From: a virus
IMG/VR virus record: IMGVR_UViG_3300001041_000017
Coordinates: 16,058-80,057 of that record
Length of the DNA stretch: 64,000 nt
Reading direction: 5' to 3' (one strand)
Part shown: positions 1 through 64,000 of the stretch, one piece after another
How the letters are laid out: every line of letters starts with the position of its first letter
Numbering within the stretch: position 1 is the stretch's first letter
Position numbers and translations under genes: made by a program
The notes under the pieces: model-generated
What the model was told of the DNA's origin: nothing
What the model saw: the letters and a program-made list of their open reading frames with translations, nothing else
Databases searched by the model: none

Positions 1-342
1 CTAAGTAAAAATTTCAATGAATCAGAATTTGTATGCAAATGTGGCTGCGGAACCGTCCATGTAAATCCTAATCTTATCTCTAAACTTCAAAAACTTAGAG
101 ATATGGTTGGGAAACCTATAACTATTGTTTCTGGTTATAGGTGTGCAGCTCATAACGCTGCTGTAGGTGGGGTTCCGAGAAGTCAACATAAACTTGGTAA
201 TGCTGCCGATATATCTATATCAGGAATGTCTCCTGCTGAAGTCGCTAAACTGGCTGAAAAGGTTGGGTTTAACGGTATCGGGAGATATTCTACATTCACT
301 CACGTTGATGTTAGAGGTTATAGATCTAGGTGGAATGGTTAG
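1..342 (+). CDS. Peptidase M15A family Zn peptidase (5'-truncated by the window edge)
   Basis: Frame is open from base 1: LSKNFNESEFVCKCGCG...SGYRCAAHNAAVGG...SQHKLGNAADI...FTHVDVRG. These are M15A motifs (SGYR, SxH, AxD, HxD). Confidence 0.9.
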   Translation, partial: LSKNFNESEFVCKCGCGTVHVNPNLISKLQKLRDMVGKPITIVSGYRCAAHNAAVGGVPRSQHKLGNAADISISGMSPAEVAKLAEKVGFNGIGRYSTFTHVDVRGYRSRWNG

Positions 343-404
343 ACCATATTGCTGAACCTAACAATATGGTCTTAATAAAATACTTAATGAAAGGAGGAAT
401 CCTA

Positions 405-584
405 ATGCCTAAAGTACCGAAAAATATGACTGGTGACGGTAATTTAGTTCATCCTGACGTTAAAGAGTGCTTGAATGCTGCTGTAGCAGATTTGGCAACA
501 CTTCGGGCTGAAATAATTGCCCTGAAAGGTGAAGAAGGAACTGAAACTCCCGAACTCACACTGGAAAAATCGGAAGATTCCTAA
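405..584 (+). CDS. Small hypothetical protein, possibly head-associated
   Basis: AGGAGG RBS at 392-397 precedes ATG 405 (MPKVPKN...), so 405 is a better start than 330. A terminator follows. Confidence 0.6.
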   Translation: MPKVPKNMTGDGNLVHPDVKECLNAAVADLATLRAEIIALKGEEGTETPELTLEKSEDS

Positions 585-609
585 ACTTCATAAAATCCAA
601 AAACTACAG

Positions 610-642
610 AGGGGCTAAATGTTAAAGTTTAGCCCCTTTTTT
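610..642 (+). terminator. Intrinsic terminator
   Basis: AGGGGCTAAA / TTTAGCCCCT stem followed by a T run. Confidence 0.85.
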
Positions 643-682
643 AATATCTATTTTTAATAATTGTTGAAAGGAAGTTTTATTT

Positions 683-910
683 TTGTCAAATAAATCTGTT
701 TCAAAAAATTTAGATTTAGAGAGAAAATTCTCTTATCATCCTCCAAAATTAGGACAGCCAGAAAAATATGAGATTATTAGAAGTATGGCTAAAGATTTAG
801 CATACAGAATTAATGAATTATGTCCTGATTGTGAAGAAAAATATGAATCCTTAAAAAGACTTCAGGAATCTGTTTTCTGGGCTAATGCCGGAATAGCTAG
901 AAACGAATAA
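683..910 (+). CDS. Acb2/Tad1-like hairpin-domain protein (candidate immune-signal sponge)
   Basis: FSYHPP..Q..KY..IR...K.LA..I...CP...EK...L.RLQESVFWANAGIAR matches the C-terminal helical hairpin signature I recall for this family. Confidence 0.65.
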   Translation: MSNKSVSKNLDLERKFSYHPPKLGQPEKYEIIRSMAKDLAYRINELCPDCEEKYESLKRLQESVFWANAGIARNE

Positions 911-933
911 TTTTTGAAAGGAGAATCTTTTAA

Positions 934-1233
934 GTGGCTAAAAAATATTTAGTTCAATTTATTGGGACAGCACAAACCAGGGCTACCCATAGGTATAAAT
1001 TCACCAAAGCAAAACCCTTTGATATCGTTTTCGAAGAAGATATTGAGTATTACCAAGACAATATCGACTTCCTTATTGTTCAAGAAATAAAAGATGTCTT
1101 GGAAGAAGTAGAGGAAGATTTGGATATCGAAGAAGAGGAAGACTTAGATATTAAAGACGATGAGGATCTTCCCGACTCCTTAGAGGAAACCGAAGAACAA
1201 ATTGCTGAAAAAAAGAAAAAAGTTAAAAAGTAA
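934..1233 (+). CDS. Head-associated hypothetical protein with acidic tail (YqbF-like position)
   Basis: RBS AAGGAG; lies just before the head-tail connector genes. Confidence 0.45.
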   Translation: MAKKYLVQFIGTAQTRATHRYKFTKAKPFDIVFEEDIEYYQDNIDFLIVQEIKDVLEEVEEDLDIEEEEDLDIKDDEDLPDSLEETEEQIAEKKKKVKK

Positions 1234-1246
1234 GGGTGATGTTTAA

Positions 1247-1846
1247 ATGCCAGAAGATATTCTCTGGATAAGCCCTAAAGATGTCCGTGATAGTACAGAG
1301 ATTAAGTTAGTTAAGGGTAAAACCGATTCAGTTTTAAATCTTTGCATAAAAAGAGCTATGGCTAAAATTCAGGCATTCTCTAATGTTAAATTTACTCCCT
1401 ACGAAGACAGAAAGTATCTTGACGGAAACGATTCTTCAGTTATTGAATTACCAGAAAACCTTATTAGTTTTGCTTTAGTGTTAGTTGACGGTGTAAACGT
1501 AACAGATTTAATAACGAACAACAATAAAAATATATCATCAATTAACGATGTTTTTTATTCTGGAACTTCTAATGTGATAGTTGAAGGAATCTGGGGATAC
1601 GATCCTATTCCTGAAGAATTAAAGATGGGTTTATTTTTATTGACTGAATCTTTAGCCTTAGTAAATAATGACATGGACGGTAAAAAAGCCTTAGCCTCAC
1701 CTTTCAAGATACAGAAGTTTGGTTCATTTCAGTATGAAATGTTTTCTACTGGTGGGAATAAAAAAACTACTGGAATCCCTGAAGTGGATATGTTGATAAA
1801 ACCTTTTACCTCTAAAGCAAATGCTATTTTTTGCGAGGTGATATAA
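1247..1846 (+). CDS. Head-tail adaptor/connector protein
   Basis: Synteny; I..A...I..F start, 'V.G.WGY..IPEELK' motif and C-terminal 'TG..EVD.L..PF'. Confidence 0.7.
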   Translation: MPEDILWISPKDVRDSTEIKLVKGKTDSVLNLCIKRAMAKIQAFSNVKFTPYEDRKYLDGNDSSVIELPENLISFALVLVDGVNVTDLITNNNKNISSINDVFYSGTSNVIVEGIWGYDPIPEELKMGLFLLTESLALVNNDMDGKKALASPFKIQKFGSFQYEMFSTGGNKKTTGIPEVDMLIKPFTSKANAIFCEVI

Positions 1847-1847
1847 C

Positions 1848-2171
1848 TTGTTTGATACAACAATTTCTGTTCTTAGGAAAAAATCTAAACCAAACATTGA
1901 TAAAAAGATTGAACAAGTTGAGGATCTAATAGCAAATGAAATTCCGGCTATGTTTGATAAGCCAAAAAGTTCTTTTAAAAGAACCGATGCTGGAGGTATG
2001 AATCAAACGGTCATACCTTTATATACTCAGTATGACGATTCATTAGGATTTGTCGAATTATTAATTAACGACATAATCATAAACGAAAAAACAGGAAAGA
2101 GATATGTAGTTATTGAGGAACCCTTTGATTGTCGGGGTCATCATATCGAAGCATATCTAAAGTCTAATTAA
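1848..2171 (+). CDS. Head closure/stopper protein
   Basis: Synteny, about 107 aa, C-terminal 'Y.V.E....GHHIEA.L'. Confidence 0.6.
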   Translation: MFDTTISVLRKKSKPNIDKKIEQVEDLIANEIPAMFDKPKSSFKRTDAGGMNQTVIPLYTQYDDSLGFVELLINDIIINEKTGKRYVVIEEPFDCRGHHIEAYLKSN

Positions 2172-2654
2172 ATGAAAATAATTTATAAATGTGACGTTGG
2201 TAAGTTAGTAACTGTCGTCCGGCAGCTAAGAAGACAAAAAATACTTGAGCTTAGTCATGTTATCAATGTTAGAACAAAAGAGATTCTTGACGAAGCAAGG
2301 TTAGAACATAGTGGTTCAGGTATGCCTTTCACAGGTTATTTAGGAAGTAGTTTAACCCATGAATTCTACGTTGATTCTGGATTAGGAAGAATCATAGGTA
2401 AAGTAGGAACAAACGTCAAATACGCCGAACTAAGGCATAGTGGAAGCCCATCAAGAAAAAGATGGTTCGTTTCTTTCAAAACTGCTCCATTGCTTAAAGC
2501 ATGGTTTATCAGAAAAGCAGGAGTTTCTAAAAAGGTTGTAGACAAATGGAAAGGTGGATGGGTTACAGACTCTCACCATCCTTTCTTTAAAATTGTTTTC
2601 GATAGAAAGAAACTACTTATCAAGAGTGATTTAGATAGGGTGATGAATTCTTGA
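2172..2654 (+). CDS. HK97 gp10-like neck/tail completion protein
   Basis: 'TG.L.SS', 'GKVGTNVKYA' and 'HPF' motifs. Confidence 0.7.
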   Translation: MKIIYKCDVGKLVTVVRQLRRQKILELSHVINVRTKEILDEARLEHSGSGMPFTGYLGSSLTHEFYVDSGLGRIIGKVGTNVKYAELRHSGSPSRKRWFVSFKTAPLLKAWFIRKAGVSKKVVDKWKGGWVTDSHHPFFKIVFDRKKLLIKSDLDRVMNS

Positions 2655-3136
2655 AGAAAAAATTCTTTGGTAAACAGTTAAGCGAAAAACTCTTAGAAAT
2701 CATTAGAAATGATTTTACAGAGTTGAAAACTTTAGAACTTGGTGAATTATCAAAACTCCCCTCTCCTACAGAGTGGGATTCTTTTTTGCCAGGAATAATC
2801 CTAATACCTTTAAGAACTAGGTCGGTAACGGCTGATAACGAATCTATAGTTGATTCGGTCTACAGCTATACAATGTACTATTTAAAGATGTTTGAAGAGG
2901 ATTCTAGTCCTTACAATTTTGTATACGAGGATTCAGAAAAAATCTCTCAAATAATTCTTGAAAATAAAACATTGGGAGATTTTAAAATACCTGACGGTGG
3001 GAGAGTTATTAATTGTTCCTGCGAAAATGTTTTGTACGATAATTCGCTTAATTCATATCTAAAGACTTTAGAAGAAGTGAATATTGTTGCAGTAGAGTTT
3101 GATCCAAAAATATATTTCAGGACACTAAGAGGTTAG
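2651..3136 (+). CDS. Tail terminator-like protein
   Basis: Position directly before the major tail gene; size. Confidence 0.55.
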   Translation: MKKKFFGKQLSEKLLEIIRNDFTELKTLELGELSKLPSPTEWDSFLPGIILIPLRTRSVTADNESIVDSVYSYTMYYLKMFEEDSSPYNFVYEDSEKISQIILENKTLGDFKIPDGGRVINCSCENVLYDNSLNSYLKTLEEVNIVAVEFDPKIYFRTLRG

Positions 3137-3148
3137 GAGGGAAATAGA

Positions 3149-3784
3149 ATGTCTGATTTCGAAAGCGTTAAACTTGGCGTTTGTGATGTATTTATAATGC
3201 CAAAAAATCAAACTGTTGAAATAAACTTAGGTCTAACTCAGGGTGGTATAGAATTCACCTATAAGCCTGAATGGTTCGATGTTAAAGCGGATCAGTATGG
3301 AAATACCCCAATTGATTCAGTTCTCATTGGTGAGCAGGGATCAGCGAAAGTTCCGATGCTTGAAAGTACAGTCAAGAAAATGAAAATGGCTATGCCTACA
3401 TTCACGACTAAACCTGGGTCTACTACTGACAAACCGGGGTCTCTTCATTTTGGTAGAAAGCCCGGTCTAAGGGCTCAAGATCGATATATGAGATTACGAT
3501 TACATCCTATTTCAATGGCTGACACTGACTACAGCGAAGATATTATAATCTATCGGGCTGTAAATAAGGGAGAGGCAAAACTTGGTTTCACGTTTAATAA
3601 AGAAAGAATTATTGAGTGTACCTTTGATGCTTTCATAGATCCTACCAAGAAAAATGGAAGTATGTTATTCCAAATTGGGTCAGAAGGATTGAGTGGTACA
3701 TTCTTGGATCTTTCTACTGCTGCTGAAAATTCTCCAGAGTTTACTTCGACTGAAGACTTCGGACAGGAAATAATTGAAGATTAA
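3149..3784 (+). CDS. Major tail (tube) protein
   Basis: 'LG.TQGGIEF.Y', 'ADQYG.TPID' and 'L.LHP' motifs; strong RBS; downstream terminator. Confidence 0.8.
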   Translation: MSDFESVKLGVCDVFIMPKNQTVEINLGLTQGGIEFTYKPEWFDVKADQYGNTPIDSVLIGEQGSAKVPMLESTVKKMKMAMPTFTTKPGSTTDKPGSLHFGRKPGLRAQDRYMRLRLHPISMADTDYSEDIIIYRAVNKGEAKLGFTFNKERIIECTFDAFIDPTKKNGSMLFQIGSEGLSGTFLDLSTAAENSPEFTSTEDFGQEIIED

Positions 3785-3792
3785 GAAAACAT

Positions 3793-3829
3793 AAGGAATC
3801 GGAATAGAGATATTCTGGTTCCTTTTTTT
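3793..3829 (+). terminator. Intrinsic terminator after the major tail gene
   Basis: AAGGAATCGGAATA / TATTCTGGTTCCTT stem plus T run. Confidence 0.75.
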
Positions 3830-3869
3830 ATGAAATTTATGAAATATAAATAATAGGAGGTTTTATTTT

Positions 3870-4313
3870 ATGTCTATTGGTGTAAGCAATCCTAAAATTC
3901 AGTATGTGGAATTGGACGATGATAAGAAGATCCCGATTAAGAAATTAGGGATCAAAAAATATGCTTTGATCTGCGGTTCCCTTAGAAAAATACTTAAAAA
4001 ACTATCAGAACAGGCAGAAAAAGCTAATCGGATTGAAAGTAACTCGAACTTGGTCTTTATTGACCTAATAATTGAGTTTATTGAGGAAAATACAGATCTG
4101 GTTATTGAGTTTGTTATGGATGCTGTTCCCGTCCTTGAGATTAACGACTTTGACGATCTTATAGGACTTTATGAATTGGTCAACATTGTTATAGCGGTTA
4201 TAGAGGTAAACAACCTATTCGCTATTGGTGAGAAGGTAAAAAAGTACCTGCCGGAACAGATGGAAGTACCGGAGGAAATGCTGAGAGACCTTCTGAAGAA
4301 TCAGAAAAAGTAG
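3870..4313 (+). CDS. Tail assembly chaperone (gpG-like)
   Basis: Lies between the major tail and tape measure genes; contains slippery A AAA AAG at 4238-4244. Confidence 0.75.
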   Translation: MSIGVSNPKIQYVELDDDKKIPIKKLGIKKYALICGSLRKILKKLSEQAEKANRIESNSNLVFIDLIIEFIEENTDLVIEFVMDAVPVLEINDFDDLIGLYELVNIVIAVIEVNNLFAIGEKVKKYLPEQMEVPEEMLRDLLKNQKK

Positions 4314-4687
4314 AAATTGATCCTAATTGGTATATAAAACTTGTAGGATTCATGGGTAGAGAGTACAACTATTCCCCAGATACAGTTGCAGAATTGTATC
4401 CTGGGGAAATTTTATGTTTGGTTAATGAGGCCAAACAAAGGAAAGAAGATGAGTTTAAATTAGAGGGAACCAAAAAGATAATAGAATATTTGTCATTAAT
4501 AAATATTCAGCATGGAGATCCAGAAGAAGTTAGGAGAGAATTATTAAAATCTCTGGAATCAGAGAGTCCATACTATAAGAAAGAAGAAAGAGATGAAGAA
4601 GGTTTTCAAAGATTAAAAGAAATGCAAGAAAGAATAAAAGAAACAAGTATAAGAGGAAGAGTAAATATAAAAATGGGTGGTGAATAG
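4238..4687 (+). CDS. Tail assembly chaperone gpT-like segment reached by -1 frameshift
   Basis: The -1 frame from the heptamer is open (KKVPAGTDGSTGGNAERPSEESEKVEIDPNWYIKLVGF) and runs into ORF 4352-4687. Confidence 0.75.
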   Translation, partial: KKVPAGTDGSTGGNAERPSEESEKVEIDPNWYIKLVGFMGREYNYSPDTVAELYPGEILCLVNEAKQRKEDEFKLEGTKKIIEYLSLINIQHGDPEEVRRELLKSLESESPYYKKEERDEEGFQRLKEMQERIKETSIRGRVNIKMGGE

Positions 4688-7600
4688 CTTGCCTACAAAT
4701 TACCTCTTACAAACAGAAGTAATAGCAGATGTAAATAATTTTAATACTGGTATGAGTCAGGCAGAAAAACAATTAATGTCTTTAGGTGCTGCTGGAATGG
4801 CACTTAATACGGTATTTACTAATTTACAAAGATCTATTTCAGCGTTTAACGCTAGTTTAAAGAATCTAAATAGTACAAGTTTCACAAACATACGAAGCAA
4901 TTTAAAAGCATTACAGACTTTAGGTAGGATTAATATACAAACAAAAGTAGATCATTCTGGGGTAGACCAAGTTATTACAAAACTTAAATCTGCTCATATG
5001 CTTAGAAATATCAATATTCAAACAAAAGTATATATGATTCCAGTAAACAATCTCATCACAAAATTAAAAACTGCCCATGCTTTAAATGATATAAGAATTA
5101 AAACTCAATCTGATAATAAAGGTGTTAATGATGTTGTAAAAAAATTAGATTCAATAAAAATATTATTAACCCATCCTATGGAATTGAGAATAAAAGCAGA
5201 ATTAACACCACTTAATTCTGTTGTAACAAAATTGATGGTTATTAAGAAATTATTAGAAGTTCCAATGAATCTTAGACTAAATGGAAGTCAGGCAAATTCA
5301 GTTTTCGCAAATATAAGAAGTTTATTCGCTGGAATGAGAGGAATAAGAATTGAGGCTGATAATTCAAGAATTGCAGAAACTTTAAGAGTTCTTAATCGAA
5401 TCATAATAGCAATAAATAAAATAAATGGTTCAAGGATTAGGGTAGATATTAACGGAAATCCATTAGGAGATTTAAGAAGAAGAACGGATCATGCAACAGA
5501 CGGAATTGAGGCTTTAAGAAATTCAGTCAGAAATTTAAAGAAAGATATGTATTTACTTGCCGGAGTAGGTTATATTTTCACTGGTGGGTGGATTTCTGAA
5601 AAACTATGGGAGGCTTTTGTTAAGCCTAATATGGAACTAGAAAAGATGAAAATATCTTTTGAAGTTCTTTTAAAGGATAAAGAAAAAGCAAAAACTTTGA
5701 TAGATTGGACCATAAAAGAAGCTGCGGTAAGTCCCTTTGAATCAAGAGGAATGCAGGACTTCGCTATGAAGATGTTAGGAGCTAATTTAGATCCAATTAA
5801 ACATTATCAGGTATTAAAAGATTTAGGAGCTTCACCTTCCCCATTAGGTTTGACTTCAGACCAGAACCTATCAGAGTTAGGTAGAATTATAGGATTAGCC
5901 TCCGGTGGTCAAATAGGTTTAGCTATGGACTCTATGGCATCCTTCTTTCCGGTAATAAGTCGTGCATCTATGAAACAATCGGCTGGATCTAAATTTGATA
6001 GCCAGAATCAGTATATGGGAGACTTTAAAGATTGGTTGGAAGATTTAAAAATAACTGTGGCAGATAGATTAGGTGGAATGTCAGAAAGAATAGGTAAAGA
6101 GACAGTATCGGGCAGATTAAGTACATTATCTGATATATATAATATTAGAAAGAAAGATATTGGGGATGTTAAATTATATGGATTAGTTTCATATGAAATA
6201 GAAAAATTAACAAAACTACTTTTAAGAGTTAAACCTGAAAATGTTGAAGCTATTGGTAAAGCTTTAGCCGACATGGTCAAGGTGGGATTAGAAGTTGTAA
6301 AAGTTTTCGGAGCGATTGTCTATTTATTTCTAATCAATTGGCAGACAATAAGATTTCCAATAGTAACAGCTACTTTTGCTTTAGTCGGTTTTTATACAGC
6401 CTCATTGTTAGTAGCTACTTTTAGGCCAATATTTGTTTTCCTAAGAATGTTGTACGCTGGATTTATGTCTTTAATAATAATTCAAAGGGCTAGATTTTGG
6501 TTAGTCTCATTTATGCTTACGGTAAATGGAACAGGACCTATTGCAGTATTATCGGCATTAATTCGTAGACTAGCTTTAGCTTTTGCATTCTTAAGATCTC
6601 AAATAGTAGCTCAAGGTTTATTAACCTTTTTAAGATCTTTTGGAAGGTTAGCCTTATCTTTATTGAATCCTATAAAATTACTAACATTAGGAGTTAAAGG
6701 TTTAGGGGCAGCATTTTCTTTTTTAACAACAGCTACAGGTCTAAGACTTATAATAATGTTGGCAGCAATAGCTATAGGTATTGCAGGGATGACAGGGATG
6801 CTTGACGGAATATTTGAAAAGTACCCAAGTTTGAAGGAATTCTTTGGTTTTAGTCCAGCATTTGCTAGTGATTTTGATTATGATGAAGCAGTTAAAAAAG
6901 CATTATCGGAACAAGATGAAGCTCTAAAGGGAAGTGACTTAACAAGTATTCCTGGATACCAAGAAAATGATATTACGGCAATAGCTTTAGCTATTAGGAC
7001 AACGAAAGAAAAATATGACGACATAAGAAATAGAATAATGAGTGAAAGAGACAGAGATTTAGAGAACTTAAAACAAAAAGATCCAGATGCAGAACAATCA
7101 GACGAGTATAAAAAAATTCAGCAAGAAGCTGACAAAAAACTTTTAGAAATAAACAAGAAACTTATAGACGAATTAAATGTTATTGGAGATAAAAAGACAT
7201 CCGATGAGGATAGAAATAAATTATTGGCAGCCATAGCAGAAACTCAAAAAGAATCAGCAGAATATTTGAATGACATAAAATATAACACGATGCAAAATCA
7301 ATATTCAGCTACGAAACAGCATGGAGATCTAGTAACATCCTTAGCTTCTGGTAAAAAAGACGTAGGGTTATTACAATACCTTGTCCAAAATCCTTTCGGA
7401 TTACGAGAAGAATCTCCAATGTATAGGCAATTAAGTAAAAATTATAGTATGGATATTATTGAATCGTTGAAGGATCAATTTAAAAGATTGACGGAGCAAA
7501 GAAATAAATTTGTAGATCAAGGTTATGGAGAAGGTAGCGATCAATTAATGCAAATTGATTTAGATCTTTTAAACGTCCAAAAAGAAGCTTTAGGACATTT

Positions 7601-7820
7601 GGATGAAATTAAAAAATCACTAAATCAAGGATCATTCAATCTTCCTTCAGGTATAAGTCCAATAACTTTGTACGATTACCATTCTGGCAAACCTGGTGGA
7701 ACTAGATCTATGACTTTTAAAGATTCTAAGTTTACCGTACAAGTTAAGCAATTAGCTGATATAGGTAATTCTTCATTTGAGGATGAGATTTCTAGGGCTG
7801 TAGCCCGATGGAGTGGATAA
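4677..7820 (+). CDS. Tape measure protein
   Basis: 1047 aa; N-terminal ~27-aa repeats, tape-measure core (ISFEVLL...A...SPF...T.SGRLSTL.D) and a hydrophobic central region. Confidence 0.9.
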   Translation: MVNSLPTNYLLQTEVIADVNNFNTGMSQAEKQLMSLGAAGMALNTVFTNLQRSISAFNASLKNLNSTSFTNIRSNLKALQTLGRINIQTKVDHSGVDQVITKLKSAHMLRNINIQTKVYMIPVNNLITKLKTAHALNDIRIKTQSDNKGVNDVVKKLDSIKILLTHPMELRIKAELTPLNSVVTKLMVIKKLLEVPMNLRLNGSQANSVFANIRSLFAGMRGIRIEADNSRIAETLRVLNRIIIAINKINGSRIRVDINGNPLGDLRRRTDHATDGIEALRNSVRNLKKDMYLLAGVGYIFTGGWISEKLWEAFVKPNMELEKMKISFEVLLKDKEKAKTLIDWTIKEAAVSPFESRGMQDFAMKMLGANLDPIKHYQVLKDLGASPSPLGLTSDQNLSELGRIIGLASGGQIGLAMDSMASFFPVISRASMKQSAGSKFDSQNQYMGDFKDWLEDLKITVADRLGGMSERIGKETVSGRLSTLSDIYNIRKKDIGDVKLYGLVSYEIEKLTKLLLRVKPENVEAIGKALADMVKVGLEVVKVFGAIVYLFLINWQTIRFPIVTATFALVGFYTASLLVATFRPIFVFLRMLYAGFMSLIIIQRARFWLVSFMLTVNGTGPIAVLSALIRRLALAFAFLRSQIVAQGLLTFLRSFGRLALSLLNPIKLLTLGVKGLGAAFSFLTTATGLRLIIMLAAIAIGIAGMTGMLDGIFEKYPSLKEFFGFSPAFASDFDYDEAVKKALSEQDEALKGSDLTSIPGYQENDITAIALAIRTTKEKYDDIRNRIMSERDRDLENLKQKDPDAEQSDEYKKIQQEADKKLLEINKKLIDELNVIGDKKTSDEDRNKLLAAIAETQKESAEYLNDIKYNTMQNQYSATKQHGDLVTSLASGKKDVGLLQYLVQNPFGLREESPMYRQLSKNYSMDIIESLKDQFKRLTEQRNKFVDQGYGEGSDQLMQIDLDLLNVQKEALGHLDEIKKSLNQGSFNLPSGISPITLYDYHSGKPGGTRSMTFKDSKFTVQVKQLADIGNSSFEDEISRAVARWSG

Positions 7821-7823
7821 TAA

Positions 7824-9116
7824 ATGTCTTTTACAGACTGTTTTAAATTATACAGAATAGATGATACATCTCCAACATATTCTGAAAACTTTGATTATGA
7901 ATCAGCTAAATTTGGAGATCAGAATCAAAATAATTTCATAGCAAATATGGGACATGGAACATTTTTTAAAGTAATAAAAGATGGCTATTTAACACAGGCC
8001 AAAGCTATTCTTAACTGTATATCGCAGGGAGGATACTTTAAATGTCTAGTTAATGTATACAAAACAGACGGTACTTCCTTAGAATATATTTCTTCTGCCG
8101 AAGCTATAAGATCAGTTACATCACCAGGAAAAGCGGATTTATGGATAAGTTTCGATAACCTTTATTTGTTGGAAGGAACTTATTATATAGCACTCTGGCC
8201 GGATGTCTCTACCTCCCCAGCAAACGGTTGGCAGATTTTAGCTGCAACAGGAAGTGTTGAAGAAACAGAATATATAGAAAAACCAGAAACATTAATCGGT
8301 GGATTTAATGGTAGTGGAATTTCTCAATCTGGAGCATACATTACAGAATATTTTGATCATTATTGTATTGTAGAAATACTTATGGGAAATATAACGGCTG
8401 GCTCATCCTCTTCTTCTGAAGACTGGAATATTGTCACAGGTTCTTCTTGGGAAACGGGAGTTCCTTGGAGTATTCTAAAAAGTAAAGAAAAAGAAATAGG
8501 ATCTAGATGTGTTTATACGCAGGAAAAAACATTTAACAAACCTGGAGTTGTTAAATTTACAAGAAGAATTTTTGTTAATTTAAAAGAAACAAATAATCAA
8601 AAAAGTAAACTTAGTTTTTTCATAGATGGAATATTAAAAGTATCATGGAAAGGAATTCACCCTTGGGAATTGTTTGATACCTATTTTATATTTCCTGCCG
8701 GAGAACATACTTTTACTTGGATTTTTGAAATAGAAGAAGAGGGGTCTTACGCAGAACTTGGATTAATAGAGTATTATAAGTTTCCCCCATTGAATGATAT
8801 AGAAATAATGGAGTATAAACCTGGAAGACCAGAAATAGTTATGGCTGAGACTTCGGTTATAGACGGTTTTTCTGGGTGGCAACGGGGAGCATATAAAGGT
8901 ACTGTTTTCAGTATGAAATTATACATATATGAAAACGATGCTTATTTGGACTTTATAAAAAATCTGGACAAGGCTTATATATGGGTAGATGAATTATGTA
9001 TCCCATATGTAGGCGTTTTCGTTCTGGAAGATGATATAAGTAAAATTGGGGCTAACTGTGCTTATATTGTCTCTTGCAAGCTACACTGTCCTCAAATGGC
9101 AGGTGTAGGAGCATGA
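7824..9116 (+). CDS. Tail protein (distal-tail position)
   Basis: Follows the tape measure gene; beta-rich. Confidence 0.5.
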   Translation: MSFTDCFKLYRIDDTSPTYSENFDYESAKFGDQNQNNFIANMGHGTFFKVIKDGYLTQAKAILNCISQGGYFKCLVNVYKTDGTSLEYISSAEAIRSVTSPGKADLWISFDNLYLLEGTYYIALWPDVSTSPANGWQILAATGSVEETEYIEKPETLIGGFNGSGISQSGAYITEYFDHYCIVEILMGNITAGSSSSSEDWNIVTGSSWETGVPWSILKSKEKEIGSRCVYTQEKTFNKPGVVKFTRRIFVNLKETNNQKSKLSFFIDGILKVSWKGIHPWELFDTYFIFPAGEHTFTWIFEIEEEGSYAELGLIEYYKFPPLNDIEIMEYKPGRPEIVMAETSVIDGFSGWQRGAYKGTVFSMKLYIYENDAYLDFIKNLDKAYIWVDELCIPYVGVFVLEDDISKIGANCAYIVSCKLHCPQMAGVGA

Positions 9117-10651
9117 TTATACAGCCATTCACTTCTAAAAGTAATCTTGATTATCTCCAGTCTAAATTAGCGATTGGAGATAAAAAACCAAGATGTATTG
9201 TAAAGTTTTTTTATACAGATAGTAGTGGTATTTATACTGGTCTAATTTTTGAAAAAACTGTTTCTGTAGATATAGATCAAAAGATAGATACTCCATGTTC
9301 TGAAGCAACAATAAAGATAGATAATCCTATGGGTAGTTATTCTCCATTTTATGATGCAGCTAAATTTCCAGAAATAAATCTTCAACCATTTAATTTTAAG
9401 AATTTGTTTCTACCAAATACAAAAGTAGAAATTTGGTTAGGTTACGGAAACAATATAAAGAAAAGATTCACTGGTTTAATAGATAAAGTCAGTTTTGCTG
9501 GATTTCCTAACACAATGACTCTTAGAGTTTTAAGTATGTATAAAATAATTCAGGAACATATACTAGAACCCCCTGGGGGTTCCTATACTTATCATTGGTG
9601 GTCTGCCGGAAGTATAATGGGAGACTTAATTGATAGGTGTACCGGACTTCCTGTTATGTTTGAAGAGGTTATGATTTGGGACGGTTCCAGGGGAGATTAT
9701 GTTCCATATACAATAGAGAGTGTAGAATTTAAGTATGGAGAGTTTTTGAGTGATTCTGTTTCTAGCATAGCAAAAACTCTGAATCATAGAATTGGAGATA
9801 ATGCTGAAGGTGTTATTTATTTCAAAGAAGATATTTACGATGCTACTTGGCCGGAAGATCACCTATATACAGACTGGGTAGGTTTAAAAGAATTAAGTAT
9901 GGATATAGATGATCAAAAAATAAGAACTCATGTTATGGTTTTTGGTGGTAGCGGATTTAATCTTTTTAGAAATGATTATTTATTTAATGAAATAGCAAAA
10001 GGGAGAAGAAAAGTATCTCAAATTCCTCTTTGGTGGGGAGATACAAGAGAAAAAAGAGAAGTAGCTGCAAGGAAATTTTTTAGAGATATTTTAAGAAAAT
10101 TCAAAACAGGTAGTTTTGTTTCTACAGGAAACCCTAATATAAAGATAGCCGACTTAATACGTCTGAGAAATGTAGGAACCGGTATAAATTCTAAGTATAG
10201 GGTTGTTGGAATAAAGACATCTTTCAATACTTCTGGGGTCTATTTAGACAATATAGAATACGAATCATGTCAAAATCTATCTTATGTTGTTGAGGAAAGA
10301 AGTGTTGTTATTCCAAAAAAACCAGTTGAAGAAACTTTCTTTTTTGAGTCTTTTGATACTTACAAAACAACATTAAATCCTGGTTTTTATAAAACTTTTC
10401 AATCAGAATTAAATCCTTTCCCTTTTGGTATCCAACATAATGAAGCGGAAGGTTGGGGTGTAGCGATTAGTAATGCAAATGATCCAATACCTATAACCCC
10501 AGACAATGTAGAGGTTCCTTCTGACGTTCCTGAAAAACCTCTAAATGAAGAACCTCATCCAGAAATCATAGAAGTATGGTCTGACGGAATTTTAATGGAA
10601 AAAAGATTATCAGAACCACCCTATACTATTTTATATAAAAAACCTTCCTAA
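9113..10651 (+). CDS. Baseplate hub/Tal-like tail protein
   Basis: 'P.TKVEIWLGYG....RFTGLIDKV' and 'GNP.I...D.I......G....Y.V..I' hub motifs; ATG 9113 overlaps the upstream stop. Confidence 0.7.
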   Translation: MIIQPFTSKSNLDYLQSKLAIGDKKPRCIVKFFYTDSSGIYTGLIFEKTVSVDIDQKIDTPCSEATIKIDNPMGSYSPFYDAAKFPEINLQPFNFKNLFLPNTKVEIWLGYGNNIKKRFTGLIDKVSFAGFPNTMTLRVLSMYKIIQEHILEPPGGSYTYHWWSAGSIMGDLIDRCTGLPVMFEEVMIWDGSRGDYVPYTIESVEFKYGEFLSDSVSSIAKTLNHRIGDNAEGVIYFKEDIYDATWPEDHLYTDWVGLKELSMDIDDQKIRTHVMVFGGSGFNLFRNDYLFNEIAKGRRKVSQIPLWWGDTREKREVAARKFFRDILRKFKTGSFVSTGNPNIKIADLIRLRNVGTGINSKYRVVGIKTSFNTSGVYLDNIEYESCQNLSYVVEERSVVIPKKPVEETFFFESFDTYKTTLNPGFYKTFQSELNPFPFGIQHNEAEGWGVAISNANDPIPITPDNVEVPSDVPEKPLNEEPHPEIIEVWSDGILMEKRLSEPPYTILYKKPS

Positions 10652-10663
10652 AGAGGTGAGAAT

Positions 10664-12427
10664 ATGTCGGTTGTAATAGAACCAGTTAATAACTGGTTAG
10701 GTATCGGAAGTAATACTTTTACCAATATAGGTAGCTCTGGAATGTCTTATCCTTTAGCCCCTCCTCCGATACAACAAGCGGATAATTTATTCCCAGACCT
10801 ACTTCAAGAATCAGATACTTATTATAAAGAAAATACTTCAGAATTTTATTCAGATCTTATTTTAAACATAACAATACCAGAAAGAACTTCTTTAGACGAG
10901 GCATATTATTTAGAGTATACCTATTGTGTTGGTGGGATGCCTCAAGATTATTTAGCATTTCTTATAAACAATTCGATAAGAAAAACAACTCATTCACCTT
11001 CCGTCTGGAAGAAGAGTGAGAAAATATATCTCCCCTACGGGGATTTAGAATTAATCTGGAGATATTATAAAATAGTAGTTGATGATTTAACAAAAATAGA
11101 AACAATAGATGTATCAAAAACCTATAGAATGACATCTGGTAAATGGGATGGTCCGTATGCAGATACTATAAATACCGTAAGTTCTGCTGCTGGAGTAGAT
11201 CCTAGATTAACAGCCATGATAATTAAGAAAGAATCTGGTTTTAACGCTAAAGCTTTAAATAAAAAATCTGGTTGTTCCGGATTAATGCAAATATTACCTT
11301 CAAACAATAGATATTTAGGAATAACTAACGCTTACGATTATTTGCAAAATATTCAGGGTGGTGTTAAGTTATTTTCTGAATATCTTAAACAAGTAAACGG
11401 AGACGTTAGGTTTGCTCTGGCAGCCTATAATTGGGGACCGGGGAATGTCGAGAAAGCTGTTCGGAAATATGGTAGAGAAGAGGCTTTAAATCATGCCCCG
11501 ACTGAAACTAAAGATTACGTCCAGAAAATAATAGAGCAATGGGAGGCTTTAGGTGGGAATCCTGCCGATCCTACTGCCCCTGTAGTTGTTGAGGGTGAAA
11601 CCCAAGGGGAATATAAAGGGAATGGTTTTTATCAACTCCCGATACTTGGACCTTGGGGAAAAGCTTGTATCGGTGAAGTAAAGATAACGAAAGAAACCAA
11701 AGAAGATATAGCTTATGATAATTGGGAGGATGTTTTGAAGTTTTATGATTTAAAAACATTTTTCTTTACGGGAGTGTGGAGCAAGATTGAAGAAACTACA
11801 ACATCTAATACATCTACTCCTACAAGTACAACTTCCACTCCTACTACAGATATTCAGAAGTTAACATCGGAACAAATTGAATATATTCAACAGCAATTAA
11901 AAAACGGTGGTTATTATGGTGGAGTAGTTAACGGTATTTATAGTATAGAAATAGGAATATCTTTAAAGAATTTTAAAACTGCTGCCGGACTGTCAGCTAA
12001 CACTAGCTACGATCAAGAAACCTCCGATGCTTTATACTTTTTTATTAAACATCAATCTGGAGGTAGACAGATATCAGAGCATTTTAATGAAGATGAATTT
12101 GCTTGTCATGCCGATAATTCCGTTATGGTTCAACCAAAATTAATAAAATTGTTAGAACAATTAAGAAATGCTATTGGGGTAGGAGTTAATATAAATAGTG
12201 GATATAGAACTCCAGAATATAATGCTACTCTTTCCGGGGCAGCTTTAAATTCTTATCATATAAAAGGTATGGCTGCCGATATCTCCCCTATCGACGGTTC
12301 TTCTTCCACTCTCCAATTGATAGCTTCAAAAGCTAGAGAATTAGGATTTGGTGGAGTAGCCTTATATTCAAGCGGATTTGTTCATGTAGATACCGGTCCC
12401 AAGAGAGATAGTTGGACTGGAGCGTAA
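10664..12427 (+). CDS. Virion-associated peptidoglycan hydrolase: SLT + PG-binding + M15A peptidase
   Basis: SLT motifs IKKESGFN, GLMQI, ALAAYNWGPGNV and ET.DYV; PG-binding-like 'IQQQLK..GYY.G.V.G'; C-terminal SGYR..SYH..GMAADI..FVHVD. Confidence 0.9.
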   Translation: MSVVIEPVNNWLGIGSNTFTNIGSSGMSYPLAPPPIQQADNLFPDLLQESDTYYKENTSEFYSDLILNITIPERTSLDEAYYLEYTYCVGGMPQDYLAFLINNSIRKTTHSPSVWKKSEKIYLPYGDLELIWRYYKIVVDDLTKIETIDVSKTYRMTSGKWDGPYADTINTVSSAAGVDPRLTAMIIKKESGFNAKALNKKSGCSGLMQILPSNNRYLGITNAYDYLQNIQGGVKLFSEYLKQVNGDVRFALAAYNWGPGNVEKAVRKYGREEALNHAPTETKDYVQKIIEQWEALGGNPADPTAPVVVEGETQGEYKGNGFYQLPILGPWGKACIGEVKITKETKEDIAYDNWEDVLKFYDLKTFFFTGVWSKIEETTTSNTSTPTSTTSTPTTDIQKLTSEQIEYIQQQLKNGGYYGGVVNGIYSIEIGISLKNFKTAAGLSANTSYDQETSDALYFFIKHQSGGRQISEHFNEDEFACHADNSVMVQPKLIKLLEQLRNAIGVGVNINSGYRTPEYNATLSGAALNSYHIKGMAADISPIDGSSSTLQLIASKARELGFGGVALYSSGFVHVDTGPKRDSWTGA

Positions 12428-12442
12428 AGGGAGTGATGAATT

Positions 12443-12823
12443 ATGATCGGAACGATGGAACAGCAATTATCCGAATTTATAGATAGATGGTTTCAAAATA
12501 AAATAACGGATGGAAATAGAACTCAGAATTCTTCTTCAACATCTCCAACGGTAGTAATAAATACTCCTGAAGAGGTATTTATTCCAGATGAACATATTAG
12601 ACTTTTTTATAATTCTGAAAACAAAGGGAGATTAGAAAAAGTAGTAACAGGTAGTAGTATTATTTCTCTGGTTGAAATAAAAAATAGATTAGAAAAAGTA
12701 TTTACAGAAACATTGCAGGGAAAAACAGAAACGGCATTAACTTACGATGATCTTAATAGATTGACAGACGTTATTATAAAACAAGTTGTAGAAATAGACG
12801 ATCCTCCATTGGAGGACGTATAG
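12443..12823 (+). CDS. Hypothetical tail-module protein
   Basis: ORF with RBS in the tail operon. Confidence 0.5.
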   Translation: MIGTMEQQLSEFIDRWFQNKITDGNRTQNSSSTSPTVVINTPEEVFIPDEHIRLFYNSENKGRLEKVVTGSSIISLVEIKNRLEKVFTETLQGKTETALTYDDLNRLTDVIIKQVVEIDDPPLEDV

Positions 12824-12824
12824 T

Positions 12825-15101
12825 ATGGTTTGGGTAAATACAAAAATATCTGAAGGGAGCCCAATTGAAGACTTAACAAATGTTATGGAGAGTAACGGTT
12901 GGGGTTTGGAAAGTAAATATAGCAGAATGGTTATTCCCTCAGATTTTATTAAACCTAAAAGGATAACCATTCCGGTATTAAGAAATGATGATTTTAGTTA
13001 TATCCCAATACCTCAAGAAATTAAGCGTATTAATAGCAAAAAATATAGAAATTATTATTTATTCAAAGATGGAGAAGAAATAGTTTCTGATATACTAGGG
13101 CCGGTTATAGTTATAGAAAGAGATGACCTAGATTCAGTAGATATGTATATAAGCCCAATAGAAGAAGGGGAGATCTTAGAAACCTCTGTTGGTATTCATT
13201 ATATTTTTCAAAGTATTTTTGACGAAAGATTTATTTTGGGTATTTCTTTTTATTTAGAAATAAAAGAGTCTGTGTTTTCGTTACTTAATAATAATTCTAT
13301 GCCGATAACTGTACCTGGGGTGGACAGGATGATTATTAAAAACGAAGAAGATTGTATCGGAAGTATTCTTAATAAAACAATGTCTAAAAGAGTTTTCCCT
13401 TCATCTTGGTATGTTTATTCTTTGAAATCTCTTAGTGATCATCTTTTAAGTGACCACGATATTTCTATTATTAAAAACTCTTTTATTTTTTTTAGCAAAG
13501 AAAACGATGATATAAAAAGAGTATGCTTAGATGTAGAAACAGAAACTTATTGGAATGAAAAAGAAGAAGTTAAAAGTAAAGGTTATCCTCAAATTATGCA
13601 ATCACCAATAATAGAAATGAATTTAAGAAAACCAGATTTAGAGGATTATAGTTACGACAATACTTTGAAGATTAAAAAGATGAATACAAACTGGTGGAAA
13701 AATAGCAAAATATCCGTCGTTGGAAGAATAGATTCAAGGACTATTTTTCTTATATTTCAAACTGATAATACTCCTTCTTTTGAGGGAAATGTCATTCCAG
13801 CGATACCTCTTTATTTTGGCGATTTAGATAAGCCTCAAGATTCTGGAAGAGGAGAAACGACTCCAATTTTAATAGCTGGGACAGTTCCCAATTTATCTTT
13901 AGACGAAATTAAATCTTTTGAATTTGATAATACAGAAATAACACAGACTCCTATATTTCCATTGCTGAAAAGTTATAAAAGTTATCCTGGGAATGGAATT
14001 GATAATGTAATGATGAGGAGAACAAATAATGGTTCTTTTTATCAAAGATGCTACTTATCATGGAATACGATTTCAGACCTTGCAAGACCTAACAGGAAGA
14101 GTTCTGAAGGGTATCAGTATCCAAGGTCTTATTACGGAGAAGATGAATTTCTTTATCAATTTAATCCTTCGGGATATTCAGAAGAAAATGAAAATAATTC
14201 TGTTTCCTCAAAGATATATGTTATCCATCCAGAAGACGGAATACTTGGATCTCTAAGATTTTGCATAGCAATAAATCCTCTATCTTTAATATCAGGGATG
14301 GATAAATTGAAAGTAAGAAGAGAGTGTCCTAGTTTGTTTGACATTTATTCTTTTAGAATAATAGAATCTGTTTCTCCATTTACGAAAAGACCAGGGACAC
14401 CTTACAGATATATAGGTATTGGTCTTTTAGAATTATCAGAAAAAATAATAGAAGAACCATATTTGGGGTTAGATTCTTTTGGAACTTACGAAAATAGAGT
14501 TTCTGTTTCTTTTATTTCTAATGGTAACGCTATTATATATACAACGGATGAAACTAATCCAATAGAATCTGAAACATCCATAGATTATTTAGGTCCTTTT
14601 GTGATTGAAGAAACCACTACAATCAATGTAGTGGCAACGGACGGAGAGGGTAATTTTAGCGAGGTTGTTACTGGAGAATTTATTATAACTCCAATCGAAA
14701 CTCCTGAAGATCCTCCTGAAGATCCTCCTGAAGATCCTCCTGAAGATCCTCCTTCTACAGATGGGCCTACATCTATTCCTATAAAAGCTCTTTTTGATGT
14801 GGATGGTGGAGGACCGATAGGAAGAATTTATCCTGAAGGTTTCTTAACAACTCCTTTTAGCGATATTTCTGTATTGCAATTTGTTTTATGGGATCTACAA
14901 CCACAAGATACTTTATTGGATGAAGTTTTTTGGACATCAAGTAATCCAGAAGTAGCAGAAGTTTATGTAGTAATAGAAGCTCCTTTAGCCAGAAACGCTT
15001 ATTATCATGTAAGATTCAAAAGTGTAGGAACAACAACATTTACTATCTCTAGTAGGACTAACCCTAATGTAAATTCCACATTTGTATTAACATTGCAATA
15101 A
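12825..15101 (+). CDS. Virion structural protein, paralog 1, with C-terminal FN3/Ig-like domains
   Basis: Shares MQSPI, TNWW, FNPS.YS and SPFTKRP motifs with the next paralogs; 'IIYTTD.T.P' FN3-associated motif and 'WTSSNPEVAEV' Ig-like motif. Confidence 0.7.
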   Translation: MVWVNTKISEGSPIEDLTNVMESNGWGLESKYSRMVIPSDFIKPKRITIPVLRNDDFSYIPIPQEIKRINSKKYRNYYLFKDGEEIVSDILGPVIVIERDDLDSVDMYISPIEEGEILETSVGIHYIFQSIFDERFILGISFYLEIKESVFSLLNNNSMPITVPGVDRMIIKNEEDCIGSILNKTMSKRVFPSSWYVYSLKSLSDHLLSDHDISIIKNSFIFFSKENDDIKRVCLDVETETYWNEKEEVKSKGYPQIMQSPIIEMNLRKPDLEDYSYDNTLKIKKMNTNWWKNSKISVVGRIDSRTIFLIFQTDNTPSFEGNVIPAIPLYFGDLDKPQDSGRGETTPILIAGTVPNLSLDEIKSFEFDNTEITQTPIFPLLKSYKSYPGNGIDNVMMRRTNNGSFYQRCYLSWNTISDLARPNRKSSEGYQYPRSYYGEDEFLYQFNPSGYSEENENNSVSSKIYVIHPEDGILGSLRFCIAINPLSLISGMDKLKVRRECPSLFDIYSFRIIESVSPFTKRPGTPYRYIGIGLLELSEKIIEEPYLGLDSFGTYENRVSVSFISNGNAIIYTTDETNPIESETSIDYLGPFVIEETTTINVVATDGEGNFSEVVTGEFIITPIETPEDPPEDPPEDPPEDPPSTDGPTSIPIKALFDVDGGGPIGRIYPEGFLTTPFSDISVLQFVLWDLQPQDTLLDEVFWTSSNPEVAEVYVVIEAPLARNAYYHVRFKSVGTTTFTISSRTNPNVNSTFVLTLQ
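14703..14753 (+). repeat. 12-bp tandem repeat (CCTGAAGATCCT)x4 encoding a PEDP linker
   Basis: Directly visible in the sequence. Confidence 0.9.
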
Positions 15102-15140
15102 ATATTTTCTTACGCTTAGAGATAAATTATTGAAAGGGGA

Positions 15141-15569
15141 GTGATGGGATTGGCTGAAAGTTTTTCAGTAAATTATTTAGCCGGAGGAAGATTAAACTCT
15201 CCCTGGTTCCCAACAAAAACAGAACCATATATTGAAGGTCTTATTTTACCGATAAATAATTCTGTTTTAGAAACACCTAAAATACTAACTTTAGATTTTG
15301 ATACAGAAATGTTATCAATGTCTATAGCAGCAGAAAGATATGAAATATTTGATTATTGGAAATTATTCATTAATAACAAGATAGTTATGAAAAATATTTA
15401 TATGAAAAAGATACCAGAGGGGGTATTTTTAATGGTTGCAAAAAGTATACCTGCAAATACTCCAATATTATTAGTATTCTATAACCAAAGTCAAGTAGCA
15501 AATCATGTCTGGGTTAATTATCAGTTTTTAAGAGATCCAGAAGAAGATATAATAGAGGATGAACAATAA
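15141..15569 (+). CDS. Tail-module hypothetical protein
   Basis: ORF with RBS; stop overlaps the next start. Confidence 0.55.
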   Translation: MMGLAESFSVNYLAGGRLNSPWFPTKTEPYIEGLILPINNSVLETPKILTLDFDTEMLSMSIAAERYEIFDYWKLFINNKIVMKNIYMKKIPEGVFLMVAKSIPANTPILLVFYNQSQVANHVWVNYQFLRDPEEDIIEDEQ

Positions 15570-17155
15570 TGTCCTGGGTAAATACAACAGTCCAAGAAGG
15601 TTTATTTTTAGAAGGAATTGCAGAAATATTAGAACCTGAAGGTTGGGAACTTTTAAAGAAATACAATAAGATAGTTTGTCCTAAAGAGTTTTTTATTATT
15701 GAAAAAATAGAATTAACTCTTCCGGCAAACACAACAACTTTAGAAATACCTCTGGGGTTAAAAAACGCTCCAGAGGGTATTATCCGAGGATTTCTTCTTT
15801 TCGAAAAAGAAACTGGTCTTATAGAAGAATATTCTTCAGGGATAAATAATATTTACATTGAGAGCAAAGTTTATGATAGGGCTTATGTTCTATTCTACAA
15901 TAACGTAAACCTATCCTCTGTTATGAATTTTAATATATCGTCTCATTATATTTTCAAAAATCAAGATGGATTAACTTTTGGATTAGCCTTATATTTAGAA
16001 ACAACAAAAACTATAATAGAAATTCTAGAAAAATCATTACTTCCGTTTATTACTCCAAAAGACAATCTGGAAGACGAGAATACAAAAATAATTGCCGATA
16101 ATGTTTTTTCTTCCTGGTTAATAGATTCTTCAAAACAATACTTTGAAAGATCTACATTATATTCGTATATGATTGAAAGTTTACAAGAAGAGATTATAAA
16201 TAAGGAAGAAGAACTTTTTCCTTGGGAAGACAATGATACAGCTAAAAATTATTCTTTAGACCAAGAAACCATTTCTTATTTTGAATACAATCCTCTAGAG
16301 GATGAATACGAATTGAAAGTTGACAATTTTCCTGAAACAATGCAATCACCAATAGTTCCCATAAATATTAGAAGACATTCTCTAGATAATGTCTATAAGG
16401 ATAATGATTTAGGTATAGATATTTATGATACTAATTGGTGGGAAGATAGTGATATTAAAGTAAAAGGGCAATTAGATTACCGAACTATATTTTTAATAAT
16501 TGAGGCAGACAATACTTCTGCTTTTGAAGGAAATGTTGTTTCGACAGTTCCTTTTTATTTTGGAGAAATAGATTTAGAAGAAACAGAAGAAAGAACAATA
16601 GTATTAATAACAGGAACAACTCCAAACGAAACAAATTATAACTTTGATGATTCATCTAATGAACCTATAGAAACAATATTACCGTTATCTAAAACTTACG
16701 AATCGAATCCGGCAAATGCTATTAATAATGTTATGGTTATGAAAAATAAAAACGGGTCATATTATAAATCTCATTATCTGTCTTGGAATACTATTTCTAA
16801 TCTAGTATCTCCAGACCGAATAGGGAATAATAAATATCCGAGGTCTTGGGGTCAGAATTCAGAAGATGAATTTCTTTATCAATTTAATCCTTCGGGATAT
16901 TCAGAAGAAGGAATGTCTTCTGAGATTTCTGTTATAAGCCCTGAAGAGGGAGTTAGGGGTAATTTAAGATTATGTGTTGCAATAAATCCTCTTTCTTTAA
17001 TAGATGAGGATAAATTGAAGGCTACGAGTGAATTTTGTCCTAATAAATACGATTATTATATCTTCAAAGAAATAAGTGGAATATCACCATTTACAAGTAG
17101 GCCTAGCACAGTTTATAGACCTATGGGTATTGGTATTTTTGAAAAAACAGAATAA
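15569..17155 (+). CDS. Virion structural protein, paralog 2
   Basis: Same motif series as 12825-15101. Confidence 0.7.
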   Translation: MSWVNTTVQEGLFLEGIAEILEPEGWELLKKYNKIVCPKEFFIIEKIELTLPANTTTLEIPLGLKNAPEGIIRGFLLFEKETGLIEEYSSGINNIYIESKVYDRAYVLFYNNVNLSSVMNFNISSHYIFKNQDGLTFGLALYLETTKTIIEILEKSLLPFITPKDNLEDENTKIIADNVFSSWLIDSSKQYFERSTLYSYMIESLQEEIINKEEELFPWEDNDTAKNYSLDQETISYFEYNPLEDEYELKVDNFPETMQSPIVPINIRRHSLDNVYKDNDLGIDIYDTNWWEDSDIKVKGQLDYRTIFLIIEADNTSAFEGNVVSTVPFYFGEIDLEETEERTIVLITGTTPNETNYNFDDSSNEPIETILPLSKTYESNPANAINNVMVMKNKNGSYYKSHYLSWNTISNLVSPDRIGNNKYPRSWGQNSEDEFLYQFNPSGYSEEGMSSEISVISPEEGVRGNLRLCVAINPLSLIDEDKLKATSEFCPNKYDYYIFKEISGISPFTSRPSTVYRPMGIGIFEKTE

Positions 17156-17170
17156 AGGAGGTTTTAGGAA

Positions 17171-18637
17171 ATGCCTTGGATAGATGAGAAAATGATCGAA
17201 GAATCTAAAATTCAAATTGGGTTTCAAGAATTATTGGAATCTGAAGGATGGACTTTAGAATCGCATTTCAAGAAAGTTGTTTTTGGAGCGAATTTTATAA
17301 ACCCAATTTCTCCTTTACAGAGTAATTTTCCTATAGAATTTCATATTGCAGAGCATTTTATTTTTTCACCACAAAAACCAGAAGGTGTAGAAAGTCCTGA
17401 TATTTACTTCGGTTTAGCTTCTTATGGATATTTTGAAATGTTTTATGGATCTATTCCCGTAGATATAGTACCAATATTAGATACCGAAGAAATTCCAACA
17501 CCTGAAAATGGTATAGAAATCAAAGATAAAACAGGTTACAAATTGCTTGGTGAGTGGGTTACTTCCAAATTCCCTAACTACAGAAGAAATTCTACTATCT
17601 ATACTTATATGACAGAAAAGATTCCAGATATCACAGACGGAGAAGACGTAGTTATGGCATGGGATGAGGGTATATTGGGTGATTTTAAGAAAGCTTCTTT
17701 GGATATAGAAATTAAAAAGACTGGTTTTTTGAAATTTAGTGCCAGTCCTGTTTTTAAAATTTTTGTTGCAAAACCAGAATGTATGCAATCTCCCATAGTT
17801 CCTATAAATCTACGAACACCAGATTTAGAAGTAAAGAATACAAACTATAACGAAGGTTTTTTAGTAAGCACGAATAACTTATGGTCAGATAGTCTTTTAA
17901 GATTATCTGGACATTTAGATGAAAATTCTTTATTTTTTATTTTACAAGCCGACAATTCCGGCAATTTTGAAAATAATCTAGTTCCCTCAATACCTCTATA
18001 TTGGGGTAAAATAGAGTCTCTTTCTGAAACAGATAAATATTCAGATGTAATAATAACCGGAAGTGCCTTAGAATCAAAAGAATCTTTTATAGACTATGAT
18101 AGTTCCGATCCATTTATTTCCCCAGAAGATTCTTCTATAATGCCAATACTTAAGAATTATGGTTCTCTTTGTGGAAATGGAATTGATAATATAATGATTC
18201 ATAGATCTAAATATGGTTCTAGGTATCAAGCAGGATATCTTAGTTGGAATGCCCCACCTAATAGTATGCCTCCAGAAAGATCTAAAATAATATCGGGACC
18301 TTCAGGATCTTCCGTTTTGGATTATCCTAGAGCGTATCTGGATTCTTTGATGAATTATAAATTTAATCCTTCGGCTTATAGTAATAAAATTCATAGTTCT
18401 AGGGCTTACGTCGTTCATCCGGAAGAGGGGGTTCGGGGATTTCTCCCAAACATAATACTTTTCCCTGGAATGTCGATGATTAATTCAGATAAACTAAAAA
18501 TAAGGAAAGCAAACTGTCCTAATAAATTCGATCTTTATAGGTATTTTTCTATTGGATCAATATCCCCTTTTACAAAAAGACCGGGAACAGTTTATAGGCC
18601 GGCAGGTATCGGGTTTTACGAAAAGGAGATGGAATAA
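17171..18637 (+). CDS. Virion structural protein, paralog 3
   Basis: MQSPIVP, FNPSAYS, VHPEEGVRG and SPFTKRP motifs. Confidence 0.7.
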   Translation: MPWIDEKMIEESKIQIGFQELLESEGWTLESHFKKVVFGANFINPISPLQSNFPIEFHIAEHFIFSPQKPEGVESPDIYFGLASYGYFEMFYGSIPVDIVPILDTEEIPTPENGIEIKDKTGYKLLGEWVTSKFPNYRRNSTIYTYMTEKIPDITDGEDVVMAWDEGILGDFKKASLDIEIKKTGFLKFSASPVFKIFVAKPECMQSPIVPINLRTPDLEVKNTNYNEGFLVSTNNLWSDSLLRLSGHLDENSLFFILQADNSGNFENNLVPSIPLYWGKIESLSETDKYSDVIITGSALESKESFIDYDSSDPFISPEDSSIMPILKNYGSLCGNGIDNIMIHRSKYGSRYQAGYLSWNAPPNSMPPERSKIISGPSGSSVLDYPRAYLDSLMNYKFNPSAYSNKIHSSRAYVVHPEEGVRGFLPNIILFPGMSMINSDKLKIRKANCPNKFDLYRYFSIGSISPFTKRPGTVYRPAGIGFYEKEME

Positions 18638-20635
18638 ATGTGGGTTGATTATTCTTCATATGTCCAATCTATTGTCGATGATTTAAGTACAGAGTTGTCG
18701 AAAAACGGTTGGAATAATTTTTTAAAGTATAGAATAAAAAATGGTTTTAATTTTGGAGAGGTTAGGCTTTTTAAGTCTCTAGGATCAGATCTCCAAACTA
18801 GATTTCTAGGAATTGTCTACGGATACAATACATCCAATTCATTGTTTAACGATAACAGAATTATTTTTAACGATTCCCCTTTAGGTTTAGTAGGACTTGG
18901 GGATGGGGTTAAAACTGATTTTCAATTAAAACTATATCCAGTTGATACTTCTATTTTTACTCTTTACAAAAATGGAGTAGAAATAAAATCAACAGATTAT
19001 ACATTAGAAAAAGAAAGAGGAAGGATAAGATTTTCTGTAGCACCAGAACTAAATAGTCTTATAACAGTAACATATAAATTAGGAAGTTCTGCTCCAGAGC
19101 CTCCTACTAAACTAATATTCTTTACTTTTAACAATATATTTTTAGAAAATCAGAGTTTAATACAAGATGGAGGAAGTCCGGTCTCAATAGGAACTGGTAA
19201 TGGTACTACCACAAAATTTCTTATACCTAATACTCCTATTAAACCAGATTCTCTTACTGTTTATCTCAATGGAGTAACTACCTCTAATTACACGATAGAT
19301 TACACCCTGGGAGAAGTGACATTTAATACTGCTCCATTATCTCAAGTAGAAATAACAGCAAAATACTTAATACTTTTCAACAGTGAATTAGATGTAACTA
19401 TAGGAACTGGGGATGGAGAAGAAACAGAATTCTCCGTACCTATAAAACCAATAAAAGAGGATTCTCTGTTAGAAGTTACGGTTGGTGGATTATTAAAAGA
19501 AATAGATACTGATTATACAGTTAACTATGTAGAAGGAATAATAGACTTTGAAAACGCTCCAGGAACAGGTCAAAAAATAGATGTTATATATACAACGACT
19601 ATTTATAATAGCACTTCTATAGGAGATTTTTCAGTAACTATTCCAGATATATCTTCAGCAACTTTTGATGGCTTAAATACTCAGTCTCTAATGGGGGCTG
19701 TTTATAATTCATTGAATTATTCATTCCCTTCACTTCCGACAGTTGTTTCTTTTACTTCGGAAACAAACTTTGGTAGAGGATGGCAGAGAGATAGTTCTAT
19801 CTATTTCTGGGGAAACATTAATAAGGATAGAATGATTTTATTTATAAGACCAGATCCGGCTGTAGGAGCAGAATTAGCCTACTTCTCCACTTTGTACGCT
19901 GGAAGACTACAAACAATAGGGAAATCTCCAAGAAAGAATATGGTTCTTATTGGTGGGTGTAAAGATACTGATGAAATTTTATGGTCAGCAAATAAAAAAC
20001 TTGGAAATTCCATAGTTGATTACGGACCGGGGACAAGTAATGGAAATTCTAGTCCTTTACTACAACAATCAATAGGTGGAGCATATTATCAAACTCATTA
20101 TTTTGCTTTTATAACTCACGACAAAGCAATAGATTCAGGAGAAGGAAGATACAATCCTTCGGTTTATTCCGGTAAATATCATTTATCTGAAATATATTTG
20201 GTTCATCCTAACGACGGGTATGTAGGAAAACTGGACGATGTTTTTGCTATGCACCCGAAAAATGTTTATCAAAATAATGAGTTTGAAATTCAGGAAGATG
20301 TCAGTCTTTATCAGGTTGGAACTGGTGACGGAATCAATAAGATATTCCATGTCCCTCATGCCCCTACAGGTGGGAAAGAGGGTCTTGTAGTAACAATCAA
20401 TAGTGAAGATGAATGTATTGAAACAACAGGTTTTGTTTATGACGAAGAAACAAAAACAATAACCTTAAATACAGCAGCAGTAAATAAAGCTATTATTTTG
20501 GTATCTTATTCTTACAACCATGTTTATAAATTTGTCTTACCTACGACTCCCAGAACCCCTTACAGAATAGATGGGATAACCCCATACAATCCTATTGGAC
20601 TGGCTGTATTCAAAGAAAAAGATCCTGTAGAATAA
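18638..20635 (+). CDS. Virion structural protein, divergent paralog 4, with four 'G.GDG...F' beta-sandwich repeats
   Basis: YNPSVYS and VHPNDGYVG motifs; repeats GLGDGVKTDF, GTGNGTTTKF, GTGDGEETEF and GTGDGINKIF. Confidence 0.65.
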   Translation: MWVDYSSYVQSIVDDLSTELSKNGWNNFLKYRIKNGFNFGEVRLFKSLGSDLQTRFLGIVYGYNTSNSLFNDNRIIFNDSPLGLVGLGDGVKTDFQLKLYPVDTSIFTLYKNGVEIKSTDYTLEKERGRIRFSVAPELNSLITVTYKLGSSAPEPPTKLIFFTFNNIFLENQSLIQDGGSPVSIGTGNGTTTKFLIPNTPIKPDSLTVYLNGVTTSNYTIDYTLGEVTFNTAPLSQVEITAKYLILFNSELDVTIGTGDGEETEFSVPIKPIKEDSLLEVTVGGLLKEIDTDYTVNYVEGIIDFENAPGTGQKIDVIYTTTIYNSTSIGDFSVTIPDISSATFDGLNTQSLMGAVYNSLNYSFPSLPTVVSFTSETNFGRGWQRDSSIYFWGNINKDRMILFIRPDPAVGAELAYFSTLYAGRLQTIGKSPRKNMVLIGGCKDTDEILWSANKKLGNSIVDYGPGTSNGNSSPLLQQSIGGAYYQTHYFAFITHDKAIDSGEGRYNPSVYSGKYHLSEIYLVHPNDGYVGKLDDVFAMHPKNVYQNNEFEIQEDVSLYQVGTGDGINKIFHVPHAPTGGKEGLVVTINSEDECIETTGFVYDEETKTITLNTAAVNKAIILVSYSYNHVYKFVLPTTPRTPYRIDGITPYNPIGLAVFKEKDPVE

Positions 20636-20653
20636 AATAAAGGGGAGACGATT

Positions 20654-23032
20654 ATGAAGAAAATTTATTCTTTGAGTATCGTCTCCCATACTTTTTTCAA
20701 AAAGTATGGGTTAGAATGTCCAATTCTTTTCTCAGGACAATACTTAAAGACTCCTCTTACCTTGCCCCATTATAGTAAATGTGATGGAAAGGAATTAAGG
20801 ATAAATAGAGGTTTTACTAGAAGGGTAGTTGAAGTTGAAAGCATTCTTTCTGACTTTGTAGAATCTATAAAAAAAGATATTCAAGAAATTGTAACTAATA
20901 ACGAAAAAAAATATGGAAACAAAGTAGGATATGTTTGGTTGGAATCTGAAAATAATTATTTTGATTTTTATAAAAAAGAATTAGAAGTAAAAGATATCCT
21001 TCAAGAGATAAAAGGATATCTGATAAATAATTTAGAAACAGTAATTATTGATGATAAAAAATCAGAAGTATTAAATAATTTAGAAATAGTAGAAATTGAG
21101 AGTAAAGATTCAAGAATGTTTAACAATTTAGAAACAGAGGTTAGTAATAGTCTTCAGGTTGGTATAGCAAGAGAAGTTATTGATACTGTAATTTATTTAA
21201 AAGATTCTAAGGAGGAAGTAGTCTCAGAAGTAGAAATAGATTCTGGAATTGATTCTGAGAAGGCTATTTTAATAGATGAGTTTGAAAAAGATTCTCTTAG
21301 CTCTTCTCAGAAAATAAATAATGAAATGTATTTTCAGCCAAACAATTTATTTAATCCAGAACTATCTTTTAAGGATAATATCTTGGAACTACCAGAAGAA
21401 ATTAAATCCTTTGATTTAGAGAATAAGGTAGTTATAGATATCCATTGGATTAAAGATTTAATGAGAAAAAGTTTAACAGCGGAGAATCCTTTAACCGAAA
21501 AAATCTTAAATATTCTCCAGGTCAATTATGGAGAAGATTTTGTTAAGAGTATGAATTTAGAAAGAATTATTCCAGAAGAAGAATTTTTACTTTCGGAAAC
21601 TTATTTATTGGAACCACATTACCCCTTATCAGAATTAATTTCTATAAGCTCTTCTGAAAGAATATCTCCAGAAATTCCATTCTCTATAATTCAAGAAAAA
21701 GAATTATCCAAAAAAGATATAGTTGTCTTTAATATTGATTCAAGCAAAGAGTTTGTCAATAATCAAACAGTTGAAATAGATTTAACATCTTCTCCAGAGT
21801 TTGATAAGAACAATATTTTTGAGTCAGAAATATCAGAAAATAAAGAAATGTCTTTGGAAAATAATCTTGTCTTAACGGTTTCAAATGATATCGTTTCAAA
21901 TAAAATAAATATTTCTGAGTCAATAATTGAAAACGGAAGAATGTTCTATAAAGATCAAATAGAAGAAGTTATCCCTTCTGATAGATTTATGGATTTTGCT
22001 AATTCAAATATTCACGAAATAAGGGGCGAAAGTATTATTGAGGGATCTCCCCACCAAAATTACAACGTATTTATTCCAGATAATTTCTTGGGGAATAGTC
22101 TTGTTTCTGAAATAGAGTCTATCGAAGATTATCTTACACAATTTAATAGAATTATTCCTATTGAGGAGTTATTAGAAAGTAAAATAATCTCTGGAGATAA
22201 AGGTCTGGTTGGTGAAGTTTATTTTCAGGAACTATTAAATCTTACTCCTTATAATATAAGAATAGTAGATGTTGAAAAAAGCAAATTAAGCACAAAGAAT
22301 GAAATATATGATTTTGAAATATTGAATAGCGAAAGTTTTTCAAGGAGAGAATCGTTAGAAGAATTCTCCCTTATAGATTTCTCAGAATTTAATCAACCAA
22401 GTATGATGTCAGAATTAATAGAACTACCTTCCGGAGCTACTCCAATACTTCGGGAAAATATTCTTTATGTCTTAGAAGACTTAATGGCAACAAGAAATAT
22501 TACTGAAAAATTTATAGTAGATTCTTTGGAGGAGATGAAAGGTAGGGCTATTTTAGAATCTGTTCTCTCTCCATTAATGAATTTTACAAAAAATAAAAAA
22601 GTTCTTCCGATAAAGATTAGAAAAAGAAAGCTATCAAGTCTAAAAAACAAAGAAATTATAACTAGGGTAACAGATTTTAAAGATATGGTTAGGGATAATA
22701 TTTTACCTATAGTTATACCTAAACAGAAAAAACTTCTTAGGTTAAATAATGAAATTATAACAGAATTGAAAGAGCAAAAAGAATTTGTTATTAATAGGCC
22801 AGAAATAATTATCAGAAAATCAAAAGATTCTTTTTTTAACAGAATAAACAAAGAGATACTTTTGATAAATGATTCAATAGAAAATGCTTTAAGGATAAAA
22901 CAAGTTATACCTATAAGTATAATTAAAGATGTTAATTTAACCGAGAAAGAAGAAGAAAGTAGTGAATTAATATGGCTCATAATGGGAAGACCTTATTTCT
23001 GGTCTAACTGGCCTGGAAAGAAAACAAGGTAG
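20654..23032 (+). CDS. Large acidic tail-module protein
   Basis: 792-aa ORF with RBS. Confidence 0.55.
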   Translation: MKKIYSLSIVSHTFFKKYGLECPILFSGQYLKTPLTLPHYSKCDGKELRINRGFTRRVVEVESILSDFVESIKKDIQEIVTNNEKKYGNKVGYVWLESENNYFDFYKKELEVKDILQEIKGYLINNLETVIIDDKKSEVLNNLEIVEIESKDSRMFNNLETEVSNSLQVGIAREVIDTVIYLKDSKEEVVSEVEIDSGIDSEKAILIDEFEKDSLSSSQKINNEMYFQPNNLFNPELSFKDNILELPEEIKSFDLENKVVIDIHWIKDLMRKSLTAENPLTEKILNILQVNYGEDFVKSMNLERIIPEEEFLLSETYLLEPHYPLSELISISSSERISPEIPFSIIQEKELSKKDIVVFNIDSSKEFVNNQTVEIDLTSSPEFDKNNIFESEISENKEMSLENNLVLTVSNDIVSNKINISESIIENGRMFYKDQIEEVIPSDRFMDFANSNIHEIRGESIIEGSPHQNYNVFIPDNFLGNSLVSEIESIEDYLTQFNRIIPIEELLESKIISGDKGLVGEVYFQELLNLTPYNIRIVDVEKSKLSTKNEIYDFEILNSESFSRRESLEEFSLIDFSEFNQPSMMSELIELPSGATPILRENILYVLEDLMATRNITEKFIVDSLEEMKGRAILESVLSPLMNFTKNKKVLPIKIRKRKLSSLKNKEIITRVTDFKDMVRDNILPIVIPKQKKLLRLNNEIITELKEQKEFVINRPEIIIRKSKDSFFNRINKEILLINDSIENALRIKQVIPISIIKDVNLTEKEEESSELIWLIMGRPYFWSNWPGKKTR

Positions 23033-23042
23033 GTGTTTAAGA

Positions 23043-24065
23043 TTGGGTTTATATAAATCAAGAAGTGGCCTTTATTTCGAAGATACTTTTAGAAGTCTAA
23101 ATGATAGGTGGAAATTTTCTTCAGAAAACTATTCTCTAGGAATTGATTATTTGAGATTAATACAATCGGATGTAGAATGTTTCGCTTTATTTGATCTTCC
23201 GGCAGAAAATAATATTGTCATAGACATCTATTCCGACTTCGCTCCTCAAGATAATATTTCACAAGCTGGACTATTGGTTTGGAGGAATTCCTATGAGAGA
23301 TTAGAATTATTGAAAGATTTAGATTTAGCGGAAGAAGATTTTATAGGTTTTAGAACAGTAAAAGAAAATGGTCTTTGGTCTTTCTATGGAATACAGGAGA
23401 ACGGTATTAAATTTATAGACAAGACAGAGTTTCTAGGGGCTATATCCTGTGGCTTTATCTTAAAACAAGGAAACATACCTTTTGATGTTAAAAGGGTCTT
23501 AGTAAGCCTTGGAGACTCATTAAAAATAAGAAACATATTACCAGGACAAGTTGTTGAATTATATGATAGTGAATCAGTATTGATAGAATCAAAAGTTGTT
23601 CCAGATGATAGTAATGGTTTAGATTTTACATTATCGACAATGCCTCTCAATGGAAGAGTAATATTAAAAGATGAATTAAGTAACGAGTTAGATAATTTAG
23701 AAACAATTTTTTCTGGTGGAGATGTTTACGAATCTGGATCATATCTTCAAGTATTGAAAGATGGACAAGAATTGTCAACGACAGACCTAACAAACTTGGG
23801 GATTATGCGAAATGGAGTTTTAGAAATTCCTTTGCAGCTTTTCAATCCTAAAACAGAGACTACAGCTACAAACATAAATATTTTTACAGAACAATATGAA
23901 ACAAAGTTCGGATACCAATGGGTAACTATAAATGGTTTAGAATCCTTAAGTCTTGGTTTTCTAAATCCTCTTGGTCTTTTTGATTTTACGATAAAAGTTG
24001 AACAATCAGACGATTATTCTGGTCCTCTTCCATTGTTTTTTAATTTGGGGGTGGATCACAGATGA
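23043..24065 (+). CDS. Tail protein with ConA/LamG-like N-terminal domain
   Basis: 'F.D.F..L..RW', 'QAGLLVW' beta-sandwich pattern. Confidence 0.5.
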   Translation: MGLYKSRSGLYFEDTFRSLNDRWKFSSENYSLGIDYLRLIQSDVECFALFDLPAENNIVIDIYSDFAPQDNISQAGLLVWRNSYERLELLKDLDLAEEDFIGFRTVKENGLWSFYGIQENGIKFIDKTEFLGAISCGFILKQGNIPFDVKRVLVSLGDSLKIRNILPGQVVELYDSESVLIESKVVPDDSNGLDFTLSTMPLNGRVILKDELSNELDNLETIFSGGDVYESGSYLQVLKDGQELSTTDLTNLGIMRNGVLEIPLQLFNPKTETTATNINIFTEQYETKFGYQWVTINGLESLSLGFLNPLGLFDFTIKVEQSDDYSGPLPLFFNLGVDHR

Positions 24066-24430
24066 GATTGAAATTAAACATCATTTCAGGAGAACTCATA
24101 AAAGAAGAATATAAATTGTTTGATGTTTCTCCAGGAGATGTTGAAAGATTCTGGTTTCCCTATTATCCTTACGGAATTATTAAAGGAATAAAAGTTATCG
24201 GGACAGCCGGAGTTATGGGTTTTAATGTTTCTGTCTTTACAGACGAAACAGAAAAGAATCCAATTTATTATTCTGGATCTGTTAATACGATTTTGTGGGA
24301 CATTATGGACATTCCGGTTATTGACGAAACAGGAATGGAAAGAGTTTACGTTGTTTTGAAAAGCGAGAATTCACCAGAATCAATTATAGGTGATTTTCAT
24401 ATGGAAATCTATACACAGAGGAGGTTGTAA
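24062..24430 (+). CDS. Tail-module hypothetical protein
   Basis: Translationally coupled ORF. Confidence 0.55.
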   Translation: MRLKLNIISGELIKEEYKLFDVSPGDVERFWFPYYPYGIIKGIKVIGTAGVMGFNVSVFTDETEKNPIYYSGSVNTILWDIMDIPVIDETGMERVYVVLKSENSPESIIGDFHMEIYTQRRL

Positions 24431-24435
24431 CAATT

Positions 24436-24951
24436 ATGGCAGGACCGCCAGATGTACGTTGGTATGATAAAGATAGTATTGCTGAAGTAGTAGGTGGTTG
24501 GGATGCCGGAACAGTAGATGCCGGAGGAGAATCTGTTCCGGCAGTATTTCATATTTGGAATAACAAAGGTGGGGCAGAGACACTTTCAGATATGCAGGAC
24601 GTTACAATAACCACGAAAAGTTATGTTCCTGGAGATGAGGCAGCCTCCGGCAAGGATGAAGGACCGGTAGCAACAAAATCTCAAGCTTCTGTTTTTGCAT
24701 TATTCGAGACAGATGCAGGTTGGATTTCATCATTGGGAAATGGTGTTTATGAAGAGGTTGGAGGATCTGATACGGCTGTAGTCTACAGTAGGTCAGGTGT
24801 TGCCGGGATTATAAAGGGAACCTTAAATAATGGCGACGTTTTAACCAACAAAGCTAATTATTCCAAAGTCAAATTAAAACTTGTAGCAAAAGCAGATGCG
24901 GCAGCAGGTCAAATTTGGTGGTTAACAAGATTTAGTTACAAATACGTCTAA
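24436..24951 (+). CDS. Probable abundant virion protein
   Basis: 'WD.GTVDAG..S....F.IWNNKGG' motif; followed by a terminator-like hairpin at 24960-25003. Confidence 0.55.
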   Translation: MAGPPDVRWYDKDSIAEVVGGWDAGTVDAGGESVPAVFHIWNNKGGAETLSDMQDVTITTKSYVPGDEAASGKDEGPVATKSQASVFALFETDAGWISSLGNGVYEEVGGSDTAVVYSRSGVAGIIKGTLNNGDVLTNKANYSKVKLKLVAKADAAAGQIWWLTRFSYKYV

Positions 24952-25026
24952 GAATTAATAAAGCGGTGGTTTGGCTTAATAGCCGGATCTCCGCTTTATT
25001 TTTATGTTAAGGGAGATGATTTATTT

Positions 25027-25779
25027 ATGTTATGGAATGCTCAGTTGAAAGATGGTTTATTCATAAGCGAAATACAGAATGGTAAAAGAAATGACTTCTT
25101 GGATATACCAAAAGAAAATATTGAAAAAATAGTAGTGAAAGAATCAAATGCTTTAAGCAATATTTCTTTTTCAGCAGATGAAGGAATTTTTGACTTTAAT
25201 AATCTTGATTTTTCAAAACTTCAAGAATTAGAAGAAGGAAAAGAATTTAAGTTTGTTTATAATAAAGAAAAAGGAAAGTTTTTATTAGATACAGACTCCA
25301 GGAATACTCTTTTGGATTTAATTTTAAAGCAAGAATATCAAGATTATATAAGCCTTAATTCTAAAGGATTTTTTGAAATAAATAGGGAACCTTATTTCAT
25401 TAGTTTGAAGGAAGATAAATCAGATGAAGAATTGTTGGTGTCAGACGGTTCTTTAGGTTTTATTTATTTCAAAGAAGGATATACGAATTTTATTGGGAAT
25501 ACGGGAAATGTTATTCCTCTGAAAAAATCTATGGGGAATATGTCTTACAATTTAGGTTATGAAAAAGAATATATTTTGGATGATTTGAAGTTTTACGTTA
25601 AAAATATCGTGTCATATAATGTATCTCAGAGAGGTATATTTATGGATTTGATTATGAAATGTAATAGAAAAGATTTTAAAGTAGACTTAGATATTGTTTA
25701 TGGTTCAAAAGTACATACTATTAATTTTATGTTTAGAGGAGATCCGGTAAGAATATCAAGAACAATATGTATGATATAG
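25027..25779 (+). CDS. Hypothetical protein
   Basis: ORF with RBS. Confidence 0.55.
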   Translation: MLWNAQLKDGLFISEIQNGKRNDFLDIPKENIEKIVVKESNALSNISFSADEGIFDFNNLDFSKLQELEEGKEFKFVYNKEKGKFLLDTDSRNTLLDLILKQEYQDYISLNSKGFFEINREPYFISLKEDKSDEELLVSDGSLGFIYFKEGYTNFIGNTGNVIPLKKSMGNMSYNLGYEKEYILDDLKFYVKNIVSYNVSQRGIFMDLIMKCNRKDFKVDLDIVYGSKVHTINFMFRGDPVRISRTICMI

Positions 25780-25792
25780 AGGTGATTTAATT

Positions 25793-26458
25793 ATGTGTCC
25801 GATCCCGGCAACAAGCGGAATTTTAAGATCAAGCATTTATGATATGCAAGTTGGCGATTATATTCCTTTCAGATGGACAGCATTAACATCTGGAATAGTA
25901 GGTTTCCCTAGTGAATTAGGTACTTGTACGGTTACAGAAATTACAACCGCAGGATATGATATACCTACCATTGATGGAAAAGCCTTTTTACTTAAAGCAG
26001 ATAAAGGTTTGTTAATAGGTGATAGAACTGTTCAAACGAATATTTCATGGAATAATTTGAATGCAGCTGGGTATATAGAAGGTAAAATATATACATTCTC
26101 ATCAAAACAAATCCTATTACGATCTCTTTCAGGTGGTTGTTCCTATTCAGATGTTAATGGAGAAAAAAGTTCTTCTAATCAAGGTAAAGGTGGTTGGCCT
26201 ACTATAAACGAATGGGATACGTATATAATTAAATCTGATTTAGGTGGAAAAATAATTCCGGCAGCAGACAATGTTTGGAACGCAAACACTAGATATAGTT
26301 TTACAAAAGATACTCCAATATTAGGTATAGCAGCATCCTCTAATAGAGTAGTTCGTGTATCAAATTCTTTTGTTAATATTGATTGTGGATATTTGGCAGC
26401 AAATATGGGCTATCGTCCAGTATTAGAGTTTAAAGAAGATGGTAGCGGTGTATGGTAA
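25793..26458 (+). CDS. Putative receptor-binding/lectin-like tail protein
   Basis: Single domain (DR.VQ..ISW..LN; NEWD.YI; GYRP) paralogous to an internal domain of the next gene. Confidence 0.55.
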   Translation: MCPIPATSGILRSSIYDMQVGDYIPFRWTALTSGIVGFPSELGTCTVTEITTAGYDIPTIDGKAFLLKADKGLLIGDRTVQTNISWNNLNAAGYIEGKIYTFSSKQILLRSLSGGCSYSDVNGEKSSSNQGKGGWPTINEWDTYIIKSDLGGKIIPAADNVWNANTRYSFTKDTPILGIAASSNRVVRVSNSFVNIDCGYLAANMGYRPVLEFKEDGSGVW

Positions 26459-26477
26459 TAAAAGGTGGTGATATGAT

Positions 26478-29400
26478 TTGGCGACAGTAGGGCAACAGTT
26501 ATTATCTCCAGAAACAGGATGGACGAGAGTAAACGACACTGATAGTAGACTTGTATATAGTAGTGGATGGTTATTGGACGCATCTGTTTCTGGCTCGTAT
26601 AGAGGAAATTATCACTATACGAATTTGGTTAATGCAACAATGTCCTTTTCTTTCAACGGAACAGGTTTGAGATTTGTAGGAGCAATACATCCTAATAGAA
26701 GCAATAATATCACAGTAATTATTGATGGAATATCTTATCCTTCAAGTGAATACGGTAGTTCGTATCAATTACAAACGCTATGGTTTGAAAAAATAGATCT
26801 ATCTGATACAAGACATGATGTTGTACTGAAATTAAATAATAATGCATATTTAGATCTGGATGCTATAGATATCTATACCCCTCCAAAAACAACTTTAGCA
26901 AATTGTATGTCTCTTGGAGATAAAATAATTTGTAAATACACTGCTACTTCAAATTCTTTTGGAGTTTTCAGCCAGTTAGGAGTTTCTACAGCAAGTTTAC
27001 TTCCAGCAAGTGCCGTATCTAATCCTGATGGAAGCTTTTTTCTAACATTAGTAGGATGGGACAGTTTAGGTAGAAAGAAATTTGTAGCTGACAGAAATAT
27101 TCAATCTTCTATTAGTTGGGATACTTTAAATACTTCTGGAGTTTCTTCAGCTAGTGGAGTCCCTGTTAAAATAGATTCGTTAACAGACGTAATAGTTCGA
27201 CTACCATCCGGGGGATGGGACAATAGTAGTAAGGAAAATGAATGGGATAAGTACATAACAGAAAGTACACTTGGAGGATTAATAGTTCCAGGAGATATTG
27301 TATTCTGGAATTTAGGTTCGTTTTATTGTATAACATCTTCAAGAAGAAATATATCTGAATCTTTACCGAATTATATATCTATTAGAGGGTATGGTAGTGC
27401 AGGATATAGAGATGCTTGTAGAACTGACGAAGTTAATGCAATATTTGGATTTAGACCTCTATTTATTGATAATTCACCACTGGGTTTTGATATAGTTTCA
27501 GTTTCTACTTTATCAGATATAACAGTAGCAAACGGAACAGACTTAACTTCTATAATACTACCAACAGTTGTTACAGTCATACTTAGTAATGATACAGCAC
27601 AAGAATTAGCTGTAATATGGAATACTAGCAGCTATAATAAAAATATAGCCGGATCATGTACTTTTGTTGGTGAATTAGCATTAATAGAAGAGGTATTAAA
27701 TCCTAGCAATATAACTGCAAGTATAAATATAATAGTTTTAGCTGCTAATATTACATCCATTCAAAGTATCTTTGAATCAAACATATTTGTCAAATACGGA
27801 ACAGACATAAACTCCTTGGGATTACTACAATCAACAGATGTTTTATTAAGTAATGGTTTAACATCTACATTACAAATAGTTTGGAATAGTAATCCTACTT
27901 ATAATCCAGAAACAGCCGGAAATTATGTTTTCACAGGAATATTAATCTTACCGGAAGGAATAGCTAATCCTAGTAATTTAAAAATAACAATAACAGTAAC
28001 AGTAAAACCTCTTGGAATAACTATTCAAACTTCAACAGGAATAATAAGAGTAGCAAAAGAAAAAGAAATAACTTCACAACTAGGAATATTTTCACCCAGA
28101 ATATTTAAAGGAATTACTTCTGGTGTAAGTATTGAGTTAGTGAAAGGTCCAAGATATTACTGTGAAAGATCTACATATATTTCTTCTAGTGAAAGATTAC
28201 TGAACTTCAATTCAGACGATATATTAAAAATAGGGTCAGGAAATCATAGCTTATTCAAAATACCTCTGAACAAAAGTTTGGGGTACATATCAAAAGCACT
28301 ACTAAAATTAAATGTAAAAACAATAGTAAATAATTTAGATATACCAGGAAGAATCAGTATCTATAGAATCAACAACTTAACAGACTGGAATGAAGAAACC
28401 GTAACTTATAACAGTGGAATATCTTATGATACCTCTAATGTTTTAAACATATTTTTTGAGAATGAACAGCCTGGAGAAGTAGTTATTGATATAACTCAGA
28501 TAATTAAAAATATTGACAATAGCGATAATGATTTTGGCTTCGCTATTTACTCTAGCGACATTTATTTAGAAATTGATAAATCAGAAATAGTTATGAATAC
28601 AGAGGTTATTCCTACTGAGATAGATTTTCCTAGTCAAATATATCCCAATCTAGTTTATCTAAAATGGAAAGATGTAAGAGTCCCTTTTGGAACATTTACA
28701 AAAACCTACGTATTAAGAAGCAAGACAGAATTATTAGATTTTGATGCTAGTAAGGTTATTTTTGAAACAAATAATATAAACGAAACAGAATATACAGACG
28801 ATAATCCTCCCGAAAAAGATACTCATTATTATTACTATGTATATATAGAACAGCCAGAATTGAATTATTATTTCAGAGAAAACGCTGTATCAGCAGTAGT
28901 AAAAGAATTTGTTTCAGAATCAGATGATTGTTCTGCTGAAACGAACTTTACAATAAGCCCAGAAACGACAGAAATTATTTCTGGTAAAATTAAACCCAAA
29001 GAAGGTAGTTCTTCTATTGTTGTTTTTAATTATGAGAATTTTGATTGGGAAGAGTTTAATCATTTACTAATAGAATGTTCAAAAGATTGTAGATTTTTGA
29101 TAAATACAGAATCAAATCTTTGGTTCAAATATACTTATGGTATTTTTGTAGAAACAGATGAAATTATAAATGGGAATACTTCAGACGAATTAAACAATAT
29201 GTTCTATGAGGACTGGAATAAGTCTTGGATTTTTAATAAGTTGAATATTAAGATATTTATACCGGAGAACGGTTTCTTGGATAGAATAAATATAAGTTAT
29301 AGAAAGAACAGAGAAATAGTTTTAGAAAAAGGATCTCCTGAAATATATTTGCCAATACCAAAAAATAATTTCAGATATATTCTTCAGCTAGATAATTCTT

Positions 29401-29837
29401 ATGAATTGTGGATTATGAAAGGTCTAAGCTTTGATGATGTTCAGACTGATTATGATTTTTATACCGGTCCAGACAAAGTTAAAATAAGACCTCTAGATGC
29501 CGGAAATCTTATTGGTAAATTATATTCAAATATTTATCCTGTTGAATTGATTAACTCATATACAAACAGTAACTTTAATATCAGATTGATAGTATCACAA
29601 AATGGAATTGCAGCTAAAAAAGTAGGAGACTATTGTTTGTTAAATGATTCAGAAATAGAGGATCAAAAAACCAAAATAGAGTTAAGTCTAAGTGGTGAGA
29701 ATTTCAGACCTCAGTATCCTCTAAATGTAGTTTTATTTTCTGGAGAGAAAAAGAATTTCTATGTGAGAATATACCCGACAGAATTAGTTTCTGGTAATTC
29801 TCAATTTCAAATACAAGCATTTTTGGAACCTATATAA
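26478..29837 (+). CDS. Multidomain tail fibre/adhesin (carbohydrate-binding-like, lectin-like, two Ig-like, DNRLRE-like)
   Basis: 'F.FNGTG.R' domain, 'ADRNIQ..ISWD.LN...GFRP' domain, two 'V..GT....L.LP..V' Ig-like repeats and 'W.EETVTYN'. Confidence 0.65.
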   Translation: MATVGQQLLSPETGWTRVNDTDSRLVYSSGWLLDASVSGSYRGNYHYTNLVNATMSFSFNGTGLRFVGAIHPNRSNNITVIIDGISYPSSEYGSSYQLQTLWFEKIDLSDTRHDVVLKLNNNAYLDLDAIDIYTPPKTTLANCMSLGDKIICKYTATSNSFGVFSQLGVSTASLLPASAVSNPDGSFFLTLVGWDSLGRKKFVADRNIQSSISWDTLNTSGVSSASGVPVKIDSLTDVIVRLPSGGWDNSSKENEWDKYITESTLGGLIVPGDIVFWNLGSFYCITSSRRNISESLPNYISIRGYGSAGYRDACRTDEVNAIFGFRPLFIDNSPLGFDIVSVSTLSDITVANGTDLTSIILPTVVTVILSNDTAQELAVIWNTSSYNKNIAGSCTFVGELALIEEVLNPSNITASINIIVLAANITSIQSIFESNIFVKYGTDINSLGLLQSTDVLLSNGLTSTLQIVWNSNPTYNPETAGNYVFTGILILPEGIANPSNLKITITVTVKPLGITIQTSTGIIRVAKEKEITSQLGIFSPRIFKGITSGVSIELVKGPRYYCERSTYISSSERLLNFNSDDILKIGSGNHSLFKIPLNKSLGYISKALLKLNVKTIVNNLDIPGRISIYRINNLTDWNEETVTYNSGISYDTSNVLNIFFENEQPGEVVIDITQIIKNIDNSDNDFGFAIYSSDIYLEIDKSEIVMNTEVIPTEIDFPSQIYPNLVYLKWKDVRVPFGTFTKTYVLRSKTELLDFDASKVIFETNNINETEYTDDNPPEKDTHYYYYVYIEQPELNYYFRENAVSAVVKEFVSESDDCSAETNFTISPETTEIISGKIKPKEGSSSIVVFNYENFDWEEFNHLLIECSKDCRFLINTESNLWFKYTYGIFVETDEIINGNTSDELNNMFYEDWNKSWIFNKLNIKIFIPENGFLDRINISYRKNREIVLEKGSPEIYLPIPKNNFRYILQLDNSYELWIMKGLSFDDVQTDYDFYTGPDKVKIRPLDAGNLIGKLYSNIYPVELINSYTNSNFNIRLIVSQNGIAAKKVGDYCLLNDSEIEDQKTKIELSLSGENFRPQYPLNVVLFSGEKKNFYVRIYPTELVSGNSQFQIQAFLEPI

Positions 29838-32132
29838 ATGGCTATATATGAATCTTTATCAACAGCAGGAATAAGGATTAAAGAAAGTCATTTATCAGAA
29901 AATTCTCAGGCAGAAATTAGAAACGTCACTACTATGGACGTTTCTTTTTCTGTTCCTTTTGGATTAGATTCAAATACAAAAGGGTCTACTGGATTCATAA
30001 AAGAAAGACTAGAAACAATCTCCAAAGCTTTACTTGATATGACCAATCATAAAACTCATTCATCTTCTTTTATTTCCTACAAAAATAAATTTCCTAGTTG
30101 GGCAAGAATCGTAGGAATGACGGAAATGGATCTAAATTATAACTTGATCCAATTTCCTGTTTATAAAATTAATAGTTATATAACAAAAGATGCTTTCGTA
30201 AGACAATCAAGGCCTAGAAGTAATTACGGATACTATGAAAATATGTCTTTGGGACAATCTCTTGATGGAGAATATGTTGTCTTACTACAAGCTGACGTAT
30301 CTCAGATTTTAGATTTAGATTTAGAGAGAGAATCTTTAGAGATAAGGAAAGCACATCTCTTTTTATACTTTCCAATGTTTGATAGCTATTTAGAAAAACC
30401 AGAAGTTGAAGTTTATGAAATAGATAGAGACTGGCAAGAAAATAGTGTTACTTGGGCTGAAAGTTTAGCTTTCAACTTAACCTATGTCTTCAACTTCAAC
30501 ATAGTATCTCAGGTTAATAGGGTTAATATTTTAGACTATCTAAAAGATCTGAAAAGTAGAGGAAAGACAGTAGTAAATATTTTATTAAAAACAAAAGTAA
30601 ATAAAACTTTTTCAATATCAGCTAAAGAAACAGAAGATCTTATTATTTCTCCAAAAATAGAATTTGAGTTTAGAGATTTCTTGGAACCTATTTTTTATGG
30701 TTCAAAAAATAAAGTGGGAACATCGGTGATAAGGAGGAAGGATAAACTTGATTTAGAATATTGCACATCAAGAATAATTTCAGAATATCAGAGAGATTCA
30801 GAAGATATTTCTGGAACAGCATTACTAAAAGAATTGAGAGGAGATTCAGATCTTTCTTCTCAGATAAGTCTATCAAATTACGATGGTTCTACGGTTGTTT
30901 CTATGGCCGGAATCAGGCTATCAAATAAGATTTGCACAGTAAATATAGTAGTCTCTTCAAGAATACCTTCTGGGGCTATTATAACGTCTAAAACAAATTA
31001 CAATATGAATTCCTTTGCCGGAATTAGAGGTTCTAATAAAATTTCTACAGCTAAATTGAAAAGCTCTAATAGTATTCATGGGGCAGCCTTTATAAGAGAA
31101 AGAGAAAAGGATGAAATAATTTCAGGAATAAAAATAGTAGGACAATTAAATCAAAAAATTTCTACAGCTAAATTTAGATATTTCTCTGGAATGATTTCAG
31201 ATGCAAGAATCAGAGTAAAAACTAATTCTGACGAAACATCAAATTTGGTTGTTAGGAGATCTTCTAAGCAAGACACTCTAAGTATGGCAAAAATAATTTA
31301 TATTGAAAATATGAATAGCGAAGCCGTTATAAGGGCTATAAAAAACTATGATTTTAATGGGAAAGGTTTTATTTATGCTGAAGTCCTTAATTCAATAAAT
31401 TCTAATGCAATCATTAGACGTAAGGATTTTAAAGACATAACTTCATCCTCTTCTCTTAAAGTAATAAGTAATAAAGAATCAAATGGTTTTATTAGAATTT
31501 CAGAAACAAAAAACGAAAAAAGTTCAGCAATTATTCGGAGAGAAGAACAAAAAGATATAATTTCTGAGTCTATATTGAAGCAAATTTTAGAAACAAATTC
31601 AACAGCAGAAATAAGAGGTTTTAATTATCATAATGAATTTAGTTCTGCTGAAATAAGAATCGAAGAAAGAAAAGATTTAATTTCAGAAACCACTTTAAAA
31701 ATATTCCTGGATGGAAATTCTACAGCCAAATTAGTTTATCCGGCTGACGAAGATTATTTTGGAAATTCAATTATTAGAAGAAAAGATTCTTCTGAAGAAG
31801 AATGTATAGCTACAATTTCAGTACAAAAGTTTTCTGATAGAGCAGGTAAAGTAAAAATAACAATCATAAACCAATTTAATTCTAATGATATTCCAGCACA
31901 AGCATTTATAAGAGTAGATACTTTTAATAGCGATATAATTTCTGGTATGAAAATAAGACAAGAGGATTTATTGGATACTGTTTCAAATGTTATTATAAGA
32001 TCTCAAGAGTCTAGAGAAATCAAGGGATCTGTTATAATTATGGCGAAAAGACACTGGATACCGAATAGGCAAGGTTACGACATTTTTAGTTTTGAAGACA
32101 GAAAACTGCCTAGACAATATAAATATAAATAG
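29838..32132 (+). CDS. Tail protein with DNRLRE-like domain and repetitive beta region
   Basis: 'KDAFVRQ..P.SNYG' and 'WQENSVTW' motifs; S.A.IR repeats. Confidence 0.6.
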   Translation: MAIYESLSTAGIRIKESHLSENSQAEIRNVTTMDVSFSVPFGLDSNTKGSTGFIKERLETISKALLDMTNHKTHSSSFISYKNKFPSWARIVGMTEMDLNYNLIQFPVYKINSYITKDAFVRQSRPRSNYGYYENMSLGQSLDGEYVVLLQADVSQILDLDLERESLEIRKAHLFLYFPMFDSYLEKPEVEVYEIDRDWQENSVTWAESLAFNLTYVFNFNIVSQVNRVNILDYLKDLKSRGKTVVNILLKTKVNKTFSISAKETEDLIISPKIEFEFRDFLEPIFYGSKNKVGTSVIRRKDKLDLEYCTSRIISEYQRDSEDISGTALLKELRGDSDLSSQISLSNYDGSTVVSMAGIRLSNKICTVNIVVSSRIPSGAIITSKTNYNMNSFAGIRGSNKISTAKLKSSNSIHGAAFIREREKDEIISGIKIVGQLNQKISTAKFRYFSGMISDARIRVKTNSDETSNLVVRRSSKQDTLSMAKIIYIENMNSEAVIRAIKNYDFNGKGFIYAEVLNSINSNAIIRRKDFKDITSSSSLKVISNKESNGFIRISETKNEKSSAIIRREEQKDIISESILKQILETNSTAEIRGFNYHNEFSSAEIRIEERKDLISETTLKIFLDGNSTAKLVYPADEDYFGNSIIRRKDSSEEECIATISVQKFSDRAGKVKITIINQFNSNDIPAQAFIRVDTFNSDIISGMKIRQEDLLDTVSNVIIRSQESREIKGSVIIMAKRHWIPNRQGYDIFSFEDRKLPRQYKYK

Positions 32133-32152
32133 ATTAGAGAAGAGGGATTATA

Positions 32153-32527
32153 ATGTCTAGTGAAGAAGTGATTTTAAAAACCTTTCTCCAGCAATATCAG
32201 CAATCTCTTGATATGTTTGGAGATAACTTTAAACGAGTTCACGAAAGGTTGGACGACATGGTTAACAAACAGTTTGTCCCTCTTAGTCAATGTGAAAAGT
32301 ATAGGGGAACTTGTTCTTTCGAAAAAGGTATTACAGAATTGAAAAATGATTTCAATAGTGAGTTAGATGAAATTAAGACGAATGTAAAAACAATGCAAGA
32401 AGAAATATCAAAAAAGGTTTCAGAAATAAAAGTAGGTTGGCCTCCTTGGATTACAATAACAACTAATATTTTATCAACACTACTAACAGCATTGATTATT
32501 TATATTTTAACTACAAAAGGGCATTAG
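32153..32527 (+). CDS. Coiled-coil protein with C-terminal TM helix (lysis-cassette accessory)
   Basis: Hydrophobic C terminus; adjacent to the holin. Confidence 0.55.
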   Translation: MSSEEVILKTFLQQYQQSLDMFGDNFKRVHERLDDMVNKQFVPLSQCEKYRGTCSFEKGITELKNDFNSELDEIKTNVKTMQEEISKKVSEIKVGWPPWITITTNILSTLLTALIIYILTTKGH

Positions 32528-32539
32528 GGGGTTTGTTTA

Positions 32540-32866
32540 ATGGAGAACTTACTTTTAAACTCAAAAATATCAGTATCAACAGTAATAGTATTTTTAAATG
32601 CTTTAGGATATTTATTCAGATTTCATACCAACAAATTAAATAACAAATATATACCTTGGGTTATGGCTGGGATAGGTGTAATTGTTGGTTTGTTATCTTT
32701 TAGAACGATAGACGGGGCTGTGGAAGGGATGGTGATGGGATTGGCCTCTGTTGGTATTCATGGTCTTAGAAGTGGTATTGTTTTTGAAAGTACCACAAAA
32801 GAAATTGTAGCAGAAAAACCTAAAGAAGAAATTAGAACTACAAAAGTTATTGATGATCAAAATTAA
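32540..32866 (+). CDS. Holin
   Basis: 108 aa with 2-3 TM segments; 'NKYIPW...IGV..G' and 'GLASVG.H' motifs; charged C terminus. Confidence 0.75.
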   Translation: MENLLLNSKISVSTVIVFLNALGYLFRFHTNKLNNKYIPWVMAGIGVIVGLLSFRTIDGAVEGMVMGLASVGIHGLRSGIVFESTTKEIVAEKPKEEIRTTKVIDDQN

Positions 32867-32955
32867 AGTTGATTTTCTTTTAGAGTTACTATATATTTAT
32901 ATTTAAGATTCAAACCAATACAGAATTTCTTATTATGGAGATTAGAAATTCTGGG

Positions 32956-32988
32956 GAGAACAGTTTTGCACAACTGTTCTCTTTTTTT
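32956..32988 (+). terminator. Intrinsic terminator ending the late module
   Basis: GAGAACAGTT / AACTGTTCTC stem plus T run. Confidence 0.85.
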
Positions 32989-33081
32989 ATTTGTAAAAGT
33001 ATTTAGATATAATAATAGTTAGGAATATTTAAAATGTTCTACGTGGAACAATTACTTTGTTATAGAAGATAATTTGAGGAA

Positions 33082-34527
33082 GTGATTTATTTGATAGAGT
33101 TAATCATTAAGGATAAAATCAAAATACCCTTAAAAAGTCTTTCAAAGACCTTAATCAAAGAATTGAAAGATATGTTTACTATGAAGAACCCTACATATTA
33201 CAAAATGAGAGCTGCCGGATTTAGACCTACTGAAAATCAGTACATAAGAACTTTTGAGATTGATAAAAAATTCATATCTTTACCCAGAGGCTCCTTCCAG
33301 GAAATACTTAATATTTTTGAAAGAGAAAAGTTGAAGTTTAAAATAATTGATCAGCGAATAGTCAAACCTTTTAAGTTTAAGTCAACTATTAAACTAAAAG
33401 AGTATCAACTAGAACCAGTTAACGAGGCTGTAAAAGCTGAACAAGGAATCATTAAGGGTGTTTGTTCAAGCGGAAAAACAATAATGTTAATTCAAACTAT
33501 GGTTCAACTTGGTCAGAGAACTTTGATTATTGTTCCGACTAAAAAATTACAGGATCAATGGGTTAAGAATTTGAAGGGTTTAATATCAACTTCTGAATCA
33601 ACGACAACGCCCCTGATAGCCTCTTACGGAGGAGGCAAGAAGGAGATAGGAATAGTTACTGTTGGAATCATAAATAGTGTCTCTAAAGACGTTAAAAAAC
33701 TATCCGATATTTTTGGAACTGTTATTGGTGATGAGATACATCGAGCAGCAGCTCCAATGTTTCTAAACATAGTAAATCATATGAAAGCAAAATATAGGAT
33801 AGGTGGTACAGCTACTCCCTACAGAAAAGATGGAAAGCAATTCTTAATGTTTCAAACATTTGGACCGGTTGTAGCCTCAGTAGAAGATTCAGACCTGGAG
33901 GAAGCCGGAGATGCAATGGAGGTAGAAATAAGAGTAATCCCAACAGATTTTTATTACGATCCCAAAGAAATAGGTGAAGAATACGAAAGAATAGATTATA
34001 ATGAATTTCTGAATCAGATTGTTAACGATGAAGAAAGAAACCAATTAATTTTTAGATTTCTAAAGAAAGAATATGATAAAGGAAATTACTCTATTCTTCT
34101 GGCTGATAGATTAGAATTCTGCCATAATTGGAAAGAAGAATTGAAGAAACAAGGAATTAAAGCTAAACTAGCAATCGGAGGTCTTGAAGAAGAATATAAA
34201 TTAGCACAGAGATTGATTGAGAAGGGTAAACTAAGGGTTCTAATTGGCACGGCAGTAGCAGACGAGGGGTTAGACATAAGTCAGCTTAATAGGGGCTTTA
34301 TTTGTACCCCTACAGTTAACAATAAGAGAAGGATAGTTCAACAGGCCGGACGTATGAAGCGGAGACATCCAGGTAAAGTTGATGCTATATGTTATTACGT
34401 CTGGGACAAGAATGTTTTTGATGATTCAGTTCTGGATAAATTAAAAAGTTATTTCAAGACTGTTAAAGTTTTTTCTTTAGGCAAGTGGTATTCGGTGAGA
34501 AATTATAAAAAGATTTTGATATATTAA
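33082..34527 (+). CDS. SF2 DEAD/DEAH-like helicase
   Basis: SSGKT, DEIH, TATP.R.DG, EGLD and QQAGR motifs. Confidence 0.9.
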   Translation: MIYLIELIIKDKIKIPLKSLSKTLIKELKDMFTMKNPTYYKMRAAGFRPTENQYIRTFEIDKKFISLPRGSFQEILNIFEREKLKFKIIDQRIVKPFKFKSTIKLKEYQLEPVNEAVKAEQGIIKGVCSSGKTIMLIQTMVQLGQRTLIIVPTKKLQDQWVKNLKGLISTSESTTTPLIASYGGGKKEIGIVTVGIINSVSKDVKKLSDIFGTVIGDEIHRAAAPMFLNIVNHMKAKYRIGGTATPYRKDGKQFLMFQTFGPVVASVEDSDLEEAGDAMEVEIRVIPTDFYYDPKEIGEEYERIDYNEFLNQIVNDEERNQLIFRFLKKEYDKGNYSILLADRLEFCHNWKEELKKQGIKAKLAIGGLEEEYKLAQRLIEKGKLRVLIGTAVADEGLDISQLNRGFICTPTVNNKRRIVQQAGRMKRRHPGKVDAICYYVWDKNVFDDSVLDKLKSYFKTVKVFSLGKWYSVRNYKKILIY

Positions 34528-34591
34528 AAGAAGGAAGATTATTGGCATGATCATTCCCGTCCTCCTTTCTTTTAATATATCTCTTATGGAA

Positions 34592-34630
34592 AACTTCTGA
34601 GACTTGATAAACCTCAGAAGTTATTTTTTT
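34592..34630 (+). terminator. Intrinsic terminator
   Basis: AACTTCTGAG / CTCAGAAGTT stem plus T run. Confidence 0.75.
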
Positions 34631-34701
34631 CTGGTTTAAAGACGAATAACAGATTTAAGTTTTCCATACTTCCGTTAAACTTATAGAAGAACAATTAAGG
34701 A

Positions 34702-34977
34702 GTGATTTTATTGAATTATATTGAAGACCCTTTTTTATCTATGAAATCTAAAGGAGTATTGGACTGTATTATTTTATTAAGAAAAAAAGGAGAAATAATA
34801 AGTGTTTCTAATATTGGAAACATGGGAACAGATAAAAAGACATCTGTTAGAACATCTATAAAAGAATTAATTGATAATGAGTATATTTATAAAGAAAGAG
34901 CCAAAACAGAAGACGGAAGATATTCTGGTTGGAATTATTATTTAACATCAAAATGTTATCCTAAAAAGAAAAAATAG
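34702..34977 (+). CDS. Winged-HTH protein (replication-associated)
   Basis: 'LS.KSKGVL', 'SVRTSIKELID..YI' and 'GR..GW.Y' motifs. Confidence 0.65.
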   Translation: MILLNYIEDPFLSMKSKGVLDCIILLRKKGEIISVSNIGNMGTDKKTSVRTSIKELIDNEYIYKERAKTEDGRYSGWNYYLTSKCYPKKKK

Positions 34978-36162
34978 GTGAAATATATGAATAATAAATG
35001 TTTACTATATGAAAAAGGACCATACTTTACTGGTTGTTTTGCTATTTTTGAAACAGATTGGTCTTTATCTGAAAGAATGGTTTATATATATTTATTTAGT
35101 TTACAAAGTGAATTTAAAAAAGTCTTTCCTAGTTATCAAACTATAGCTGATAGATGTTTGATTAGCAGAAGAACAGCTATCTCTGCAATTCAAAAATTAG
35201 AAAGTATAGGAATAATAGAAAAAACAACGAGTGTAGATTATAATGGTATAAATAATTCTAATAGTTATATTATTCAAGATATTTTTACAGACGAATATAT
35301 AGTCAGAGTCTCTAGCAGAATGGGGGTTAACAGAACAGAAGTCGGAGATTCTAATATAGTGAAATCATTTCACTATGAAAATAAAAAAAGTAAGAAAAAA
35401 GCCATTTCACCACCAAAGAGTAAAAAACCTATGAGTACCAAGAAGGTTGGTGGTGATCTCAGATCACCCAATATCTCTTTTAACAATACTAATAATATTT
35501 CTATTAATAATAAAGAAATAGATAATAATAAGATACGAAGTACAGAGCCAGCAAAAATGAAAAAAATTAAATATGCAAAAAAAGAAAATTCTATCTCTGG
35601 TAATTCTAAAAACAAAACTTCAGCTTTAGATCAGTTTCAAAAACTGAGACAAACTGAATCGAAAAGCAACACAAGAAAAGAAACAATAGAAAAATTTAAA
35701 AAGTATCCAAGTAAAAGATTTATTTCTTGGAAGATTAAAGAACCTTCCAAATGGAACAAGTTAGAGATGTTAGGGTTCTACCTATCTACTTGGTTAGAAT
35801 TTAGCGAATCAGAAGATCCAGAATTCAAAAGAAACAGCAGATTCTCAAAAGAAAGTCATTTACTTGGATTATTTGTAGAAAAATTTTTTGATGGAAACAA
35901 AGAAGAATTTAAGAAATATACTCTCTGGTGTTTTGATTATATTTTCAACTCTGGAGATAGTGACTGGATTCAAAATGCAGGATTTTATAAAATATATTCT
36001 AATTATAATAATTTATTTTGGAAAACTTTCAAAACTTCCAAAAATAAATCTAGTAAGAAAAATAAGAAAGATACTTCTTGGGGAAATGTTGAAACATGGA
36101 GATCTAAATATAAAGATTTAGATGAGTTAAAACCTCAAATGGGAGTCAGGAAGAAAACCTAG
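34978..36162 (+). CDS. Replication initiator (HTH_36-like)
   Basis: 'FPSYQTIADRCLISRRTAISAIQKLESIGII...SNSY'; precedes the loader and helicase genes. Confidence 0.8.
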   Translation: MKYMNNKCLLYEKGPYFTGCFAIFETDWSLSERMVYIYLFSLQSEFKKVFPSYQTIADRCLISRRTAISAIQKLESIGIIEKTTSVDYNGINNSNSYIIQDIFTDEYIVRVSSRMGVNRTEVGDSNIVKSFHYENKKSKKKAISPPKSKKPMSTKKVGGDLRSPNISFNNTNNISINNKEIDNNKIRSTEPAKMKKIKYAKKENSISGNSKNKTSALDQFQKLRQTESKSNTRKETIEKFKKYPSKRFISWKIKEPSKWNKLEMLGFYLSTWLEFSESEDPEFKRNSRFSKESHLLGLFVEKFFDGNKEEFKKYTLWCFDYIFNSGDSDWIQNAGFYKIYSNYNNLFWKTFKTSKNKSSKKNKKDTSWGNVETWRSKYKDLDELKPQMGVRKKT

Positions 36163-36297
36163 ACTTATAATTTGATATTAGAATACAACTACAACGTGTC
36201 CTACATTCTTTAATTTATGAGCAAACATCATTTAGGTACGAATTTACCTTTAAATCTAAAATAAGCCTTCTAAGGCTTTTAAAAAGGAGATGTTATT

Positions 36298-36954
36298 TTG
36301 TTAACAGAAGAGCTACGAAACAACTCTTGGTTTAGAAATTGTCATTTTTCAAACATTCCAAAAAAATTCATAAATTCTAAGTTAGATGATTTTCGTATTT
36401 TAGGAAAAAATAAAGAAAAAAAATTAAATCAAGAAAGTTTAAAATCGGTAAAATTATATATAGAAAACTTAGAAGAAAATATTATCAACGGAAAAGGAAT
36501 TATTTTATGCGGACCCTTTGGAGTTGGCAAAACAATGCTTCTTTCAATAATAGCTATGAATATTTTGAAAAGTTTATCTAGGGTAAACGCAAAAATTAGA
36601 AATGAGAAAGATATTTTTGAAAATAAATCATACTTTATTTTAGCAAACACATTAATAGATTTGGTTTTCAGATCAAATCTTACTGACAAAGAATTGAAAA
36701 TGAGAAGTAAGATAAAAGATATCTCCGCTTTATTTATTGATGACTTACTGAAATTCAAGAAAACAAAAAGTGAGGTCGAGTTAGATTTCCTGGATGAAAT
36801 TTTAAGAACAAGACATCATAATAATTTAATCACTTGCATGACTATTCAGGTAGGTTCATCTGAATTGGATAAATGGTTGCCAGAAAATATAATTGAGTTA
36901 TTAGAAAACTTTGTAGTTCTAAATTTCGTTGGAGATAGTCAACGTGGGAAGTAA
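36298..36954 (+). CDS. DnaC/IstB-like helicase loader ATPase
   Basis: GPFGVGKT Walker A, LFIDD Walker B and G.SQR motif. Confidence 0.85.
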   Translation: MLTEELRNNSWFRNCHFSNIPKKFINSKLDDFRILGKNKEKKLNQESLKSVKLYIENLEENIINGKGIILCGPFGVGKTMLLSIIAMNILKSLSRVNAKIRNEKDIFENKSYFILANTLIDLVFRSNLTDKELKMRSKIKDISALFIDDLLKFKKTKSEVELDFLDEILRTRHHNNLITCMTIQVGSSELDKWLPENIIELLENFVVLNFVGDSQRGK

Positions 36955-38272
36955 AGTAATAAACCATAATGTTAGGAATGAACAAATAGTTCTTTCTAGT
37001 ATGATTCAATCACCAAAACATAGAAGAAAGTTTACAAAACTTCTTCAAGAAAGAAATTTCATAGGTAAAAAACACAAGACAATATTCACGGCTCTAAAAA
37101 TAATCGGAGAAAGAAATATGAAATTTGACGAAGATACTCTAGATCAGATTATTGGAGATGAAGAATATGGTGGATATAAATACATCCGAAAACTGAAAGA
37201 TTTATTTGGAAAAAACGATAACATAGAATTTCACATCAAAAAACTATTAGAGGATTCCGTTAGAATTAATTTATTAGAAAAACGAGGAACGAAATTTTAT
37301 GAAATGTTGGAAGATCCCAGAACCGAAATTGAGGACCTTCTAAAAATAACATCAAAAATAAATCAAGAATTAAGAAGCGGAAGAACTCTAAACAAAACTA
37401 AATCAGGAAAACAATTAAACGAAATCTATATGAGAGATTTTACGGAAAGAAGAAAGAAGAGTATTTTCGTCCCAACACATTTAGGAGATGATTTTGATTC
37501 TGGACTAACTGAAGGGTTAGCAAGAAAAAGAGTTTCAATCTGGGCTGGCCGTCCTAGTATGGGTAAAACTACAGTCGTTGCAAACGTAATAAATAGATTA
37601 ATCAATAACGGAAAGAAAGTTTTAGCTGCCCCAATTGAGGGAGGGGATGTTTCATTTCTGGATGCACTTTTAGCAATGAGAACCGAGATTACTTTAGATG
37701 AGTTAATAAAATTCCCTCACGTTATGAAAAAGAAAAGAGTATGTAGAGTTAAGAGAACCATGATTGAAATTACAAATAACAAAAACTTAGTTCTGTTAGA
37801 TGATCCAGATACAACTCTGGATGAGATAGGAGTAATTTTGGAAGAAGGAAATTTTGATGCTTGTTTCATAGATCGTTTTGAAAATCTGAGAGATATAAAC
37901 TCAGACAGAGAAACGCTAGATAGAAAGTTGAAACAAGTTCAAAATATGAGTAAGGCTATAGACGTACATATTGGCTTATTAAGCCAGATAAAAAGACTTG
38001 GGGATAGTTTTACAAAAAAAGATAAAAGACCGACTCTGGAACAGCTAAAGAACGCTGGAGCATATGAAGAGATAGCGGATCTTATATTTCTAATCTACCG
38101 TCATAAATATTATAACCCCTGGGTAGAAGAGGATATAGTTGAGATTAACGCTGCCAAACAAAGAAGAGGGAAACAGAACCATATTGGGTACATAGAATTT
38201 CATGGGAACATATCAAAGCTAGGTGAGGAAAGAGAACCGGAAAACGAAAATACTGAGAATGAAGTTTTCTAA
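36929..38272 (+). CDS. dnaB: Replicative DNA helicase DnaB-like (start probably GTG 36944)
   Basis: AGRPSMGKT, LSQI.R, RPTL..LK.AG..E..AD and AKQRRG motifs. Confidence 0.9.
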   Translation: MEIVNVGSKVINHNVRNEQIVLSSMIQSPKHRRKFTKLLQERNFIGKKHKTIFTALKIIGERNMKFDEDTLDQIIGDEEYGGYKYIRKLKDLFGKNDNIEFHIKKLLEDSVRINLLEKRGTKFYEMLEDPRTEIEDLLKITSKINQELRSGRTLNKTKSGKQLNEIYMRDFTERRKKSIFVPTHLGDDFDSGLTEGLARKRVSIWAGRPSMGKTTVVANVINRLINNGKKVLAAPIEGGDVSFLDALLAMRTEITLDELIKFPHVMKKKRVCRVKRTMIEITNNKNLVLLDDPDTTLDEIGVILEEGNFDACFIDRFENLRDINSDRETLDRKLKQVQNMSKAIDVHIGLLSQIKRLGDSFTKKDKRPTLEQLKNAGAYEEIADLIFLIYRHKYYNPWVEEDIVEINAAKQRRGKQNHIGYIEFHGNISKLGEEREPENENTENEVF

Positions 38273-38282
38273 AATATCTTTA

Positions 38283-38311
38283 TTGACAAGGTATTTTGTA
38301 TGATTTATAAT
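38283..38311 (+). promoter_or_regulatory. Consensus sigma-A promoter
   Basis: TTGACA-N17-TATAAT. Confidence 0.85.
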
Positions 38312-38341
38312 GTATAAAAATCATATAGGCGGTGAAAATTT

Positions 38342-38587
38342 ATGGAAAAATCCTGCGAGGAAAAGTTGTTTCTACTTCAGGAAAAACACAATAAAGTATT
38401 AAGAAGTCTTCAGGATCTTACGGAGTGTCTGAAACTGGCTGTTAAAGAAAGGGATTATCTAATAAATCAAAGGGAAGAAATTAATAGAATGTTAGATCTT
38501 TTAGGCGTTCCGAGAGAATTGAACGGAGATCCTCTTACTATTCCTAATCGTTTAAAAGAAGTATCTCCTCTTTATAAAGAAAAGTAA
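38342..38587 (+). CDS. Coiled-coil hypothetical protein with its own promoter
   Basis: ORF flanked by a promoter and a long palindrome. Confidence 0.6.
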   Translation: MEKSCEEKLFLLQEKHNKVLRSLQDLTECLKLAVKERDYLINQREEINRMLDLLGVPRELNGDPLTIPNRLKEVSPLYKEK

Positions 38588-38654
38588 AAATAATCCCGAC
38601 TGTTCATTTAAAAAAGTGTTGGGTGTGAAAAGTATTTGAAAAAGTAAAAACAAT

Positions 38655-38707
38655 TAAAAGTACGCCGTGTAGAAAAGGTTTAACCTTTTCTACACGGCGT
38701 ACTTTTA
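38655..38707. repeat. 53-bp perfect palindrome (26-bp arms, 1-nt centre)
   Basis: TAAAAGTACGCCGTGTAGAAAAGGTT T AACCTTTTCTACACGGCGTACTTTTA. Confidence 0.95.
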
Positions 38708-38780
38708 TTTTCAAAACAAGGGAAATTACCTTAACTGATTAGATATATTAAAGATAAGAGATAAAATTATTAAAGAAGGG

Positions 38781-38981
38781 GTGTTAATTTTGAAAAAGGA
38801 AAGATGGAAAAAATTAAGTAAGAAAGATCAAAGAAAGAAAAGGCTTAGTCGTTGCAATTTTATGGAGAGAGATAGTAATATCGGATATATGAAAGACTTT
38901 ATAAAATCCGGTCTAGCCAAAAGTTTAGATTTAGAAAACATAACCTATCCTATAAATTCTGCTGGAAAACTGACTTATTAA
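38781..38981 (+). CDS. Small basic hypothetical protein
   Basis: RBS; abuts the primase start. Confidence 0.5.
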   Translation: MLILKKERWKKLSKKDQRKKRLSRCNFMERDSNIGYMKDFIKSGLAKSLDLENITYPINSAGKLTY

Positions 38982-39998
38982 ATGAACAGACTTAAATCTT
39001 TCAAACATAATATCAGTATCGAAAAGATACTTGATAGTCTTAATATGGAATACAAACGCCGGGGAAAAGAACTCCTGGCGTTTTGTCCTAATGAGGAACA
39101 TATAGAAACTGCCCCATCATGGTCTATAAATGCAGAACCAAACAGTAAGAGGTTCGGAATACATTATTGTTTCGGCTGCGGATACCGGGGCAGCGTTATT
39201 TCGTTAGTTAAAAAATATAGAAACTGCAACGATGTAAAAGCTGTAAAATTCATAAAAGCTATCTGCGGAATAAGCGGAACAGTAGATGAAGATTATCTAC
39301 TGGAACAATCATTAAATGATAAATCAGACGATAAGAAAAAAATACTTTATAAGAGAATAAAAATAGCTTTGCCGGATGAATTTAAAAAACTAACTTCTAA
39401 GAGTGAAAAATATTTTACATATGCAACACAGAGAGGATTGACAGAAGAATCAATTAAAAAATTTAAAGTAGGATTTTGTCATACGGGATATTATTGGAAC
39501 CGTTTAATAATGCCAATATATTTCCAAGGTAATCTTTATTCATTTTTAGCAAGGAATAATGATCACAGAAGAAGATGTAAAAAAGACAAAAGAGTATTGT
39601 ATGTTCCAGGTCCCAAAATGAGCTTTATAGTTTGGCCTTATGACGATCTAGATTTTGATTTAGATTATGTGATTATCGTTGAAGGTCTATTTGATGCTAT
39701 TAAAATATTATCCTGGGATTATGAAAATGTCATAACTGTTTTCGGCAACAAAATCTCAGAAGAACAAGAGGAATTAATAAGACCATTCAAAAATATCTAT
39801 CTGGTCCCGGATGGGGATGAAGGTGGAGAAATACTAAAAGATTACTCCAAAGGATTAGTTTACGATCATAATGTATTTGTTATAGAACTTCCGGAAAATC
39901 AAGATCCGGGATCAATCTCAGAAGATGTTTTTGAAAAATGTTTTAATAACAAGAAAAATTTATTTAGCCAGAAGGTTAGAGTTAAAATAAAATATTAG
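38982..39998 (+). CDS. dnaG: DNA primase (CHC2 zinc finger + TOPRIM)
   Basis: CP...H.ETAPS, CFGCG, IVEG.FD, D.D.GG and DP motifs. Confidence 0.9.
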   Translation: MNRLKSFKHNISIEKILDSLNMEYKRRGKELLAFCPNEEHIETAPSWSINAEPNSKRFGIHYCFGCGYRGSVISLVKKYRNCNDVKAVKFIKAICGISGTVDEDYLLEQSLNDKSDDKKKILYKRIKIALPDEFKKLTSKSEKYFTYATQRGLTEESIKKFKVGFCHTGYYWNRLIMPIYFQGNLYSFLARNNDHRRRCKKDKRVLYVPGPKMSFIVWPYDDLDFDLDYVIIVEGLFDAIKILSWDYENVITVFGNKISEEQEELIRPFKNIYLVPDGDEGGEILKDYSKGLVYDHNVFVIELPENQDPGSISEDVFEKCFNNKKNLFSQKVRVKIKY

Positions 39999-40010
39999 GA
40001 TTGGTGAAAT

Positions 40011-40112
40011 ATGAATAGAGAAGATATTCTTAGAATATTTTATAGAGAGTTAATTAAACGAACAAAAAATTCTTCAGCCAAGAAGATTAAGAAAAAGAGA
40101 GTTAAGTTTTAA
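40011..40112 (+). CDS. 33-aa basic peptide (not in the ORF track)
   Basis: GGTGA RBS then MNREDILRIFYRELIKRTKNSSAKKIKKKRVKF; terminator hairpin at 40096-40133. Confidence 0.5.
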   Translation: MNREDILRIFYRELIKRTKNSSAKKIKKKRVKF

Positions 40113-40155
40113 ATAACTTGACTCTCTTTTTTTATTGTGATAATATCAAAATATC

Positions 40156-41775
40156 TTGATATTATTTACATTAGGGGGAATTTATTTGAAAGAAAATCAT
40201 ATACCTCCTCATTTGAGAATGGCAAATTATAAAGAGCAAAAAAGAAATTCTGACAAAGAATCAGACAAGAGTTTAATTAAGCTTCAGGGATATGTCAGGA
40301 TTTCTACAAAAAAAGAAGCTCAAAAAACATCTCTAGAATTTCAGGAAAAGCTATTAAAAGAATGGTGTGAAGTTCATGGATATCAATATGCTGGAACGGT
40401 TTTTGATATAAAATCTGGGGCATATATGAATTCAAGGACCGGTATTCAAGATCTTTTAGAGATGGCTAAGAATGAAGAAATTCACGGATTAATAACCAAG
40501 GAGGTTTCAAGAACCTCCAGAGATATTCAAGACATAATTCAGTTAAAAAGAAAACTCTCTGATTATGGAGCCTTCTTAATTTCAATAAAGGAGGGTTACG
40601 ACAGTAGATCGGATAACGATGAATTTTTGTTAACTATTTATGCAGCAATAGCCCAGAAAGAAAGAACCACTATTGGGAGTAGGTTGAAGACTACGCAACT
40701 AATAAAGGCCAGGAATGGTAGACCGAATAATAGGCCAGCTTTCGGATACCGAATATCAGAAGATAAAACCAGATATGAACCCTGCCCAATACATACTCCA
40801 ATCTATAAAGAGATAGTAGATATGTTTCTGTCTGGGAAGGGTAAGAATGCTATTTGTAGAGAGTTGAATGGAAGAGGGTTAAAAACATACCTTGGATCTA
40901 AATTCTCCTCTCTAACGATAGATACAATCCTTAGAAACCCGGTCTACATCGGAACGTATATGTATAACACTTCATATTGTTTCCGTGATGCAGAGGGTAA
41001 AAAACAGAGGGTTATTAGACCTCAGAACGAATGGATAGTCAGAGAAAATAATCACGAATCCTTAATAGAAAACTTAACCTGGGAATCTATACAAGAGTCA
41101 TTGGATAAGCGTAAAATAGATAAGAAATATACTGTTGATAAAAAATATTTACTAACCGGTAATTTAATTTGTTCAAGATGCGGATCTAAAATTTATGGAA
41201 AGATTCATTCTAGAACTAGGAAAGATGGATCGCGTCCTGTTTATTATTTATGTTATAATGAGTTCGGAAACTGTCATTTACCGTATACCAGAAAAGAAAT
41301 AATTGAGGATATGGTAAAAGAACATTTAACAAAAATAATTTACGATCCGGAAATTCTGAGAGATGAAATAAATAATCAGAAAAATATTATGGACGTAAAT
41401 AATTCAGATCTTGTCCAAAGAAGAGAAATTATTCAGAAGGAATTATCCGATATCGAAAAAGCTATGAATAAACAATTTGTGGCCTACGAAAAGGATATAA
41501 TTGATGTAGATACTTATGGTAAAAGAATTAAAGAATTAAAACAAAACAAACTAATTTTAGAGGAAGAATTATCTGTCCTGGAGAAGAAGTTAAGGAAAAC
41601 TGATCGGATGGATAATAAGACAGAAATACTTTTCAGAGAAATAAAACAACTGTTGGATTTAGAAAAAAATCCTGATGTTGCTGAATTAGCCCTAGGTTTA
41701 TTTGTAGATAAGATATATGTAGACTATAAGAAAGACAAATTAATTTTGAAGTATAAATATACTTTTCAAGAGTGA
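40156..41775 (+). CDS. Large serine recombinase (integrase); start probably TTG 40186
   Basis: YVRIST catalytic motif, SR.SR, recombinase domain, Zn ribbon (CSRCG...YYLC...C) and coiled coil. Confidence 0.95.
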   Translation: MILFTLGGIYLKENHIPPHLRMANYKEQKRNSDKESDKSLIKLQGYVRISTKKEAQKTSLEFQEKLLKEWCEVHGYQYAGTVFDIKSGAYMNSRTGIQDLLEMAKNEEIHGLITKEVSRTSRDIQDIIQLKRKLSDYGAFLISIKEGYDSRSDNDEFLLTIYAAIAQKERTTIGSRLKTTQLIKARNGRPNNRPAFGYRISEDKTRYEPCPIHTPIYKEIVDMFLSGKGKNAICRELNGRGLKTYLGSKFSSLTIDTILRNPVYIGTYMYNTSYCFRDAEGKKQRVIRPQNEWIVRENNHESLIENLTWESIQESLDKRKIDKKYTVDKKYLLTGNLICSRCGSKIYGKIHSRTRKDGSRPVYYLCYNEFGNCHLPYTRKEIIEDMVKEHLTKIIYDPEILRDEINNQKNIMDVNNSDLVQRREIIQKELSDIEKAMNKQFVAYEKDIIDVDTYGKRIKELKQNKLILEEELSVLEKKLRKTDRMDNKTEILFREIKQLLDLEKNPDVAELALGLFVDKIYVDYKKDKLILKYKYTFQE

Positions 41776-41782
41776 AATATAC

Positions 41783-41830
41783 TGTCCTAAATTGTAAGGG
41801 CGGGCAAAAGTACCTTTACAATTTAGGACA
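41783..41830. other. Putative attP site
   Basis: 15-bp perfect inverted arms (TGTCCTAAATTGTAA / TTACAATTTAGGACA) around an 18-bp core, 7 bp after the integrase stop. Confidence 0.7.
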
Positions 41831-41839
41831 ACAAAAACC

Positions 41840-42259
41840 CTAACAATGATTAATGTTAGGGTTTAATTTTTCCTGTAATTCTATTATGCTGTTGATGATT
41901 TTTTCGAGAGTGGAGACAGGGATTTTTTTATCATATGCTTTTTCGATTAAGAGAATATACGGAAGGAAATCCGTATGAGAAAGTATGTCTGGACTTAATT
42001 TATTATTGAGAATTCCTGATTCGTAAACATCATTTAAAGTAAAGTCGAACAAAAAATAAAACGGAGACACATTAAGTATTTCACTAAGAGTTGATATTAA
42101 TTCTTTAGAAATATTTTTACCTCTTTTATCTTTAGAAAGAACACTAATATAAGCTGCGGTCACATTTACCTTTTCTGCTAACTCCTTTTGTTTCAAACTC
42201 CTATTCTCCATAATTAATTTTAACTTTTCCCCAAATGTCAGAACATCAAATCTCTTCAT
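41840..42259 (-). CDS. XRE-family HTH repressor
   Basis: GEKLK...R.L.QKELAEKVNVT.AYIS HTH; GGAGGTG RBS; the only well-supported minus-strand gene. Confidence 0.9.
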   Translation of the reverse strand: MKRFDVLTFGEKLKLIMENRSLKQKELAEKVNVTAAYISVLSKDKRGKNISKELISTLSEILNVSPFYFLFDFTLNDVYESGILNNKLSPDILSHTDFLPYILLIEKAYDKKIPVSTLEKIINSIIELQEKLNPNINHC

Positions 42260-42348
42260 ATTATCACCTCCAAATTAAATGAATTATAGGCTATAAAACT
42301 TAAATTTGATTTATTGTTGTTATTGTACCCTAATATCAAAACAATTTC

Positions 42349-42364
42349 TGTGACCGTCGTCACA
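42349..42364. promoter_or_regulatory. CRP/FNR-type palindrome
   Basis: TGTGA-CCGTCG-TCACA. Confidence 0.55.
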
Positions 42365-42439
42365 TTTTTATATATTTTTTTAACTTTTTAATTATATAAC
42401 AAAAAGTTTATTCAAACAACAAAAATTCTCTTGTCTTTT

Positions 42440-42446
42440 TTCGACA
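42440..42446 (-). promoter_or_regulatory. Spo0A box
   Basis: TGTCGAA on the minus strand, in context TTTGTCGAAAAA. Confidence 0.5.
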
Positions 42447-42462
42447 AATTAACTGAATGTTG

Positions 42463-42491
42463 TTGACATTAAGGTTATTATGAAATATAAT
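42463..42491 (+). promoter_or_regulatory. Consensus sigma-A promoter for the sigma-like gene
   Basis: TTGACA-N17-TATAAT. Confidence 0.85.
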
Positions 42492-42600
42492 TCATGGAAA
42501 TAACATAAAGTTAATTGATCGGCATATCATAATATAAACCCTACATAAATAATAACGGTTAGTTAACAAAACCTTTATATTTAGAGAGGAGAGATATTTT

Positions 42601-43494
42601 GTGAAGAAGGGTCAATGCCAACAATGCCAAATATGTAGTTATTCCTGTGAGGACAAGGATTTACTTCTGAAACATCTAGAAGAATACCACGGATTAAGAG
42701 TAGGTTTTGTTTTAGAGAATGAGACAGGTGTTTTAGAGAACGAAATGTATCTAATAAGAGAAGGTCTCAGTAGTTCTATAGAGAAAGTTATAAGAAAGAT
42801 GAGACCTTACTTAATTAAGGCTGTAAACCAGAAGTATTCTAATTATCCCTCGAATCTTATGAATAAAGATGATTTTATCTCTATTGCAGAGATTTCTATT
42901 TGGGAGAGCTTGAATTGTCAGATAGAAAATCCAGAAATAAAGGATAAATGTTATAAATATATTTGTCCGGTATGTGGTAAAGCGTTTACTAGCATGATTA
43001 GATACGAAAAACATTTGCTGGTTAAGCATGGTAAACAAATCTCCCCTAAAGTATCTATTGGAGAATTTGTTAACTTCAGATTAGGGGTACGACTCCAAAA
43101 TGCCGTTAGAGATGAATACGCTCAAAAACGGCAAGGGAATCATTTTTATAGTCGGGACGATGAAATGTCCCAATCATTATATTTAGACTATGCTTCTGAG
43201 AGAGACGAAGATTCTGATTTTAAGGAACTTGACTCTGGTATAAACATAGAGGACGAAGTTTCTGAAAAGTTTTTGATTGAGGGAATAATCAAGAGACTTG
43301 GATCTTCTAATATAGATAAGGCAATTATAATTCAGCTATTTCGTGGTATAAAAGTAAGAAAAATTGCCACTAAAATATATAACGCTTATGGAGAGCATTC
43401 GTCTATTAAATCAGCTACTACAACCGTCAAAAATATGATAAAAGTTCTACTGGAGAACGGAAATGTATTTGAAGACGGTTTAAAAATATCATAA
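42601..43494 (+). CDS. Sigma-70-family (SigH-like) factor with two C2H2 zinc fingers
   Basis: Region-2-like 'DDFISIAEISIWESL...FVNFRL..RLQNAVR....QKR', region-4-like 'G..VRKIA' HTH and two C-x2-C-x12-H-x4-H motifs. Confidence 0.65.
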   Translation: MKKGQCQQCQICSYSCEDKDLLLKHLEEYHGLRVGFVLENETGVLENEMYLIREGLSSSIEKVIRKMRPYLIKAVNQKYSNYPSNLMNKDDFISIAEISIWESLNCQIENPEIKDKCYKYICPVCGKAFTSMIRYEKHLLVKHGKQISPKVSIGEFVNFRLGVRLQNAVRDEYAQKRQGNHFYSRDDEMSQSLYLDYASERDEDSDFKELDSGINIEDEVSEKFLIEGIIKRLGSSNIDKAIIIQLFRGIKVRKIATKIYNAYGEHSSIKSATTTVKNMIKVLLENGNVFEDGLKIS

Positions 43495-43499
43495 ATAAT

Positions 43500-43543
43500 T
43501 TAAGAAGAAACCTTTTACAATAAGAGGTTTCTTCTTAATTTTT
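43500..43543 (+). terminator. Terminator-like hairpin
   Basis: TTAAGAAGAAACC / GGTTTCTTCTTAA stem. Confidence 0.65.
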
Positions 43544-43649
43544 GATAAAATTATAAAAATTTTTCTACTAATCGTAAAAATAAAAAAGCAATTGATATAT
43601 TAAAGATAGAGGGTAATTAAACACAAAATACAAAAGGTAAAGGGAGGAA

Positions 43650-44486
43650 TTGTTTTTGGCTAAGAAAACAACTGAAAAAAAGGACGATAAGAAAACTTCC
43701 AAGACTAAATCCAAATTTAAACTGAAGGATTTACTAGCCGGGGCTGAAGCTCTTGAGCTTGATACAGATGATATCGAGGATGATGCAAAGGCTTTAGAAG
43801 CAGCCATTGATGATGCTGTTTCAGATTTAGACGAGGATGATACCTGTGAGTGTGGTGAGTGCGGTAAAGACATTCCTGACGTAGACACTTGCCCCTACTG
43901 CGGTAAAGTCTTCGAAACAGACGACTCCGATGAAGACGAAGAATCGGATGAAGATAACGACGAAGAAGAGGAAGAAGAACCTGCCACTATTAAGACTGTG
44001 GGCAAAGGCAAGAATAAAACCTTTAGCTGCTCTAAGTGCGGTAAGGCTGTAAAAGAGGATTCCAAGTCTTGCCCTAATAAGAAGTGTAAAGCTGTTTTTG
44101 AGACCGAAGAAGAGGATGAGGACGAGGAAGAAGAAACGTCCAAAAAGTCCTCTAAGAAGGATGATAAAAAAGCTGGCAAGGCTTCCGATAAAAAATCGGG
44201 CAAGGGTAAGAAAGATCCCGATCCGGAAGAAGAGGAAGATGAGGACGACGAAGAGGATGAAGAAGAAGTCGTCTATATAACTACTTCCGGTAAGGGTAAG
44301 AAGAAGAAATTTATCTGCTCAGGCTGCGGTGAAGAAGTAAAAGAAACCGCTAAAAAGTGCAAGGGTTGTAAGGCCGTATTTGGCGAAGAACCCGAAGAAG
44401 AGGAAGACGAGGAAGAAGAAACTCCTCCTCCGAAGAAGTCTTCCAAGAAGGACGATAAGAAGTCGTCCAAAAAGGGTAAGAAGTAA
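43650..44486 (+). CDS. Triple zinc-ribbon protein with D/E-rich and K-rich low-complexity tracts
   Basis: Three CxxCG...CxxC..VF units; followed by a terminator at 44532-44563. Confidence 0.75.
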   Translation: MFLAKKTTEKKDDKKTSKTKSKFKLKDLLAGAEALELDTDDIEDDAKALEAAIDDAVSDLDEDDTCECGECGKDIPDVDTCPYCGKVFETDDSDEDEESDEDNDEEEEEEPATIKTVGKGKNKTFSCSKCGKAVKEDSKSCPNKKCKAVFETEEEDEDEEEETSKKSSKKDDKKAGKASDKKSGKGKKDPDPEEEEDEDDEEDEEEVVYITTSGKGKKKKFICSGCGEEVKETAKKCKGCKAVFGEEPEEEEDEEEETPPPKKSSKKDDKKSSKKGKK

Positions 44487-44634
44487 ACTTTTAATAACCT
44501 GTCCCGGCACTTCCATCTGTTCCGGTATAGAGAAATCGCCTTTAATATCAAGGCGATTTTTTTATTTTATTTTTCAAACAAGGGAAAAAACGAATTTATT
44601 TATATATAATATAGATAAGGAGGAAAAATTGAAA

Positions 44635-45063
44635 ATGTCTATACCGACAGGATTAATTCTAGTAAATAAAGAATGTATGCCATTTCGGAAATACGAAACA
44701 GATTCAGGCTGGGATGTTAAAGCTAATATTAAAAGAAATATTATAATCTGGCCTTTCTGTAGAAAAACAATTCCAATTGGGATAAAAATAGAACCTCCAG
44801 AATTTATTTGTTCAGAGGTTAGACCTAGAAGCGGATTATCAAAAGATGAAGGTTTGATAGCTGTGGTAGGAACCATAGATACAAACTACAGGGGAGAGAT
44901 AGGAGTTACATTATTGAACTTCTCATTCTGGCCTAAAGTAGTTAAACCTTATCAAAGGATAGCTCAAATTGTTTTCGCTAAAAGATTCAATATTGAGTTT
45001 CTTGAGAAAGTAAGATTTAAGGAAACAGACCGGGGAACAAATGGTTTCGGTTCCACTGGTTAG
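44635..45063 (+). CDS. dut: Trimeric dUTPase
   Basis: SGWD, RPRSGL, GTID.NYRGEI, RIAQ and RG.NGFGSTG motifs; RBS AGGAGG before ATG 44635. Confidence 0.95.
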   Translation: MSIPTGLILVNKECMPFRKYETDSGWDVKANIKRNIIIWPFCRKTIPIGIKIEPPEFICSEVRPRSGLSKDEGLIAVVGTIDTNYRGEIGVTLLNFSFWPKVVKPYQRIAQIVFAKRFNIEFLEKVRFKETDRGTNGFGSTG

Positions 45064-45096
45064 TTATATAAAATAAAATTAGAGGGGGATTTTATA

Positions 45097-45468
45097 ATGA
45101 ATACAGCAACAAGAGATAAGTTTTCAGCAAACTATTCGGCCAGAACACCCAAAGAGGCTATTGCCTTAATCTTAACCAAAGGAAAGGCTGTTATTAATGC
45201 CAAAAACAACCTACCTCCGACATTGGGTGCTTTGGAGGCTATGTATCTGCCGTATACTATGGATTTCGAAGACAGAACTTGGACAATCCGGTTAAAGGAT
45301 TCTATGGTAAGAATCGAACCTGACAGGGCTGTTGAAAAACCAGTGGTGAAACTGGCTGAGAAAGAAGAGGTGGAAACCACTCCTCCGGTTCCGGCGAAAG
45401 CTGAAAAGAAAGTTAAAGGTGGTCAGCAGGTAACAGCAGAAACCATTTCTGCCTTATCAGAGGAATAA
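45097..45468 (+). CDS. Hypothetical protein
   Basis: ORF with RBS. Confidence 0.6.
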   Translation: MNTATRDKFSANYSARTPKEAIALILTKGKAVINAKNNLPPTLGALEAMYLPYTMDFEDRTWTIRLKDSMVRIEPDRAVEKPVVKLAEKEEVETTPPVPAKAEKKVKGGQQVTAETISALSEE

Positions 45469-45472
45469 AATA

Positions 45473-48400
45473 TTGAGCAGTAAAACTTTTCTCTCCCTTC
45501 ATGTCCATGAAGAATATAGTCTTAGAGACGGAATGGGAACAGTAGAAAAACTGGCTGAGATAGCGAAGAGCAGGGGAAACCCTGCTCTTTGTGTTACTAA
45601 TCATGGAACTATTGGTCAGTATGCAAGACAATACTTCTCTTGCCGGGATGAGGGTATTAAACCCATTTTCGGCTGCGAAGTATACGTTAATAATTTTAGG
45701 GATGAAGTAAAAGAAATCATAGAAAAAATTAAGATACTTAAAGAAGAAAATAAGAAAATTAAGAACGATAAAGATCCGGTATCAATAAAAAATCTAAAGA
45801 AAATAGTTAAACTGGATTCAAGACTAGAAAAGATAAAACCAAACAATCACTTAATTTTATTAGCAAAAAATAAAACTGGTTTAGACAATCTAATAAAGAT
45901 AACGAATGATGGTTGGAAGAACGGATTCTATAGTAGGCCAAGGGTCACTATGGATTTTGTAATGGAAAACAAAGAAGGTTTAATAATTTCTACAGCTTGC
46001 ATTGCTGGAGAGATTCCTCAAACCTTAATTAAAGAAGGTTATGAAGAAGCAAAAGAATTACTTTTAGAATGGAAAAAAGTATTCGGTAAAAGTAATCTAT
46101 TTGTTGAAATAACTATGATAGATTTTAAGCAGCAAGTAAAAATTACAAAAGAATTAATTAGACTAGCAAAAGAATGTAAGTTGAAATGGATTGTAACAAC
46201 AGACAGTCATTACATAGAACCAGAGGACTCAGAAACTCACGATATACTTCTTATGATTAATTCTGGTAAGACGGTAAATGATCTTCAAAAGAATCCAGAA
46301 GAAGTATGGCAATTTGAAAGTAAAGATCTCTGGTATAAGGATTACAAAGGAATGTATCGAACCTGGAAAAAACATTATAGAAAAGTTATGTCTAAGGAAG
46401 ACTTTCATTCAGCTATAGATAACGTAATGGACATTGTAGAAAGAATTGAAGAGTTTGATTTAGATACTTCGGTAAAACTTCCTATGATTTATGAAACTCC
46501 AGAGGAAGGGTTTAGAGAATTAAAAAGATTATGTAAAAAGGGTTGGAAAAGAAGAGAAATAGAGAATGAGGATAATATTCCTGATTACATAGAAAGAAGA
46601 GATTTTGAACTTGGTGTTATTGAGCAAATGGAGTATGCTGATTTCTTTTTAATTATGGAAGATATGTTAAGTTGGGCAAGAATGGAAAAAATACCTGTAG
46701 GTCCCAGCCGAGGATCAGCAGCAGGATCATTAGTTTCATATCTTCTTGGTATTACTGATATTGATCCCCTTAAACATAATCTACTTTTTGAAAGATTTAT
46801 TAACATAGATAGAAAAGACGTTCCAGATATAGACGTAGATTTCAGTCCAGAAAGAAGAGGAGAAGTAAGAAATTACTTAAGAGAAAAATATGGTCACGAA
46901 TATACGATGTTTATAGGATCCTACGGAACCTTTGGAACTAAGGCCGTAATAGGTGATGTTTCAAGAGTGTTATGTATTCCGCTAGGTGAAGTATTTAGAG
47001 TAACTACAAAAATGGCCGGAGGGGTAGACGAAGATCATACTTCATGGGAAGACTTAAGAAAATTCTACCCAGACCTTGATAATTTCTTTGACAAATATCC
47101 AGAAGCATTTAATTTATGTGAAAGGTTGAGAGGACAAATTAAAAACCTTTCAAAACATGCTGCTGGAGTAGTAATTTGTAGCCAGAATGTTTATAACTCA
47201 ATGCCCATCCATACGATAGACGGAGTAGAAGTTACAGCTTTACAGATTGGCCTAAACAGAAAATATAAAGAACTTGAAGAATTAGGATTCCCAAAGTTTG
47301 ATTTATTGGGACTGAATAATTTAGATGTTATTTATGATTGTGTAAGATTAATTGAAGAAAATCATGGGAAGAAAATAGACTTATTAAAAATACCATTGAA
47401 CGATAAGAAAGCATTAAGATTGGGAAACAAGAAAGATACATTAGGTGTATTCCAATTAGAAACACATTTGATGAGACAAATTATAGATACAATCGGAATA
47501 AATACTTTTAACGATATTTCAGCTATTGTAGCTATTGCAAGACCAGGACCGTTGAACGCAAAAGTACATGAATTTTATGCTGATAGAAAATCAGGAGAAG
47601 AAAAATTCAAGATACCTGAATGTTGGGAGAATGATTTAAGATCATCTTTTGGTTTGATTATTTACCAGGAACAAGTTATGAATATGGTTCAGAGGATCGG
47701 ATTCTCTCAAGCTGAAAGTAATAAATTTAGAAAATTCGTTTCTAAGAAACCATTACCAGATGAACCACTTTATAAAGATTTCTTAGCATACAAGAAAAGA
47801 TTTATAAAAGGTGCTGTGATGTCTGGGATATCCAAAACAGAGGCTAAAAAGTATTGGCAAGACATTGAGTTCTTCAGCAAATATTCATTTAACCTGAGTC
47901 ATTCTGTGGCCTATGCTTTAATTGCTTATTGGGAATTATATTTAAAAGCTCTTTATCCGGTAGAATTCCATTGTGCATTATTAATGAATACTAAAAGAGG
48001 AGTTACCGGAAAAGGTAAAAAAGAAAGAAATAAGTTTGAGGAATACATTTCTAGTACAAGAGACAGAGATATTAAAGTATTACCGATTGACATAAATAAA
48101 ACTTCAGCAAACTTTAACATAGAAAAAGGTAATATTCGTGCTGGATACACTTTCATAAAAGATATTGGAGATAAATCTCCGGAAGAATTAGAAACAAATT
48201 ATCCATTCAAAAGCATTAATAAATTTTTCAAGTCTAAAATAAATTGGAGCGTTTTAAATAAGAGTAAAATGACGGCTCTAATAAAAGTAGGTGCTTTTGA
48301 TAGCATTTATAAGAACAGAAGAAAGCTATTAGCAATTTATGAAACCTGGCAAGAGGTTAAGAAAACTAAAACTAAGTCAAAAGAATTCATAGAAAGATAC

Positions 48401-48868
48401 GATAAAAAGACTCTCATAGAATCAATAATTTATCATTACGATAACAAAGTAAAACTAAATGATTTTACAGCATTAGAAAAGTTGATGATGGAGAAAGAAT
48501 ATTTGGGATTCTATTTTAGTGGACACCCAATTGATAAATATAAAAAAGTAATTGAGAAAAATGGAATGAGATATTGTAGGGAGTTTAGAAAGAAGCCTAA
48601 ATCTAATGATAAAGTTGTTGGCATGGTTTCGTCTATAAGAGTTATAACAACCAAGTATGGCGAAAATATGGCTTTTATGGATATTGAAGATGGGATAGAT
48701 AAAGTAAACATAGCACTCTGGCCGGAGTATTACGGTCAATACAAAAAAATATTGAAAGAGGGAAATTTGATAGTGATTAAATTGAAAAAATCAAATAGAC
48801 CTGACTCATTCGAAATAGCAGGACAAGACGGTAGAAAACAGATTATGTTACTTAGTGAGTTTAGTTAG
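45473..48868 (+). CDS. dnaE: DNA polymerase III alpha subunit
   Basis: PHP domain (LHVH.EYS..DG), RGSAAGSLV, PDIDVD, KHAAGVVI, KFDLLGL, FN.SH and a C-terminal OB fold. Confidence 0.97.
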   Translation: MSSKTFLSLHVHEEYSLRDGMGTVEKLAEIAKSRGNPALCVTNHGTIGQYARQYFSCRDEGIKPIFGCEVYVNNFRDEVKEIIEKIKILKEENKKIKNDKDPVSIKNLKKIVKLDSRLEKIKPNNHLILLAKNKTGLDNLIKITNDGWKNGFYSRPRVTMDFVMENKEGLIISTACIAGEIPQTLIKEGYEEAKELLLEWKKVFGKSNLFVEITMIDFKQQVKITKELIRLAKECKLKWIVTTDSHYIEPEDSETHDILLMINSGKTVNDLQKNPEEVWQFESKDLWYKDYKGMYRTWKKHYRKVMSKEDFHSAIDNVMDIVERIEEFDLDTSVKLPMIYETPEEGFRELKRLCKKGWKRREIENEDNIPDYIERRDFELGVIEQMEYADFFLIMEDMLSWARMEKIPVGPSRGSAAGSLVSYLLGITDIDPLKHNLLFERFINIDRKDVPDIDVDFSPERRGEVRNYLREKYGHEYTMFIGSYGTFGTKAVIGDVSRVLCIPLGEVFRVTTKMAGGVDEDHTSWEDLRKFYPDLDNFFDKYPEAFNLCERLRGQIKNLSKHAAGVVICSQNVYNSMPIHTIDGVEVTALQIGLNRKYKELEELGFPKFDLLGLNNLDVIYDCVRLIEENHGKKIDLLKIPLNDKKALRLGNKKDTLGVFQLETHLMRQIIDTIGINTFNDISAIVAIARPGPLNAKVHEFYADRKSGEEKFKIPECWENDLRSSFGLIIYQEQVMNMVQRIGFSQAESNKFRKFVSKKPLPDEPLYKDFLAYKKRFIKGAVMSGISKTEAKKYWQDIEFFSKYSFNLSHSVAYALIAYWELYLKALYPVEFHCALLMNTKRGVTGKGKKERNKFEEYISSTRDRDIKVLPIDINKTSANFNIEKGNIRAGYTFIKDIGDKSPEELETNYPFKSINKFFKSKINWSVLNKSKMTALIKVGAFDSIYKNRRKLLAIYETWQEVKKTKTKSKEFIERYDKKTLIESIIYHYDNKVKLNDFTALEKLMMEKEYLGFYFSGHPIDKYKKVIEKNGMRYCREFRKKPKSNDKVVGMVSSIRVITTKYGENMAFMDIEDGIDKVNIALWPEYYGQYKKILKEGNLIVIKLKKSNRPDSFEIAGQDGRKQIMLLSEFS

Positions 48869-48941
48869 AATGAAGAAAATAAAATTATAAACAAAGTAAA
48901 TTAAAAATTCATCTTTATATAATAAAGATAAGGGGGAAATT

Positions 48942-49454
48942 ATGCCCGACAATACAATCTATAAAATAATATCCAGAGACTTAAATCCCGATGATTTTGA
49001 AAGACAATATTCTAAGTTAAAGAAAGAACTAAGAACCGAAAAAAACATGAATTACGACGAACTGATTGATAAGATAGGTAAAGCAGCAGAGATGACAAGA
49101 CTTGCAGGTAATCTTTATGTAGCTGCAAAAGAATCCTACAAAAAGTTTGAAGAAGTAGAATTACCTATCTGGTGGGCTGAAGTATTATTATTAGCCGAAA
49201 AAGATTTAGAAAAACTCAAAGCTAAGAAAGAAATCTCTGGTCAAATAACTGAAGAAAAGATGAAGAATTGGGTTAGAAGAAAAAAACCCAAAACATATAA
49301 AAGAATGATGGACAAATTAAGAAAGTTACGGACAACCAGAGATATGTTAGAAATCCTTTATAAACAATGGGAGGGTAGAAAATCCCTCCTTCAAACTCAG
49401 GGTAACGTAATCAAGGAACGTAGAGAATTCCTTAATTCAAGAGGTAAATTATAA
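48942..49454 (+). CDS. Helical protein, possible UvsY-like recombination mediator
   Basis: Coiled-coil pattern; lies near the SSB and RecA genes. Confidence 0.4.
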   Translation: MPDNTIYKIISRDLNPDDFERQYSKLKKELRTEKNMNYDELIDKIGKAAEMTRLAGNLYVAAKESYKKFEEVELPIWWAEVLLLAEKDLEKLKAKKEISGQITEEKMKNWVRRKKPKTYKRMMDKLRKLRTTRDMLEILYKQWEGRKSLLQTQGNVIKERREFLNSRGKL

Positions 49455-49612
49455 TGGAAAAAGAAGAGACATTAACTTGTCCTGAGTGTGGTTCTACAGA
49501 TATAGACTGTGAAGAATTTAGTAGTAGTCTGGATAGCGAATGGATCTGTTTGACTTGTCGCCATTTGGACACTTTAAATAATTTTATCAAAGATCTAAGA
49601 AAATTAATATAA
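49454..49612 (+). CDS. 52-aa zinc-ribbon protein (not in the ORF track)
   Basis: GAGGT RBS; MEKEETLTCPECGSTD...WICLTCRH. Confidence 0.65.
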   Translation: MEKEETLTCPECGSTDIDCEEFSSSLDSEWICLTCRHLDTLNNFIKDLRKLI

Positions 49613-49615
49613 GGA

Positions 49616-50041
49616 GTGATATTTATGCCGGAACAAGAAGAAAAAAAACAAATTCCTGCCGTGATGGAAAGAAGCCAGTCTTCATGCCTAATAAAGGAAG
49701 ACGGTAAAGGGAAGAAATCCTATGAAATAAAAGTTTATGACGATGAACCTGCCGAGGCCGTAAGAAAAGCTTTTAGATTGTCCAGGAGTCTTGACATTAA
49801 GTTTGGTTTTATTTCTCCTGAAGAAGAACCGGTCCAAACAACAGAAACCGCTTTGAAGTCCAAATCCGGTAAAGAAGAAAAATCTCCGGAGACCAAAGAA
49901 CCCCCATCCGAAGTAACTGTTGAAACGGAAGAAGATCCGGAAGAAGAGGAAGAAACTCCGGTCGATGATTCCGAAGAATCCGACGAGGCTGCCCCGAAAG
50001 AAAAAAAGAAAGACAAAAAGAAGAAGAAAGGTAAGAAATAA
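49616..50041 (+). CDS. Hypothetical protein with acidic then basic tail (start probably ATG 49625)
   Basis: RBS AAGGAG; low-complexity C terminus. Confidence 0.6.
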   Translation: MIFMPEQEEKKQIPAVMERSQSSCLIKEDGKGKKSYEIKVYDDEPAEAVRKAFRLSRSLDIKFGFISPEEEPVQTTETALKSKSGKEEKSPETKEPPSEVTVETEEDPEEEEETPVDDSEESDEAAPKEKKKDKKKKKGKK

Positions 50042-50994
50042 TGGGTGGAATGTCGTTAGCTGATTTCAAAAAGAAAGCTAAACAAAAAAATTCAACTTCC
50101 GATACCATGAAGTGGAAACCAAAAGCTGTAGTTCTACTTCATGGTCCGACAGGAATTCACCAAAGAGAAATTCACTACTTTCCTGTCTGGAAAGAAATAG
50201 AAGTCAAAGACAGTAAGGGTAAAAAAGGTAAGAAGAAATTCCAGGTTGTAAAAAACTTTGTAATCTGCCCTGGCTCAGACCGTTGTGCAATATGTCAGCT
50301 TAAATCCGGGGTTAAAGATTCAGACCTGGACGATGATGAAGTAATCTTAACCATAGGTGAAGGTAAAGCAGAAGAAGAATACCTAAAAGGTGACATTCTT
50401 CACTTGGAAGGTTTCGATTGGCAGCGTAGAATAAGCCCAAGAAGCGAATTCATTTTCGGAGCTATTCCGGTAGATAATCCAACACCTCCACAAGTTTTAG
50501 TTGCCCCAAAAAGTCTAGGTGAGGCTATTGAAAAGGTAATCAGTAATCAGCAAGAAGACGAGGGTATGGATGAGGGAGATCCCTTCCAAAACCCATACGG
50601 ATTCAAACTGGTGTATGATGAAAAAGCTCTTCCGGCTGATATGTACGATGCCCATTATTTCAGAGTCAAGATGGATAAGAAGTTTAAAAAACTTCTTGAT
50701 TCTGACGGATTGGATTTAGAAGCATATCTTAAACCTACTTCACCTAAAGAAATAGTTGAAATGGTGAGAGATGCCCTTGCTATTGATCCTGATGATATTG
50801 ATTTAGATTTAGACAGTCTGGAAAAAATGAAGTCCTCTGACGGTAAAAAATCAAAGTCCTCTAAAAAGAAAAGAATAGACGACGACGAGGATGACGAAGA
50901 GGATGAAGATGAAGAAGACGAGGATGAGGATGAAAGACCACCAAGAAGGAAGAAGTCTTCCTCTAAGAAATCTTCCAAGAAGCGTAGGAAATAA
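50041..50994 (+). CDS. Single-stranded DNA-binding protein (gp32-like)
   Basis: H...CP....CAIC zinc site, 'DP....G....L.Y......Y' motif and acidic tail; directly upstream of recA. Confidence 0.6.
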   Translation: MGGMSLADFKKKAKQKNSTSDTMKWKPKAVVLLHGPTGIHQREIHYFPVWKEIEVKDSKGKKGKKKFQVVKNFVICPGSDRCAICQLKSGVKDSDLDDDEVILTIGEGKAEEEYLKGDILHLEGFDWQRRISPRSEFIFGAIPVDNPTPPQVLVAPKSLGEAIEKVISNQQEDEGMDEGDPFQNPYGFKLVYDEKALPADMYDAHYFRVKMDKKFKKLLDSDGLDLEAYLKPTSPKEIVEMVRDALAIDPDDIDLDLDSLEKMKSSDGKKSKSSKKKRIDDDEDDEEDEDEEDEDEDERPPRRKKSSSKKSSKKRRK

Positions 50995-51021
50995 TTTATC
51001 CAGTTAAATATTGAATAAAAG

Positions 51022-51057
51022 AAAAGCCTCCTGAGAAATATTTGGGAGGCTTTTTTT
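51022..51057 (+). terminator. Intrinsic terminator
   Basis: AAAAGCCTCC / GGAGGCTTTT stem plus T run. Confidence 0.8.
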
Positions 51058-51075
51058 CATAAAGGAGGTCGTATT

Positions 51076-52245
51076 TTGGCAAAAGAAAAAGTTAATAAAA
51101 AGTCTAAAAAAGATTCAAATGAGCCTGTTGATATCCTTTCCCTAATAGCCGGGGATTATGCAAAGAATCGTGCCGGAAAAATGGATCAGAAAAAATGTAT
51201 TCAAATGGTTAAATGTATTTTTAGTTCAGCTAACAGGGCTTTCGGTGGAGCCATACCAACATCTTGTACTATGGTACTCCAGGGGCCAACATACGGAGGC
51301 AAAACAGCATTAGCTCAAGCAATTTTAAAAGGATTCGTTGAAGAAGGACATACTGGTATTTTTGTTGATGCAGAAAAGGGAGTTCACGAAACAGAAGAAA
51401 AGAAATCCTGGTATAGAATTCTTTTAGGTGAAGAAAATTACGGAAAAGTTATGTATTTCAGGCCTAAAACACATGAAGACTGTTCAAACAATGTAGACTA
51501 TTGGATGTTAAATTTTGCGGAAAAAAGAAAAGAAGGAAAGATTCCTAAAAATAAATGTCTATGTATAGTTGTAGATTCAGTAACAGCTTTAGTTCCAGAA
51601 GAAATATTCAAATTAATTAAAACCAAAGAAGCTGTAGGTAAAGCTAACTTTGGTAAACAGGCAGCATTAAATAGTCAGTGGATTCAATTAGCTAATTCTA
51701 TAATAGGTTCTGATGATATAACAGAAAGTACAAATATACTACTAATATTTATTATGCAAGAAAGATCAAAGATGGATGCTGGAAAGTTTGAAGAGAAATT
51801 TAAAGGGACCGGTGGAGAGGCTATCCCATTTTATTCAACAATATCTGTTAGAGTAACACCTTCTGGGGCAATAAAAGAAGGTTCCAAGGATAAAGAAAAA
51901 AGAGTAGGGAAGAGACATAAATTTACGATTAGAAAGAATCGAATAGGAATATCAGATGAAGAAGGTTATTTCTATACAAGCAACGGAAAAGGAATGATTC
52001 CTTTAGGTTTAGATTTGGTAAGAGAAGCGGTAACAGAAGCAATTGAAAGAGAAATTATTAAGAAAAACGGTTCAGATGTAAGATTGTTTGGAGAAAAATA
52101 TCATGGAGAACCGGAGTTAATAAGAGAGTTATTTGAGAAGGAAGAATTATTTAAAAAGTTAAAAAATGCTCTGGATAATAATTTTGCAGGTACATATGAA
52201 ATAGATAAGATAGAAGAATCAAAAAAGAAAAAGAAGGTTAAGTAG
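51076..52245 (+). CDS. recA: RecA/UvsX-like recombinase
   Basis: GPTYGGKT, FVDAE, VVDSVTALVP, TGGEAI.FY and KNR motifs. Confidence 0.9.
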   Translation: MAKEKVNKKSKKDSNEPVDILSLIAGDYAKNRAGKMDQKKCIQMVKCIFSSANRAFGGAIPTSCTMVLQGPTYGGKTALAQAILKGFVEEGHTGIFVDAEKGVHETEEKKSWYRILLGEENYGKVMYFRPKTHEDCSNNVDYWMLNFAEKRKEGKIPKNKCLCIVVDSVTALVPEEIFKLIKTKEAVGKANFGKQAALNSQWIQLANSIIGSDDITESTNILLIFIMQERSKMDAGKFEEKFKGTGGEAIPFYSTISVRVTPSGAIKEGSKDKEKRVGKRHKFTIRKNRIGISDEEGYFYTSNGKGMIPLGLDLVREAVTEAIEREIIKKNGSDVRLFGEKYHGEPELIRELFEKEELFKKLKNALDNNFAGTYEIDKIEESKKKKKVK

Positions 52246-53379
52246 TTGAAGAAAATAAAGATACCCAGAAAAGAAAAGATCCTTCTTGTTAAACCAGTAT
52301 TCAAATTCATACCTTTAGCTTTAATGAAATTAAGTACTTATCATAAGGGTTTAGGAGATATTGTTGAATATACAGAAGGAATAAGAAGTAAGTTAAAATA
52401 TTATGATAAAATTTATATAACATCACTTTTTACCTGGGAATACAGAAAAGTAATAGATGCAATTAATACCTATAAATTCAGAACAGATGAATTAATAGTT
52501 GGTGGACATTTAACAACTTTTGCTCCAGAACTAATTGAATCTCTTGTCAAATATTCTCCTAACAAAATAACCTATCATCAAGGATTGTATTATGAAGAAG
52601 TAGACAGATCTAAGATTGATTACAGTATATTTAATTTAAACTATTCAATAGCAACAGCCACAAAAGGATGTATAAGAAAATGTGGTTTCTGCGGTGTAAA
52701 ATATTTAGAACCAAATTACATTGACTACATCCCAATAAAACCTCAGATAGACGAAACAAGACAACATCTTCAGCTTTGGGGTAATAATGATTTTGCAAGT
52801 AGTAAATTTGATAGGATAATTGAGGAATTAATTTCATTAGGATTTCATAAAGGGGCTAAAATGAATAATCGGCAAAGATATGTAGACTTTAATCAAGGAA
52901 CAGATTGTAGATTATTCAACAAAGAAATAGCCAAATTGGTTTCAAAAGTGAACATTTACCCATTAAGATTTTCATTCGATTCTATGAAAGAAGATGTATA
53001 TTTCCAAAATGCTATAAAACTAGCTGCGAAGTTTGGAATAAAGACTTTTAGTTCTTATATTCTTTATAATTGGAAAGATACTCCCGAAGAATTTTACTAT
53101 AGATGTAGAGAAATAGTAGAATTAAGTAAGGAATTAGATTTAAGAATTTCTGGTTTCCCTATGAAATACATTCCAGTAAATCATTTAGATAGGACTTATG
53201 TTTGTGATAAATGGACAAAGCATAATTTGAATATGATAAGAGTTATAACAATTGCTACAAGAGGTATGTTACCCATGAAATTAGAAACATTCAAAGTTTA
53301 TTTCGGTAAGAATGAAAAAGAGTTCGTTAATTTAATTAATTCAAGCGAAGACTATATCAGGAATAGATTGAAAGGGTGA
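52246..53379 (+). CDS. Radical SAM protein with B12-binding-like N-terminal domain
   Basis: PLALMKLSTYHK, ITSLFTW, VGG, GCIRKCGFC (CxxxCxxC) and DFNQG.D.RL motifs. Confidence 0.85.
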   Translation: MKKIKIPRKEKILLVKPVFKFIPLALMKLSTYHKGLGDIVEYTEGIRSKLKYYDKIYITSLFTWEYRKVIDAINTYKFRTDELIVGGHLTTFAPELIESLVKYSPNKITYHQGLYYEEVDRSKIDYSIFNLNYSIATATKGCIRKCGFCGVKYLEPNYIDYIPIKPQIDETRQHLQLWGNNDFASSKFDRIIEELISLGFHKGAKMNNRQRYVDFNQGTDCRLFNKEIAKLVSKVNIYPLRFSFDSMKEDVYFQNAIKLAAKFGIKTFSSYILYNWKDTPEEFYYRCREIVELSKELDLRISGFPMKYIPVNHLDRTYVCDKWTKHNLNMIRVITIATRGMLPMKLETFKVYFGKNEKEFVNLINSSEDYIRNRLKG

Positions 53380-53383
53380 TAAA

Positions 53384-53662
53384 ATGAATATTATAAAATA
53401 CGGCGTAGTTGGTGTTTATCAAGAAATAAGAAAAACAGATATTATACTTTTTGTTTATAGTAAAAAAACTTCTGAATTATTTAGAATAAATATTGAGATA
53501 CCCATTAAGAAATTCAGAAACTTATTAAAGAGAATCAAAGATGATGAGAAATTTATAAAGTTTGATGATAGAGTTACTTGTAGAATAATTGATGGATATT
53601 ATCAGCTTTATTATCAAGGTTCAGAATTCAACTTTGAATTAGAAGTGTTGAATAAGATATAA
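53384..53662 (+). CDS. Hypothetical protein
   Basis: ORF with RBS; coupled to the next gene. Confidence 0.55.
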   Translation: MNIIKYGVVGVYQEIRKTDIILFVYSKKTSELFRINIEIPIKKFRNLLKRIKDDEKFIKFDDRVTCRIIDGYYQLYYQGSEFNFELEVLNKI

Positions 53663-54417
53663 TGGGAGACTACTTAATAATATCTTCAGACTGGCATTTA
53701 GGAAAGCCAGGAGAGATAGACAGAACTCCAAACATAATAAAATCAGTAAGACAGTCGATAGATAGAGCGACATTATTAAAAAGAAAAGGAAATAAAGTAG
53801 TTTACCTAATGGCCGGAGATATGTTTGACGGAAACAATCCTACTCCTAAACTAATCTCCGAAGCTATTAAACTACTTAACAAATTAGAACGTAACATGGT
53901 TCCTACAGTAGTAATAGTAGGAAACCATGAAACTATCTCTCAGAAGGGCAAGAAACATGCTCTAGAACCACTACAAGCTGTTGGATATGAGAATGTTTCG
54001 ATAGTAGATAAAGTAGAATTAATAGAGAAACTAAAACTAAATGTCATATGTATTCCCCATATGACAAAAGCAAGGGTTAAAGAATTAGGTTTCGATAGTG
54101 TTAAAAAGTACATCAAGAAAGAATGTCTAAGATTAATCAGAGACTATATTATTTATTTGCATAGCCCAACAATTGTTCTTTCTCACCATATGATTAGCGG
54201 AGTAAAGTTAAATTTCTCAGAGGAAGAATATATAGATGATGAAAAAGTATTTCCAGAATTTTTACTTAACAACGAAAGAATAAAATATATAATAAATGGA
54301 CATATTCATAAACCTCAAATGTTTGGAAACATAATAATCCCAGGTTCTATAGAATGTATGGACTTTGGAGAGAGAAACGATATTAAATGTTATGTGGAGG
54401 TGAAGTTAAATGATTAA
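53662..54417 (+). CDS. sbcD: SbcD/Mre11-like nuclease, phosphoesterase half
   Basis: SDWHLG, AGD.FD, GNHE, SHH, GHIH.PQ and GS....DFGE motifs. Confidence 0.9.
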   Translation: MGDYLIISSDWHLGKPGEIDRTPNIIKSVRQSIDRATLLKRKGNKVVYLMAGDMFDGNNPTPKLISEAIKLLNKLERNMVPTVVIVGNHETISQKGKKHALEPLQAVGYENVSIVDKVELIEKLKLNVICIPHMTKARVKELGFDSVKKYIKKECLRLIRDYIIYLHSPTIVLSHHMISGVKLNFSEEEYIDDEKVFPEFLLNNERIKYIINGHIHKPQMFGNIIIPGSIECMDFGERNDIKCYVEVKLND

Positions 54418-54652
54418 CACAAAATGCCCTTATGGTATAATAGGGTGTATAAAAGATAAATGTGGGTTTTTTAAAGGTGAAGAAAATATAAGTTTAAGCG
54501 ACAAGTTGACTTTTAAAGTTGTTTTATGTGAGGCTATGAATCTTACTCCTCAAGAAATGATTCAGAAACAGTTAGATAAAATGGCTGAAAAAATATCTGA
54601 AAGAATGTTAAAAGAAGCTTCAAGAATTATGTTTTTTAGTTTATGTCCGTAA
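54410..54652 (+). CDS. Small Cys-rich hypothetical protein inserted between the SbcD halves
   Basis: GGAGGTG RBS; CP.....C....C motif. Confidence 0.6.
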   Translation: MINTKCPYGIIGCIKDKCGFFKGEENISLSDKLTFKVVLCEAMNLTPQEMIQKQLDKMAEKISERMLKEASRIMFFSLCP

Positions 54653-55029
54653 AATTCAGAAAGGTAAATTACCTCCGGCATGTTCAGTTAACATTTGATT
54701 TAACTAATGAACCGGACAAAATAGAAAGCCTACATGAACACATCAAAATAAAAGATATAAAAGATGCTAATGTATCATTCAAAATTTATATCCTGGAGAA
54801 TGATGTTCATAGATTAGATTTAAGTTTAGTCATAGAAAAAATAAAGAAACATGCAAAATATCATACTAAAATACATCCTACCATAGTAAAAACGAAAATG
54901 GTAAGGATTAAAAATCTAACAGCAAATGAAGATCCAATTAAAGCGTTAAGAAAATTTGTAGAAGCTAAAAACCCTTCTTTTTCAAAGGAAATAATAAAAA
55001 AGGGTAAAGCTATTATTAAGGGGGAATAA
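54643..55029 (+). CDS. Probable SbcD C-terminal (capping/Rad50-binding) half
   Basis: 'V.FRK....R.V.L.FD...I.DA.V...I...DP..AL..F' continues an SbcD sequence. Confidence 0.6.
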   Translation: MSVKFRKVNYLRHVQLTFDLTNEPDKIESLHEHIKIKDIKDANVSFKIYILENDVHRLDLSLVIEKIKKHAKYHTKIHPTIVKTKMVRIKNLTANEDPIKALRKFVEAKNPSFSKEIIKKGKAIIKGE

Positions 55030-55031
55030 GA

Positions 55032-55469
55032 ATGATAGGTGATTCTGTAATGAAAATAGCGTTAATAAGTTGCTCAAAATCTAAATTGAATATGGAGTGT
55101 AAAGCAAGAATACTATATTCTCCTTCGATACTATTTACAAAAGCAAGAAATCATGTCGAATCAAGTTTTAGTATATACTACATTCTTTCAGCTAAACATG
55201 GACTACTTGATCCAGACAAGATAATTAAACCATATGATAAATCGTTATTCAATTTAACAAACAAAGAAAGAAAAGATTGGGCTAACTTAGTATGTAAAGA
55301 AATAATAGAAAAACATCCTAATCTAAAATATGTGGATATTTATGCTGGAAAGCTATACAGAGTACATTTAATCAAACTACTAGAAAAACACGGAATCAAG
55401 TGTAATGTACCATTGCAAGGTTTAGGAATAGGCCAGCAGCTAAACTTTTATAAAACAGAGGGTTTTTAA
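55032..55469 (+). CDS. DUF6884-like protein
   Basis: LISCSKSK, A..LY.S.LF, ILSAKHGL, I.PYD..L, AG..Y and PL.GLGIG.QL motifs. Confidence 0.75.
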   Translation: MIGDSVMKIALISCSKSKLNMECKARILYSPSILFTKARNHVESSFSIYYILSAKHGLLDPDKIIKPYDKSLFNLTNKERKDWANLVCKEIIEKHPNLKYVDIYAGKLYRVHLIKLLEKHGIKCNVPLQGLGIGQQLNFYKTEGF

Positions 55470-55472
55470 AAG

Positions 55473-56285
55473 TTGATACTTTATATTTCTAAGACAGGAA
55501 ATAAGATGTCTGGAAAACTTTTAAGACAAGAATTCTTTTGCAAACATATTTGTATTAGTCCTCACTATAAAGTTTGGATGGACAATCCCAAAGCAAGTAT
55601 ATTATTGGACTCAGGAGCATTTCAAGACAGAGGAAAAGAGGATCGGTTATCTTTCAAAGATGCTTTAGCAAGACAATTAAAGCATGAAAAGAAAATGAAT
55701 TTTATATCTCAAAGAATTGTTTCTTACGATTACATAGGAAATGTAGAAGAAACATTGAAAGCTAATAAATTCTTGATAAGAAGAAGAGAGGAATTAAGTC
55801 CTAGGCAGCTAGTATTAACCTGTCAAGGAAATACGATTAAAGAGTATATTTATTGCATTATAGAAACATTGAAAATGATGGATCGAAAAGATTGTCTAGG
55901 AATTGGGGGTAATGCTCTAGCTGGGAAAGATAAAGGTGTTAGAAAGAAACTTTTAGACATCTTTAAGTTTGGAATACCTCTAATTCTAAACAAAGGAATA
56001 AAACAGATACATATATTCGGTGTAGCCACTTTCGATATATTAAAGGAGATAAGATATTACTTAAATATCTTTGAAATGATGGGATATCGAAACGCTAATA
56101 AATTAAGAATCAGTGTAGACTCATCAACCTATGAAATACAATCAACTTTGGGAAAAGTAATAAATATGGAATTAGAAAAGTGGGAAAAGATATATTATAA
56201 GGAAGATAAGTTCGTTAATTATCATCCGGCAGACTTAGCTATTGAAAATATGAAACGTGGAATGAAAATTATTAAAAATATATAA
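55473..56285 (+). CDS. tRNA-guanine transglycosylase/DpdA-like base-exchange enzyme
   Basis: LLDSGAFQ, QG, GIGG, IHIFGV and SVDSS motifs of the TGT barrel. Confidence 0.7.
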   Translation: MILYISKTGNKMSGKLLRQEFFCKHICISPHYKVWMDNPKASILLDSGAFQDRGKEDRLSFKDALARQLKHEKKMNFISQRIVSYDYIGNVEETLKANKFLIRRREELSPRQLVLTCQGNTIKEYIYCIIETLKMMDRKDCLGIGGNALAGKDKGVRKKLLDIFKFGIPLILNKGIKQIHIFGVATFDILKEIRYYLNIFEMMGYRNANKLRISVDSSTYEIQSTLGKVINMELEKWEKIYYKEDKFVNYHPADLAIENMKRGMKIIKNI

Positions 56286-56299
56286 GGAGATGAATTTAT

Positions 56300-56581
56300 T
56301 TGATAACTAGACTTAAAGAAGAACCTAGACCTGGAGAATTATATAGGCATTTCAAAACTAAAAATATTTACGTTGTTTTAGACGTTGGAAATCATACAGA
56401 AAACAAAGAAAGACTTGTAAGTTACACAGAAATAAATTCTCCAATAAATAAAGAACCATACAAGAGACCTCTAGAAATGTTTATGACTTACATAACAAAC
56501 TACGATCATAAATTTCATAGATTTGAAAAAGTAAATCCATTTTTATTATTAGAAAGTCTAAACAAGAATGAAAAACCATAA
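56300..56581 (+). CDS. DUF1653 family protein
   Basis: YRHFK...Y.V...G.HTE..E.LV.Y.......RPL.MF. Confidence 0.85.
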   Translation: MITRLKEEPRPGELYRHFKTKNIYVVLDVGNHTENKERLVSYTEINSPINKEPYKRPLEMFMTYITNYDHKFHRFEKVNPFLLLESLNKNEKP

Positions 56582-57170
56582 ATACGGCGTAATATACGCC
56601 GATCCTCCGTGGCAATACAATAATTACAACTATAAGAAAACGAAAGACGGAAAGAAAGCTAAACGAGGCTGCCGTAAAGAATATAACGTAATGAATATTG
56701 AAGAAGTTAAGAAACTACCAGTCAGAGAAATAGCAGACGAAAACTGTATCCTTTTTTTATGGATTACCTTTCCCCACTTAGAAGAGGCTATGGACGTAAT
56801 CAGGTCATGGGGTTTTGAGTATAAGACTGTAGGATTCGTATGGGTTAAACTTAATAAGAAATCTAAATCATTATTCTGGGGAATGGGAACTAAAACTCGC
56901 TCTAATTCAGAAGTTTGTCTTATTGGAGTTAAAGGTAAACCTAAAAGAGTTTCTGGGGCTGTCCACTCTGTAGTCATAGAAAAAATAGGAGATAAGCATA
57001 GTAGTAAGCCGAAAGAAGTAAGAAGAAGAATTGATAAGCTTATGGGTGATGAAGTAAAGAAAATAGAGTTATTTTCTAGATTAAGTGATGTTCCTGGCTG
57101 GCATCATTGGGGCAGAGAATGCAAATGTAATATAAGAGGATTTAACCGCAAAAAGAAGGTGAAGTACTAG
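56568..57170 (+). CDS. MT-A70 family adenine methyltransferase
   Basis: IYADPPW, LFLW, WGF.YKT..FVWVK, HS.KP and IELFSR motifs. Confidence 0.92.
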   Translation: MKNHKYGVIYADPPWQYNNYNYKKTKDGKKAKRGCRKEYNVMNIEEVKKLPVREIADENCILFLWITFPHLEEAMDVIRSWGFEYKTVGFVWVKLNKKSKSLFWGMGTKTRSNSEVCLIGVKGKPKRVSGAVHSVVIEKIGDKHSSKPKEVRRRIDKLMGDEVKKIELFSRLSDVPGWHHWGRECKCNIRGFNRKKKVKY

Positions 57171-57173
57171 AAT

Positions 57174-59342
57174 ATGATCCTACAAACAATAGGCTGCCAA
57201 AACTTCGGTCCATTCAAGGACTGGAATGAAATAGAGATACCCCAACAAGGGGTTATTTCTATTATCGGAGAATGGAAAGGTCAGAAATCAAGAAGTAACT
57301 GGTCAGGGAAATCTAGTTTTATAGAAATGATAACTTACCTACTTTACGGAAAACACAGAAACAAATCAGACAAAGATCTAATTCATAACAACGCCTCAGA
57401 AGATATGATAGTGAAAGGAACTTTCTTATTAGAAGACGGTTCCCAGATATCAATAACAAGAGGAAAATCATTATCTGGTGATTTAATTTTAGAAGTTGAA
57501 GGATACGAAGGTGAACATAAAAAAGATGTCCAAGAATACCTAAACGAATTAACAGGTTTAGAGTATGAAGACTTTATAAACACATCCTTTTTCCTTCAAG
57601 GAGATATTCACGGAATAGCTACATCCACAAGCAGTAAATTAAAAGAAAAGTTTTCTAGATGGATAAATAATTCTCATTGGGACGACTACTTAGAAACAAC
57701 AAAAGAGTTTATTAAAGGATTGGAAAAAGTAATAAATGAAGTTAATTATGAAATAAACATAATTCAAAAAAAGAAAGACAATTTAGATGAATTGAAATCA
57801 TCTTTGAAAGATTTAAGAGAAGAAAAGGAATTATTATCGTTTGACTTAGAAGGTCTAACAGGTGTAGAAAGCCAGTTAAAGGCTGAATTAAAGAAGATAA
57901 AGGATATGGGTGACGACGACTACCTTCAAACTGAATATAACCATATTCTGAACATTATAGAGGATCTAAAACAAGACAACAAGGAATTATCTGAAAAGAA
58001 AGAGGAAATAGAAGAAAGGTATCAGACAGGATTAAATACTCAGAAAAAGATTAAAAAGATGAAATCTGAACTAAAGGAATATGACAAAATATCATCCTGG
58101 TATGAAGAATTAAAAACACGGCTTGAAAAATACCAAGAGAAATATTTAACAGCCAAAAACTCTATTACCAGAATAAACAAAGAGATTAGAAAAATAGCAG
58201 ACTCAAACGGAGTCTGTCCTTACAAAAATGAAAAATGTAAATACATCTCTATTGATGATATGTTGAATGAATTGAACAAAGAAATAAAAGAGTATTACGG
58301 AATAGAAGACAAAATGATCGAAAAGTTAGATGATGTAAAGAGAGAATTATCAGAAACAGAAAAACATCTTAATAATCTGAGATACATAAAAGGTCAGTTA
58401 AAAACTATTGAAAATATTTCAATTACTACTCTGTCCGACAAAGAAAAGCAAATCAAAAATTGTTCAATAAAAATTAAGAAAAACATCTCTCTAATAAAAG
58501 ATCACAAATCCAAGTTAGAAGAAATAGAAGAAAAGTTATCTCTCCTGGAGGATGACAAGCAAGAGGAAATAGAAAACAAGTTTAAGGAAAACCAAAAAGA
58601 TATTAAGAAACTTAGGCAAAAAATAAATTCATTAACAGAGGAAATCGGTAGTCTTAAAAATCAAATATCAAACATAAAAGAAGAGTCTAAAAAGATTCCA
58701 GACCTAGAAGAAAGTCTACAGGAATTAAAAGAAGAATTACAACAATATCAGTTTCTACAATTTGCATTCGGGAAAGACGGAATAAAGTCTTTCCAGTTTG
58801 AGTCAGCATTCGAAGAAATAGAAATTCAGGTAAACAAAATATTGGACAAATTAGAAACAGATATGTCTCTGGAATTCTCTTCGGTAAAAGAATTGAACGA
58901 CTGGGAAAAGAATTGTCCGGTTTGTGGATGTCTATTTGAGAGTAGGCAGAAACAATGTCCAGAGTGTAGTTGTGAGAGGGGTAAACGGAAGAAAGACGAA
59001 CTATCTATGAGGTTTTATAATGGAGAGTCTGAAATGGAGTTCACACAAGCTTCTGGAGGACTTAAAGTAATACTTAGTTTAGCTATTCGGTTAGCTATAT
59101 CTAATTTGAAAAGAAATAAAAGTGGGAGTAAGGTAGACTTTGTGATTTTAGACGAAATCTTTAGTAATTTAGACAGTATAAATCAGGAATTAGTTTTGAA
59201 ATTAATAAAAAAAGTGATGCTGAAAAATTTAGGTATCAAGCAAATATTTATTATAAGTCATAGATCTGAAATTAGTACATCGTTTGAAAATATTATCAAA
59301 ATTAAAAAGTATGATTCATATTCTACTTTTGGTTGGAGTTGA
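57174..59342 (+). CDS. sbcC: SbcC/Rad50-like ATPase
   Basis: N.SGKSS Walker A, FLQG Q-loop, coiled coil with a CP hook region, SGG signature, LDE and ISH motifs. Confidence 0.92.
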   Translation: MILQTIGCQNFGPFKDWNEIEIPQQGVISIIGEWKGQKSRSNWSGKSSFIEMITYLLYGKHRNKSDKDLIHNNASEDMIVKGTFLLEDGSQISITRGKSLSGDLILEVEGYEGEHKKDVQEYLNELTGLEYEDFINTSFFLQGDIHGIATSTSSKLKEKFSRWINNSHWDDYLETTKEFIKGLEKVINEVNYEINIIQKKKDNLDELKSSLKDLREEKELLSFDLEGLTGVESQLKAELKKIKDMGDDDYLQTEYNHILNIIEDLKQDNKELSEKKEEIEERYQTGLNTQKKIKKMKSELKEYDKISSWYEELKTRLEKYQEKYLTAKNSITRINKEIRKIADSNGVCPYKNEKCKYISIDDMLNELNKEIKEYYGIEDKMIEKLDDVKRELSETEKHLNNLRYIKGQLKTIENISITTLSDKEKQIKNCSIKIKKNISLIKDHKSKLEEIEEKLSLLEDDKQEEIENKFKENQKDIKKLRQKINSLTEEIGSLKNQISNIKEESKKIPDLEESLQELKEELQQYQFLQFAFGKDGIKSFQFESAFEEIEIQVNKILDKLETDMSLEFSSVKELNDWEKNCPVCGCLFESRQKQCPECSCERGKRKKDELSMRFYNGESEMEFTQASGGLKVILSLAIRLAISNLKRNKSGSKVDFVILDEIFSNLDSINQELVLKLIKKVMLKNLGIKQIFIISHRSEISTSFENIIKIKKYDSYSTFGWS

Positions 59343-59346
59343 TTAG

Positions 59347-60303
59347 TTGTCTAAGAAAATAAAATATGCTAAAAATACAGGTGTTTCAGTATGGGAATTA
59401 AAAGAAAGATTGAAACTTCCTTTAGAAATTAAGATAAATATGTCTATCCAGAGAATAATTCAATGGTATGAGTATTACAACGGAAATGTTTATATTTCTT
59501 TTAGTGGGGGTAAGGACAGTACCGTTCTAAATCATCTAGTAAGAAGTATTTATCCAAATGTTCCTGCCGTGTTTTCTAACACTGGTTTGGAATTTCCTGA
59601 GATAGTATCATTTGTTAGAGAGACAGATAATGTAATTTGGGTTTAACCCAAATTACACTTTAAAGAGATTTTAGATAGATACGGCTATCCAGTGATTAGT
59701 AAAGAAAACGCTAGAAAAATACATGATCTACAAAATCCAACAGAGAATAATAAAAGAACAATATCCTTGAGAATGGGATTAGAACCAAGTAGAAATGGAA
59801 AATTTAATGTCGGGATGGTCCCTTTGAAGTGGCAATATTTAAAAGACGCTCCATTTAAAATAAGTGATGCTTGTTGTGAAGTTATGAAGAAAAGACCATT
59901 TAAAATTTATGAGAAAGAACAAGGTAGAAAACCGTTTATAGGTTCAATGGTTTCTGAAAGTAGATTTAGGATGAATAATTATATAAGAAATGGCTGTAAT
60001 GCTTTTAATTTAGACAGACCTTTCAGTATTCCGATTTCTTTCTGGACAGAAGAGGATGTTTGGGAGTATATTAGAATTTTTAATGTACCATATTCAAGAA
60101 TATATGATATGGGATATGATAGAACTGGTTGTGTTTTCTGTCTTTTTGGAACACATTTAGAGCAAAAAAGAGGATTAAATCGTTTTCAAAGAATGTATTC
60201 AACACATCCAAGTCTATGGAAATTCTGTATGAACAAATTAGGATTAAAAGATGTATGTAAATATGTAGGTATTAAAACTATGCCGAGGAAGGTGAAATAT
60301 TGA
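59347..60303 (+). pseudogene. PAPS-reductase-like protein interrupted by one in-frame TAA (59644-59646)
   Basis: SFSGGKDSTVL and NTGLEFPEI, then V*PKLHFKEILDRYGYPVISK, CC..MKK.P and RTGC.FC, all in one frame. Confidence 0.85.
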
Positions 60304-60318
60304 TAGGAGGAATAATTA

Positions 60319-60957
60319 TTGGGTAAATTTATAGATTTAACTGGTCAAAAATTTGGGAGACTTTTAGTTTTGAAAAAGAAAAAGAAAAGACAAAGTCTTC
60401 ATATTGTTTGGTTGTGTAAATGTAAATGTGGAACAAAAGTTTCTGTTTTAGGATATTCTTTGAAAAATGGAAAGACAAAATCATGTGGTTGTTATAATTT
60501 AGAAATGGTAAGAACTCATATGATGAGTGGTACTTATTTATATAAAATATGGATTGATATAAAAGATAGATGTAATAATAAAAACAATACTTCTTATAAG
60601 AATTATGGTAGTAGAGGTATAAAAATTTGCAAAGAGTGGAATAAAGATTTTATGAAATTTAGAGAATGGTGTTTAAATAATGGTTTTGATAAAAGTCTAG
60701 AATTAGATCGTAGAAATAACGATAAGGGTTATTCTCCAGATAATTGTAGGTGGATAACTAAAAAACAAAATAATAGAAATAAAAGAACTAATGTTTTTAT
60801 TATTTATAAAGGAAAAAGAAGAACATTAATAGAGGTTTCAGAATTAACAGGAATAAATTATAGAACATTAGTTGGAAGATATGGTAAAGGTTTTAGAGGA
60901 AAAAATCTTATTTTTATTAGTCAGATAATGAAACTTAAAAAGAGGGTGAAATATTGA
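60319..60957 (+). CDS. Free-standing HNH-type homing endonuclease
   Basis: DLTGQKFGRL, WLC.C.CG, SCGC, YG.RGI and DR.NN..GYSPDNCRW motifs; flanked by 15-bp direct repeats. Confidence 0.85.
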   Translation: MGKFIDLTGQKFGRLLVLKKKKKRQSLHIVWLCKCKCGTKVSVLGYSLKNGKTKSCGCYNLEMVRTHMMSGTYLYKIWIDIKDRCNNKNNTSYKNYGSRGIKICKEWNKDFMKFREWCLNNGFDKSLELDRRNNDKGYSPDNCRWITKKQNNRNKRTNVFIIYKGKRRTLIEVSELTGINYRTLVGRYGKGFRGKNLIFISQIMKLKKRVKY

Positions 60958-61598
60958 TATTAGCACTAGACCTATCGTTAACTGGTTCTGCCTTAATCCT
61001 TTTAGATAAAGGAATAATGCAGGATTTCTGGTTCTTCACACAAATAAAAAAACAAGCAAAACATAAGCAAGCCATATTTTTAAGTAAAGAAATTTCAGAA
61101 TATGAACGCTTAGAGGTCATTACTGATACTACACTTGATATAATAAGAAATAGGGGCAATAAAATAAAGTTTGCTGCCATAGAAGGATATTCGTTTGGAG
61201 TCGTAGGTAAAACATCAAGAATACTCCAAACAGCAGAATTTACAGGACACATTAAAAAATATCTTTATTCGTCAAGAATTCCTTTTAGAATCTATCCTCC
61301 TGACAGAATAAAATTATTCGCAACAGGAAACGGAAACGCAACAAAAGGAATGATGATGGTAGCAGTATTAAAACGATGGGAAAAGATAGACTTTTCTCAG
61401 TTTGGAAAGTCAGCCGAGGATTTAGCAGATGCCTATTCAATAGGCCAGCTATTAACCTGGGAATTGAAAGTAAAAAGAATGATTAATCAAAACAAAAAAC
61501 CTAGACTGAATGCAGCAGAAAAAAAGATCCTATATCATAAAACAAAATCTTTTCCAATCCCATTGCTAGAACAGTCTTTAATCGTTAAAAGGGAGTGA
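60954..61598 (+). CDS. RuvC-like Holliday junction resolvase
   Basis: ILALDLSLTGS, IEGY, K.FATG.GNA.K and D.ADAY motifs. Confidence 0.88.
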   Translation: MILALDLSLTGSALILLDKGIMQDFWFFTQIKKQAKHKQAIFLSKEISEYERLEVITDTTLDIIRNRGNKIKFAAIEGYSFGVVGKTSRILQTAEFTGHIKKYLYSSRIPFRIYPPDRIKLFATGNGNATKGMMMVAVLKRWEKIDFSQFGKSAEDLADAYSIGQLLTWELKVKRMINQNKKPRLNAAEKKILYHKTKSFPIPLLEQSLIVKRE

Positions 61599-61616
61599 AA
61601 GAATGGTGGATCATCA

Positions 61617-62153
61617 TTGAAAAAAAACTCCAAACTAAGAGGGAGAAGGTGGTATATAGCCTACATTCCTTACGCTACAAATAGCGATAAAGAAATAAAA
61701 AAGCTTTTAAAAAGAGGAATATTCACAGAAAGAAACATTCAGTTTTATTACCCTAAGTACAAAGTTATCAAGTATAAAAAGGGTAAAAGAAAAGCAGTAT
61801 GGGAACCGTTACTACCCAATTATTGTTTCTTTAAACTCAATGATTACAAAAAAGATTCACCTTTGTTAAAAAGATTTTTACCCATCGTAGGATTTGTAAC
61901 AGAAGATCCTATATCGAAAAAAGAAATACATAATTTAAGAAAGAAATCGAAAGAAGTTAAGAAAACTAAGTTTAATCATTTGGTGGGGAAGACGGTGATT
62001 GCCACAAAAGGATCATTTAGAGGACTTCCTGGAGAATGTGTTAAACTGGTTAAAGGTGATAGGTTACAGGCCAGAGTTCGAATCTATCTTGGAAAGAAAT
62101 ATAAGTTAGATGACAAATTAGTGAATGTCGATGAACTGGAGGTGTTAAACTAG
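61617..62153 (+). CDS. NusG-family transcription elongation/antitermination factor
   Basis: NGN domain (WY...P......K.GK......PLLPNY.F) and KOW motif (GKTV....GSF.G..G). Confidence 0.8.
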   Translation: MKKNSKLRGRRWYIAYIPYATNSDKEIKKLLKRGIFTERNIQFYYPKYKVIKYKKGKRKAVWEPLLPNYCFFKLNDYKKDSPLLKRFLPIVGFVTEDPISKKEIHNLRKKSKEVKKTKFNHLVGKTVIATKGSFRGLPGECVKLVKGDRLQARVRIYLGKKYKLDDKLVNVDELEVLN

Positions 62154-62897
62154 GTGGATGTAAGTGGAATATCTCTAGGTCTATTGGGTGGGTTTATATT
62201 CAATGCAATAAATAATTATTTTAGATCTAGAACATTAGCCAGGATAGGTTCTGAAAATGGAGATGAAAAGATACTTGGACGTTGGTACAACATAAGAAAG
62301 ATTAGAAAAACAGATAGGCTAAGAATAGCTTTCGCCGGAGCCGGAGGAGTAGGTAAGGGAACTTTAGGAGAAATGTTAACTAAGGAACTGGATGGAATAT
62401 TTATCCCTAGTCATATCTCAGAAACAGGCAAAATGATAGGGTTAAAAGATTCTTTCCTGGATAACCCTTCGGATGAATTAAGAATAACCTATCAGTGGTC
62501 TATAATGATAGGTCAAATGTATCAGGAGCGAGCAGCAACACTATCTACAAGACAAGCATTAATCTTTGAAAGAAGTGTTGTAGATTATTTAGGATACCTT
62601 CTAAATTATAAAGAGAATGATATCCTTAAGGAAAGAGATAGGTACATCGAAATAGTAACCGAGTGGACTAAAGTTAGTTATGATGTAATAATCTACATGA
62701 AACCAGACTTCACTCCTTTAGATTCTAAGGTTAATACTTGGAAAGAGAGAGGAGAAGGAAGAGGCAGGACCGGGGAGATTATTTTGAGCTATTTGAAGTT
62801 CATAAAATCATCCGGAGCAAGGTTCCACCTACTTGAAGTCGGTGGAAGTATTGAAGAAAGATTTGACGTAATAAAAAATTTCATAAAAAGTATATAA
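62154..62897 (+). CDS. P-loop nucleotide kinase (NadR/AAA_28-like)
   Basis: RIAF.GAGGVGKGT, ERSVVDY..Y and YD.IIY motifs. Confidence 0.7.
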   Translation: MDVSGISLGLLGGFIFNAINNYFRSRTLARIGSENGDEKILGRWYNIRKIRKTDRLRIAFAGAGGVGKGTLGEMLTKELDGIFIPSHISETGKMIGLKDSFLDNPSDELRITYQWSIMIGQMYQERAATLSTRQALIFERSVVDYLGYLLNYKENDILKERDRYIEIVTEWTKVSYDVIIYMKPDFTPLDSKVNTWKERGEGRGRTGEIILSYLKFIKSSGARFHLLEVGGSIEERFDVIKNFIKSI

Positions 62898-62967
62898 TAG
62901 TATTGATTATTTTTTAAGTTATCATTTATAATACAGATAATATAAAAACGAGAGGGGAAATAAAACA

Positions 62968-63429
62968 ATGGCAGGTAAAGCAGAGGTAGCTAAAATAGGT
63001 GGAGTTAAGGCCGAAGCGGTAGAAGGAACTATAAAAGGTATTCTGGAACTTGTAAGATCGGGTAAGAAGGTAACGCTTCACGGTCTTGGGACATTTGATG
63101 TAATCTACAGAAAGCCCAGAATGGGAAGGAACCCTCAAACCGGAGAAGAGGCTCCAATGGAGGAAAGACCAGTCCTTAAACTGGAGGTCAACAAAGAACT
63201 CCGGCAAGAACTGTACGACGACAAAGCACTTCTTAAGTTAGTTAAACAAAAACACAAAGACAAAGAAGCTGCTAAAAAGGCAAGAAAAGAAGCCAAAGAA
63301 AATGGTGATTCTGGAGATGCCGAGAAAAAAGCTTCAACAAAAACAGCTAAAGGGAGCAACGTCAAAGACGGTAAAACCTCAAAAGTCGATGGCGAAAAAA
63401 CCGCTAAAAACAAAAGCTCTAAAAAGTAG
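62968..63429 (+). CDS. HU/IHF-like DNA-binding protein with Lys-rich tail
   Basis: GKKVTL.GLGTF....RKPR.GRNPQTGE. Confidence 0.92.
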   Translation: MAGKAEVAKIGGVKAEAVEGTIKGILELVRSGKKVTLHGLGTFDVIYRKPRMGRNPQTGEEAPMEERPVLKLEVNKELRQELYDDKALLKLVKQKHKDKEAAKKARKEAKENGDSGDAEKKASTKTAKGSNVKDGKTSKVDGEKTAKNKSSKK

Positions 63430-63445
63430 ATTATGAATCTCCGGA

Positions 63446-63476
63446 AGAAGCAGTTTAAAAATAGCTGCTTCTTTTT
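63446..63476 (+). terminator. Intrinsic terminator
   Basis: AGAAGCAGTT / AGCTGCTTCT stem plus T run. Confidence 0.75.
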
Positions 63477-63505
63477 ATTTTGACTAATTGAGAGGTGTTT
63501 GAATT

Positions 63506-64000
63506 ATGAGATATGATGTCTTACTGGTTGACGGTAAGAATTTATGTTATCGGGCTTATTACGGAAATAAAACCTTGAAAGCTAAAATAAGGAATAAGAG
63601 TGTAGGGACCGGTTGTATTTTCGGTTTTGTGAAAACTCTTATTATGGTACACGAACAAGTTATGTCCGATAAAGCTAAAATAATAGTTTGTTGGGATTCC
63701 GGACATGAAAGAAGAACTAAGATTTATCCTGGATACAAAATAAACAGAACCGATAAAGCTAAAAATTTAACTAAGAAAGAAAAGAAAGAAAAAGAAGAAT
63801 TTGAAAGGCAAATGAAAGAATTAAAAAAAGTATTACAGATTCTTGGAATAGATCAAATGTATCGTGAGGGTGAAGAAGCTGACGATTTAGTGGGTTCATT
63901 AGCCAAGAGGCATGAAAATAGAGGAGAAAATGTTTTAATCTTTTCTGGAGACCATGACTTCTACCAGTTAATAACTGAAAAAGTAAGCTTTTATAAAAGC
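63506..64000 (+). CDS. 5'-3' exonuclease (PolI N-terminal/FEN family), 3'-truncated
   Basis: LLVDG.NL.YRAYY, WD.G..RR..IYP.YK.NR, EADD and SGDHDF.QL motifs. Confidence 0.9.
   Translation, partial: MRYDVLLVDGKNLCYRAYYGNKTLKAKIRNKSVGTGCIFGFVKTLIMVHEQVMSDKAKIIVCWDSGHERRTKIYPGYKINRTDKAKNLTKKEKKEKEEFERQMKELKKVLQILGIDQMYREGEEADDLVGSLAKRHENRGENVLIFSGDHDFYQLITEKVSFYKS

Follow-up and report, generated by a model that had tools for sequence, protein, structure and literature searches.

Sporulation genes known to be split by excising prophages or reduced elements include sigK, spsM, spoVFB, spoVR, gerE and yabG. Phage SPbeta, with a size of 134 kb and its own replication genes, carries the integrase SprA beside attP and has spsM as its target, and its small recombination directionality factor (RDF), SprB, is co-transcribed with the lytic genes (PMC4191935, PMC5499854). 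The skin element (sigK; recombinase SpoIVCA; RDFs Skr and CD1234) occurs in many lineages and is often reduced to a few kb (bioRxiv 10.1101/2022.02.25.481979; PMC5025042), and the non-phage gin element of Bacillus cereus restores gerE with the recombinase GirC and the small protein GirX (PMC5595907). Interruption of cotJC was found in the literature searched only as a one-line mention for one species, namely a single sentence on a skin-like element in Laceyella sacchari (bioRxiv 10.1101/2022.02.25.481979).

The stretch of DNA analysed here, referred to as the window, is 64 kb in length. The following features were identified in the segment under study, with coordinates given as positions in the window:

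40011..40112, + strand: micro-ORF of 33 aa directly 3' of the primase gene, candidate RDF
40092..40131, + strand: terminator-like hairpin with 17-nt arms (94% complementary) and a 6-nt loop, with a T run after it
40118..40165, + strand: putative integrase promoter, TTGACT-17-TAATAT with TG upstream (promoter scan)
40186..41775, + strand: large serine integrase of 529 aa (Pfam, PHROG, alignment)
41783..41830, no strand assigned: attP candidate, a 48-bp imperfect inverted repeat with the core GGCGGGC at 41799-41805
41835..41864, no strand assigned: bidirectional intrinsic terminator where the integrase and XRE genes converge (terminator scan, both strands)
41840..42259, − strand: XRE-family HTH repressor candidate of 139 aa (Pfam HTH_3, 1.6e-07; PHROG transcriptional regulator/repressor families)
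42260..42600, no strand assigned: divergent control region with a palindrome, a TGTCGAA heptamer and a consensus sigma-A-type promoter
42601..43494, + strand: sigma-70-family factor with zinc fingers (profile and fold)
43500..43538, + strand: intrinsic terminator after the sigma gene, with a stem of 18 pairs and a T run behind it

This segment is best explained as the integration and early-regulation module of a temperate-type groundwater phage of ~120 kb. No tRNA genes were found in the phage and no match at the DNA level to deposited phages was detected; judged by its DNA polymerase, the nearest phage in culture is Moorella phage MTATph1 (31%). In the proposed arrangement, the micro-ORF would be the last gene of the replication operon, with the hairpin at 40092..40131 probably marking the end of this transcript, and the integrase would be transcribed from its own promoter, with attP 8 nt beyond its stop codon. 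The XRE repressor gene would come next, convergent to the integrase, and then the divergent control region driving the zinc-finger sigma factor. A perfect 10-6-10 palindrome (ATAATATCAA-N6-TTGATATTAT, 40140-40165), single-copy in the window (0.03 expected), overlaps the putative integrase promoter and is a candidate operator. The XRE repressor without a peptidase domain, as had been described previously, is present, its role as a repressor being presumed. It should also be noted that the order of micro-ORF, integrase and attP appears to match that of the cotJC elements described below.

Three starts are possible for the integrase ORF, at 40156, 40186 and 40219, all with the end at 41775 (+). 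The TTG at 40186 is preceded by a GGGGGA ribosome-binding site and gives the protein of 529 aa, with an ATG at 40219 as the alternative. The protein was found to be 100% identical to a 529-aa cluster representative and to match the Pfam domains Resolvase (PF00239, 4.7e-29), Recombinase (PF07508, 1.1e-24) and Zn_ribbon_recom (PF13408, 9.8e-10) as well as PHROG 95 (integrase, 1.1e-97). The catalytic serine S40 (numbered from the TTG at 40186) and R38 are invariant in an alignment of 33 sequences. The parts expected of a large serine recombinase are present, namely a catalytic domain with this serine, a DBD1 and a zinc-ribbon DBD2, with an attP of ~50 bp adjoining. The large serine recombinase of the preliminary description is complete, with all three Pfam domains, and the reading of a lysogeny-type serine integrase module with an adjoining attP is likewise supported. 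Identity to any deposited phage protein is at most 28%, and the identical integrase is carried on 9+4+2 contigs.

Genomic relatives of the integrase, 57 in number and 36–43% identical to it, were all found in spore-forming Bacillota (Clostridia, Desulfotomaculia, Heliobacteria, Moorellia and Syntrophomonadia). Fragments of a split cotJC adjoin the integrase in 47 of these 57 loci, with both halves seen in about 20; the split lies in the codons for Q-Y-G-G-P, after about codon 31, and cotJB and cotJA follow the junction (Pfam). From the attL and attR of 11 loci, a palindromic attP centred on GGC-GG-GCC could be reconstructed together with an in-frame Q-Y-G-G-P-D-G-E-L, and this crossover core is located 6–33 nt past the integrase stop (19 loci). 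In the chromosomes, members of this clade are the recombinases belonging to small elements (3–7 kb) of the skin or gin type which split cotJC. No phage-like elements were found among them; in Pseudobacteroides the cotJC fragments are ~40 kb apart, with three further recombinases, a kinase and several transporters encoded between them, and no phage genes were found among the ten largest ORFs of this stretch. It had been proposed that the phage interrupts a sporulation gene, and the relatives of its integrase do so, but the gene is cotJC in 47 of 57 loci and never spoIVA. A single recombinase clade is thereby seen at identical codons of cotJC across dozens of species ranging from Heliobacteria to Clostridia, in the company of a conserved micro-ORF. 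In a phylogenetic tree, the window integrase and the relatives form an ingroup with 99% SH-aLRT support against the next family (27–30% identical), and the window is the sole phage genome with a member of the cotJC recombinase clade.

The attP candidate is composed of two 18-nt arms, 41783-41800 and 41813-41830, which are 94% complementary and lie 12 nt apart, and begins 8 nt past the integrase stop. Its GGCGGGC core, found once in 64 kb (0.27 expected), begins 23 nt after the stop and is similar to the GGCGGGCC cores of the relatives, with GGCGGGC-A matching at 7/8 positions. Two independent metagenome contigs also carry the site, and in one of these it has two SNPs with GGCGGG intact. As this attP has the core of the family at the offset of the family, it is most likely that the phage integrates in cotJC, and the prediction from sequence that cotJC of a spore-forming Bacillota host is the target is judged to be somewhat better than even. 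This target is inferred, since the searches gave no lysogen and the window integrase branches at the base of the tree; the phage's own attB is likewise a predicted site. The crossover is predicted at GG 41802-41803 on the basis of homology or at AA 41806-41807 on the basis of symmetry, with the window repeat being symmetric about this AA and the sites of the relatives about the GG, 4 nt away.

A possible but less likely explanation is that the integrase is functional with an attB in neither cotJC nor spoIVA, the GGCGGGC having been inherited from an ancestor common with the cotJC elements or being present by chance. The window integrase is basal in the tree, on a long branch (length 1.0) outside the 97%-supported cotJC clade, and is ~40% identical to the cotJC-element recombinases. 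A shift of specificity was seen in other basal members of the clade, L024 and L048, which lie beside ytfJ and defence-like genes and not in cotJC. The arms of the window attP show no recognisable similarity to those of the relatives, and the 4-nt shift of the symmetry centre also points in this direction. However, L024 and L048 have no GGC-GG-GCC core downstream of the integrase, whereas the 7-nt core in the window is unique there and lies at the family-typical offset after the stop, and the gene order apparently shared with the cotJC elements also argues for cotJC as the target.

Lysogens were searched for with the integrase and the attP half-sites, as the preliminary description had suggested, and none was detected for this phage. 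Scanning with the integrase through collections of genomes, viruses and metagenomes gave either nothing or collinear free-phage contigs only, no exact attP half-sites were detected in viral contigs, and an integrase profile scan of viral contigs returned only a 23%-identical recombinase. Assembled contigs from four groundwater/sediment runs, three of which may be the source sample, had no joint or loose end at attP, with those of three groundwater runs continuing through attP unbroken; a minority integrated form is possible because the data consist of assembled contigs and in part, perhaps, of the source sample itself. Every observed copy of the phage was unintegrated, at high depth, which would also suit an inverted repeat that is a terminator or RNA structure and a recombinase with another role, such as multimer resolution or inversion, with no chromosomal integration at this site. 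The repeat folds into a strong hairpin between convergent genes and part of an RNA fold (41770-41880) with z = -7.0. This explanation is nevertheless improbable, as a canonical bidirectional terminator is already present 5 nt downstream (41835-41864), the repeat has a 12-nt loop with no T run after it, the recombinase, unlike small resolvases and invertases, shows the complete domain set of an integrase including the zinc ribbon, and the homologous position in the relatives is a proven junction.

The preliminary description had instead placed the phage in spoIVA, with Spo0A~P setting the time of excision or of entry into the lytic cycle. In this model the phage would integrate in the Walker-A codons, with the crossover at the central AA of the Lys codon, and Spo0A~P would be read via the 0A box. 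The repeat does read VRAGKSTF in one frame, 7/8 identical to the VRTGKSTF of real SpoIVA; its symmetry centre AA falls within the Lys codon, and in that frame one of the two SNPs of the variant contig amounts to R>K, the other being synonymous in a Gly codon. A perfect TGTCGAA heptamer (42440-42446, − strand) was also confirmed ~17 nt upstream of the −35 of a promoter with 12/12 consensus positions (TTGACA-17-TATAAT, 42463-42491, +). This reading is very unlikely, since no relative adjoins spoIVA (a SpoIVA-type P-loop lies within 10 kb in 0/57), spoIVA is uninterrupted and without the core in 5/5 element-carrying genomes checked, its P-loop DNA matches the attP 24-mer at 14–17/24 positions and has no GGCGGGC, owing to the Thr of SpoIVA at the place of Ala in the translated site, the 24-mer was found at up to 3 mismatches in 0 of 401 Clostridia genomes, the heptamer occurs in the window at chance level (5 found, one of them in the control region, against 5.05 expected), and a 12/12 consensus promoter would need no activator. 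VRAGKSTF is the translation of a recombination site between genes; its resemblance to SpoIVA looks coincidental, the GGCGGGC core common to the cotJC junctions of the relatives being the better explanation. The heptamer and the promoter are both present as described, but their proposed coupling to Spo0A has no statistical support. The palindrome of the control region (TGTGACCGTCGTCACA, 42349-42364) occurs once, a count that does not exceed chance (0.78 expected at 2 mismatches).

The micro-ORF, newly recognised in this analysis, was considered as the RDF. At least 26 relatives have a small ORF with the pattern (D/E)-[IV]-[LY]-x(5)-[LF]-[IV]-K directly upstream of the integrase. An HMM built from these small ORFs ranked the window micro-ORF first among 2298 six-frame ORFs, with an E-value of 0.34 that is not significant alone. 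In the relatives this small ORF borders directly on the integrase or overlaps with it, whereas the window has a terminator and a promoter between the two. Complex prediction of the micro-ORF product with the integrase gave a score of 0.70, with 0.04 for the best control and 2/3 runs in agreement; this score was reached by 58/80 solved complexes and by 2/110 mismatched pairs. The predicted interface is located at the junction of the zinc domain and the coiled coil of the integrase, with ~100 residues between its two stretches and a pLDDT of 44–70 for the partner. Known RDFs also bind at this junction (PMC12286644). The micro-ORF is a candidate directionality factor because it is predicted to bind there, and on the basis of the model it is likely to be the RDF. 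Its product would be made along with the lytic replication genes and, on binding to the integrase junction, would switch integration to excision. No sporulation-type motifs (CATAnnnTA or CATACA) were found upstream of the micro-ORF or integrase in the window; upstream of the micro-ORF in relatives, sporulation-promoter motifs were found in 4/26 against 0.98 expected, a weak enrichment.

The ORF at 42601-43494 was found to encode two C2H2 zinc fingers, one of them N-terminal and the other an insertion into sigma region 2 that separates 2.2 from 2.3. Pfam detected zf-C2H2 only, with no Sigma70_r2 or Sigma70_r4 match at E≤0.01 for this ORF or its ten homologues (225–261 aa), which were obtained by an exhaustive HMMER search of 1.8 billion representatives. 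When the profile of the homologues was compared to the PDB, matches to SigH (3mzy, 1.2e-5), SigF (1l0o, 0.0028) and the SigB holoenzyme sigma (8x6g, 0.0077) were detected. An AF2 model (pLDDT 70) aligned in VIA-align with Z of 9.0–9.4 (9.4 for SigB and 9.3 for SigH), with the sigma-2 domain superposing at an rmsd of 2.4–2.9 A and sigma-4 giving a Z of 6.0; plain Foldseek gave nothing at E≤0.001, with weak E-values of 0.018 or higher. A single-sequence AF2 model had been dropped (pLDDT 34). Profile and modelled fold support the identification of this ORF as a phage sigma-70-family factor, and agree with the SigH-like factor proposed initially. It has the same sigma-2 and sigma-4 domains as SigH-type and other group 3/4 sigma-70 factors, but differs from these with its inserted and N-terminal C2H2 fingers and the lack of a Pfam sigma match.

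Should the cotJC target hold, the phage would offer a testable origin for the cotJC-splitting elements and a compact integrase/attP/attB/RDF set for anaerobic Bacillota, and excision would gate coat assembly rather than a regulator. More tentatively, and rather less likely than not, the free ~120-kb phage could be a living relative of an old, widely inherited cotJC-splitting family that covers five or more classes of spore-forming Bacillota, integrating at Q-Y-G-G-P with a micro-RDF of ~30 aa and carrying a sigma factor with a eukaryote-style zinc finger inserted in region 2. Its prophage would make the coat protein CotJC excision-dependent and would represent a second SPbeta-like developmental switch, in anaerobic spore formers, any coupling to sporulation being hypothetical.

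Of the known systems, SPbeta of Bacillus subtilis would be alike in size class, in having its own replication genes, in the integrase-attP layout and in a mother-cell sporulation gene as target. It differs in that the target predicted here is cotJC and not spsM, the RDF candidate is only 33 aa, and neither a lysogen nor a sporulation-specific promoter was found for the window phage. In the skin element, too, a serine recombinase borders the inserted DNA that splits a sporulation gene, with a different target gene. The gin element is the best analogue of the 3–7 kb elements in cotJC and of the Pseudobacteroides island with its several recombinases; the window differs in that it represents a true phage genome and not a reduced element.

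All five features named in a preliminary description of this DNA were found at the locus, which is a genuine and well-ordered lysogeny module made up of the following parts:

40011-40112 (+), micro-ORF of 33 aa at the end of the replication operon, followed by a terminator-like hairpin
40186-41775 (+), integrase whose three Pfam domains are those of a large serine recombinase (PHROG 95 integrase, 1e-97)
41783-41830, inverted repeat of 48 bp (attP candidate; arms 41783-41800 and 41813-41830, spacer of 12 nt), starting 8 nt past the integrase stop
41835-41864, bidirectional canonical terminator 3' of the repeat and separate from it
41840-42259 (-), XRE/HTH_3 gene convergent with the integrase, peptidase domain absent
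42440-42446, single TGTCGAA heptamer in the divergent region
42463-42491, sigma-A-type promoter in the divergent region, 12/12 consensus match
42601-43494 (+), zinc-finger ORF with two C2H2 fingers

The virus record is an 80-kb linear sequence with a completeness estimate of 67%, of which the window covers bases 16058-80057; contigs of up to 119,937 bp with an identical integrase are also on record. The window has a G+C content of 29-37%, with nearly all genes on one strand. Genes for a DnaB helicase and a DnaG-type primase lie upstream of the module and those for a dUTPase and a PolIII-alpha-type polymerase downstream, and as it is thus flanked on both sides by replication genes, the record shows the phage unintegrated at this site. 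All phage copies found were in the free form, with assembled contigs of the groundwater runs spanning attP at depths of 22-628 and showing no loose end there. Two groundwater runs gave contig depths of ~311 and 628 for the phage (39800-43800), and a third run contained a second strain, ~1-2% diverged. The high depth and second strain are consistent with active phage replication in the aquifer community.

The best start of the integrase is TTG at 40186 behind GGGGGA, giving the 529-aa product also reported by public gene callers. No close relative of it was found in 185,579 species genomes, IMG/VR or deposited phages. A protein search returned a tight homologue group at 36-43% identity (E 1e-110 to 1e-77), with the next matches at only 27-30%. 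Scanning the genome collection with a profile gave 57 loci with relatives, nearly all in spore-forming Bacillota, including Desulfoscipio, Pelotomaculum, Heliobacterium, Heliorestis, Ruminiclostridium, Pseudobacteroides, Acetivibrio, Moorellaceae, Syntrophomonadaceae and Thermacetogenium. At most loci the integrase stop abuts the reverse complement of a short ORF (M-W-I-Y-E-K-K-L-E-Y-P-V...Q-Y-G-G-P) which is followed by cotJB and cotJA (Pfam CotJB 8.7e-28, CotJA 3.8e-16), with the rest of cotJC, matching the Mn_catalase family from profile position 30 on, at the opposite end of the element. The integrase is flanked by cotJC fragments in 47 of the 57 loci, the others being mostly short contigs, and both halves of cotJC were seen in ~20 loci, with element sizes of 3.2 to ~11 kb. 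Examples are:

L055:7955-11702, cotJC-element locus
L053:1522-5436, cotJC-element locus
L034:6480-11729, cotJC-element locus

Base-by-base comparison of 11 loci showed a core of GGC-GG-GCC-N-GAT common to attL and attR, element-side arms that make up an almost perfect palindrome (TATAAAAACATGAAATCC / GGATTTCATGTTTTTATA type) with GG at its centre, and an in-frame Q-Y-G-G-P-D-G-E-L restored when the host sides are joined. Judged from sequence, the relatives are a family of cotJC-intervening elements. No phage-like element was recognised among them. The 3' cotJC piece has decayed in some genomes in which intact cotJC paralogues are present. The recombinase tree roughly tracks host classes, a pattern suggestive of long vertical inheritance.

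The core starts 6-33 nt past the integrase stop in 19 loci (20-24 nt in ten), and in the window GGCGGGC-A starts 23 nt past the stop. GGCGGGC occurs once on both strands of the 64-kb window against 0.27 expected, and a single copy at the family offset is very unlikely to be due to chance. Its orientation is that seen in two relatives' loci (L006 and L057), the integrase reading toward the 3' part of cotJC, and the attP site was also present on two independent metagenome contigs. Core, offset, uniqueness, orientation and these contigs together point to cotJC as the predicted attB, and the balance tips slightly toward cotJC as the phage target. It should also be noted that one of these two contigs, a metagenome variant (L061, 99% identical), carries two SNPs within the 48-bp site, at window positions 41798 and 41805, with GGCGGG kept; one of these makes the inverted arms perfectly complementary.

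Integration at another host site is possible but rather doubtful. In its favour, a maximum-likelihood tree placed the window integrase inside the ingroup with 99% support, as a long basal branch outside the cotJC clade (97% support), and two basal relatives, L024 and L048, do not lie in cotJC and are devoid of the core; against it stands the unique GGCGGGC at the offset typical of the family. Both loci (L024:2601-6827 and L048:9977-14574) have ytfJ/scpB upstream and defence-like genes after them; one has an AAA_15/AbiEii-type ATPase, the other a STAND protein with NB-ARC and TPR. The centre of symmetry of the window repeat is AA (41806-41807) and not GG, so the crossover may fall at AA or at GG (41802-41803). 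That the inverted repeat is not an integration site at all is improbable.

The preliminary description had proposed integration into spoIVA, which was right in kind, since the relatives split a sporulation gene, but the gene named is very improbable and cotJC is the better supported. No SpoIVA-type P-loop was found within 10 kb of any relative, and spoIVA is intact in five element-carrying genomes, with open frames of 436-497 aa. The P-loop DNA of these five genomes is identical to the attP site at 14-17 of 24 bases, as expected from the shared amino acids alone. The Ala read from the site is Thr (ACN) in SpoIVA, which is why this DNA is devoid of the G+C-rich core. The attP 24-mer had no match at up to three mismatches in 401 Clostridia genomes. 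V-R-A-G-K-S-T-F looks to be an incidental translation, arising where GGC-GGG-CAA-AAG is read in another frame.

At least 26 relatives have an ORF of 30-60 aa directly upstream of the integrase or overlapping its start, with an amphipathic motif such as E-I-L-D-E-V-I-E-I-L-I-K-R-A. The micro-ORF of the window, a candidate recombination directionality factor (RDF), lies in the same relative position and contains D-I-L-R-I-F-Y-R-E-L-I-K-R-T. An HMM built without the window ranked it top of 2298 six-frame ORFs, but with an E-value of 0.34. Prediction of its complex with the integrase, using alignments for both chains, scored 0.70 against 0.04 for the best control, a pass which may partly mirror the already solved structure of an integrase-RDF complex; of 80 solved complexes 58 attained this score mark, as did 2 of 110 mismatched pairs. 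Agreement was seen between two of three runs, with at least 23% of contacts common to runs and a partner pLDDT of 44-70. On the integrase, the predicted helix touches residues 384-398, 482-506 and 525-529, just past the zinc ribbon and at the coiled-coil return, and known directionality factors bind the same junction (PMC12286644). The integrase has its own putative promoter, overlapped by a unique perfect palindrome. This palindrome (40140-40165, 10-6-10, ATAATATCAA-N6-TTGATATTAT; 0.03 expected in the window) lies over the putative -10 element. From the gene arrangement we infer that integrase would be made alone from its own promoter during establishment, and together with the RDF during lytic growth.

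Single-protein searches of Pfam, PHROGs and PDB sequences with the zinc-finger ORF gave zinc fingers only. The ten homologues (225-261 aa) recovered by an exhaustive HMMER search all lacked a Pfam sigma match. Their profile matched SigH (3mzy) over regions 2.3-4.2 (E 1.2e-5), region 2.2 being aligned immediately ahead of the finger, and SigF (1l0o; E 0.0028). The structures ranked highest against an alignment-based model (pLDDT 70) were almost all sigma factors (SigB, Z 9.4; SigH, Z 9.3), isolated sigma-2 domains superposed with an rmsd of 2.4-2.9 A over 76-96 residues, and an ECF sigma-4 gave Z 6.0. Profile and fold matches thus bear out a SigH-like sigma factor whose region 2 contains an inserted C2H2 finger. 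Directly 3' of its gene, 43650-44486 encodes a 278-aa protein with three zinc-ribbon units (CxxC...CxxC) spaced by long Asp/Glu and Lys runs, with Pfam matches to zinc ribbon only.

A Spo0A switch had also been suggested for the divergent region. The TGTCGAA heptamer occurs five times in the window against 5.05 expected, and a single box beside a perfect-consensus promoter, at a chance count, gives no evidence of Spo0A control. Sigma-E/sigma-K-type -10 motifs preceded the micro-ORF in 4 of 26 relatives against 0.98 expected, a weak enrichment, and none was found upstream of the window micro-ORF. Any coupling of the phage to sporulation would be drawn by analogy with SPbeta and skin rather than from a result.

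Reviews of intervening elements name sigK, spsM, spoVFB, spoVR, gerE and yabG as targets, and in the literature searched a skin-like element interrupting cotJC was mentioned for Laceyella sacchari only, in one sentence (bioRxiv 10.1101/2022.02.25.481979). The breadth of the cotJC recombinase clade appears undescribed. In dozens of species, ranging from Heliobacteria to Clostridia, cotJC is interrupted by this one clade at the same codons (Q-Y-G-G-P). In Pseudobacteroides cellulosolvens (L068:18198-19880, L069:778-3811) ~40 kb separates the cotJC fragments, with three more large serine recombinase genes amid ordinary metabolic genes, a stretch resembling the multi-recombinase gin element. The cotJC elements parallel skin, which interrupts sigK, and gin, which interrupts gerE, each being an element that intervenes in a sporulation gene.

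Follow-up and report, generated by a model that had tools for sequence, protein, structure and literature searches.

A 48-bp inverted repeat just downstream of a large serine integrase gene is probably the attP of that integrase in a free, abundant groundwater phage. Four lines of evidence lead to this assignment: the enzyme is intact, the site begins 8 nt past its stop codon, the geometry is that of the attP sites of related elements, and the integrase-side arm resembles theirs only when registered on the central AA or one position beside it. The assignment is further supported because the site lies between the integrase gene and a gene for an XRE-type repressor, as in a lysogeny module, because three phage variants of 98–99% identity all have it intact, and because the AA at its centre is non-palindromic, as directionality requires. 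The nearest relatives of the integrase split the sporulation gene cotJC. The predicted crossover dinucleotide and one half-site of the phage differ from theirs, and a Walker A coding sequence is a reasonable guess for its target, judged from the bases at the centre of the site, with no single gene picked out by the data.

Anatomy of the 48-bp site

The window, by which we mean the whole 64,000-nt stretch of DNA that was analysed, comes from a linear IMG/VR virus record of 80 kb whose completeness is put at 67%. Within it, positions 41783–41797 and 41816–41830 form perfect reverse-complement arms of 15 nt. The arms reach 18 nt with 17 of 18 positions complementary, the sole mismatch being G41798 against T41815, and they enclose 12 nt (41801–41812) without any symmetry. 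The symmetry centre falls between A41806 and A41807. An earlier, sequence-only reading of this DNA had described a 48-bp site with perfect 15-bp inverted arms and a central AA, exactly as we find it.

The arm 15-mer is rare in the 64-kb window: allowing no mismatches, it occurs at the two arm positions only, and allowing up to two mismatches it has three matches, where chance would give 0.34. Counting the site itself, the same stretch has only four inverted repeats that reach 14 nt with a spacer no longer than 40 nt. It has what is expected of an attP, namely a length of about 40–50 bp, inverted half-sites, a non-palindromic central dinucleotide and a position beside the integrase gene.

Table 1. 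Features of the candidate attachment site and its immediate neighbours (window coordinates)
Feature	Position	Strand	Basis or remark
Large serine recombinase (integrase), 529 aa	40186..41775	+	Pfam PF00239, PF07508, PF13408
Candidate attP, 48 bp	41783..41830	.	18-nt arms (17/18) around a 12-nt asymmetric centre; intact in L007 and L009
Integrase-side arm (P)	41783..41800	+	GGGC adjoining the centre, as in relatives' P arms
Asymmetric centre CGGGC-AA-AAGTA	41801..41812	+	Predicted crossover dinucleotide AA at 41806-41807, from symmetry and arm register
Distal arm (P')	41813..41830	+	Reverse-complement symmetry
Two-way intrinsic terminator	41835..41864	.	Terminator scan; 11-pair stem, 8-nt loop, T-runs on both strands
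XRE/cI-type helix-turn-helix protein	41840..42259	-	Pfam HTH_3, 1.6e-7; convergent with integrase

Integrase and gene neighbourhood

The 529-aa form of the integrase, which is the representative of its cluster (P0001), has resolvase catalytic, recombinase and zinc-ribbon domains in Pfam, plus a long C-terminal region. In an alignment of 32 sequences, Y36, R38, S40 and 60-odd further columns are invariant between the window protein and 31 relatives; every residue that is invariant among those relatives is present in the window integrase, the R-x-S catalytic motif included.

The convergent XRE/cI-type protein is likely to be the lysogeny repressor. Genes for a DnaB-type helicase and a primase lie upstream of the site, and genes for a zinc-finger protein, a dUTPase and a DNA polymerase with matches among phage polymerases lie downstream; these Pfam and protein matches bear out the earlier claim that phage genes flank the site on both sides. 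One downstream protein was first read as a sigma factor, and Pfam shows only zinc fingers in it. Ahead of the zinc-finger gene, at 42440–42491, a Spo0A-box heptamer (TTCGACA) stands 16 nt upstream of a perfect TTGACA-17-TATAAT promoter; the heptamer has 5 copies in the window against 5.05 expected, and so is not evidence when taken alone.

The integrase and repressor genes converge on a terminator at 41835–41864, 5 nt beyond the 48-bp site, which a terminator scan called on both strands. The same scan did not call the 48-bp site, whose loop is 12 nt long and is not followed by a T-run. Because a canonical two-way terminator is present so close by, the site is not needed as one, which weighs against the alternative, named with the first reading, that the hairpin acts only as a bidirectional terminator.

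The site might nonetheless do something other than recombine, as an RNA hairpin in the 3′ untranslated region of the integrase mRNA (acting in stability or attenuation) or as the binding site of another dimeric protein. Its predicted fold as RNA is very stable (−25.6 kcal/mol, z = −7.6), its position upstream of the terminator means that it is probably transcribed with the integrase, and recombination at the candidate attP is itself a prediction. Against this, the 12-nt loop and the missing T-run are unlike a terminator, and the true terminator follows; a site downstream of both convergent genes is badly placed for an operator; and position, size and register all match the attP sites of the relatives. 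We consider such a non-recombinational role improbable.

Relatives of the integrase split cotJC

The window integrase belongs to a clade whose members flank split copies of cotJC, its best homologues being 36–43% identical and coming from spore-forming Bacillota. No integrase of between 43% and 90% identity was present in the protein collection, single-protein locus searches with the integrase found nothing, and an alignment-based search of viral contigs returned one distant match. Most of the relative loci contain a truncated reading frame, either beside the integrase or a few kilobases upstream of it, and where this frame adjoins the integrase the joint lies 5–110 nt past the integrase stop codon. 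The truncated frame begins MW(I/V)YEKKL and finishes ...Q(Y/L)GGPD. In all five genomes tested (G001–G005), serine-recombinase elements ranging from about 5 to 76 kb interrupt the Pfam Mn_catalase gene (CotJC) at its GGPD codons. Elements that split cotJC belong to Clostridia, Desulfotomaculia and related groups, and were seen in Pelotomaculum terephthalicicum JT, Ruminiclostridium cellobioparum, Pseudobacteroides cellulosolvens and Acetivibrio alkalicellulosi. No paper on an intervening element of cotJC, or of spoIVA, was found in the literature searched.

Both junctions of the split Mn_catalase gene were read in two genomes, G004 (L036) and G005 (L067/L116/L121). For the 7.3-kb Pelotomaculum element (G004), the attP rebuilt from these junctions is perfectly palindromic over 17 nt around GG and has a block of 12 nt, GGCGGGCCGGAC, in common with attB, comprising the codons for G-G-P-D. 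That of R. cellobioparum (G005) has arms that match at 13 of 17 positions and a 10-nt block in common with attB. Overall, attP and attB of the relatives are identical at 25/48 and 18/48 positions, core included, and their arms are essentially unshared; over the inner 24 nt, a manual count gives 12–14 identical positions in these true pairs. The premise of the sequence-only reading, that attP often shares a core with attB, therefore has a precedent in this clade, in which attP carries 10–12 nt of target coding sequence.

In one Syntrophomonadaceae metagenome-assembled genome (MAG; locus L039), an apparently intact palindromic att site, GAAGTTCTGC-CC-GCCGAACTTC, lies 12–45 nt past the integrase stop codon, and the locus has no cotJC fragment. 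This may be another unintegrated member of the clade.

Arm register and the predicted crossover

The candidate attP resembles those of the cotJC elements in being a near-perfect palindrome that starts just past the integrase stop codon, with GCC(C/G) adjoining the centre on the integrase-side arm. The crossover centre lies 16–108 nt past the stop codon in the 13 relatives measured and 31 nt past it in the window. Aligned outward from the AA, the integrase-side arm of the window agrees with the P arms of relatives at 8–11 of 20 positions, against a mean of 5.2/20 for shuffled arms; P is about 0.004 for the best comparison (L081), the relatives not being independent of each other. When the assumed centre was slid from −8 to +8, arm similarity peaked sharply and only at 0 (mean 9.4) and −1 (mean 10.0), the other registers giving 3.8–7.4. 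The peak favours the attP assignment and also a crossover on the AA or directly beside it. Base for base, the arms of the window are only modestly similar to those of the relatives.

The differences from the cotJC elements are concentrated at and beyond the centre. Their centre is GG and that of the window is AA. The distal inner half-site is GCCGGA in the cotJC elements and AAGTAC in the window, and the inner 5 nt of the two half-sites of the window have nothing in common, in contrast to the symmetric GCCGGA of the relatives. The symmetric part adjoins the centre in the cotJC elements, whereas in the window it begins 6 nt away. The comparison suggests that the window enzyme has kept GCC(C/G) beside the centre on one arm and appears to have changed GG to AA, together with the other inner half-site.

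Consistent with its AA symmetry centre, the window site is not centred on the GG of the cotJC sequence GGC GGG CC(G/C) GA, and no 24-mer match of at least 18 positions was found in cotJC loci. Two ways of reading the core as cotJC-like were tried and rejected. A register centred on the GG within GGGCGGGC, suggested by the heptamer GGCGGGC that is common to the cotJC core, gives an arm mean of 5.2/20 against 9.4–10 and lies off the symmetry centre. A Mn-catalase 'GGQ' reading fails because intact catalase paralogues read GGPQGE with other codons.

The phage DNA is found in free form

Two further metagenome contigs carry the site intact. L007 agrees with the window at 98.3% of positions overall and at every position of the site; L009, at 99.05% overall identity, has two changes there, G41798A, by which the arms become complementary at 18 of 18 positions, and C41805T. 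The site is not unusually conserved, given these 2 changes in 48 nt in L009 against 0.9% divergence overall. Contigs of 22–628× depth from four groundwater runs of one study, possibly the source of this DNA, run through the intact site, and no joint or loose end at the site was seen in the contigs of those runs. The earlier suggestion that this is the excised or virion form is thus supported, the DNA being present in free, unintegrated form, as a phage contig of 300–600× depth in groundwater assemblies. The integrase cluster occurs on 15 contigs, the longest of 119.9 kb; as all recorded integrase contigs are about 120 kb or shorter, they do not demonstrate lysogeny.

Searches of viral contigs, metagenome contigs and groundwater assemblies found no attL, attR or attB of this phage. 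Scanning with the arm 18-mer gave one chance match in viral contigs and 27 single-arm matches with unrelated flanks in metagenome contigs, and a loose arm pattern retrieved only AT-rich chance hairpins from viral contigs. One locus (L005) with GGGCAAA near an arm was considered as a junction and rejected as a chance match, since its neighbours are dockerin and FG-GAP genes and neither a phage gene nor a catalase gene is present. A near-identity DNA search of phage records returned no match, and protein searches of phage records returned only relatives of at most 33% identity, which gave no clue to the host.

Two other features distinguish or mark these closely related genomes. The 8-nt loop of the terminator (window 41845–41854) reads ATGATTAA in the window and in L007, and its reverse complement, TTAATCAT, in L009, a flip of a hairpin loop between phages that are 99% identical. 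At 38652–38710, between a small open reading frame and the primase gene, a 29-nt palindrome is 97% complementary with a 1-nt spacer, and the alignment of L007 to the window breaks just beside it; this palindrome may act as an origin of replication or mark a hotspot for hairpins.

Candidate targets

Positions 41794–41817 translate to VRAGKSTF, as the sequence-only reading had it. In that frame, stop codons stand on either side within the site, TAA at 41788 and TAG at 41824, so the octapeptide is a reading of the DNA and not part of a gene. In addition, the codons for V-R and T-F lie within the symmetric arms and are reverse complements of one another, which means that their matches to any protein motif are not independent.

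From this octapeptide, attB had been placed in the 5′ part of spoIVA, with VRTGKSTF given as the SpoIVA P-loop. That motif is indeed present in 20 of 21 sampled genes; the exception, L182 (G047:C1:970585-970765), is a SpoIVA Walker A with alanine for the usual threonine, VRAGKSTF. Were attB in these codons (around K30), a lysogen would have an interrupted spoIVA, made whole again when the phage excises in the mother cell. The octapeptide of the core is thus the Walker A of one real SpoIVA and agrees with the other 20 at seven of eight residues, and the relatives of the integrase target a mother-cell sporulation gene. Among the spoIVA genes, that of L092 comes closest, with 13 contiguous nucleotides (AA plus AAGTACCTTTA) and 19 of 24 positions in common with the core, a match as good as those of the relatives' true attB/attP pairs.

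Most of the comparative evidence points away from spoIVA. No spoIVA fragment borders any of 79 relative loci, so that the split spoIVA genes sought beside homologous integrases did not appear. A search of 401 Bacillota genomes for the 24-nt core gave no match of at least 21/24, that is, with three or fewer mismatches. Of these genomes, 301 were tested for SpoIVA_ATPase and 254 have it, and among the matches listed for the 301 genomes no spoIVA was split at its Walker A; five low-scoring matches reflect frameshifts, decay or contig ends. The 21 spoIVA genes agree with the core at 12–19 of 24 positions (median 15), and 20 of them use a TCN serine codon and not AGT. The longest contiguous run in common with the site is 16 nucleotides in ABC-ATPase genes and 13 in the closest spoIVA gene, and the V-R and T-F codons fall in the symmetric arms, a part of attP that in the relatives is not common to attB. 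With no junction, relatives that split cotJC and a core that agrees so incompletely, the proposed attB in spoIVA is not upheld. Within this limited sampling we saw no spoIVA-intervening element with spoIVA fragments at its ends, and other genes match the site better. That an integrase of the cotJC clade, in a free, abundant groundwater phage, has switched its target to the lysine codon of the spoIVA Walker A is, in our judgement, highly doubtful.

One distant locus among the 79, L092 of an uncultured Bacilli MAG (about 5000–9300), has a large serine recombinase of 25% identity with an unbroken spoIVA gene 3 kb upstream.

The sequence-only reading had named another P-loop NTPase gene as its less specific fallback, and this fares as well as spoIVA or better, while being unproven. 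Here the Walker A codons that contain attB would be those of some other P-loop gene, such as one for the ATPase of an ABC transporter (GSGKSTL). The block of the window that corresponds to the attP/attB block of the relatives reads GGC AAA AGT ACC, and its 14-mer has 37 occurrences in 301 genomes, compared with about 12 of a reversed control. Of 30 inspected matches to the 14-mer, 17 are the Walker A of ABC, FliI or ArgK-type ATPases, and several (L139, L147 and L151) share 16 contiguous nucleotides with the site, which cover the whole asymmetric centre. Each genome has many such sites, however, a poor property for a specific attB, and no candidate resembles the arms (at most 26/48). Serine integrases need identity between attP and attB at the central 2 nt only, so the core need not mirror attB at all. 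We regard a target of this type as unlikely. Because the Walker A codons of many P-loop genes fit the core, the DNA cannot tell spoIVA from the others, and a P-loop target of some kind, all such genes taken together, is a tentative proposal.

Discussion

The first reading of the 48-bp site as an attP is supported by its position, size, symmetry and non-palindromic centre and by the sites of the relatives; the spoIVA target attached to that reading is not. The model that we favour is that of a phage of about 120 kb with a lysogeny module in which the 48-bp site serves as attP. A dimer of the integrase would bind the two symmetric arms and cut with a 2-nt stagger at or next to the AA at 41806–41807, and strand exchange would follow with a host attB of the same central dinucleotide. 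The different centre and distal inner half-site would mean that the phage has moved to a target other than cotJC. By homology with the relatives, the block most likely to be common to attB would be GGC-AA-AAGTACC, which reads G-K-S-T.

The cotJC elements are the closest comparison. Their attP carries a few target codons at the crossover, and such codons are presumed for the window. The carriers differ, integrated elements of 5–76 kb on the one hand and a free phage of about 120 kb on the other, as do the targets, cotJC at its GGPD codons in the elements and, as predicted from the site, something other than that position of cotJC in the window.

The SPβ prophage of Bacillus subtilis integrates through SprA, with SprB as directionality factor, at an attB in spsM (PMC4191935, PMC5499854). 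It is likewise a phage of more than 100 kb with a large serine integrase and an att site beside the integrase gene, and it targets a mother-cell sporulation gene, as does the integrase clade of the window phage. For SPβ, integration, target gene, directionality factor and sporulation-coupled excision are all established, whereas the window phage is likened to it from its genes and site alone. The skin elements in sigK, with SpoIVCA in B. subtilis and CD1231 with CD1234 in C. difficile (PMC5025042), and the gin element in gerE (PMC5595907) use the same kind of enzyme and show that the wider family inserts precisely inside sporulation genes. They are defective or minimal integrated elements, in contrast to the window, which comes from a free, abundant phage with no known integrated copy.

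If spoIVA were the target after all, a lysogen would sporulate only after excision in the mother cell, as with SPβ, and the sequence of attP alone would have foretold the target. The reach of such core-based prediction is limited, in that true pairs in the clade share 10–12 nt and the Walker A reading fits many genes. If attB were mapped, the pair would provide a new orthogonal integrase/att set and a gauge of how well an attP core predicts its target.

To find an attP next to a serine integrase is ordinary for a phage, and the useful result is comparative: the predicted crossover dinucleotide and one half-site of the window member differ from those of a clade that always cuts cotJC at a single codon. 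The phage would thus be a natural example of retargeting within a clade of integrases that split sporulation genes.

Follow-up and report, generated by a model that had tools for sequence, protein, structure and literature searches.

The gene under study, P0001, lies at positions 42,601 to 43,494 on the + strand of the window (the whole 64,000-nucleotide stretch of phage DNA that was analysed). It starts with GTG and encodes a predicted sigma factor of 297 amino acids. The initial annotation had read this ORF as a sigma factor gene, and sigma profile matches as well as two structure models that agree with each other uphold the reading. The core of a ribosome binding site, AGGAG (42,587 to 42,591, +; read from the sequence), is found 9 nt ahead of the start codon. 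About 110 nt 5' of the gene is a promoter of the sigma70/sigmaA type, TTGACA-17-TATAAT (42,463 to 42,491, +), with a match of 12/12; only two sites of perfect match, this one included, exist between 38,000 and 49,500. A terminator-like hairpin, consisting of an 18-pair stem and then a T-run (43,500 to 43,538, +), adjoins the stop codon, and the sigma gene is monocistronic.

A gene for a cI/Cro-type HTH repressor of 139 amino acids (41,840 to 42,259, -; Pfam HTH_3, 1.6e-7) is divergent from the sigma gene, and from its position this cI-like repressor may control the sigma promoter. The conserved gene downstream (43,650 to 44,486, +; Pfam zinc-ribbon) encodes a zinc-ribbon protein that has long blocks of acidic and of basic residues. 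The sigma gene lies between the primase and the DnaE polymerase genes, a place that is kept in a phage whose sigma factor is only about 22% identical. The phage is temperate, with serine integrase and repressor genes alongside, and has a replication module of the DnaE type. With a perfect promoter of its own, an adjoining repressor and a terminator, the gene fits an early switch sigma. Since it exists directly under the prophage switch, its position suggests that P0001 is probably the master activator of the lytic programme of the phage.

When P0001 itself was scanned with Pfam and NCBIfam, no sigma model was matched. TIGR02937 is matched by 8 of 10 relatives (best E 1.4e-9), the best of them at 37.8 bits, which is below the curated cut-off of 42.9; the cut-offs of TIGR02937 and Pfam are detection thresholds, and the inserted finger described below splits the sigma models. 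Sigma70_r2 is found in four members of the family and Sigma70_r4 in two, all at E ~0.01. The relatives also match positions 145-204 of the SigBFG profile, and the N-terminal part of five members weakly matches the BacL2 model (NCBIfam NF041508). A TIGR02937 search of the 80-kb record (67% complete) gave no match; it missed P0001 too and says little about other sigma factors. Against PDB chains, the family profile finds SigH (3mzy, E 1.2e-5), SigF (1l0o_C, 0.0028), and SigB (8x6g_H, 0.0077).

Regions 2.1-2.2 are assigned to residues 42-104 (42,724 to 42,912, +), and D91 and W101 lie in their core-binding helix. They are aligned with residues 384-420 of E. coli sigma70 by hhalign and with residues 18-74 of SigF (1l0o_C) by the profile. 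The long helix of regions 2.3/2.4 covers residues 153-183 (43,057 to 43,149, +; HMMER and hhalign) and carries F156, F159, Q166-N167, and R170. A weak hhalign alignment (E 0.011), which agrees with the HMMER alignment to SigH, places F156 opposite Y430 and F159 opposite W433 of sigma70. Tyr or Phe is found at position 156 in 13 of the 16 family members, and likewise at position 159 in 13 of 16. The half of the protein after the finger, aligned alone to sigma70 by hhalign, gave nothing useful. An acidic linker of about 30 residues (184-215; 43,150 to 43,245, +; pLDDT 31-43) follows where no sigma3 domain exists; the equivalent segment is disordered in the model of a relative, P0002. The C-terminal part (residues 216-290; 43,246 to 43,470, +) is a sigma4-like HTH domain with a lengthened turn, recognised by VIA and by the SigH alignment, in which the family profile runs along residues 90-152 of 3mzy and through region 4.

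The initial annotation had proposed structure prediction as a check for a sigma2/sigma4 fold, and VIA and Foldseek find both folds. For the P0001 model, sigma factors make up 19 of the 20 best VIA matches, 16 of them to sigma2 only. Sigma2 matches include SigI6 (8i24_F; Z 8.6, rmsd 2.9, 96 residues aligned), 9m84_F (Z 8.5, rmsd 4.2, 102 aligned), and SigC (2o7g_B; Z 8.3, rmsd 2.6, 87 aligned). Residues 220-296 match region 4 of SigA (6ono_B, Z 6.1, rmsd 2.9, 64 aligned; 4g6d_A, Z 6.0, rmsd 2.4, 57 aligned) and, further, SigR region 4 and SigF. The first whole-model Foldseek search gave no match at E <=0.001, and its top ranks were nonetheless sigma factors. For the P0002 model (pLDDT 79.5 overall), sigma factors are all 50 of the 50 Foldseek matches listed (best E 2.3e-4). 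Structural matches in BFVD are mostly phage sigma factors, and the full-length structural neighbours are mostly of group 3 (SigD, SigB, and sigma28). Judged from sequence and models, P0001 belongs to the sigma-70 family and has the sigma2 and sigma4 domains but no sigma3. It is not filed under the ECF (group 4) sigmas.

Between region 2.2 and regions 2.3/2.4, P0001 has an expanded specificity loop (residues 105-152; 42,913 to 43,056, +; alignments A1 and A3 and the literature). It is composed of an 11-residue insert unique to P0001, a C2H2 finger, and a conserved P-K-V-S return. The loop joining regions 2.2 and 2.3 is the reader of the -10 element, and in solved holoenzymes it lies beside the promoter DNA, with the "master" base of the -10 flipped into its grip (PMC6411747, PMC12019637). 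That a finger lies between a 2.2-like and a 2.3/2.4-like segment had been claimed from the letters of the DNA, and this placement holds. Regions 2.2 and 2.3/2.4 flank the finger in the HMMER alignment to SigH 3mzy, the finger falls within the F419-K426 loop in the hhalign alignment to E. coli sigma70, and the order of helices in both models agrees. The inserted residues, about 45 in number, are uncovered by any solved sigma2 (85-102 residues aligned over spans of 130-150). By these alignments and models, the internal finger is inserted exactly in the 2.2-2.3 specificity loop. A literature search found no published sigma factor with a finger built into this loop, in keeping with the earlier statement that no described example was known.

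Both C2H2 motifs of P0001 have the spacing C-x2-C-x12-H-x4-H, and the four peptide strings quoted in the initial annotation are present (residues 9-30, 90-104, 120-143, and 152-177). Its description of the two motifs as classical agrees with the Pfam zf-C2H2 score of the whole protein (30.6 bits over two stretches; gathering score 25.2). It also agrees with a pattern search (C-x2-4-C-x12-H-x3-5-H), which matches twice in the predicted proteome of the 80-kb record (25,021 amino acids), both times in P0001; shuffled proteomes give 0.02 matches on average. The internal finger (residues 120-143; 42,958 to 43,029, +), with ligands C122, C125, H138, and H143, is defined by zf-C2H2, the alignment, and the models. 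Scanned alone, it scores 23.4 bits (E 7.3e-5), and among PDB sequences it comes closest to designed consensus fingers. In the P0001 model it forms two short strands and a helix (132-143) in a beta-beta-alpha arrangement at pLDDT ~90, and the P0002 model likewise has a beta-beta-alpha finger, at pLDDT >90. The N-terminal motif (residues 9-30; 42,625 to 42,690, +), with C9, C12, H25, and H30, is absent from the 15 relatives and is modelled at low confidence (pLDDT 41-52). Its sequence marks it as weaker than the internal finger and as confined to P0001 among the family members. By "eukaryote-style" only the motif is meant; nothing points to a eukaryotic origin. P0001 very probably functions as a sigma-family factor whose specificity loop carries a structural zinc finger.

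The finger-in-loop layout is common to about 15 metagenomic relatives. None of the 16 members (identities of 21-45%) departs from the four internal ligands, so that in the alignment the internal finger is a conserved family trait and not a one-off. Both sigma2 and sigma4 are kept across the family, and the sigma4 HTH has a longer turn than usual. Relatives are not easily found by simple searches. A tblastn search of 50,697 phage records found nothing for P0001, a word-indexed protein search with P0001 found only itself, and alignment queries found few members. Searches for related loci found none in viral contigs for P0001, P0002, P0011, or P0017, and none in genome contigs for P0001. A metagenome scan for related loci gave two loci, both from one distant phage. 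In locus L003, the sigma homologue is followed by a protein of the same build as the zinc-ribbon neighbour of P0001, with its acidic and basic blocks; a search for promoter motifs in L003 met with little intergenic DNA.

A second class of promoters (class II), GGGAAA/GTAAA-17-TATAWT-AWAGATAAG, is found 5' of replication genes. One such promoter-like motif, TATATTAAAGATA (43,596 to 43,608, +), lies upstream of the gene that follows the sigma gene and is a candidate target. Exact matches also exist at 38,744, 44,605, and 48,918, and looser ones at 33,008 and 62,927. The four exact matches, against 0.14 expected, are all on the + strand and upstream of genes. Bases are conserved on both sides of the -10 hexamer, (A/T)GA upstream and AWAGATAAG downstream. 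The initial annotation had supposed that the finger adds promoter specificity, possibly for an AGATA extension, and a promoter class of this kind does exist. Its one tie to P0001 is co-occurrence with the sigma gene, which makes it a candidate regulon. Note that their -10 hexamer is a perfect sigmaA-type TATAAT, with TGn in two sites, and therefore host sigmaA could serve class II promoters without a phage sigma.

The preferred reading is as follows. P0001 would be made early, from the consensus promoter for host sigmaA that lies opposite the prophage repressor. Like all sigmas, it would dock on the host core RNA polymerase via the region 2.2 helix and redirect the host enzyme to phage promoters, the likeliest targets being the class II promoters before the replication-module genes. 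The zinc-stabilised beta-beta-alpha finger would sit where the transcription bubble forks on its upstream side and would add a DNA contact next to the -10 hexamer, either with (A/T)GA upstream or with AWAGATAAG downstream. It would thereby stand in for sigma1.2 and sigma3.0 of larger sigmas. The early timing is suggested by the arrangement of the genes. We hold the whole proposal, a two-domain early phage sigma whose finger in the specificity loop contacts DNA beside the -10, to be an evenly balanced prospect. That the finger reads DNA is, taken by itself, possible and put forward tentatively. An extended version is rather unlikely. It would have a modular C2H2 finger replace the specificity loop and read bases beside the -10, with the variable helix as each phage's promoter code and the N-terminal finger as an extra contact or a sigma1.1-like autoinhibitory module.

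It is also possible, if somewhat doubtful, that P0001 is a working phage sigma in which the finger does not read bases and is instead a zinc-stabilised brace of the loop, similar in role to sigma1.2, or a surface for docking or sensing. The alignment of the 16 members favours such a role: the ligands and the hydrophobic core residues F120 and Y135 are conserved, unlike the canonical base-contacting positions -1, 2, 3, and 6, which are variable and often acidic. This hardly resembles a common DNA-reading surface, although differing specificities could also account for it. Li et al. found the specificity loop to be disordered in ECF sigmas without sigma1.2, where a folded brace would be useful (PMC6411747). 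The finger and sigma2 are modelled together in P0002 at pLDDT >90, and two phages that are only very distantly related both encode a zinc-ribbon protein with acidic and basic blocks 3' of their sigma gene. Against a finger that ignores the bases, the loop lies beside promoter DNA in all solved holoenzymes, so that a domain of 30 residues in this place would hardly stay clear of DNA altogether. The class II bases conserved around the -10 hexamer also need some reader. Partners suggested for a docking or sensing finger are the zinc-ribbon/acidic neighbour, a host factor, and the zinc or redox state.

Binding to the core enzyme, which the preferred reading assumes, was modelled with P0001 residues 40-190 and residues 200-340 of B. 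subtilis beta-prime as a stand-in host. The complex scores 0.74 and the best of three controls 0.17; among solved complexes 58 of 80 attain the score mark used, among mismatched pairs 2 of 110. Contacts agree to 65% or more between runs, and pLDDT of the partner is at least 68. In the modelled interface, sigma residues 60-65 and 83-101 face beta-prime 256-287, and the finger is outside it. Sigma and beta-prime are a textbook pair with solved complexes, and the score therefore shows likeness to known structures, not binding. In silico, the region 2.2 helix of P0001 is predicted to bind the beta-prime clamp helices.

A rival explanation is a sigma-derived protein that no longer initiates transcription, e.g., a clamp-helix decoy that shuts off host sigmaA; a free-standing zinc-finger/HTH regulator is the other form of this explanation. 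The weak sequence similarity to sigma models, the lengthened turn in the sigma4 HTH, and the place of the gene, where temperate phages often have Cro or an antirepressor, are consistent with it. Conservation in the family, however, peaks in regions 2.2 and 2.3/2.4, including the aromatics at the Y430/W433 positions and the Q-N-x-I-R motif, which a decoy would not need, and sigma2 and sigma4 are both retained family-wide. We consider a non-initiator improbable. Still less credence, close to none, can be given to the view that P0001 is an ordinary small sigma factor whose Cys and His fall into C2H2 patterns by chance. In its favour, the N-terminal motif is weak when scanned by itself (17.2 bits, E 0.0072, under the Pfam cut-off) and has no counterpart in relatives. 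Against it, the internal ligands are invariant in divergent members, shuffles of P0001 give at least one pattern match in 0.04% of trials and two never, the beta-beta-alpha fold is predicted at high confidence, and the insert is found in no solved sigma2.

Returning to P0001 as an initiating sigma, its closest counterparts are the ECF and minimal group 3 sigmas (e.g., M. tuberculosis SigH, S. coelicolor ShbA (9m84), F. nucleatum SigH (3mzy), B. subtilis SigH and SigD, and S. aureus SigB (8x6g)). Like these, P0001 has a compact sigma2 bundle, a sigma4 HTH, a short flexible linker, the melting aromatics of region 2.3, and a region 2.2 helix that in the model docks on the clamp helices of beta-prime. 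Unlike these, it has a finger module of about 30-45 residues in place of a specificity loop of 5-8 residues, its family falls under the curated cut-offs, the sigma4 turn is lengthened, and a scan of neighbouring genes showed no anti-sigma domain.

Among phage proteins, SPO1 gp28 is a switch sigma of a Bacillus phage. The SigF/SigG-like sigmas of Bacillus phages are a further comparison for phage-encoded sigmas (PMC9429907). P0001 resembles phage switch sigmas as a phage gene proposed to be transcribed by host sigmaA and to retarget the host core polymerase. It differs in the finger, as SPO1 gp28 and the SigF/SigG-like phage sigmas are without a described one, and in its setting, a temperate phage with a DnaE-type replication module.

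The finger itself is similar to those of the TFIIIA/Zif268 type (PF00096) in its spacing, the aromatic before the first Cys, the helix aromatic, and the predicted beta-beta-alpha fold. Unlike them, it is single and lies in the loop of another domain, with no tandem array and no TGEKP linkers. The family also keeps Phe at C+4 poorly (6 of 16 members) and does not conserve the DNA-contact positions.

Accessory contacts flanking the -10 are made by sigma3.0 (extended -10), sigma1.2 (discriminator), and the actinobacterial RbpA on sigma2. The proposed role of the finger, an extra sigma2-attached DNA contact beside the -10, is like theirs. To our knowledge, these are helices or separate proteins, none of them is a C2H2 finger, and none lies in the specificity loop. 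A further comparison is the non-conserved region that primary sigmas have between 1.2 and 2.1. Like the finger, it is a lineage-specific insertion within sigma2, but it is found at another site, is metal-free, and lies far from the loop that reads the -10.

In the usual view of sigma factors, a short flexible loop and one helix read the -10 element, and classical C2H2 fingers are rare outside eukaryotes. A folded metal-binding domain in the -10 loop, kept family-wide, would be a new route to promoter specificity or to rigidity of the loop, and it would extend classical C2H2 fingers into core bacterial transcription. Were specificity set by the finger, synthetic biology could draw on the family for orthogonal and perhaps re-targetable sigmas. 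If it reads bases, P0001 would be a natural fusion of bacterial and eukaryote-type DNA recognition and a possible scaffold for programmable sigmas.

The phage is an uncultured one from groundwater. The sequencing runs listed as containing its DNA are groundwater metagenomes, probably the samples it came from, and no RNA run is among them. No tRNA genes were found in the phage record. Its integrase and DnaE have only distant phage relatives (DnaE identity <=34%), and the nearest cultured relatives of these two proteins are from phages of Bacillota, Mycoplasmatota, and Streptomyces.

The ORF at 42601-43494 (+ strand) has exactly the coordinates claimed for it in the initial annotation. It starts with GTG, preceded by a strong AGGAG site, and its 297-residue product contains all four peptide strings that had been quoted from it. 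Both of the C2H2 motifs reported there have the canonical spacing C-x2-C-x12-H-x4-H (an N-terminal finger at residues 9-30 and an internal finger at residues 120-143, with ligands C122, C125, H138, and H143). The whole protein passes the Pfam zf-C2H2 gathering score (30.6 bits, threshold 25.2, over two stretches), and the isolated internal and N-terminal fingers score 23.4 and 17.2 bits. The C2H2 pattern occurs twice in the record's predicted proteome (25,021 aa; 0.02 expected), both times in this protein, and arises in 0.04% of trials when the protein is shuffled.

When scanned alone, the protein matches no sigma model in Pfam or NCBIfam. Eight of ten relatives scanned match the NCBIfam sigma-70 family model TIGR02937 (best E 1.4e-9) and three of the ten also match the SigB/F/G models, in each case below the curated cut-offs. 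Among solved structures, the family profile finds SigH (3mzy; 1.2e-5), SigF (0.0028), and SigB (0.0077). The sigma2/sigma4 fold is borne out by an AlphaFold model (pLDDT 70 overall, rising to ~80-90 over the sigma2, finger, and sigma4 parts). Sigma factors make up 19 of the 20 best matches to this model when structures are compared all against all; 16 of the 19 are sigma2-only (Z 6.4-8.6, rmsd 2.3-4.2, 72-110 residues aligned), and residues 220-296 give separate sigma4 matches. P0002, a metagenomic relative, is modelled with a pLDDT of 79.5 (>90 over sigma2 and the finger), and all 50 Foldseek matches listed for it are sigma factors (best E 2.3e-4). The predicted viral structures that match are mostly phage sigma factors. 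In the window protein's model, sigma2 reaches to about residue 183 and is followed by an acidic disordered linker and by sigma4 from about residue 216, with no sigma3-sized domain.

The internal finger was said to lie between regions 2.2 and 2.3/2.4, and HMMER against SigH, hhalign against sigma70, and the helix order of both models agree on this. In the HMMER alignment, the family's D-D-L...W...K-Y segment falls on the region 2.2 helix of SigH and the post-finger P-K-V-S-I..Y..Y..G.Y.Q-N.I-R on regions 2.3/2.4, the finger replacing 5-6 loop residues between them. With hhalign, regions 2.1-2.2 align to E. coli sigma70 through K418-F419-E420, beyond which the alignment enters the finger. When the finger columns are taken out for alignment only, a second hhalign makes the family colinear with sigma70 regions 2.1-2.4 at a weak E-value, pairing I153/F427, F156/Y430, and F159/W433 (window protein/sigma70). 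Taken together, these alignments and the helix order place the insertion in the loop joining the third and fourth sigma2 helices. The inserted residues fall outside every match to a solved sigma2, in which only 85-102 residues align over model spans of 130-150. This loop is termed the specificity loop; in primary and ECF sigmas it recognises the -10 element together with the next helix and holds the flipped 'master' nucleotide (PMC6411747; PMC12019637).

Exhaustive phmmer of 1.8 billion representative proteins finds about ten full-length relatives (225-261 aa) and a profile search five more, every one metagenomic. Across an alignment of 16 members (21-45% identity), all four zinc ligands of the internal finger are invariant and P123 almost invariant; aromatics are retained at positions 120 and 135, and the usual Phe at C+4 is present in 6 of 16. 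The flanking sigma segments are more strongly conserved (D91, W101, I153, Y156, Y159, G162, Q166, N167, R170, E172, R177). The N-terminal finger is unique to the window protein, as is an 11-residue insert between extra cysteines C106 and C117, directly ahead of the internal finger (residues 105-117 with the flanking cysteines; 42913-42951). Weak matches to NF041508 of NCBIfam (BacL2 family; best E 5.4e-6) occur in five family members (A1/A3 alignments), in the regions 2.1-2.2 part, the N-terminal 70 residues.

The protein is best read as an early phage switch sigma that carries a zinc finger in its -10 reading loop and works with the core polymerase of the host. Residues 40-190 (16-row alignment) were co-folded with residues 200-340 of B. 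subtilis beta-prime. The score is 0.74, against 0.17 for the best of three controls; 58 of 80 solved complexes attain that mark, compared with 2 of 110 mismatched pairs. The runs share at least 65% of their contacts, and the partner pLDDT is at least 68. The modelled interface joins the clamp helices of beta-prime (256-287) to sigma regions 2.1 and 2.2 through residues 60-65 and 83-101, among them the near-invariant D91 and W101. The canonical sigma/beta-prime interface is thus retained in form in the model; since solved complexes of this kind exist and B. subtilis stands in for the host, this shows likeness of form, not actual binding. Residues 110 and 113 of the 11-residue insert also turn up in this interface.

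The finger is outside the modelled interface. From its insertion site, it is predicted to sit at the upstream fork of the transcription bubble, where it would be able to reach either the duplex immediately upstream of -12 or the non-template strand. It is possible, if far from assured, that it reads promoter bases. Zif268-type fingers contact bases via helix positions -1, 2, 3, and 6; in the family these positions are variable and frequently acidic. That the finger instead braces the specificity loop or acts as a docking or sensing surface can be proposed about as tentatively, and it may have some other role. The initial annotation knew of no described example, and full-text literature searches likewise turned up no paper on a C2H2 finger inserted in a sigma factor; the only co-mention of C2H2 and sigma concerned anti-sigma factors.

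The 80-kb IMG/VR record (judged 67% complete; window, bases 16058-80057) has ~32% G+C, with 85 of 87 called genes on the + strand. The DNA is found in groundwater metagenome runs, and the identical protein is also present on contigs of up to ~120 kb. Terminase, portal, and head genes lie upstream of the window, and the record also holds a long structural block. The replication/recombination module encodes a DnaG-type primase, dUTPase, DnaE-type polymerase, and RecA/UvsX-like protein. Within this module lie the genes for a large serine recombinase (integrase; 40156-41775) and, running divergently on the minus strand, a cI-type HTH repressor (41840-42259), so this is a temperate phage. It has no close cultured relative, its DnaE being at most 34% identical to that of any phage record.

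The sigma and repressor genes share a 341-bp switch region. In it lies the sigma gene's own perfect TTGACA-17-TATAAT promoter (42463-42491), and the gene also has its own terminator at 43500-43538. Within 38000-49500, just one more perfect promoter occurs (38283-38311); it precedes a small ORF (~38342-38587), which is followed by a bidirectional terminator with a 20-bp stem (38659-38703). TGTTGTT-containing repeats in the switch region (42308-42321, 42415-42428, 42455-42465), one inverted pair and one copy touching the -35 of the sigma promoter, may be operators.

A second promoter-like layout (class II) consists of GGGAAA or GTAAA at -35, a 17-18-nt spacer, TATAWT, and AWAGATAAG. Exact matches at 38744, 43596, 44605, and 48918 (4 against 0.14 expected, all + strand) precede the primase, the gene after sigma, dUTPase, and the gene after DnaE. 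Looser copies occur at 33008 and 62927, and upstream of the window at genome positions 2568 and 3968. All copies are on the + strand and precede a gene, several coming after a terminator. At two sites an AAGG(A/G)GG tail also serves as the ribosome-binding site, implying very short leaders. These promoters are a candidate regulon of the zinc-finger sigma. Their -10 hexamer fits sigmaA perfectly, and TGn is present at two sites, so that host sigmaA could use them.

L003, a distant phage locus of 46% G+C, has a sigma homologue (~22% identical) that keeps its position between primase and DnaE polymerase. The window phage has its integrase and repressor genes inserted between the primase and sigma/DnaE genes; the corresponding L003 interval lacks a large recombinase gene and contains nothing but small ORFs of unknown function, so the lysogeny cassette may be a later acquisition in the window phage's lineage. 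In both phages, the gene after sigma (43650-44486; L003:7918-9156) encodes a zinc-ribbon protein with long acidic, then basic (lysine-rich) runs. Its start overlaps the sigma stop in L003, and it has its own class II promoter-like site in the window. Adjacency in two very distant phages suggests that this protein is functionally linked to sigma, e.g., as a partner, DNA mimic, or anti-sigma.

What the first reader, a model, noticed from the sequence alone, without database searches (positions are those of the whole stretch)
52246..60303. Putative novel DNA-modification cluster: TGT/DpdA-like + DUF6884 + radical SAM + MT-A70 + PAPS-reductase-like
Seen: these five genes are interleaved among recA, sbcD, sbcC and ruvC, with DUF6884 directly upstream of the TGT-like gene. 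No folE/queD/queE/queC genes occur in the window. Known: phage DpdA exchanges guanine for 7-deazaguanines in DNA, and euryarchaeal archaeosine synthesis uses TGT, ArcS and the radical SAM enzyme RaSEA. Inference: the DUF6884 'LISCSKSK' motif recalls the ArcS 'PCS..KPY' cysteine motif, so the trio could insert a host-derived base and elaborate it into an undescribed modification that blocks restriction. Alternatively the genes are independent accessories.
Basis: partly seen in the sequence, partly recalled or inferred. Interest (0 to 1): 0.72.

Follow-up and report, generated by a model that had tools for sequence, protein, structure and literature searches.

The report
Phage deazaguanine DNA-modification gene pair
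Two adjacent genes of this groundwater phage (a very divergent guanine-swapping enzyme and a small DpdC-like helper) form a conserved module that most likely puts a 7-deazaguanine base into the phage's DNA to escape restriction, while the other three genes of the proposed five-gene cluster are unrelated accessories.

Summary
All five genes are at the stated coordinates, with two corrections. The "TGT-like" gene (55473-56285) matches no sequence profile and is recognisable only by its fold. The PAPS-reductase-like gene is cut by an in-frame TAA.

Only two genes belong together: DUF6884 (55032-55469) and the TGT-fold gene 3 bases downstream.
- In 14 related viral contigs that share no other gene with this region, DUF6884 abuts the TGT-like gene in 7.
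- A YhhQ/Vut_1 preQ0-transporter gene abuts it in 11.
- The closest relative has queD-queE-queC-DUF6884-TGT-like in a row.

The pair is therefore a new, minimal, zinc-site-free DpdA subfamily plus a short DpdC-like protein. The predicted reaction is guanine to preQ0 in DNA, then probably to the amide (dADG). No precursor synthesis or import gene lies in the 80-kb record, which is about 67% complete.

The radical SAM gene (B12-domain type, not RaSEA-like), MT-A70 and PAPS reductase do not co-occur with the pair.

The DUF6884 model matches AF0587 (Z 9.4), and its CxxxK aligns with the ArcS PCxxxKPY.

This scan found the same cassette before, on a Paenibacillus-type prophage (e1-5744635).

Verdict: a new variant of a known kind, of moderate interest.

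The parts
55032..55469 (+). DUF6884 protein (145 aa), a short DpdC-like / YaaA-fold protein. Proposed role: acts on the nitrile of preQ0 already in DNA. Candidate active-site residues are C14 and K18 (CxxxK) and L52-S53-A54..G57 (LSAxxG).
   Evidence: - PF21818 E 1.6e-41; PADLOC PDC-M57A E 3e-31.
- Conserved residues from alignment A3.
- AlphaFold model pLDDT 95.4. VIA-align Z 10.3 to YaaA 5caj and Z 9.4 to AF0587 2q07, with the next match at 6.3.
- Adjacent to the TGT-like gene in 7 of 14 related viral contigs, and it is the only DUF6884 copy in each.
55473..56285 (+). TGT-fold protein (270 aa, TTG start) of a new minimal DpdA-type subfamily. Proposed role: exchanges guanine in DNA for a 7-deazaguanine. 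Invariant residues are D46-S47 (DSGAFQ), D86, Q118-G119, G145, H180, G183 and D216. It has no CxCxxC zinc motif.
   Evidence: - AlphaFold model pLDDT 95.5. Foldseek PDB top hits are all TGT, E 6e-8, TM 0.66-0.70.
- BFVD hits are phage 'queuine tRNA-ribosyltransferase'/DpdA proteins, including Vibrio phage nt-1 and Cellulophaga phiST, at 11-16% identity.
- Invariant columns from alignments A1 and A2.
- hhalign against E. coli TGT aligns QG, GG, HxxG and D216 with D264. DSGAFQ corresponds to E. coli DSGGFQ at D89.
- Neighbours in relatives are YhhQ/Vut_1 (11 of 14) and queD-queE-queC (L001).
52246..53379 (+). Radical SAM protein (377 aa) with a B12-binding-like N-terminal part. Not part of the module; function unknown.
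   Evidence: - phrog_9298 E 9e-45; CxxxCxxC motif.
- Atlas neighbours are cobalamin-binding/radical SAM clusters of phages and Bacillota.
- Homologues occur in phages of anaerobes that lack the TGT-like gene.
- Present in 2 of 15 related records and far from the pair in one.
- No RaSEA similarity.
56568..57170 (+). MT-A70 family N6-adenine DNA methyltransferase, an orphan phage MTase. Independent of the module.
   Evidence: - PF05063 E 1.4e-30; PADLOC MTase_II E 2e-58.
- 0 of 14 related records carry it, with a positive control on the phage's own record.
59347..60303 (+). PAPS-reductase-like PP-loop protein (phrog_424 / BrxP-like), interrupted by an in-frame TAA at 59644-59646. Independent of the module and probably inactive or split.
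   Evidence: - PF01507 hits on both halves; phrog_424; BrxP.
- Translation shows the stop. It aligns with Arg of the intact L016 homologue.
- The TAA is reproduced in the run X4 contig.
- The family is present in only 2 of 14 related records.
56300..56581 (+). DUF1653 small protein between the TGT-like gene and MT-A70. No evidence that it belongs to the module.
   Evidence: PF07866 E 2.5e-13. No homologue lies near the TGT-like gene in any related locus.

Best explanation
Genes 55032-55469 (DUF6884) and 55473-56285 (TGT fold) form a two-gene phage module for 7-deazaguanine modification of DNA.

Inferred steps:
1. The base 7-cyano-7-deazaguanine (preQ0), or a close precursor, comes from the host's queuosine pathway or from the unsequenced third of the phage genome.
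2. The TGT-fold enzyme, a new minimal DpdA subfamily without the zinc subdomain, exchanges guanine in phage DNA for that base. D216 would be the ribosyl-enzyme nucleophile, D46 of DSGAFQ the acid/base, and D86 the base-recognition residue.
3. The DUF6884 protein flips the modified base into its cleft, and Cys14 (with Lys18) attacks the nitrile. [quoted passage not shown]

The result would be phage DNA protected from restriction.

Shown here: the folds, the conserved residues, and gene-neighbourhood conservation with YhhQ and queDEC. Inferred: the substrate, DNA as the target, the chemistry and the product.

The radical SAM, MT-A70 and interrupted PAPS-reductase genes are separate accessories that happen to sit in the same replication/recombination block.
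For: - Fold: TGT for P0001. Its viral matches are phage DpdAs.
- TGT core motifs are invariant across 69 family members and align with E. coli TGT, including the nucleophile Asp.
- Neighbourhood: DUF6884 abuts the TGT-like gene in L001-L006 and L009. Gene order is rearranged in L004, and none of the other window genes I searched for lies in those loci.
- A Vut_1/YhhQ gene abuts the TGT-like gene in 11 of 14 viral records.
- L001 carries queD, queE, queC, DUF6884 and TGT-like in a row, flanked by a DNA methylase and Mom.
- Some family members are fused to ParB_N+HTH_ParB, which recalls the ParB-like DpdB and points to DNA as the target.
- DUF6884 is the Pfam family assigned to DpdC (PMC11888242). 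DpdC converts preQ0-DNA to ADG-DNA independently of DpdA/B (PMC10164549).
- The DUF6884 partners in L001 and L009 hit the PADLOC DpdC models at E 8e-5 and 3e-3.
- Pfam's authors predict that DUF6884 binds DNA and flips a base next to the CxxxK and LSAxxG motifs (PMC11701544).
- Phages that encode a DpdA but no synthesis genes are known, and Pantoea phage MED16 of that kind carries dADG (PMC6884629, PMC8306585).
Against: - This phage's own 80-kb record has no YhhQ, queC, queD or folE, so the precursor supply is unknown.
- P0002 itself does not reach the DpdC models, and at 145 aa it is half the length of the ~310-position DpdC models.
- The TGT-like protein lacks the zinc site, matches no TGT sequence profile, and shows no detectable similarity to DpdA4.
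- The DUF6884 member YfjM has been linked to DNA-lesion binding (PMC11701544), and here the pair sits among RecA, SbcCD and RuvC.
- No biochemical or mass-spectrometry data exist for any member of this subfamily.
Confidence: 0.6

Rival explanations
1. One reading: the TGT-like, DUF6884 and radical SAM genes (plus MT-A70 and PAPS reductase) act as one pathway that elaborates an inserted base into an undescribed hypermodification.
For: - All five genes lie within 8 kb on one strand.
- DUF6884 resembles the ArcS-specific domain, and in archaea ArcS works with a radical SAM partner (PMC11298593).
- In L016 a weak radical SAM homologue and a PAPS reductase lie 6 kb from a TGT-like gene.
Against: - The radical SAM family is absent from 13 of 15 related records, MT-A70 from 14 of 14, and PAPS reductase from 12 of 14.
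- The radical SAM protein is not RaSEA-like. Its relatives occur in phages that have no TGT-like gene.
- The PAPS-reductase gene carries a nonsense codon.
Confidence: 0.06
2. The pair modifies RNA (host or phage tRNA) rather than DNA, like canonical TGT and ArcS.
For: The fold matches tRNA-guanine transglycosylases. The DUF6884 fold resembles the ArcS-type domain, which acts on tRNA.
Against: - There are no PUA or tRNA-binding C-terminal domains, and the protein is a bare 270-aa barrel.
- The nearest viral structures are DpdAs.
- ParB (DNA-binding) fusions exist.
- Neighbours in L001 are DNA methylase and Mom, both DNA modifiers.
- DpdC and DUF6884 are DNA-directed according to PMC10164549 and PMC11701544.
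Confidence: 0.1
3. The pair is a DNA-repair or base-excision module. A TGT-fold glycosylase and a lesion-binding DUF6884 protein would serve the neighbouring RecA/SbcCD/RuvC recombination genes and would not install a modification.
For: The pair sits inside a recombination/repair block. The DUF6884 member YfjM was found among proteins that bind abasic and RNA-base lesions (PMC11701544).
Against: - In relatives the pair travels with a preQ0 transporter or with queDEC, not with repair genes.
- The full set of TGT transglycosylation motifs is conserved.
Confidence: 0.1
4. The module is present but idle in this phage, because neither the phage nor its anaerobic spore-forming host supplies a 7-deazaguanine precursor.
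For: The 80-kb record has no synthesis or import gene. Clostridium hosts of DpdA-only phages lack the preQ0 pathway (PMC6884629).
Against: - Both ORFs are intact with all invariant residues.
- They are almost identical in a second sample's contig, while nearby SbcC varies.
- About a third of the genome is unseen.
Confidence: 0.1

Closest known systems
Bacterial Dpd modification module DpdA/DpdB/DpdC (Salmonella Montevideo; PMC10164549)
   Same: A TGT-fold transglycosylase is paired with a DUF6884/YaaA-clan protein. The predicted chemistry is guanine to preQ0 in DNA, then nitrile to amide (dADG). Relatives sit next to que genes and YhhQ, as many dpd islands do (PMC11888242).
   Different: - There is no DpdB/ParB-like ATPase and no DpdD-K restriction genes.
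- The DUF6884 protein is 145 aa against DpdC models of 312 and 319 positions, and it does not reach the DpdC HMMs.
- The transglycosylase is 270 aa, lacks the zinc site, and is missed by the TGT Pfam model.
- The module is phage-borne.
Phage DpdA subfamilies DpdA1-DpdA4 (PMC6884629, PMC10516641)
   Same: A phage-encoded TGT-fold enzyme is predicted to insert 7-deazaguanines after replication. DpdA-only phages that rely on the host or on YhhQ are a known class. Structural matches include Vibrio phage nt-1 (a DpdA2-encoding phage) and Cellulophaga phiST (a DpdA3-encoding phage).
   Different: - There is no tblastn hit in 50,697 phage genomes.
- Identity to any BFVD DpdA model is 11-16%.
- hhalign to HVTV-1 DpdA4 finds nothing.
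- The systematic partner is a DUF6884 protein. None of the phage papers I read describes a phage-encoded DpdC.
Archaeosine synthase ArcS (DUF5591 domain, PCxxxKPY motif) with RaSEA (PMC11298593)
   Same: DUF6884 has the same fold as AF0587/2q07 (Z 9.4). Its CxxxK and SAxxG motifs align with 'PCSRTKPY' and 'SSPLG' of a Thermoplasmata ArcS. Both would act on the nitrile of preQ0 that is already in a polynucleotide.
   Different: - There is no TGT-like N-domain or PUA domain.
- Sequence significance is weak (E 0.012-0.16).
- The phage radical SAM protein is unrelated to RaSEA.
- That 2q07 represents the ArcS-type domain is my recollection and was not tested here.
DUF6884-TGT-like-VUT salvage cassette of a Paenibacillus-type prophage
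   Same: It is the same protein family (shared words) and the same DUF6884 + TGT-like adjacency. I recovered that cassette independently in L002-L006 and L009.
   Different: The window's phage lacks the transporter gene: DUF1653 and MT-A70 follow the TGT-like gene instead. Its host is probably an anaerobe, judged from nrdG.

Membership tests
TGT/DpdA superfamily | TGT-type TIM-barrel fold | tested here: met
   The AlphaFold model has pLDDT 95.5. Its top ~200 Foldseek PDB hits are all TGT (E 6e-8, TM 0.66-0.70). BFVD hits are phage DpdA/TGT proteins.
TGT/DpdA superfamily | Catalytic Asp residues in the DSGGxQ motif and the nucleophile Asp after the last strand | tested here: met
   D46 (DSGAFQ) and D216 are invariant in 69 sequences. 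hhalign aligns D216 with E. coli TGT D264 in 'MFDCV'. E. coli has DSGGFQ at D89. The catalytic roles are assigned from my knowledge of bacterial TGT.
TGT/DpdA superfamily | Zinc-binding CxCxxC...H subdomain of canonical TGT | tested here: not met
   No such motif follows D216 in the 270-aa protein. E. coli TGT has it at C302.
TGT/DpdA superfamily | Match to the Pfam TGT model PF01702 | tested here: not met
   None of 30 family members hits PF01702 at E<=1. Three hit DUF6610 (the DpdA4 family) weakly, best E 0.0095.
TGT/DpdA superfamily | Genomic link to 7-deazaguanine synthesis or salvage genes | tested here: met
   The link holds in relatives: YhhQ/Vut_1 is adjacent in 11 of 14, and queD-queE-queC is adjacent in L001. 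It does not hold in the phage's own 80-kb record.
TGT/DpdA superfamily | Guanine / 7-deazaguanine exchange on DNA | not testable with these tools
   This needs an enzyme assay or LC-MS of DNA.
Known phage DpdA1-DpdA4 | Detectable sequence similarity to a described subfamily | tested here: not met
   tblastn against 50,697 phage records finds nothing. hhalign against HVTV-1 DpdA4 gives probability 0.3. Identity to BFVD DpdA models is 11-16%.
DpdC | DUF6884/YaaA-type fold with CxxxK and LSAxxG motifs | tested here: met
   PF21818 E 1.6e-41. C14, K18, L52, S53, A54 and G57 are conserved. Z 10.3 to YaaA 5caj.
DpdC | Match to the DpdC profile models and DpdC-like length (~310 aa) | tested here: not met
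   P0002 (145 aa) hits only PDC-M57A. The partners in L001 and L009 hit DpdC models weakly, at E 8e-5 and 3e-3.
DpdC | Encoded next to a dpdA gene | tested here: met
   The gap is 3 bases here. The genes are also adjacent in 7 related viral contigs.
DpdC | Converts preQ0-DNA to ADG-DNA | not testable with these tools
   This was shown only for Salmonella DpdC (PMC10164549).
Dpd restriction-modification system | DpdB (DndB/ParB-like ATPase) and DpdD-K restriction genes | tested here: not met
   The phage's own record has no DndB (PF14072) or ParB_N (PF02195). DpdD-K were not searched for individually.
ArcS (archaeosine synthase) | DUF5591 domain with the PCxxxKPY motif | tested here: inconclusive
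   Structure gives Z 9.4 to 2q07. hhalign puts C14/K18 on the Cys and Lys of 'PCSRTKPY', but at E 0.16 (single sequence) and 0.012 (domain profile).
RaSEA (radical SAM partner of ArcS) | Similarity of the window's radical SAM protein to TIGR01210-type proteins | tested here: not met
   P0003 has no TIGR01210 hit at E<=0.1. BLASTP against the Thermoplasmata TIGR01210 protein gives E 1.4. That TIGR01210 is RaSEA is my recollection; it co-occurs with DUF5591 in the same three control archaea.
PAPS reductase / DndC / BrxP-like PP-loop enzymes | Intact PP-loop domain | tested here: not met
   Both halves match PF01507, but an in-frame TAA separates profile positions 2-48 from 80-172.

The most novel reading that the evidence does not exclude
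The short DUF6884 protein may not be a simple DpdC-type hydratase. It could be an ArcS-like enzyme that transfers an amine (ammonia, lysine or another donor) onto the nitrile of preQ0 in DNA. The product would be dG+ or an undescribed amidine adduct. If so, DUF6884/DpdC and the ArcS DUF5591 domain would be one ancient family of 'nitrile-activating' enzymes that act on preQ0 in polynucleotides. In this phage the B12-type radical SAM enzyme could then process the adduct, as RaSEA does.
Probability: 0.12. Interest if true: 0.8.

Novelty: new variant of a known kind. Interest (0 to 1): 0.55.

Why it matters
DpdA is treated as the signature protein for 7-deazaguanine in viral DNA (PMC10516641). The family found here escapes that signature: the TGT Pfam model misses it, and it has no BLAST hit in 50,697 sequenced phages. 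It nevertheless forms 289 clusters at 50% identity in metagenomes, prophages of Paenibacillus, gut Firmicutes and archaeal MAGs. Surveys of modified phage DNA therefore probably undercount it.

The family is also the smallest TGT-fold enzyme of this kind that I saw (270 aa, no zinc subdomain). It comes with a phage-encoded DpdC-like partner, which none of the phage 7-deazaguanine papers I read describes. That offers a compact two-gene tool for site-directed DNA deazaguanine modification. It also gives a testable link between DpdC and ArcS chemistry.

For phage biology, the module predicts resistance of this abundant groundwater phage to restriction at sites that contain guanine.

Tried and rejected
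I took gene contexts from the search for related loci and the genome search instead.
- Sequence searches of the TGT-like protein against Pfam, NCBIfam, PHROGs, PADLOC and PDB sequences, alone or as profiles A1 and A2, gave nothing meaningful.
- tblastn of the TGT-like protein against the phage collection gave no hit.
- blastn of the region found only a 162-bp chance-level match to a Nitrosopumilaceae virus.
- hhalign against the single HVTV-1 DpdA4 sequence was negative. This is a weak test, because the template is one sequence.
- Radical SAM as QueE: rejected. The window's protein has a B12-domain-like architecture, and the only other radical SAM gene in the record is NrdG.
- Radical SAM as RaSEA: rejected.
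- Stop-codon recoding as the reason for the TAA in the PAPS-reductase gene: rejected. TAA is the commonest ordinary stop (28 of 52 long ORFs) and the other long genes are intact.
- The promoter/terminator scan showed nothing above the shuffled expectation.
- I could not reach the more complete (~120 kb) copy of this phage to look for que or yhhQ genes in the missing third.
- One paper search ('AF0587'/'ArcS') was uninformative because 'ARCS' is a common word.

Full report
**What is in the sequence.**
The window is the right-hand 64 kb of an 80,057-bp IMG/VR virus record, rated about 67% complete. It has about 31% G+C, and every gene in the region lies on the + strand.

Between 51 and 62 kb the order is as follows:

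| Coordinates | Gene |
|---|---|
| 51076-52245 | RecA |
| 52246-53379 | radical SAM protein |
| 53384-53662 | small unknown |
| 53662-54417 | SbcD |
| 54410-54652, 54643-55029 | two small unknowns |
| 55032-55469 | DUF6884 |
| 55473-56285 | 270-aa protein with no family hit |
| 56300-56581 | DUF1653 |
| 56568-57170 | MT-A70 |
| 57174-59342 | SbcC |
| 59347-60303 | PAPS-reductase-like gene |
| 60319-60957 | HNH endonuclease |
| 60954-61598 | RuvC |

A consensus scan finds no promoters or terminators above the shuffled expectation. The block therefore reads as one long transcription unit, and adjacency within this window is not evidence of shared function.

**The 'TGT-like' gene.**
No sequence method recognises it. 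I tried Pfam, NCBIfam, PHROGs, PADLOC and PDB sequences, with the single protein and with profiles.

Its fold is clear.
- An AlphaFold model built on 30 homologues has mean pLDDT 95.5.
- The best ~200 Foldseek matches in the PDB are all tRNA-guanine transglycosylases (E 6e-8, TM 0.66-0.70 on the query).
- Against predicted viral structures, the matches are phage 'queuine tRNA-ribosyltransferases'. They include proteins of Vibrio phage nt-1 and Cellulophaga phage phiST, both phages with known deazaguanine DNA, at only 11-16% identity.

Across 69 diverse family members, D46-S47 (in 'DSGAFQ'), D86, Q118-G119, G145, H180, G183 and D216 are invariant.
- E. coli TGT has 'DSGGFQ' at D89.
- A profile alignment to E. 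coli TGT pairs QG with QG187, GG with 'GGLAVGE', 'HIFGV' with 'YLMGVG', and D216 with D264 of 'MFDCV' (E 0.0098 against a single-sequence template).
- The canonical CxCxxC zinc motif is absent.

The protein is therefore a stripped-down TGT barrel that keeps the transglycosylation residues.

**What the relatives say.**
The family is small: 289 clusters at 50% identity among 1.84 billion representatives. It has no tblastn hit in 50,697 phage genomes. It occurs in large uncultured phages, Paenibacillus/Aneurinibacillus proviruses, gut Firmicutes contigs and archaeal MAGs.

I fetched 14 viral and 5 genomic loci. Apart from DUF6884, the window genes I searched for were absent from them, except for weak RuvC and PAPS-reductase hits in L010-L012 and a radical SAM plus PAPS-reductase pair in L016. 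The contexts are therefore independent of the window's.

- The single DUF6884 gene of each record abuts the TGT-like gene in L001-L006 and L009. In L004 the gene order is rearranged.
- In 11 of 14 viral records, the gene on the other side is a Vut_1/YhhQ family transporter. YhhQ is the preQ0 importer (cited in PMC6884629).
- The closest relative (L001, 56% identity) has no transporter. It carries QueD (PTPS), a QueE-type radical SAM, QueC, DUF6884, a 73-aa ORF and the TGT-like gene in a row, flanked by a DNA methylase and Mom.
- Two family members are fused to ParB_N+HTH_ParB. This recalls the ParB-like DpdB helper of bacterial DpdA.

Together these observations tie the enzyme to preQ0-type bases and to DNA. 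They are the strongest evidence in this report.

**DUF6884.**
- Pfam's authors describe CxxxK and LSAxxG motifs, a YaaA-like fold, and a predicted DNA-binding, base-flipping cleft (PMC11701544).
- The GATOR-GC study assigns DUF6884 to DpdC of bacterial dpd islands (PMC11888242). Another paper files DpdC under the related DUF328/YaaA family (PMC12839542).
- DpdC converts preQ0 in DNA to the amide ADG, independently of DpdA/B (PMC10164549).
- The window protein keeps C14, K18, L52-S53-A54 and G57.
- Its model (pLDDT 95.4) matches YaaA 5caj at Z 10.3.

It is not an orthologue of DpdC. It is 145 aa long, hits PADLOC's candidate family PDC-M57A (E 3e-31), and does not reach the DpdC models. Its counterparts in L001 and L009 reach them only weakly, at E 8e-5 and 3e-3.

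I therefore call it DpdC-like by fold, motifs and gene context. The amide product is the likeliest outcome, not an established one.

**The ArcS analogy.**
The second structural match is AF0587/2q07 (Z 9.4, 119 residues aligned). It stands well above the next match at Z 6.3.

I took an archaeosine synthase from a Thermoplasmata genome that also holds a TGT-like homologue: DUF5591 E 1e-41, named archaeosine synthase by JGI for its close relatives.
- It carries 'VPCSRTKPYRVSPSH' at the start of DUF5591.
- hhalign places DUF6884 'ISCSKSK' on 'VPCSRTK' (Cys on Cys, Lys on Lys), 'LSAKHGLL' on 'VSSPLGVV', and 'PYD' on 'HYD'.
- Significance is low: E 0.16 against the single sequence, and 0.012 against a low-diversity domain profile.

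That 2q07 represents the ArcS-type domain is my recollection and was not tested here.

**The other three genes.**

*Radical SAM protein.*
- It has a B12-binding-like N-terminal part.
- It belongs to a family found in phages of anaerobes: Bacteroides LoVEphage, Clostridium phiCT453B and Marinitoga MCV1. None of these phages has the TGT-like gene.
- Among 15 records with the TGT-like gene, only two have even a weak partial homologue, one of them 42 kb away.
- It has no similarity to the TIGR01210 protein that accompanies ArcS in archaea.

*MT-A70.* It is absent from all 14 related viral records, with a positive control on the phage's own record. It looks like an ordinary orphan adenine methyltransferase (PADLOC MTase_II, E 2e-58).

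*PAPS-reductase-like gene.*
- It occurs in 2 of 14 records.
- Here it is broken by an in-frame TAA at 59644-59646, which aligns with an Arg of the intact L016 homologue.
- The same TAA is present, without any difference, in a contig from a second groundwater sample.
- TAA is the commonest normal stop in this window, so recoding is unlikely.

**Mechanism and its limits.**
The most likely sequence has two steps.
1. The TGT-fold enzyme swaps guanine in phage DNA for preQ0.
2. The DUF6884 protein flips that base out, attacks its nitrile with Cys14 and hydrates it to ADG.

The modified DNA would resist restriction.

The weak point is supply. The 80-kb record contains no queC, queD, folE, yhhQ or queE, and its second radical SAM gene is nrdG. 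It also lacks a DpdB/ParB helper.

Precedents exist. Seventy-six phages encode only a DpdA (PMC6884629), and Pantoea phage MED16, which has no synthesis genes, carries dADG (PMC8306585). A third of this genome is also unseen. Notes from this scan suggest an anaerobic spore-forming host, and some clostridia lack the preQ0 pathway (PMC6884629). An idle module therefore cannot be excluded.

**Novelty.**
The concept is known: DpdA plus a DpdC-type partner yields deazaguanine DNA. Three things are new.
- The enzyme subfamily is invisible to the TGT profile, zinc-free and 270 aa long.
- It is systematically paired, in phages, with a short DUF6884 protein and usually a YhhQ-like importer.
- There is structural evidence linking DUF6884 to the ArcS-type domain.

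I found no paper that describes this subfamily or a phage DpdC. This scan had already noted the same cassette on a Paenibacillus-type prophage (e1-5744635). I reproduced that result independently from the loci fetched here. Another note of the scan says that DpdC-DpdA fusions are common in databases (e1-2475548). I did not test this, and it tempers the novelty of the pairing itself.

**Scores.** I rate this a new variant of a known kind, with interest 0.55.

Noticed in passing
window 59644-59646: An in-frame TAA splits the PAPS-reductase-like gene into 99-aa and 203-aa ORFs in the same frame. It aligns with Arg in an intact homologue and is reproduced in a contig from a second groundwater sample. 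It is therefore a real nonsense codon and not an assembly error.
   Followed up: yes
window 52246-53379; L016:306-2170; L023 (LoVEphage) 1936-4885: The B12-domain-type radical SAM family of anaerobe phages lies next to a PAPS reductase in a Dialister contig and 2 kb from one in Bacteroides LoVEphage, with Dam nearby. This may be a separate radical SAM + PP-loop pairing of unknown function.
   Followed up: partly
proteins P0104 and P0115: Members of the TGT-like family are fused C-terminally to ParB_N + HTH_ParB domains (912 and 944 aa). This recalls the DpdA-DpdB partnership. Other long fusions (P0097, P0110, P0121, P0144) have no recognisable extra domain.
   Followed up: partly
L001:4144-9682: A DNA-modification island in the closest related phage carries, back to back, an N6/N4 DNA methylase, QueD, QueE, QueC, DUF6884, a 73-aa ORF, the TGT-like gene and a Mom-family protein.
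   Followed up: yes
L013:7278-8100: The TGT-like gene of this provirus matches in two pieces (7278-7733 and 7759-8100). This suggests a frameshift or a stop.
   Followed up: no
G000:C1:4489-5022 (outside the window; L020:1432-1965): The phage encodes an NrdG-type anaerobic ribonucleotide reductase activase (TIGR02491 E 6e-36). This points to an anaerobic host.
   Followed up: partly
window 60319-60957: A free-standing HNH homing-type endonuclease (phrog_374 E 2e-65) lies directly after the broken PAPS-reductase gene and overlaps the start of RuvC.
   Followed up: no
window 55000-60350 in runs X1-X4: The phage is very abundant in groundwater metagenome assemblies (contig word depth 310-620). 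In a second sample, SbcC carries many strain differences, while the DUF6884/TGT-like pair differs at one base.
   Followed up: partly
window 61617-63429: A NusG-like protein, a deoxynucleoside-kinase/AAA_28 protein and an HU-like DNA-binding protein follow RuvC.
   Followed up: no
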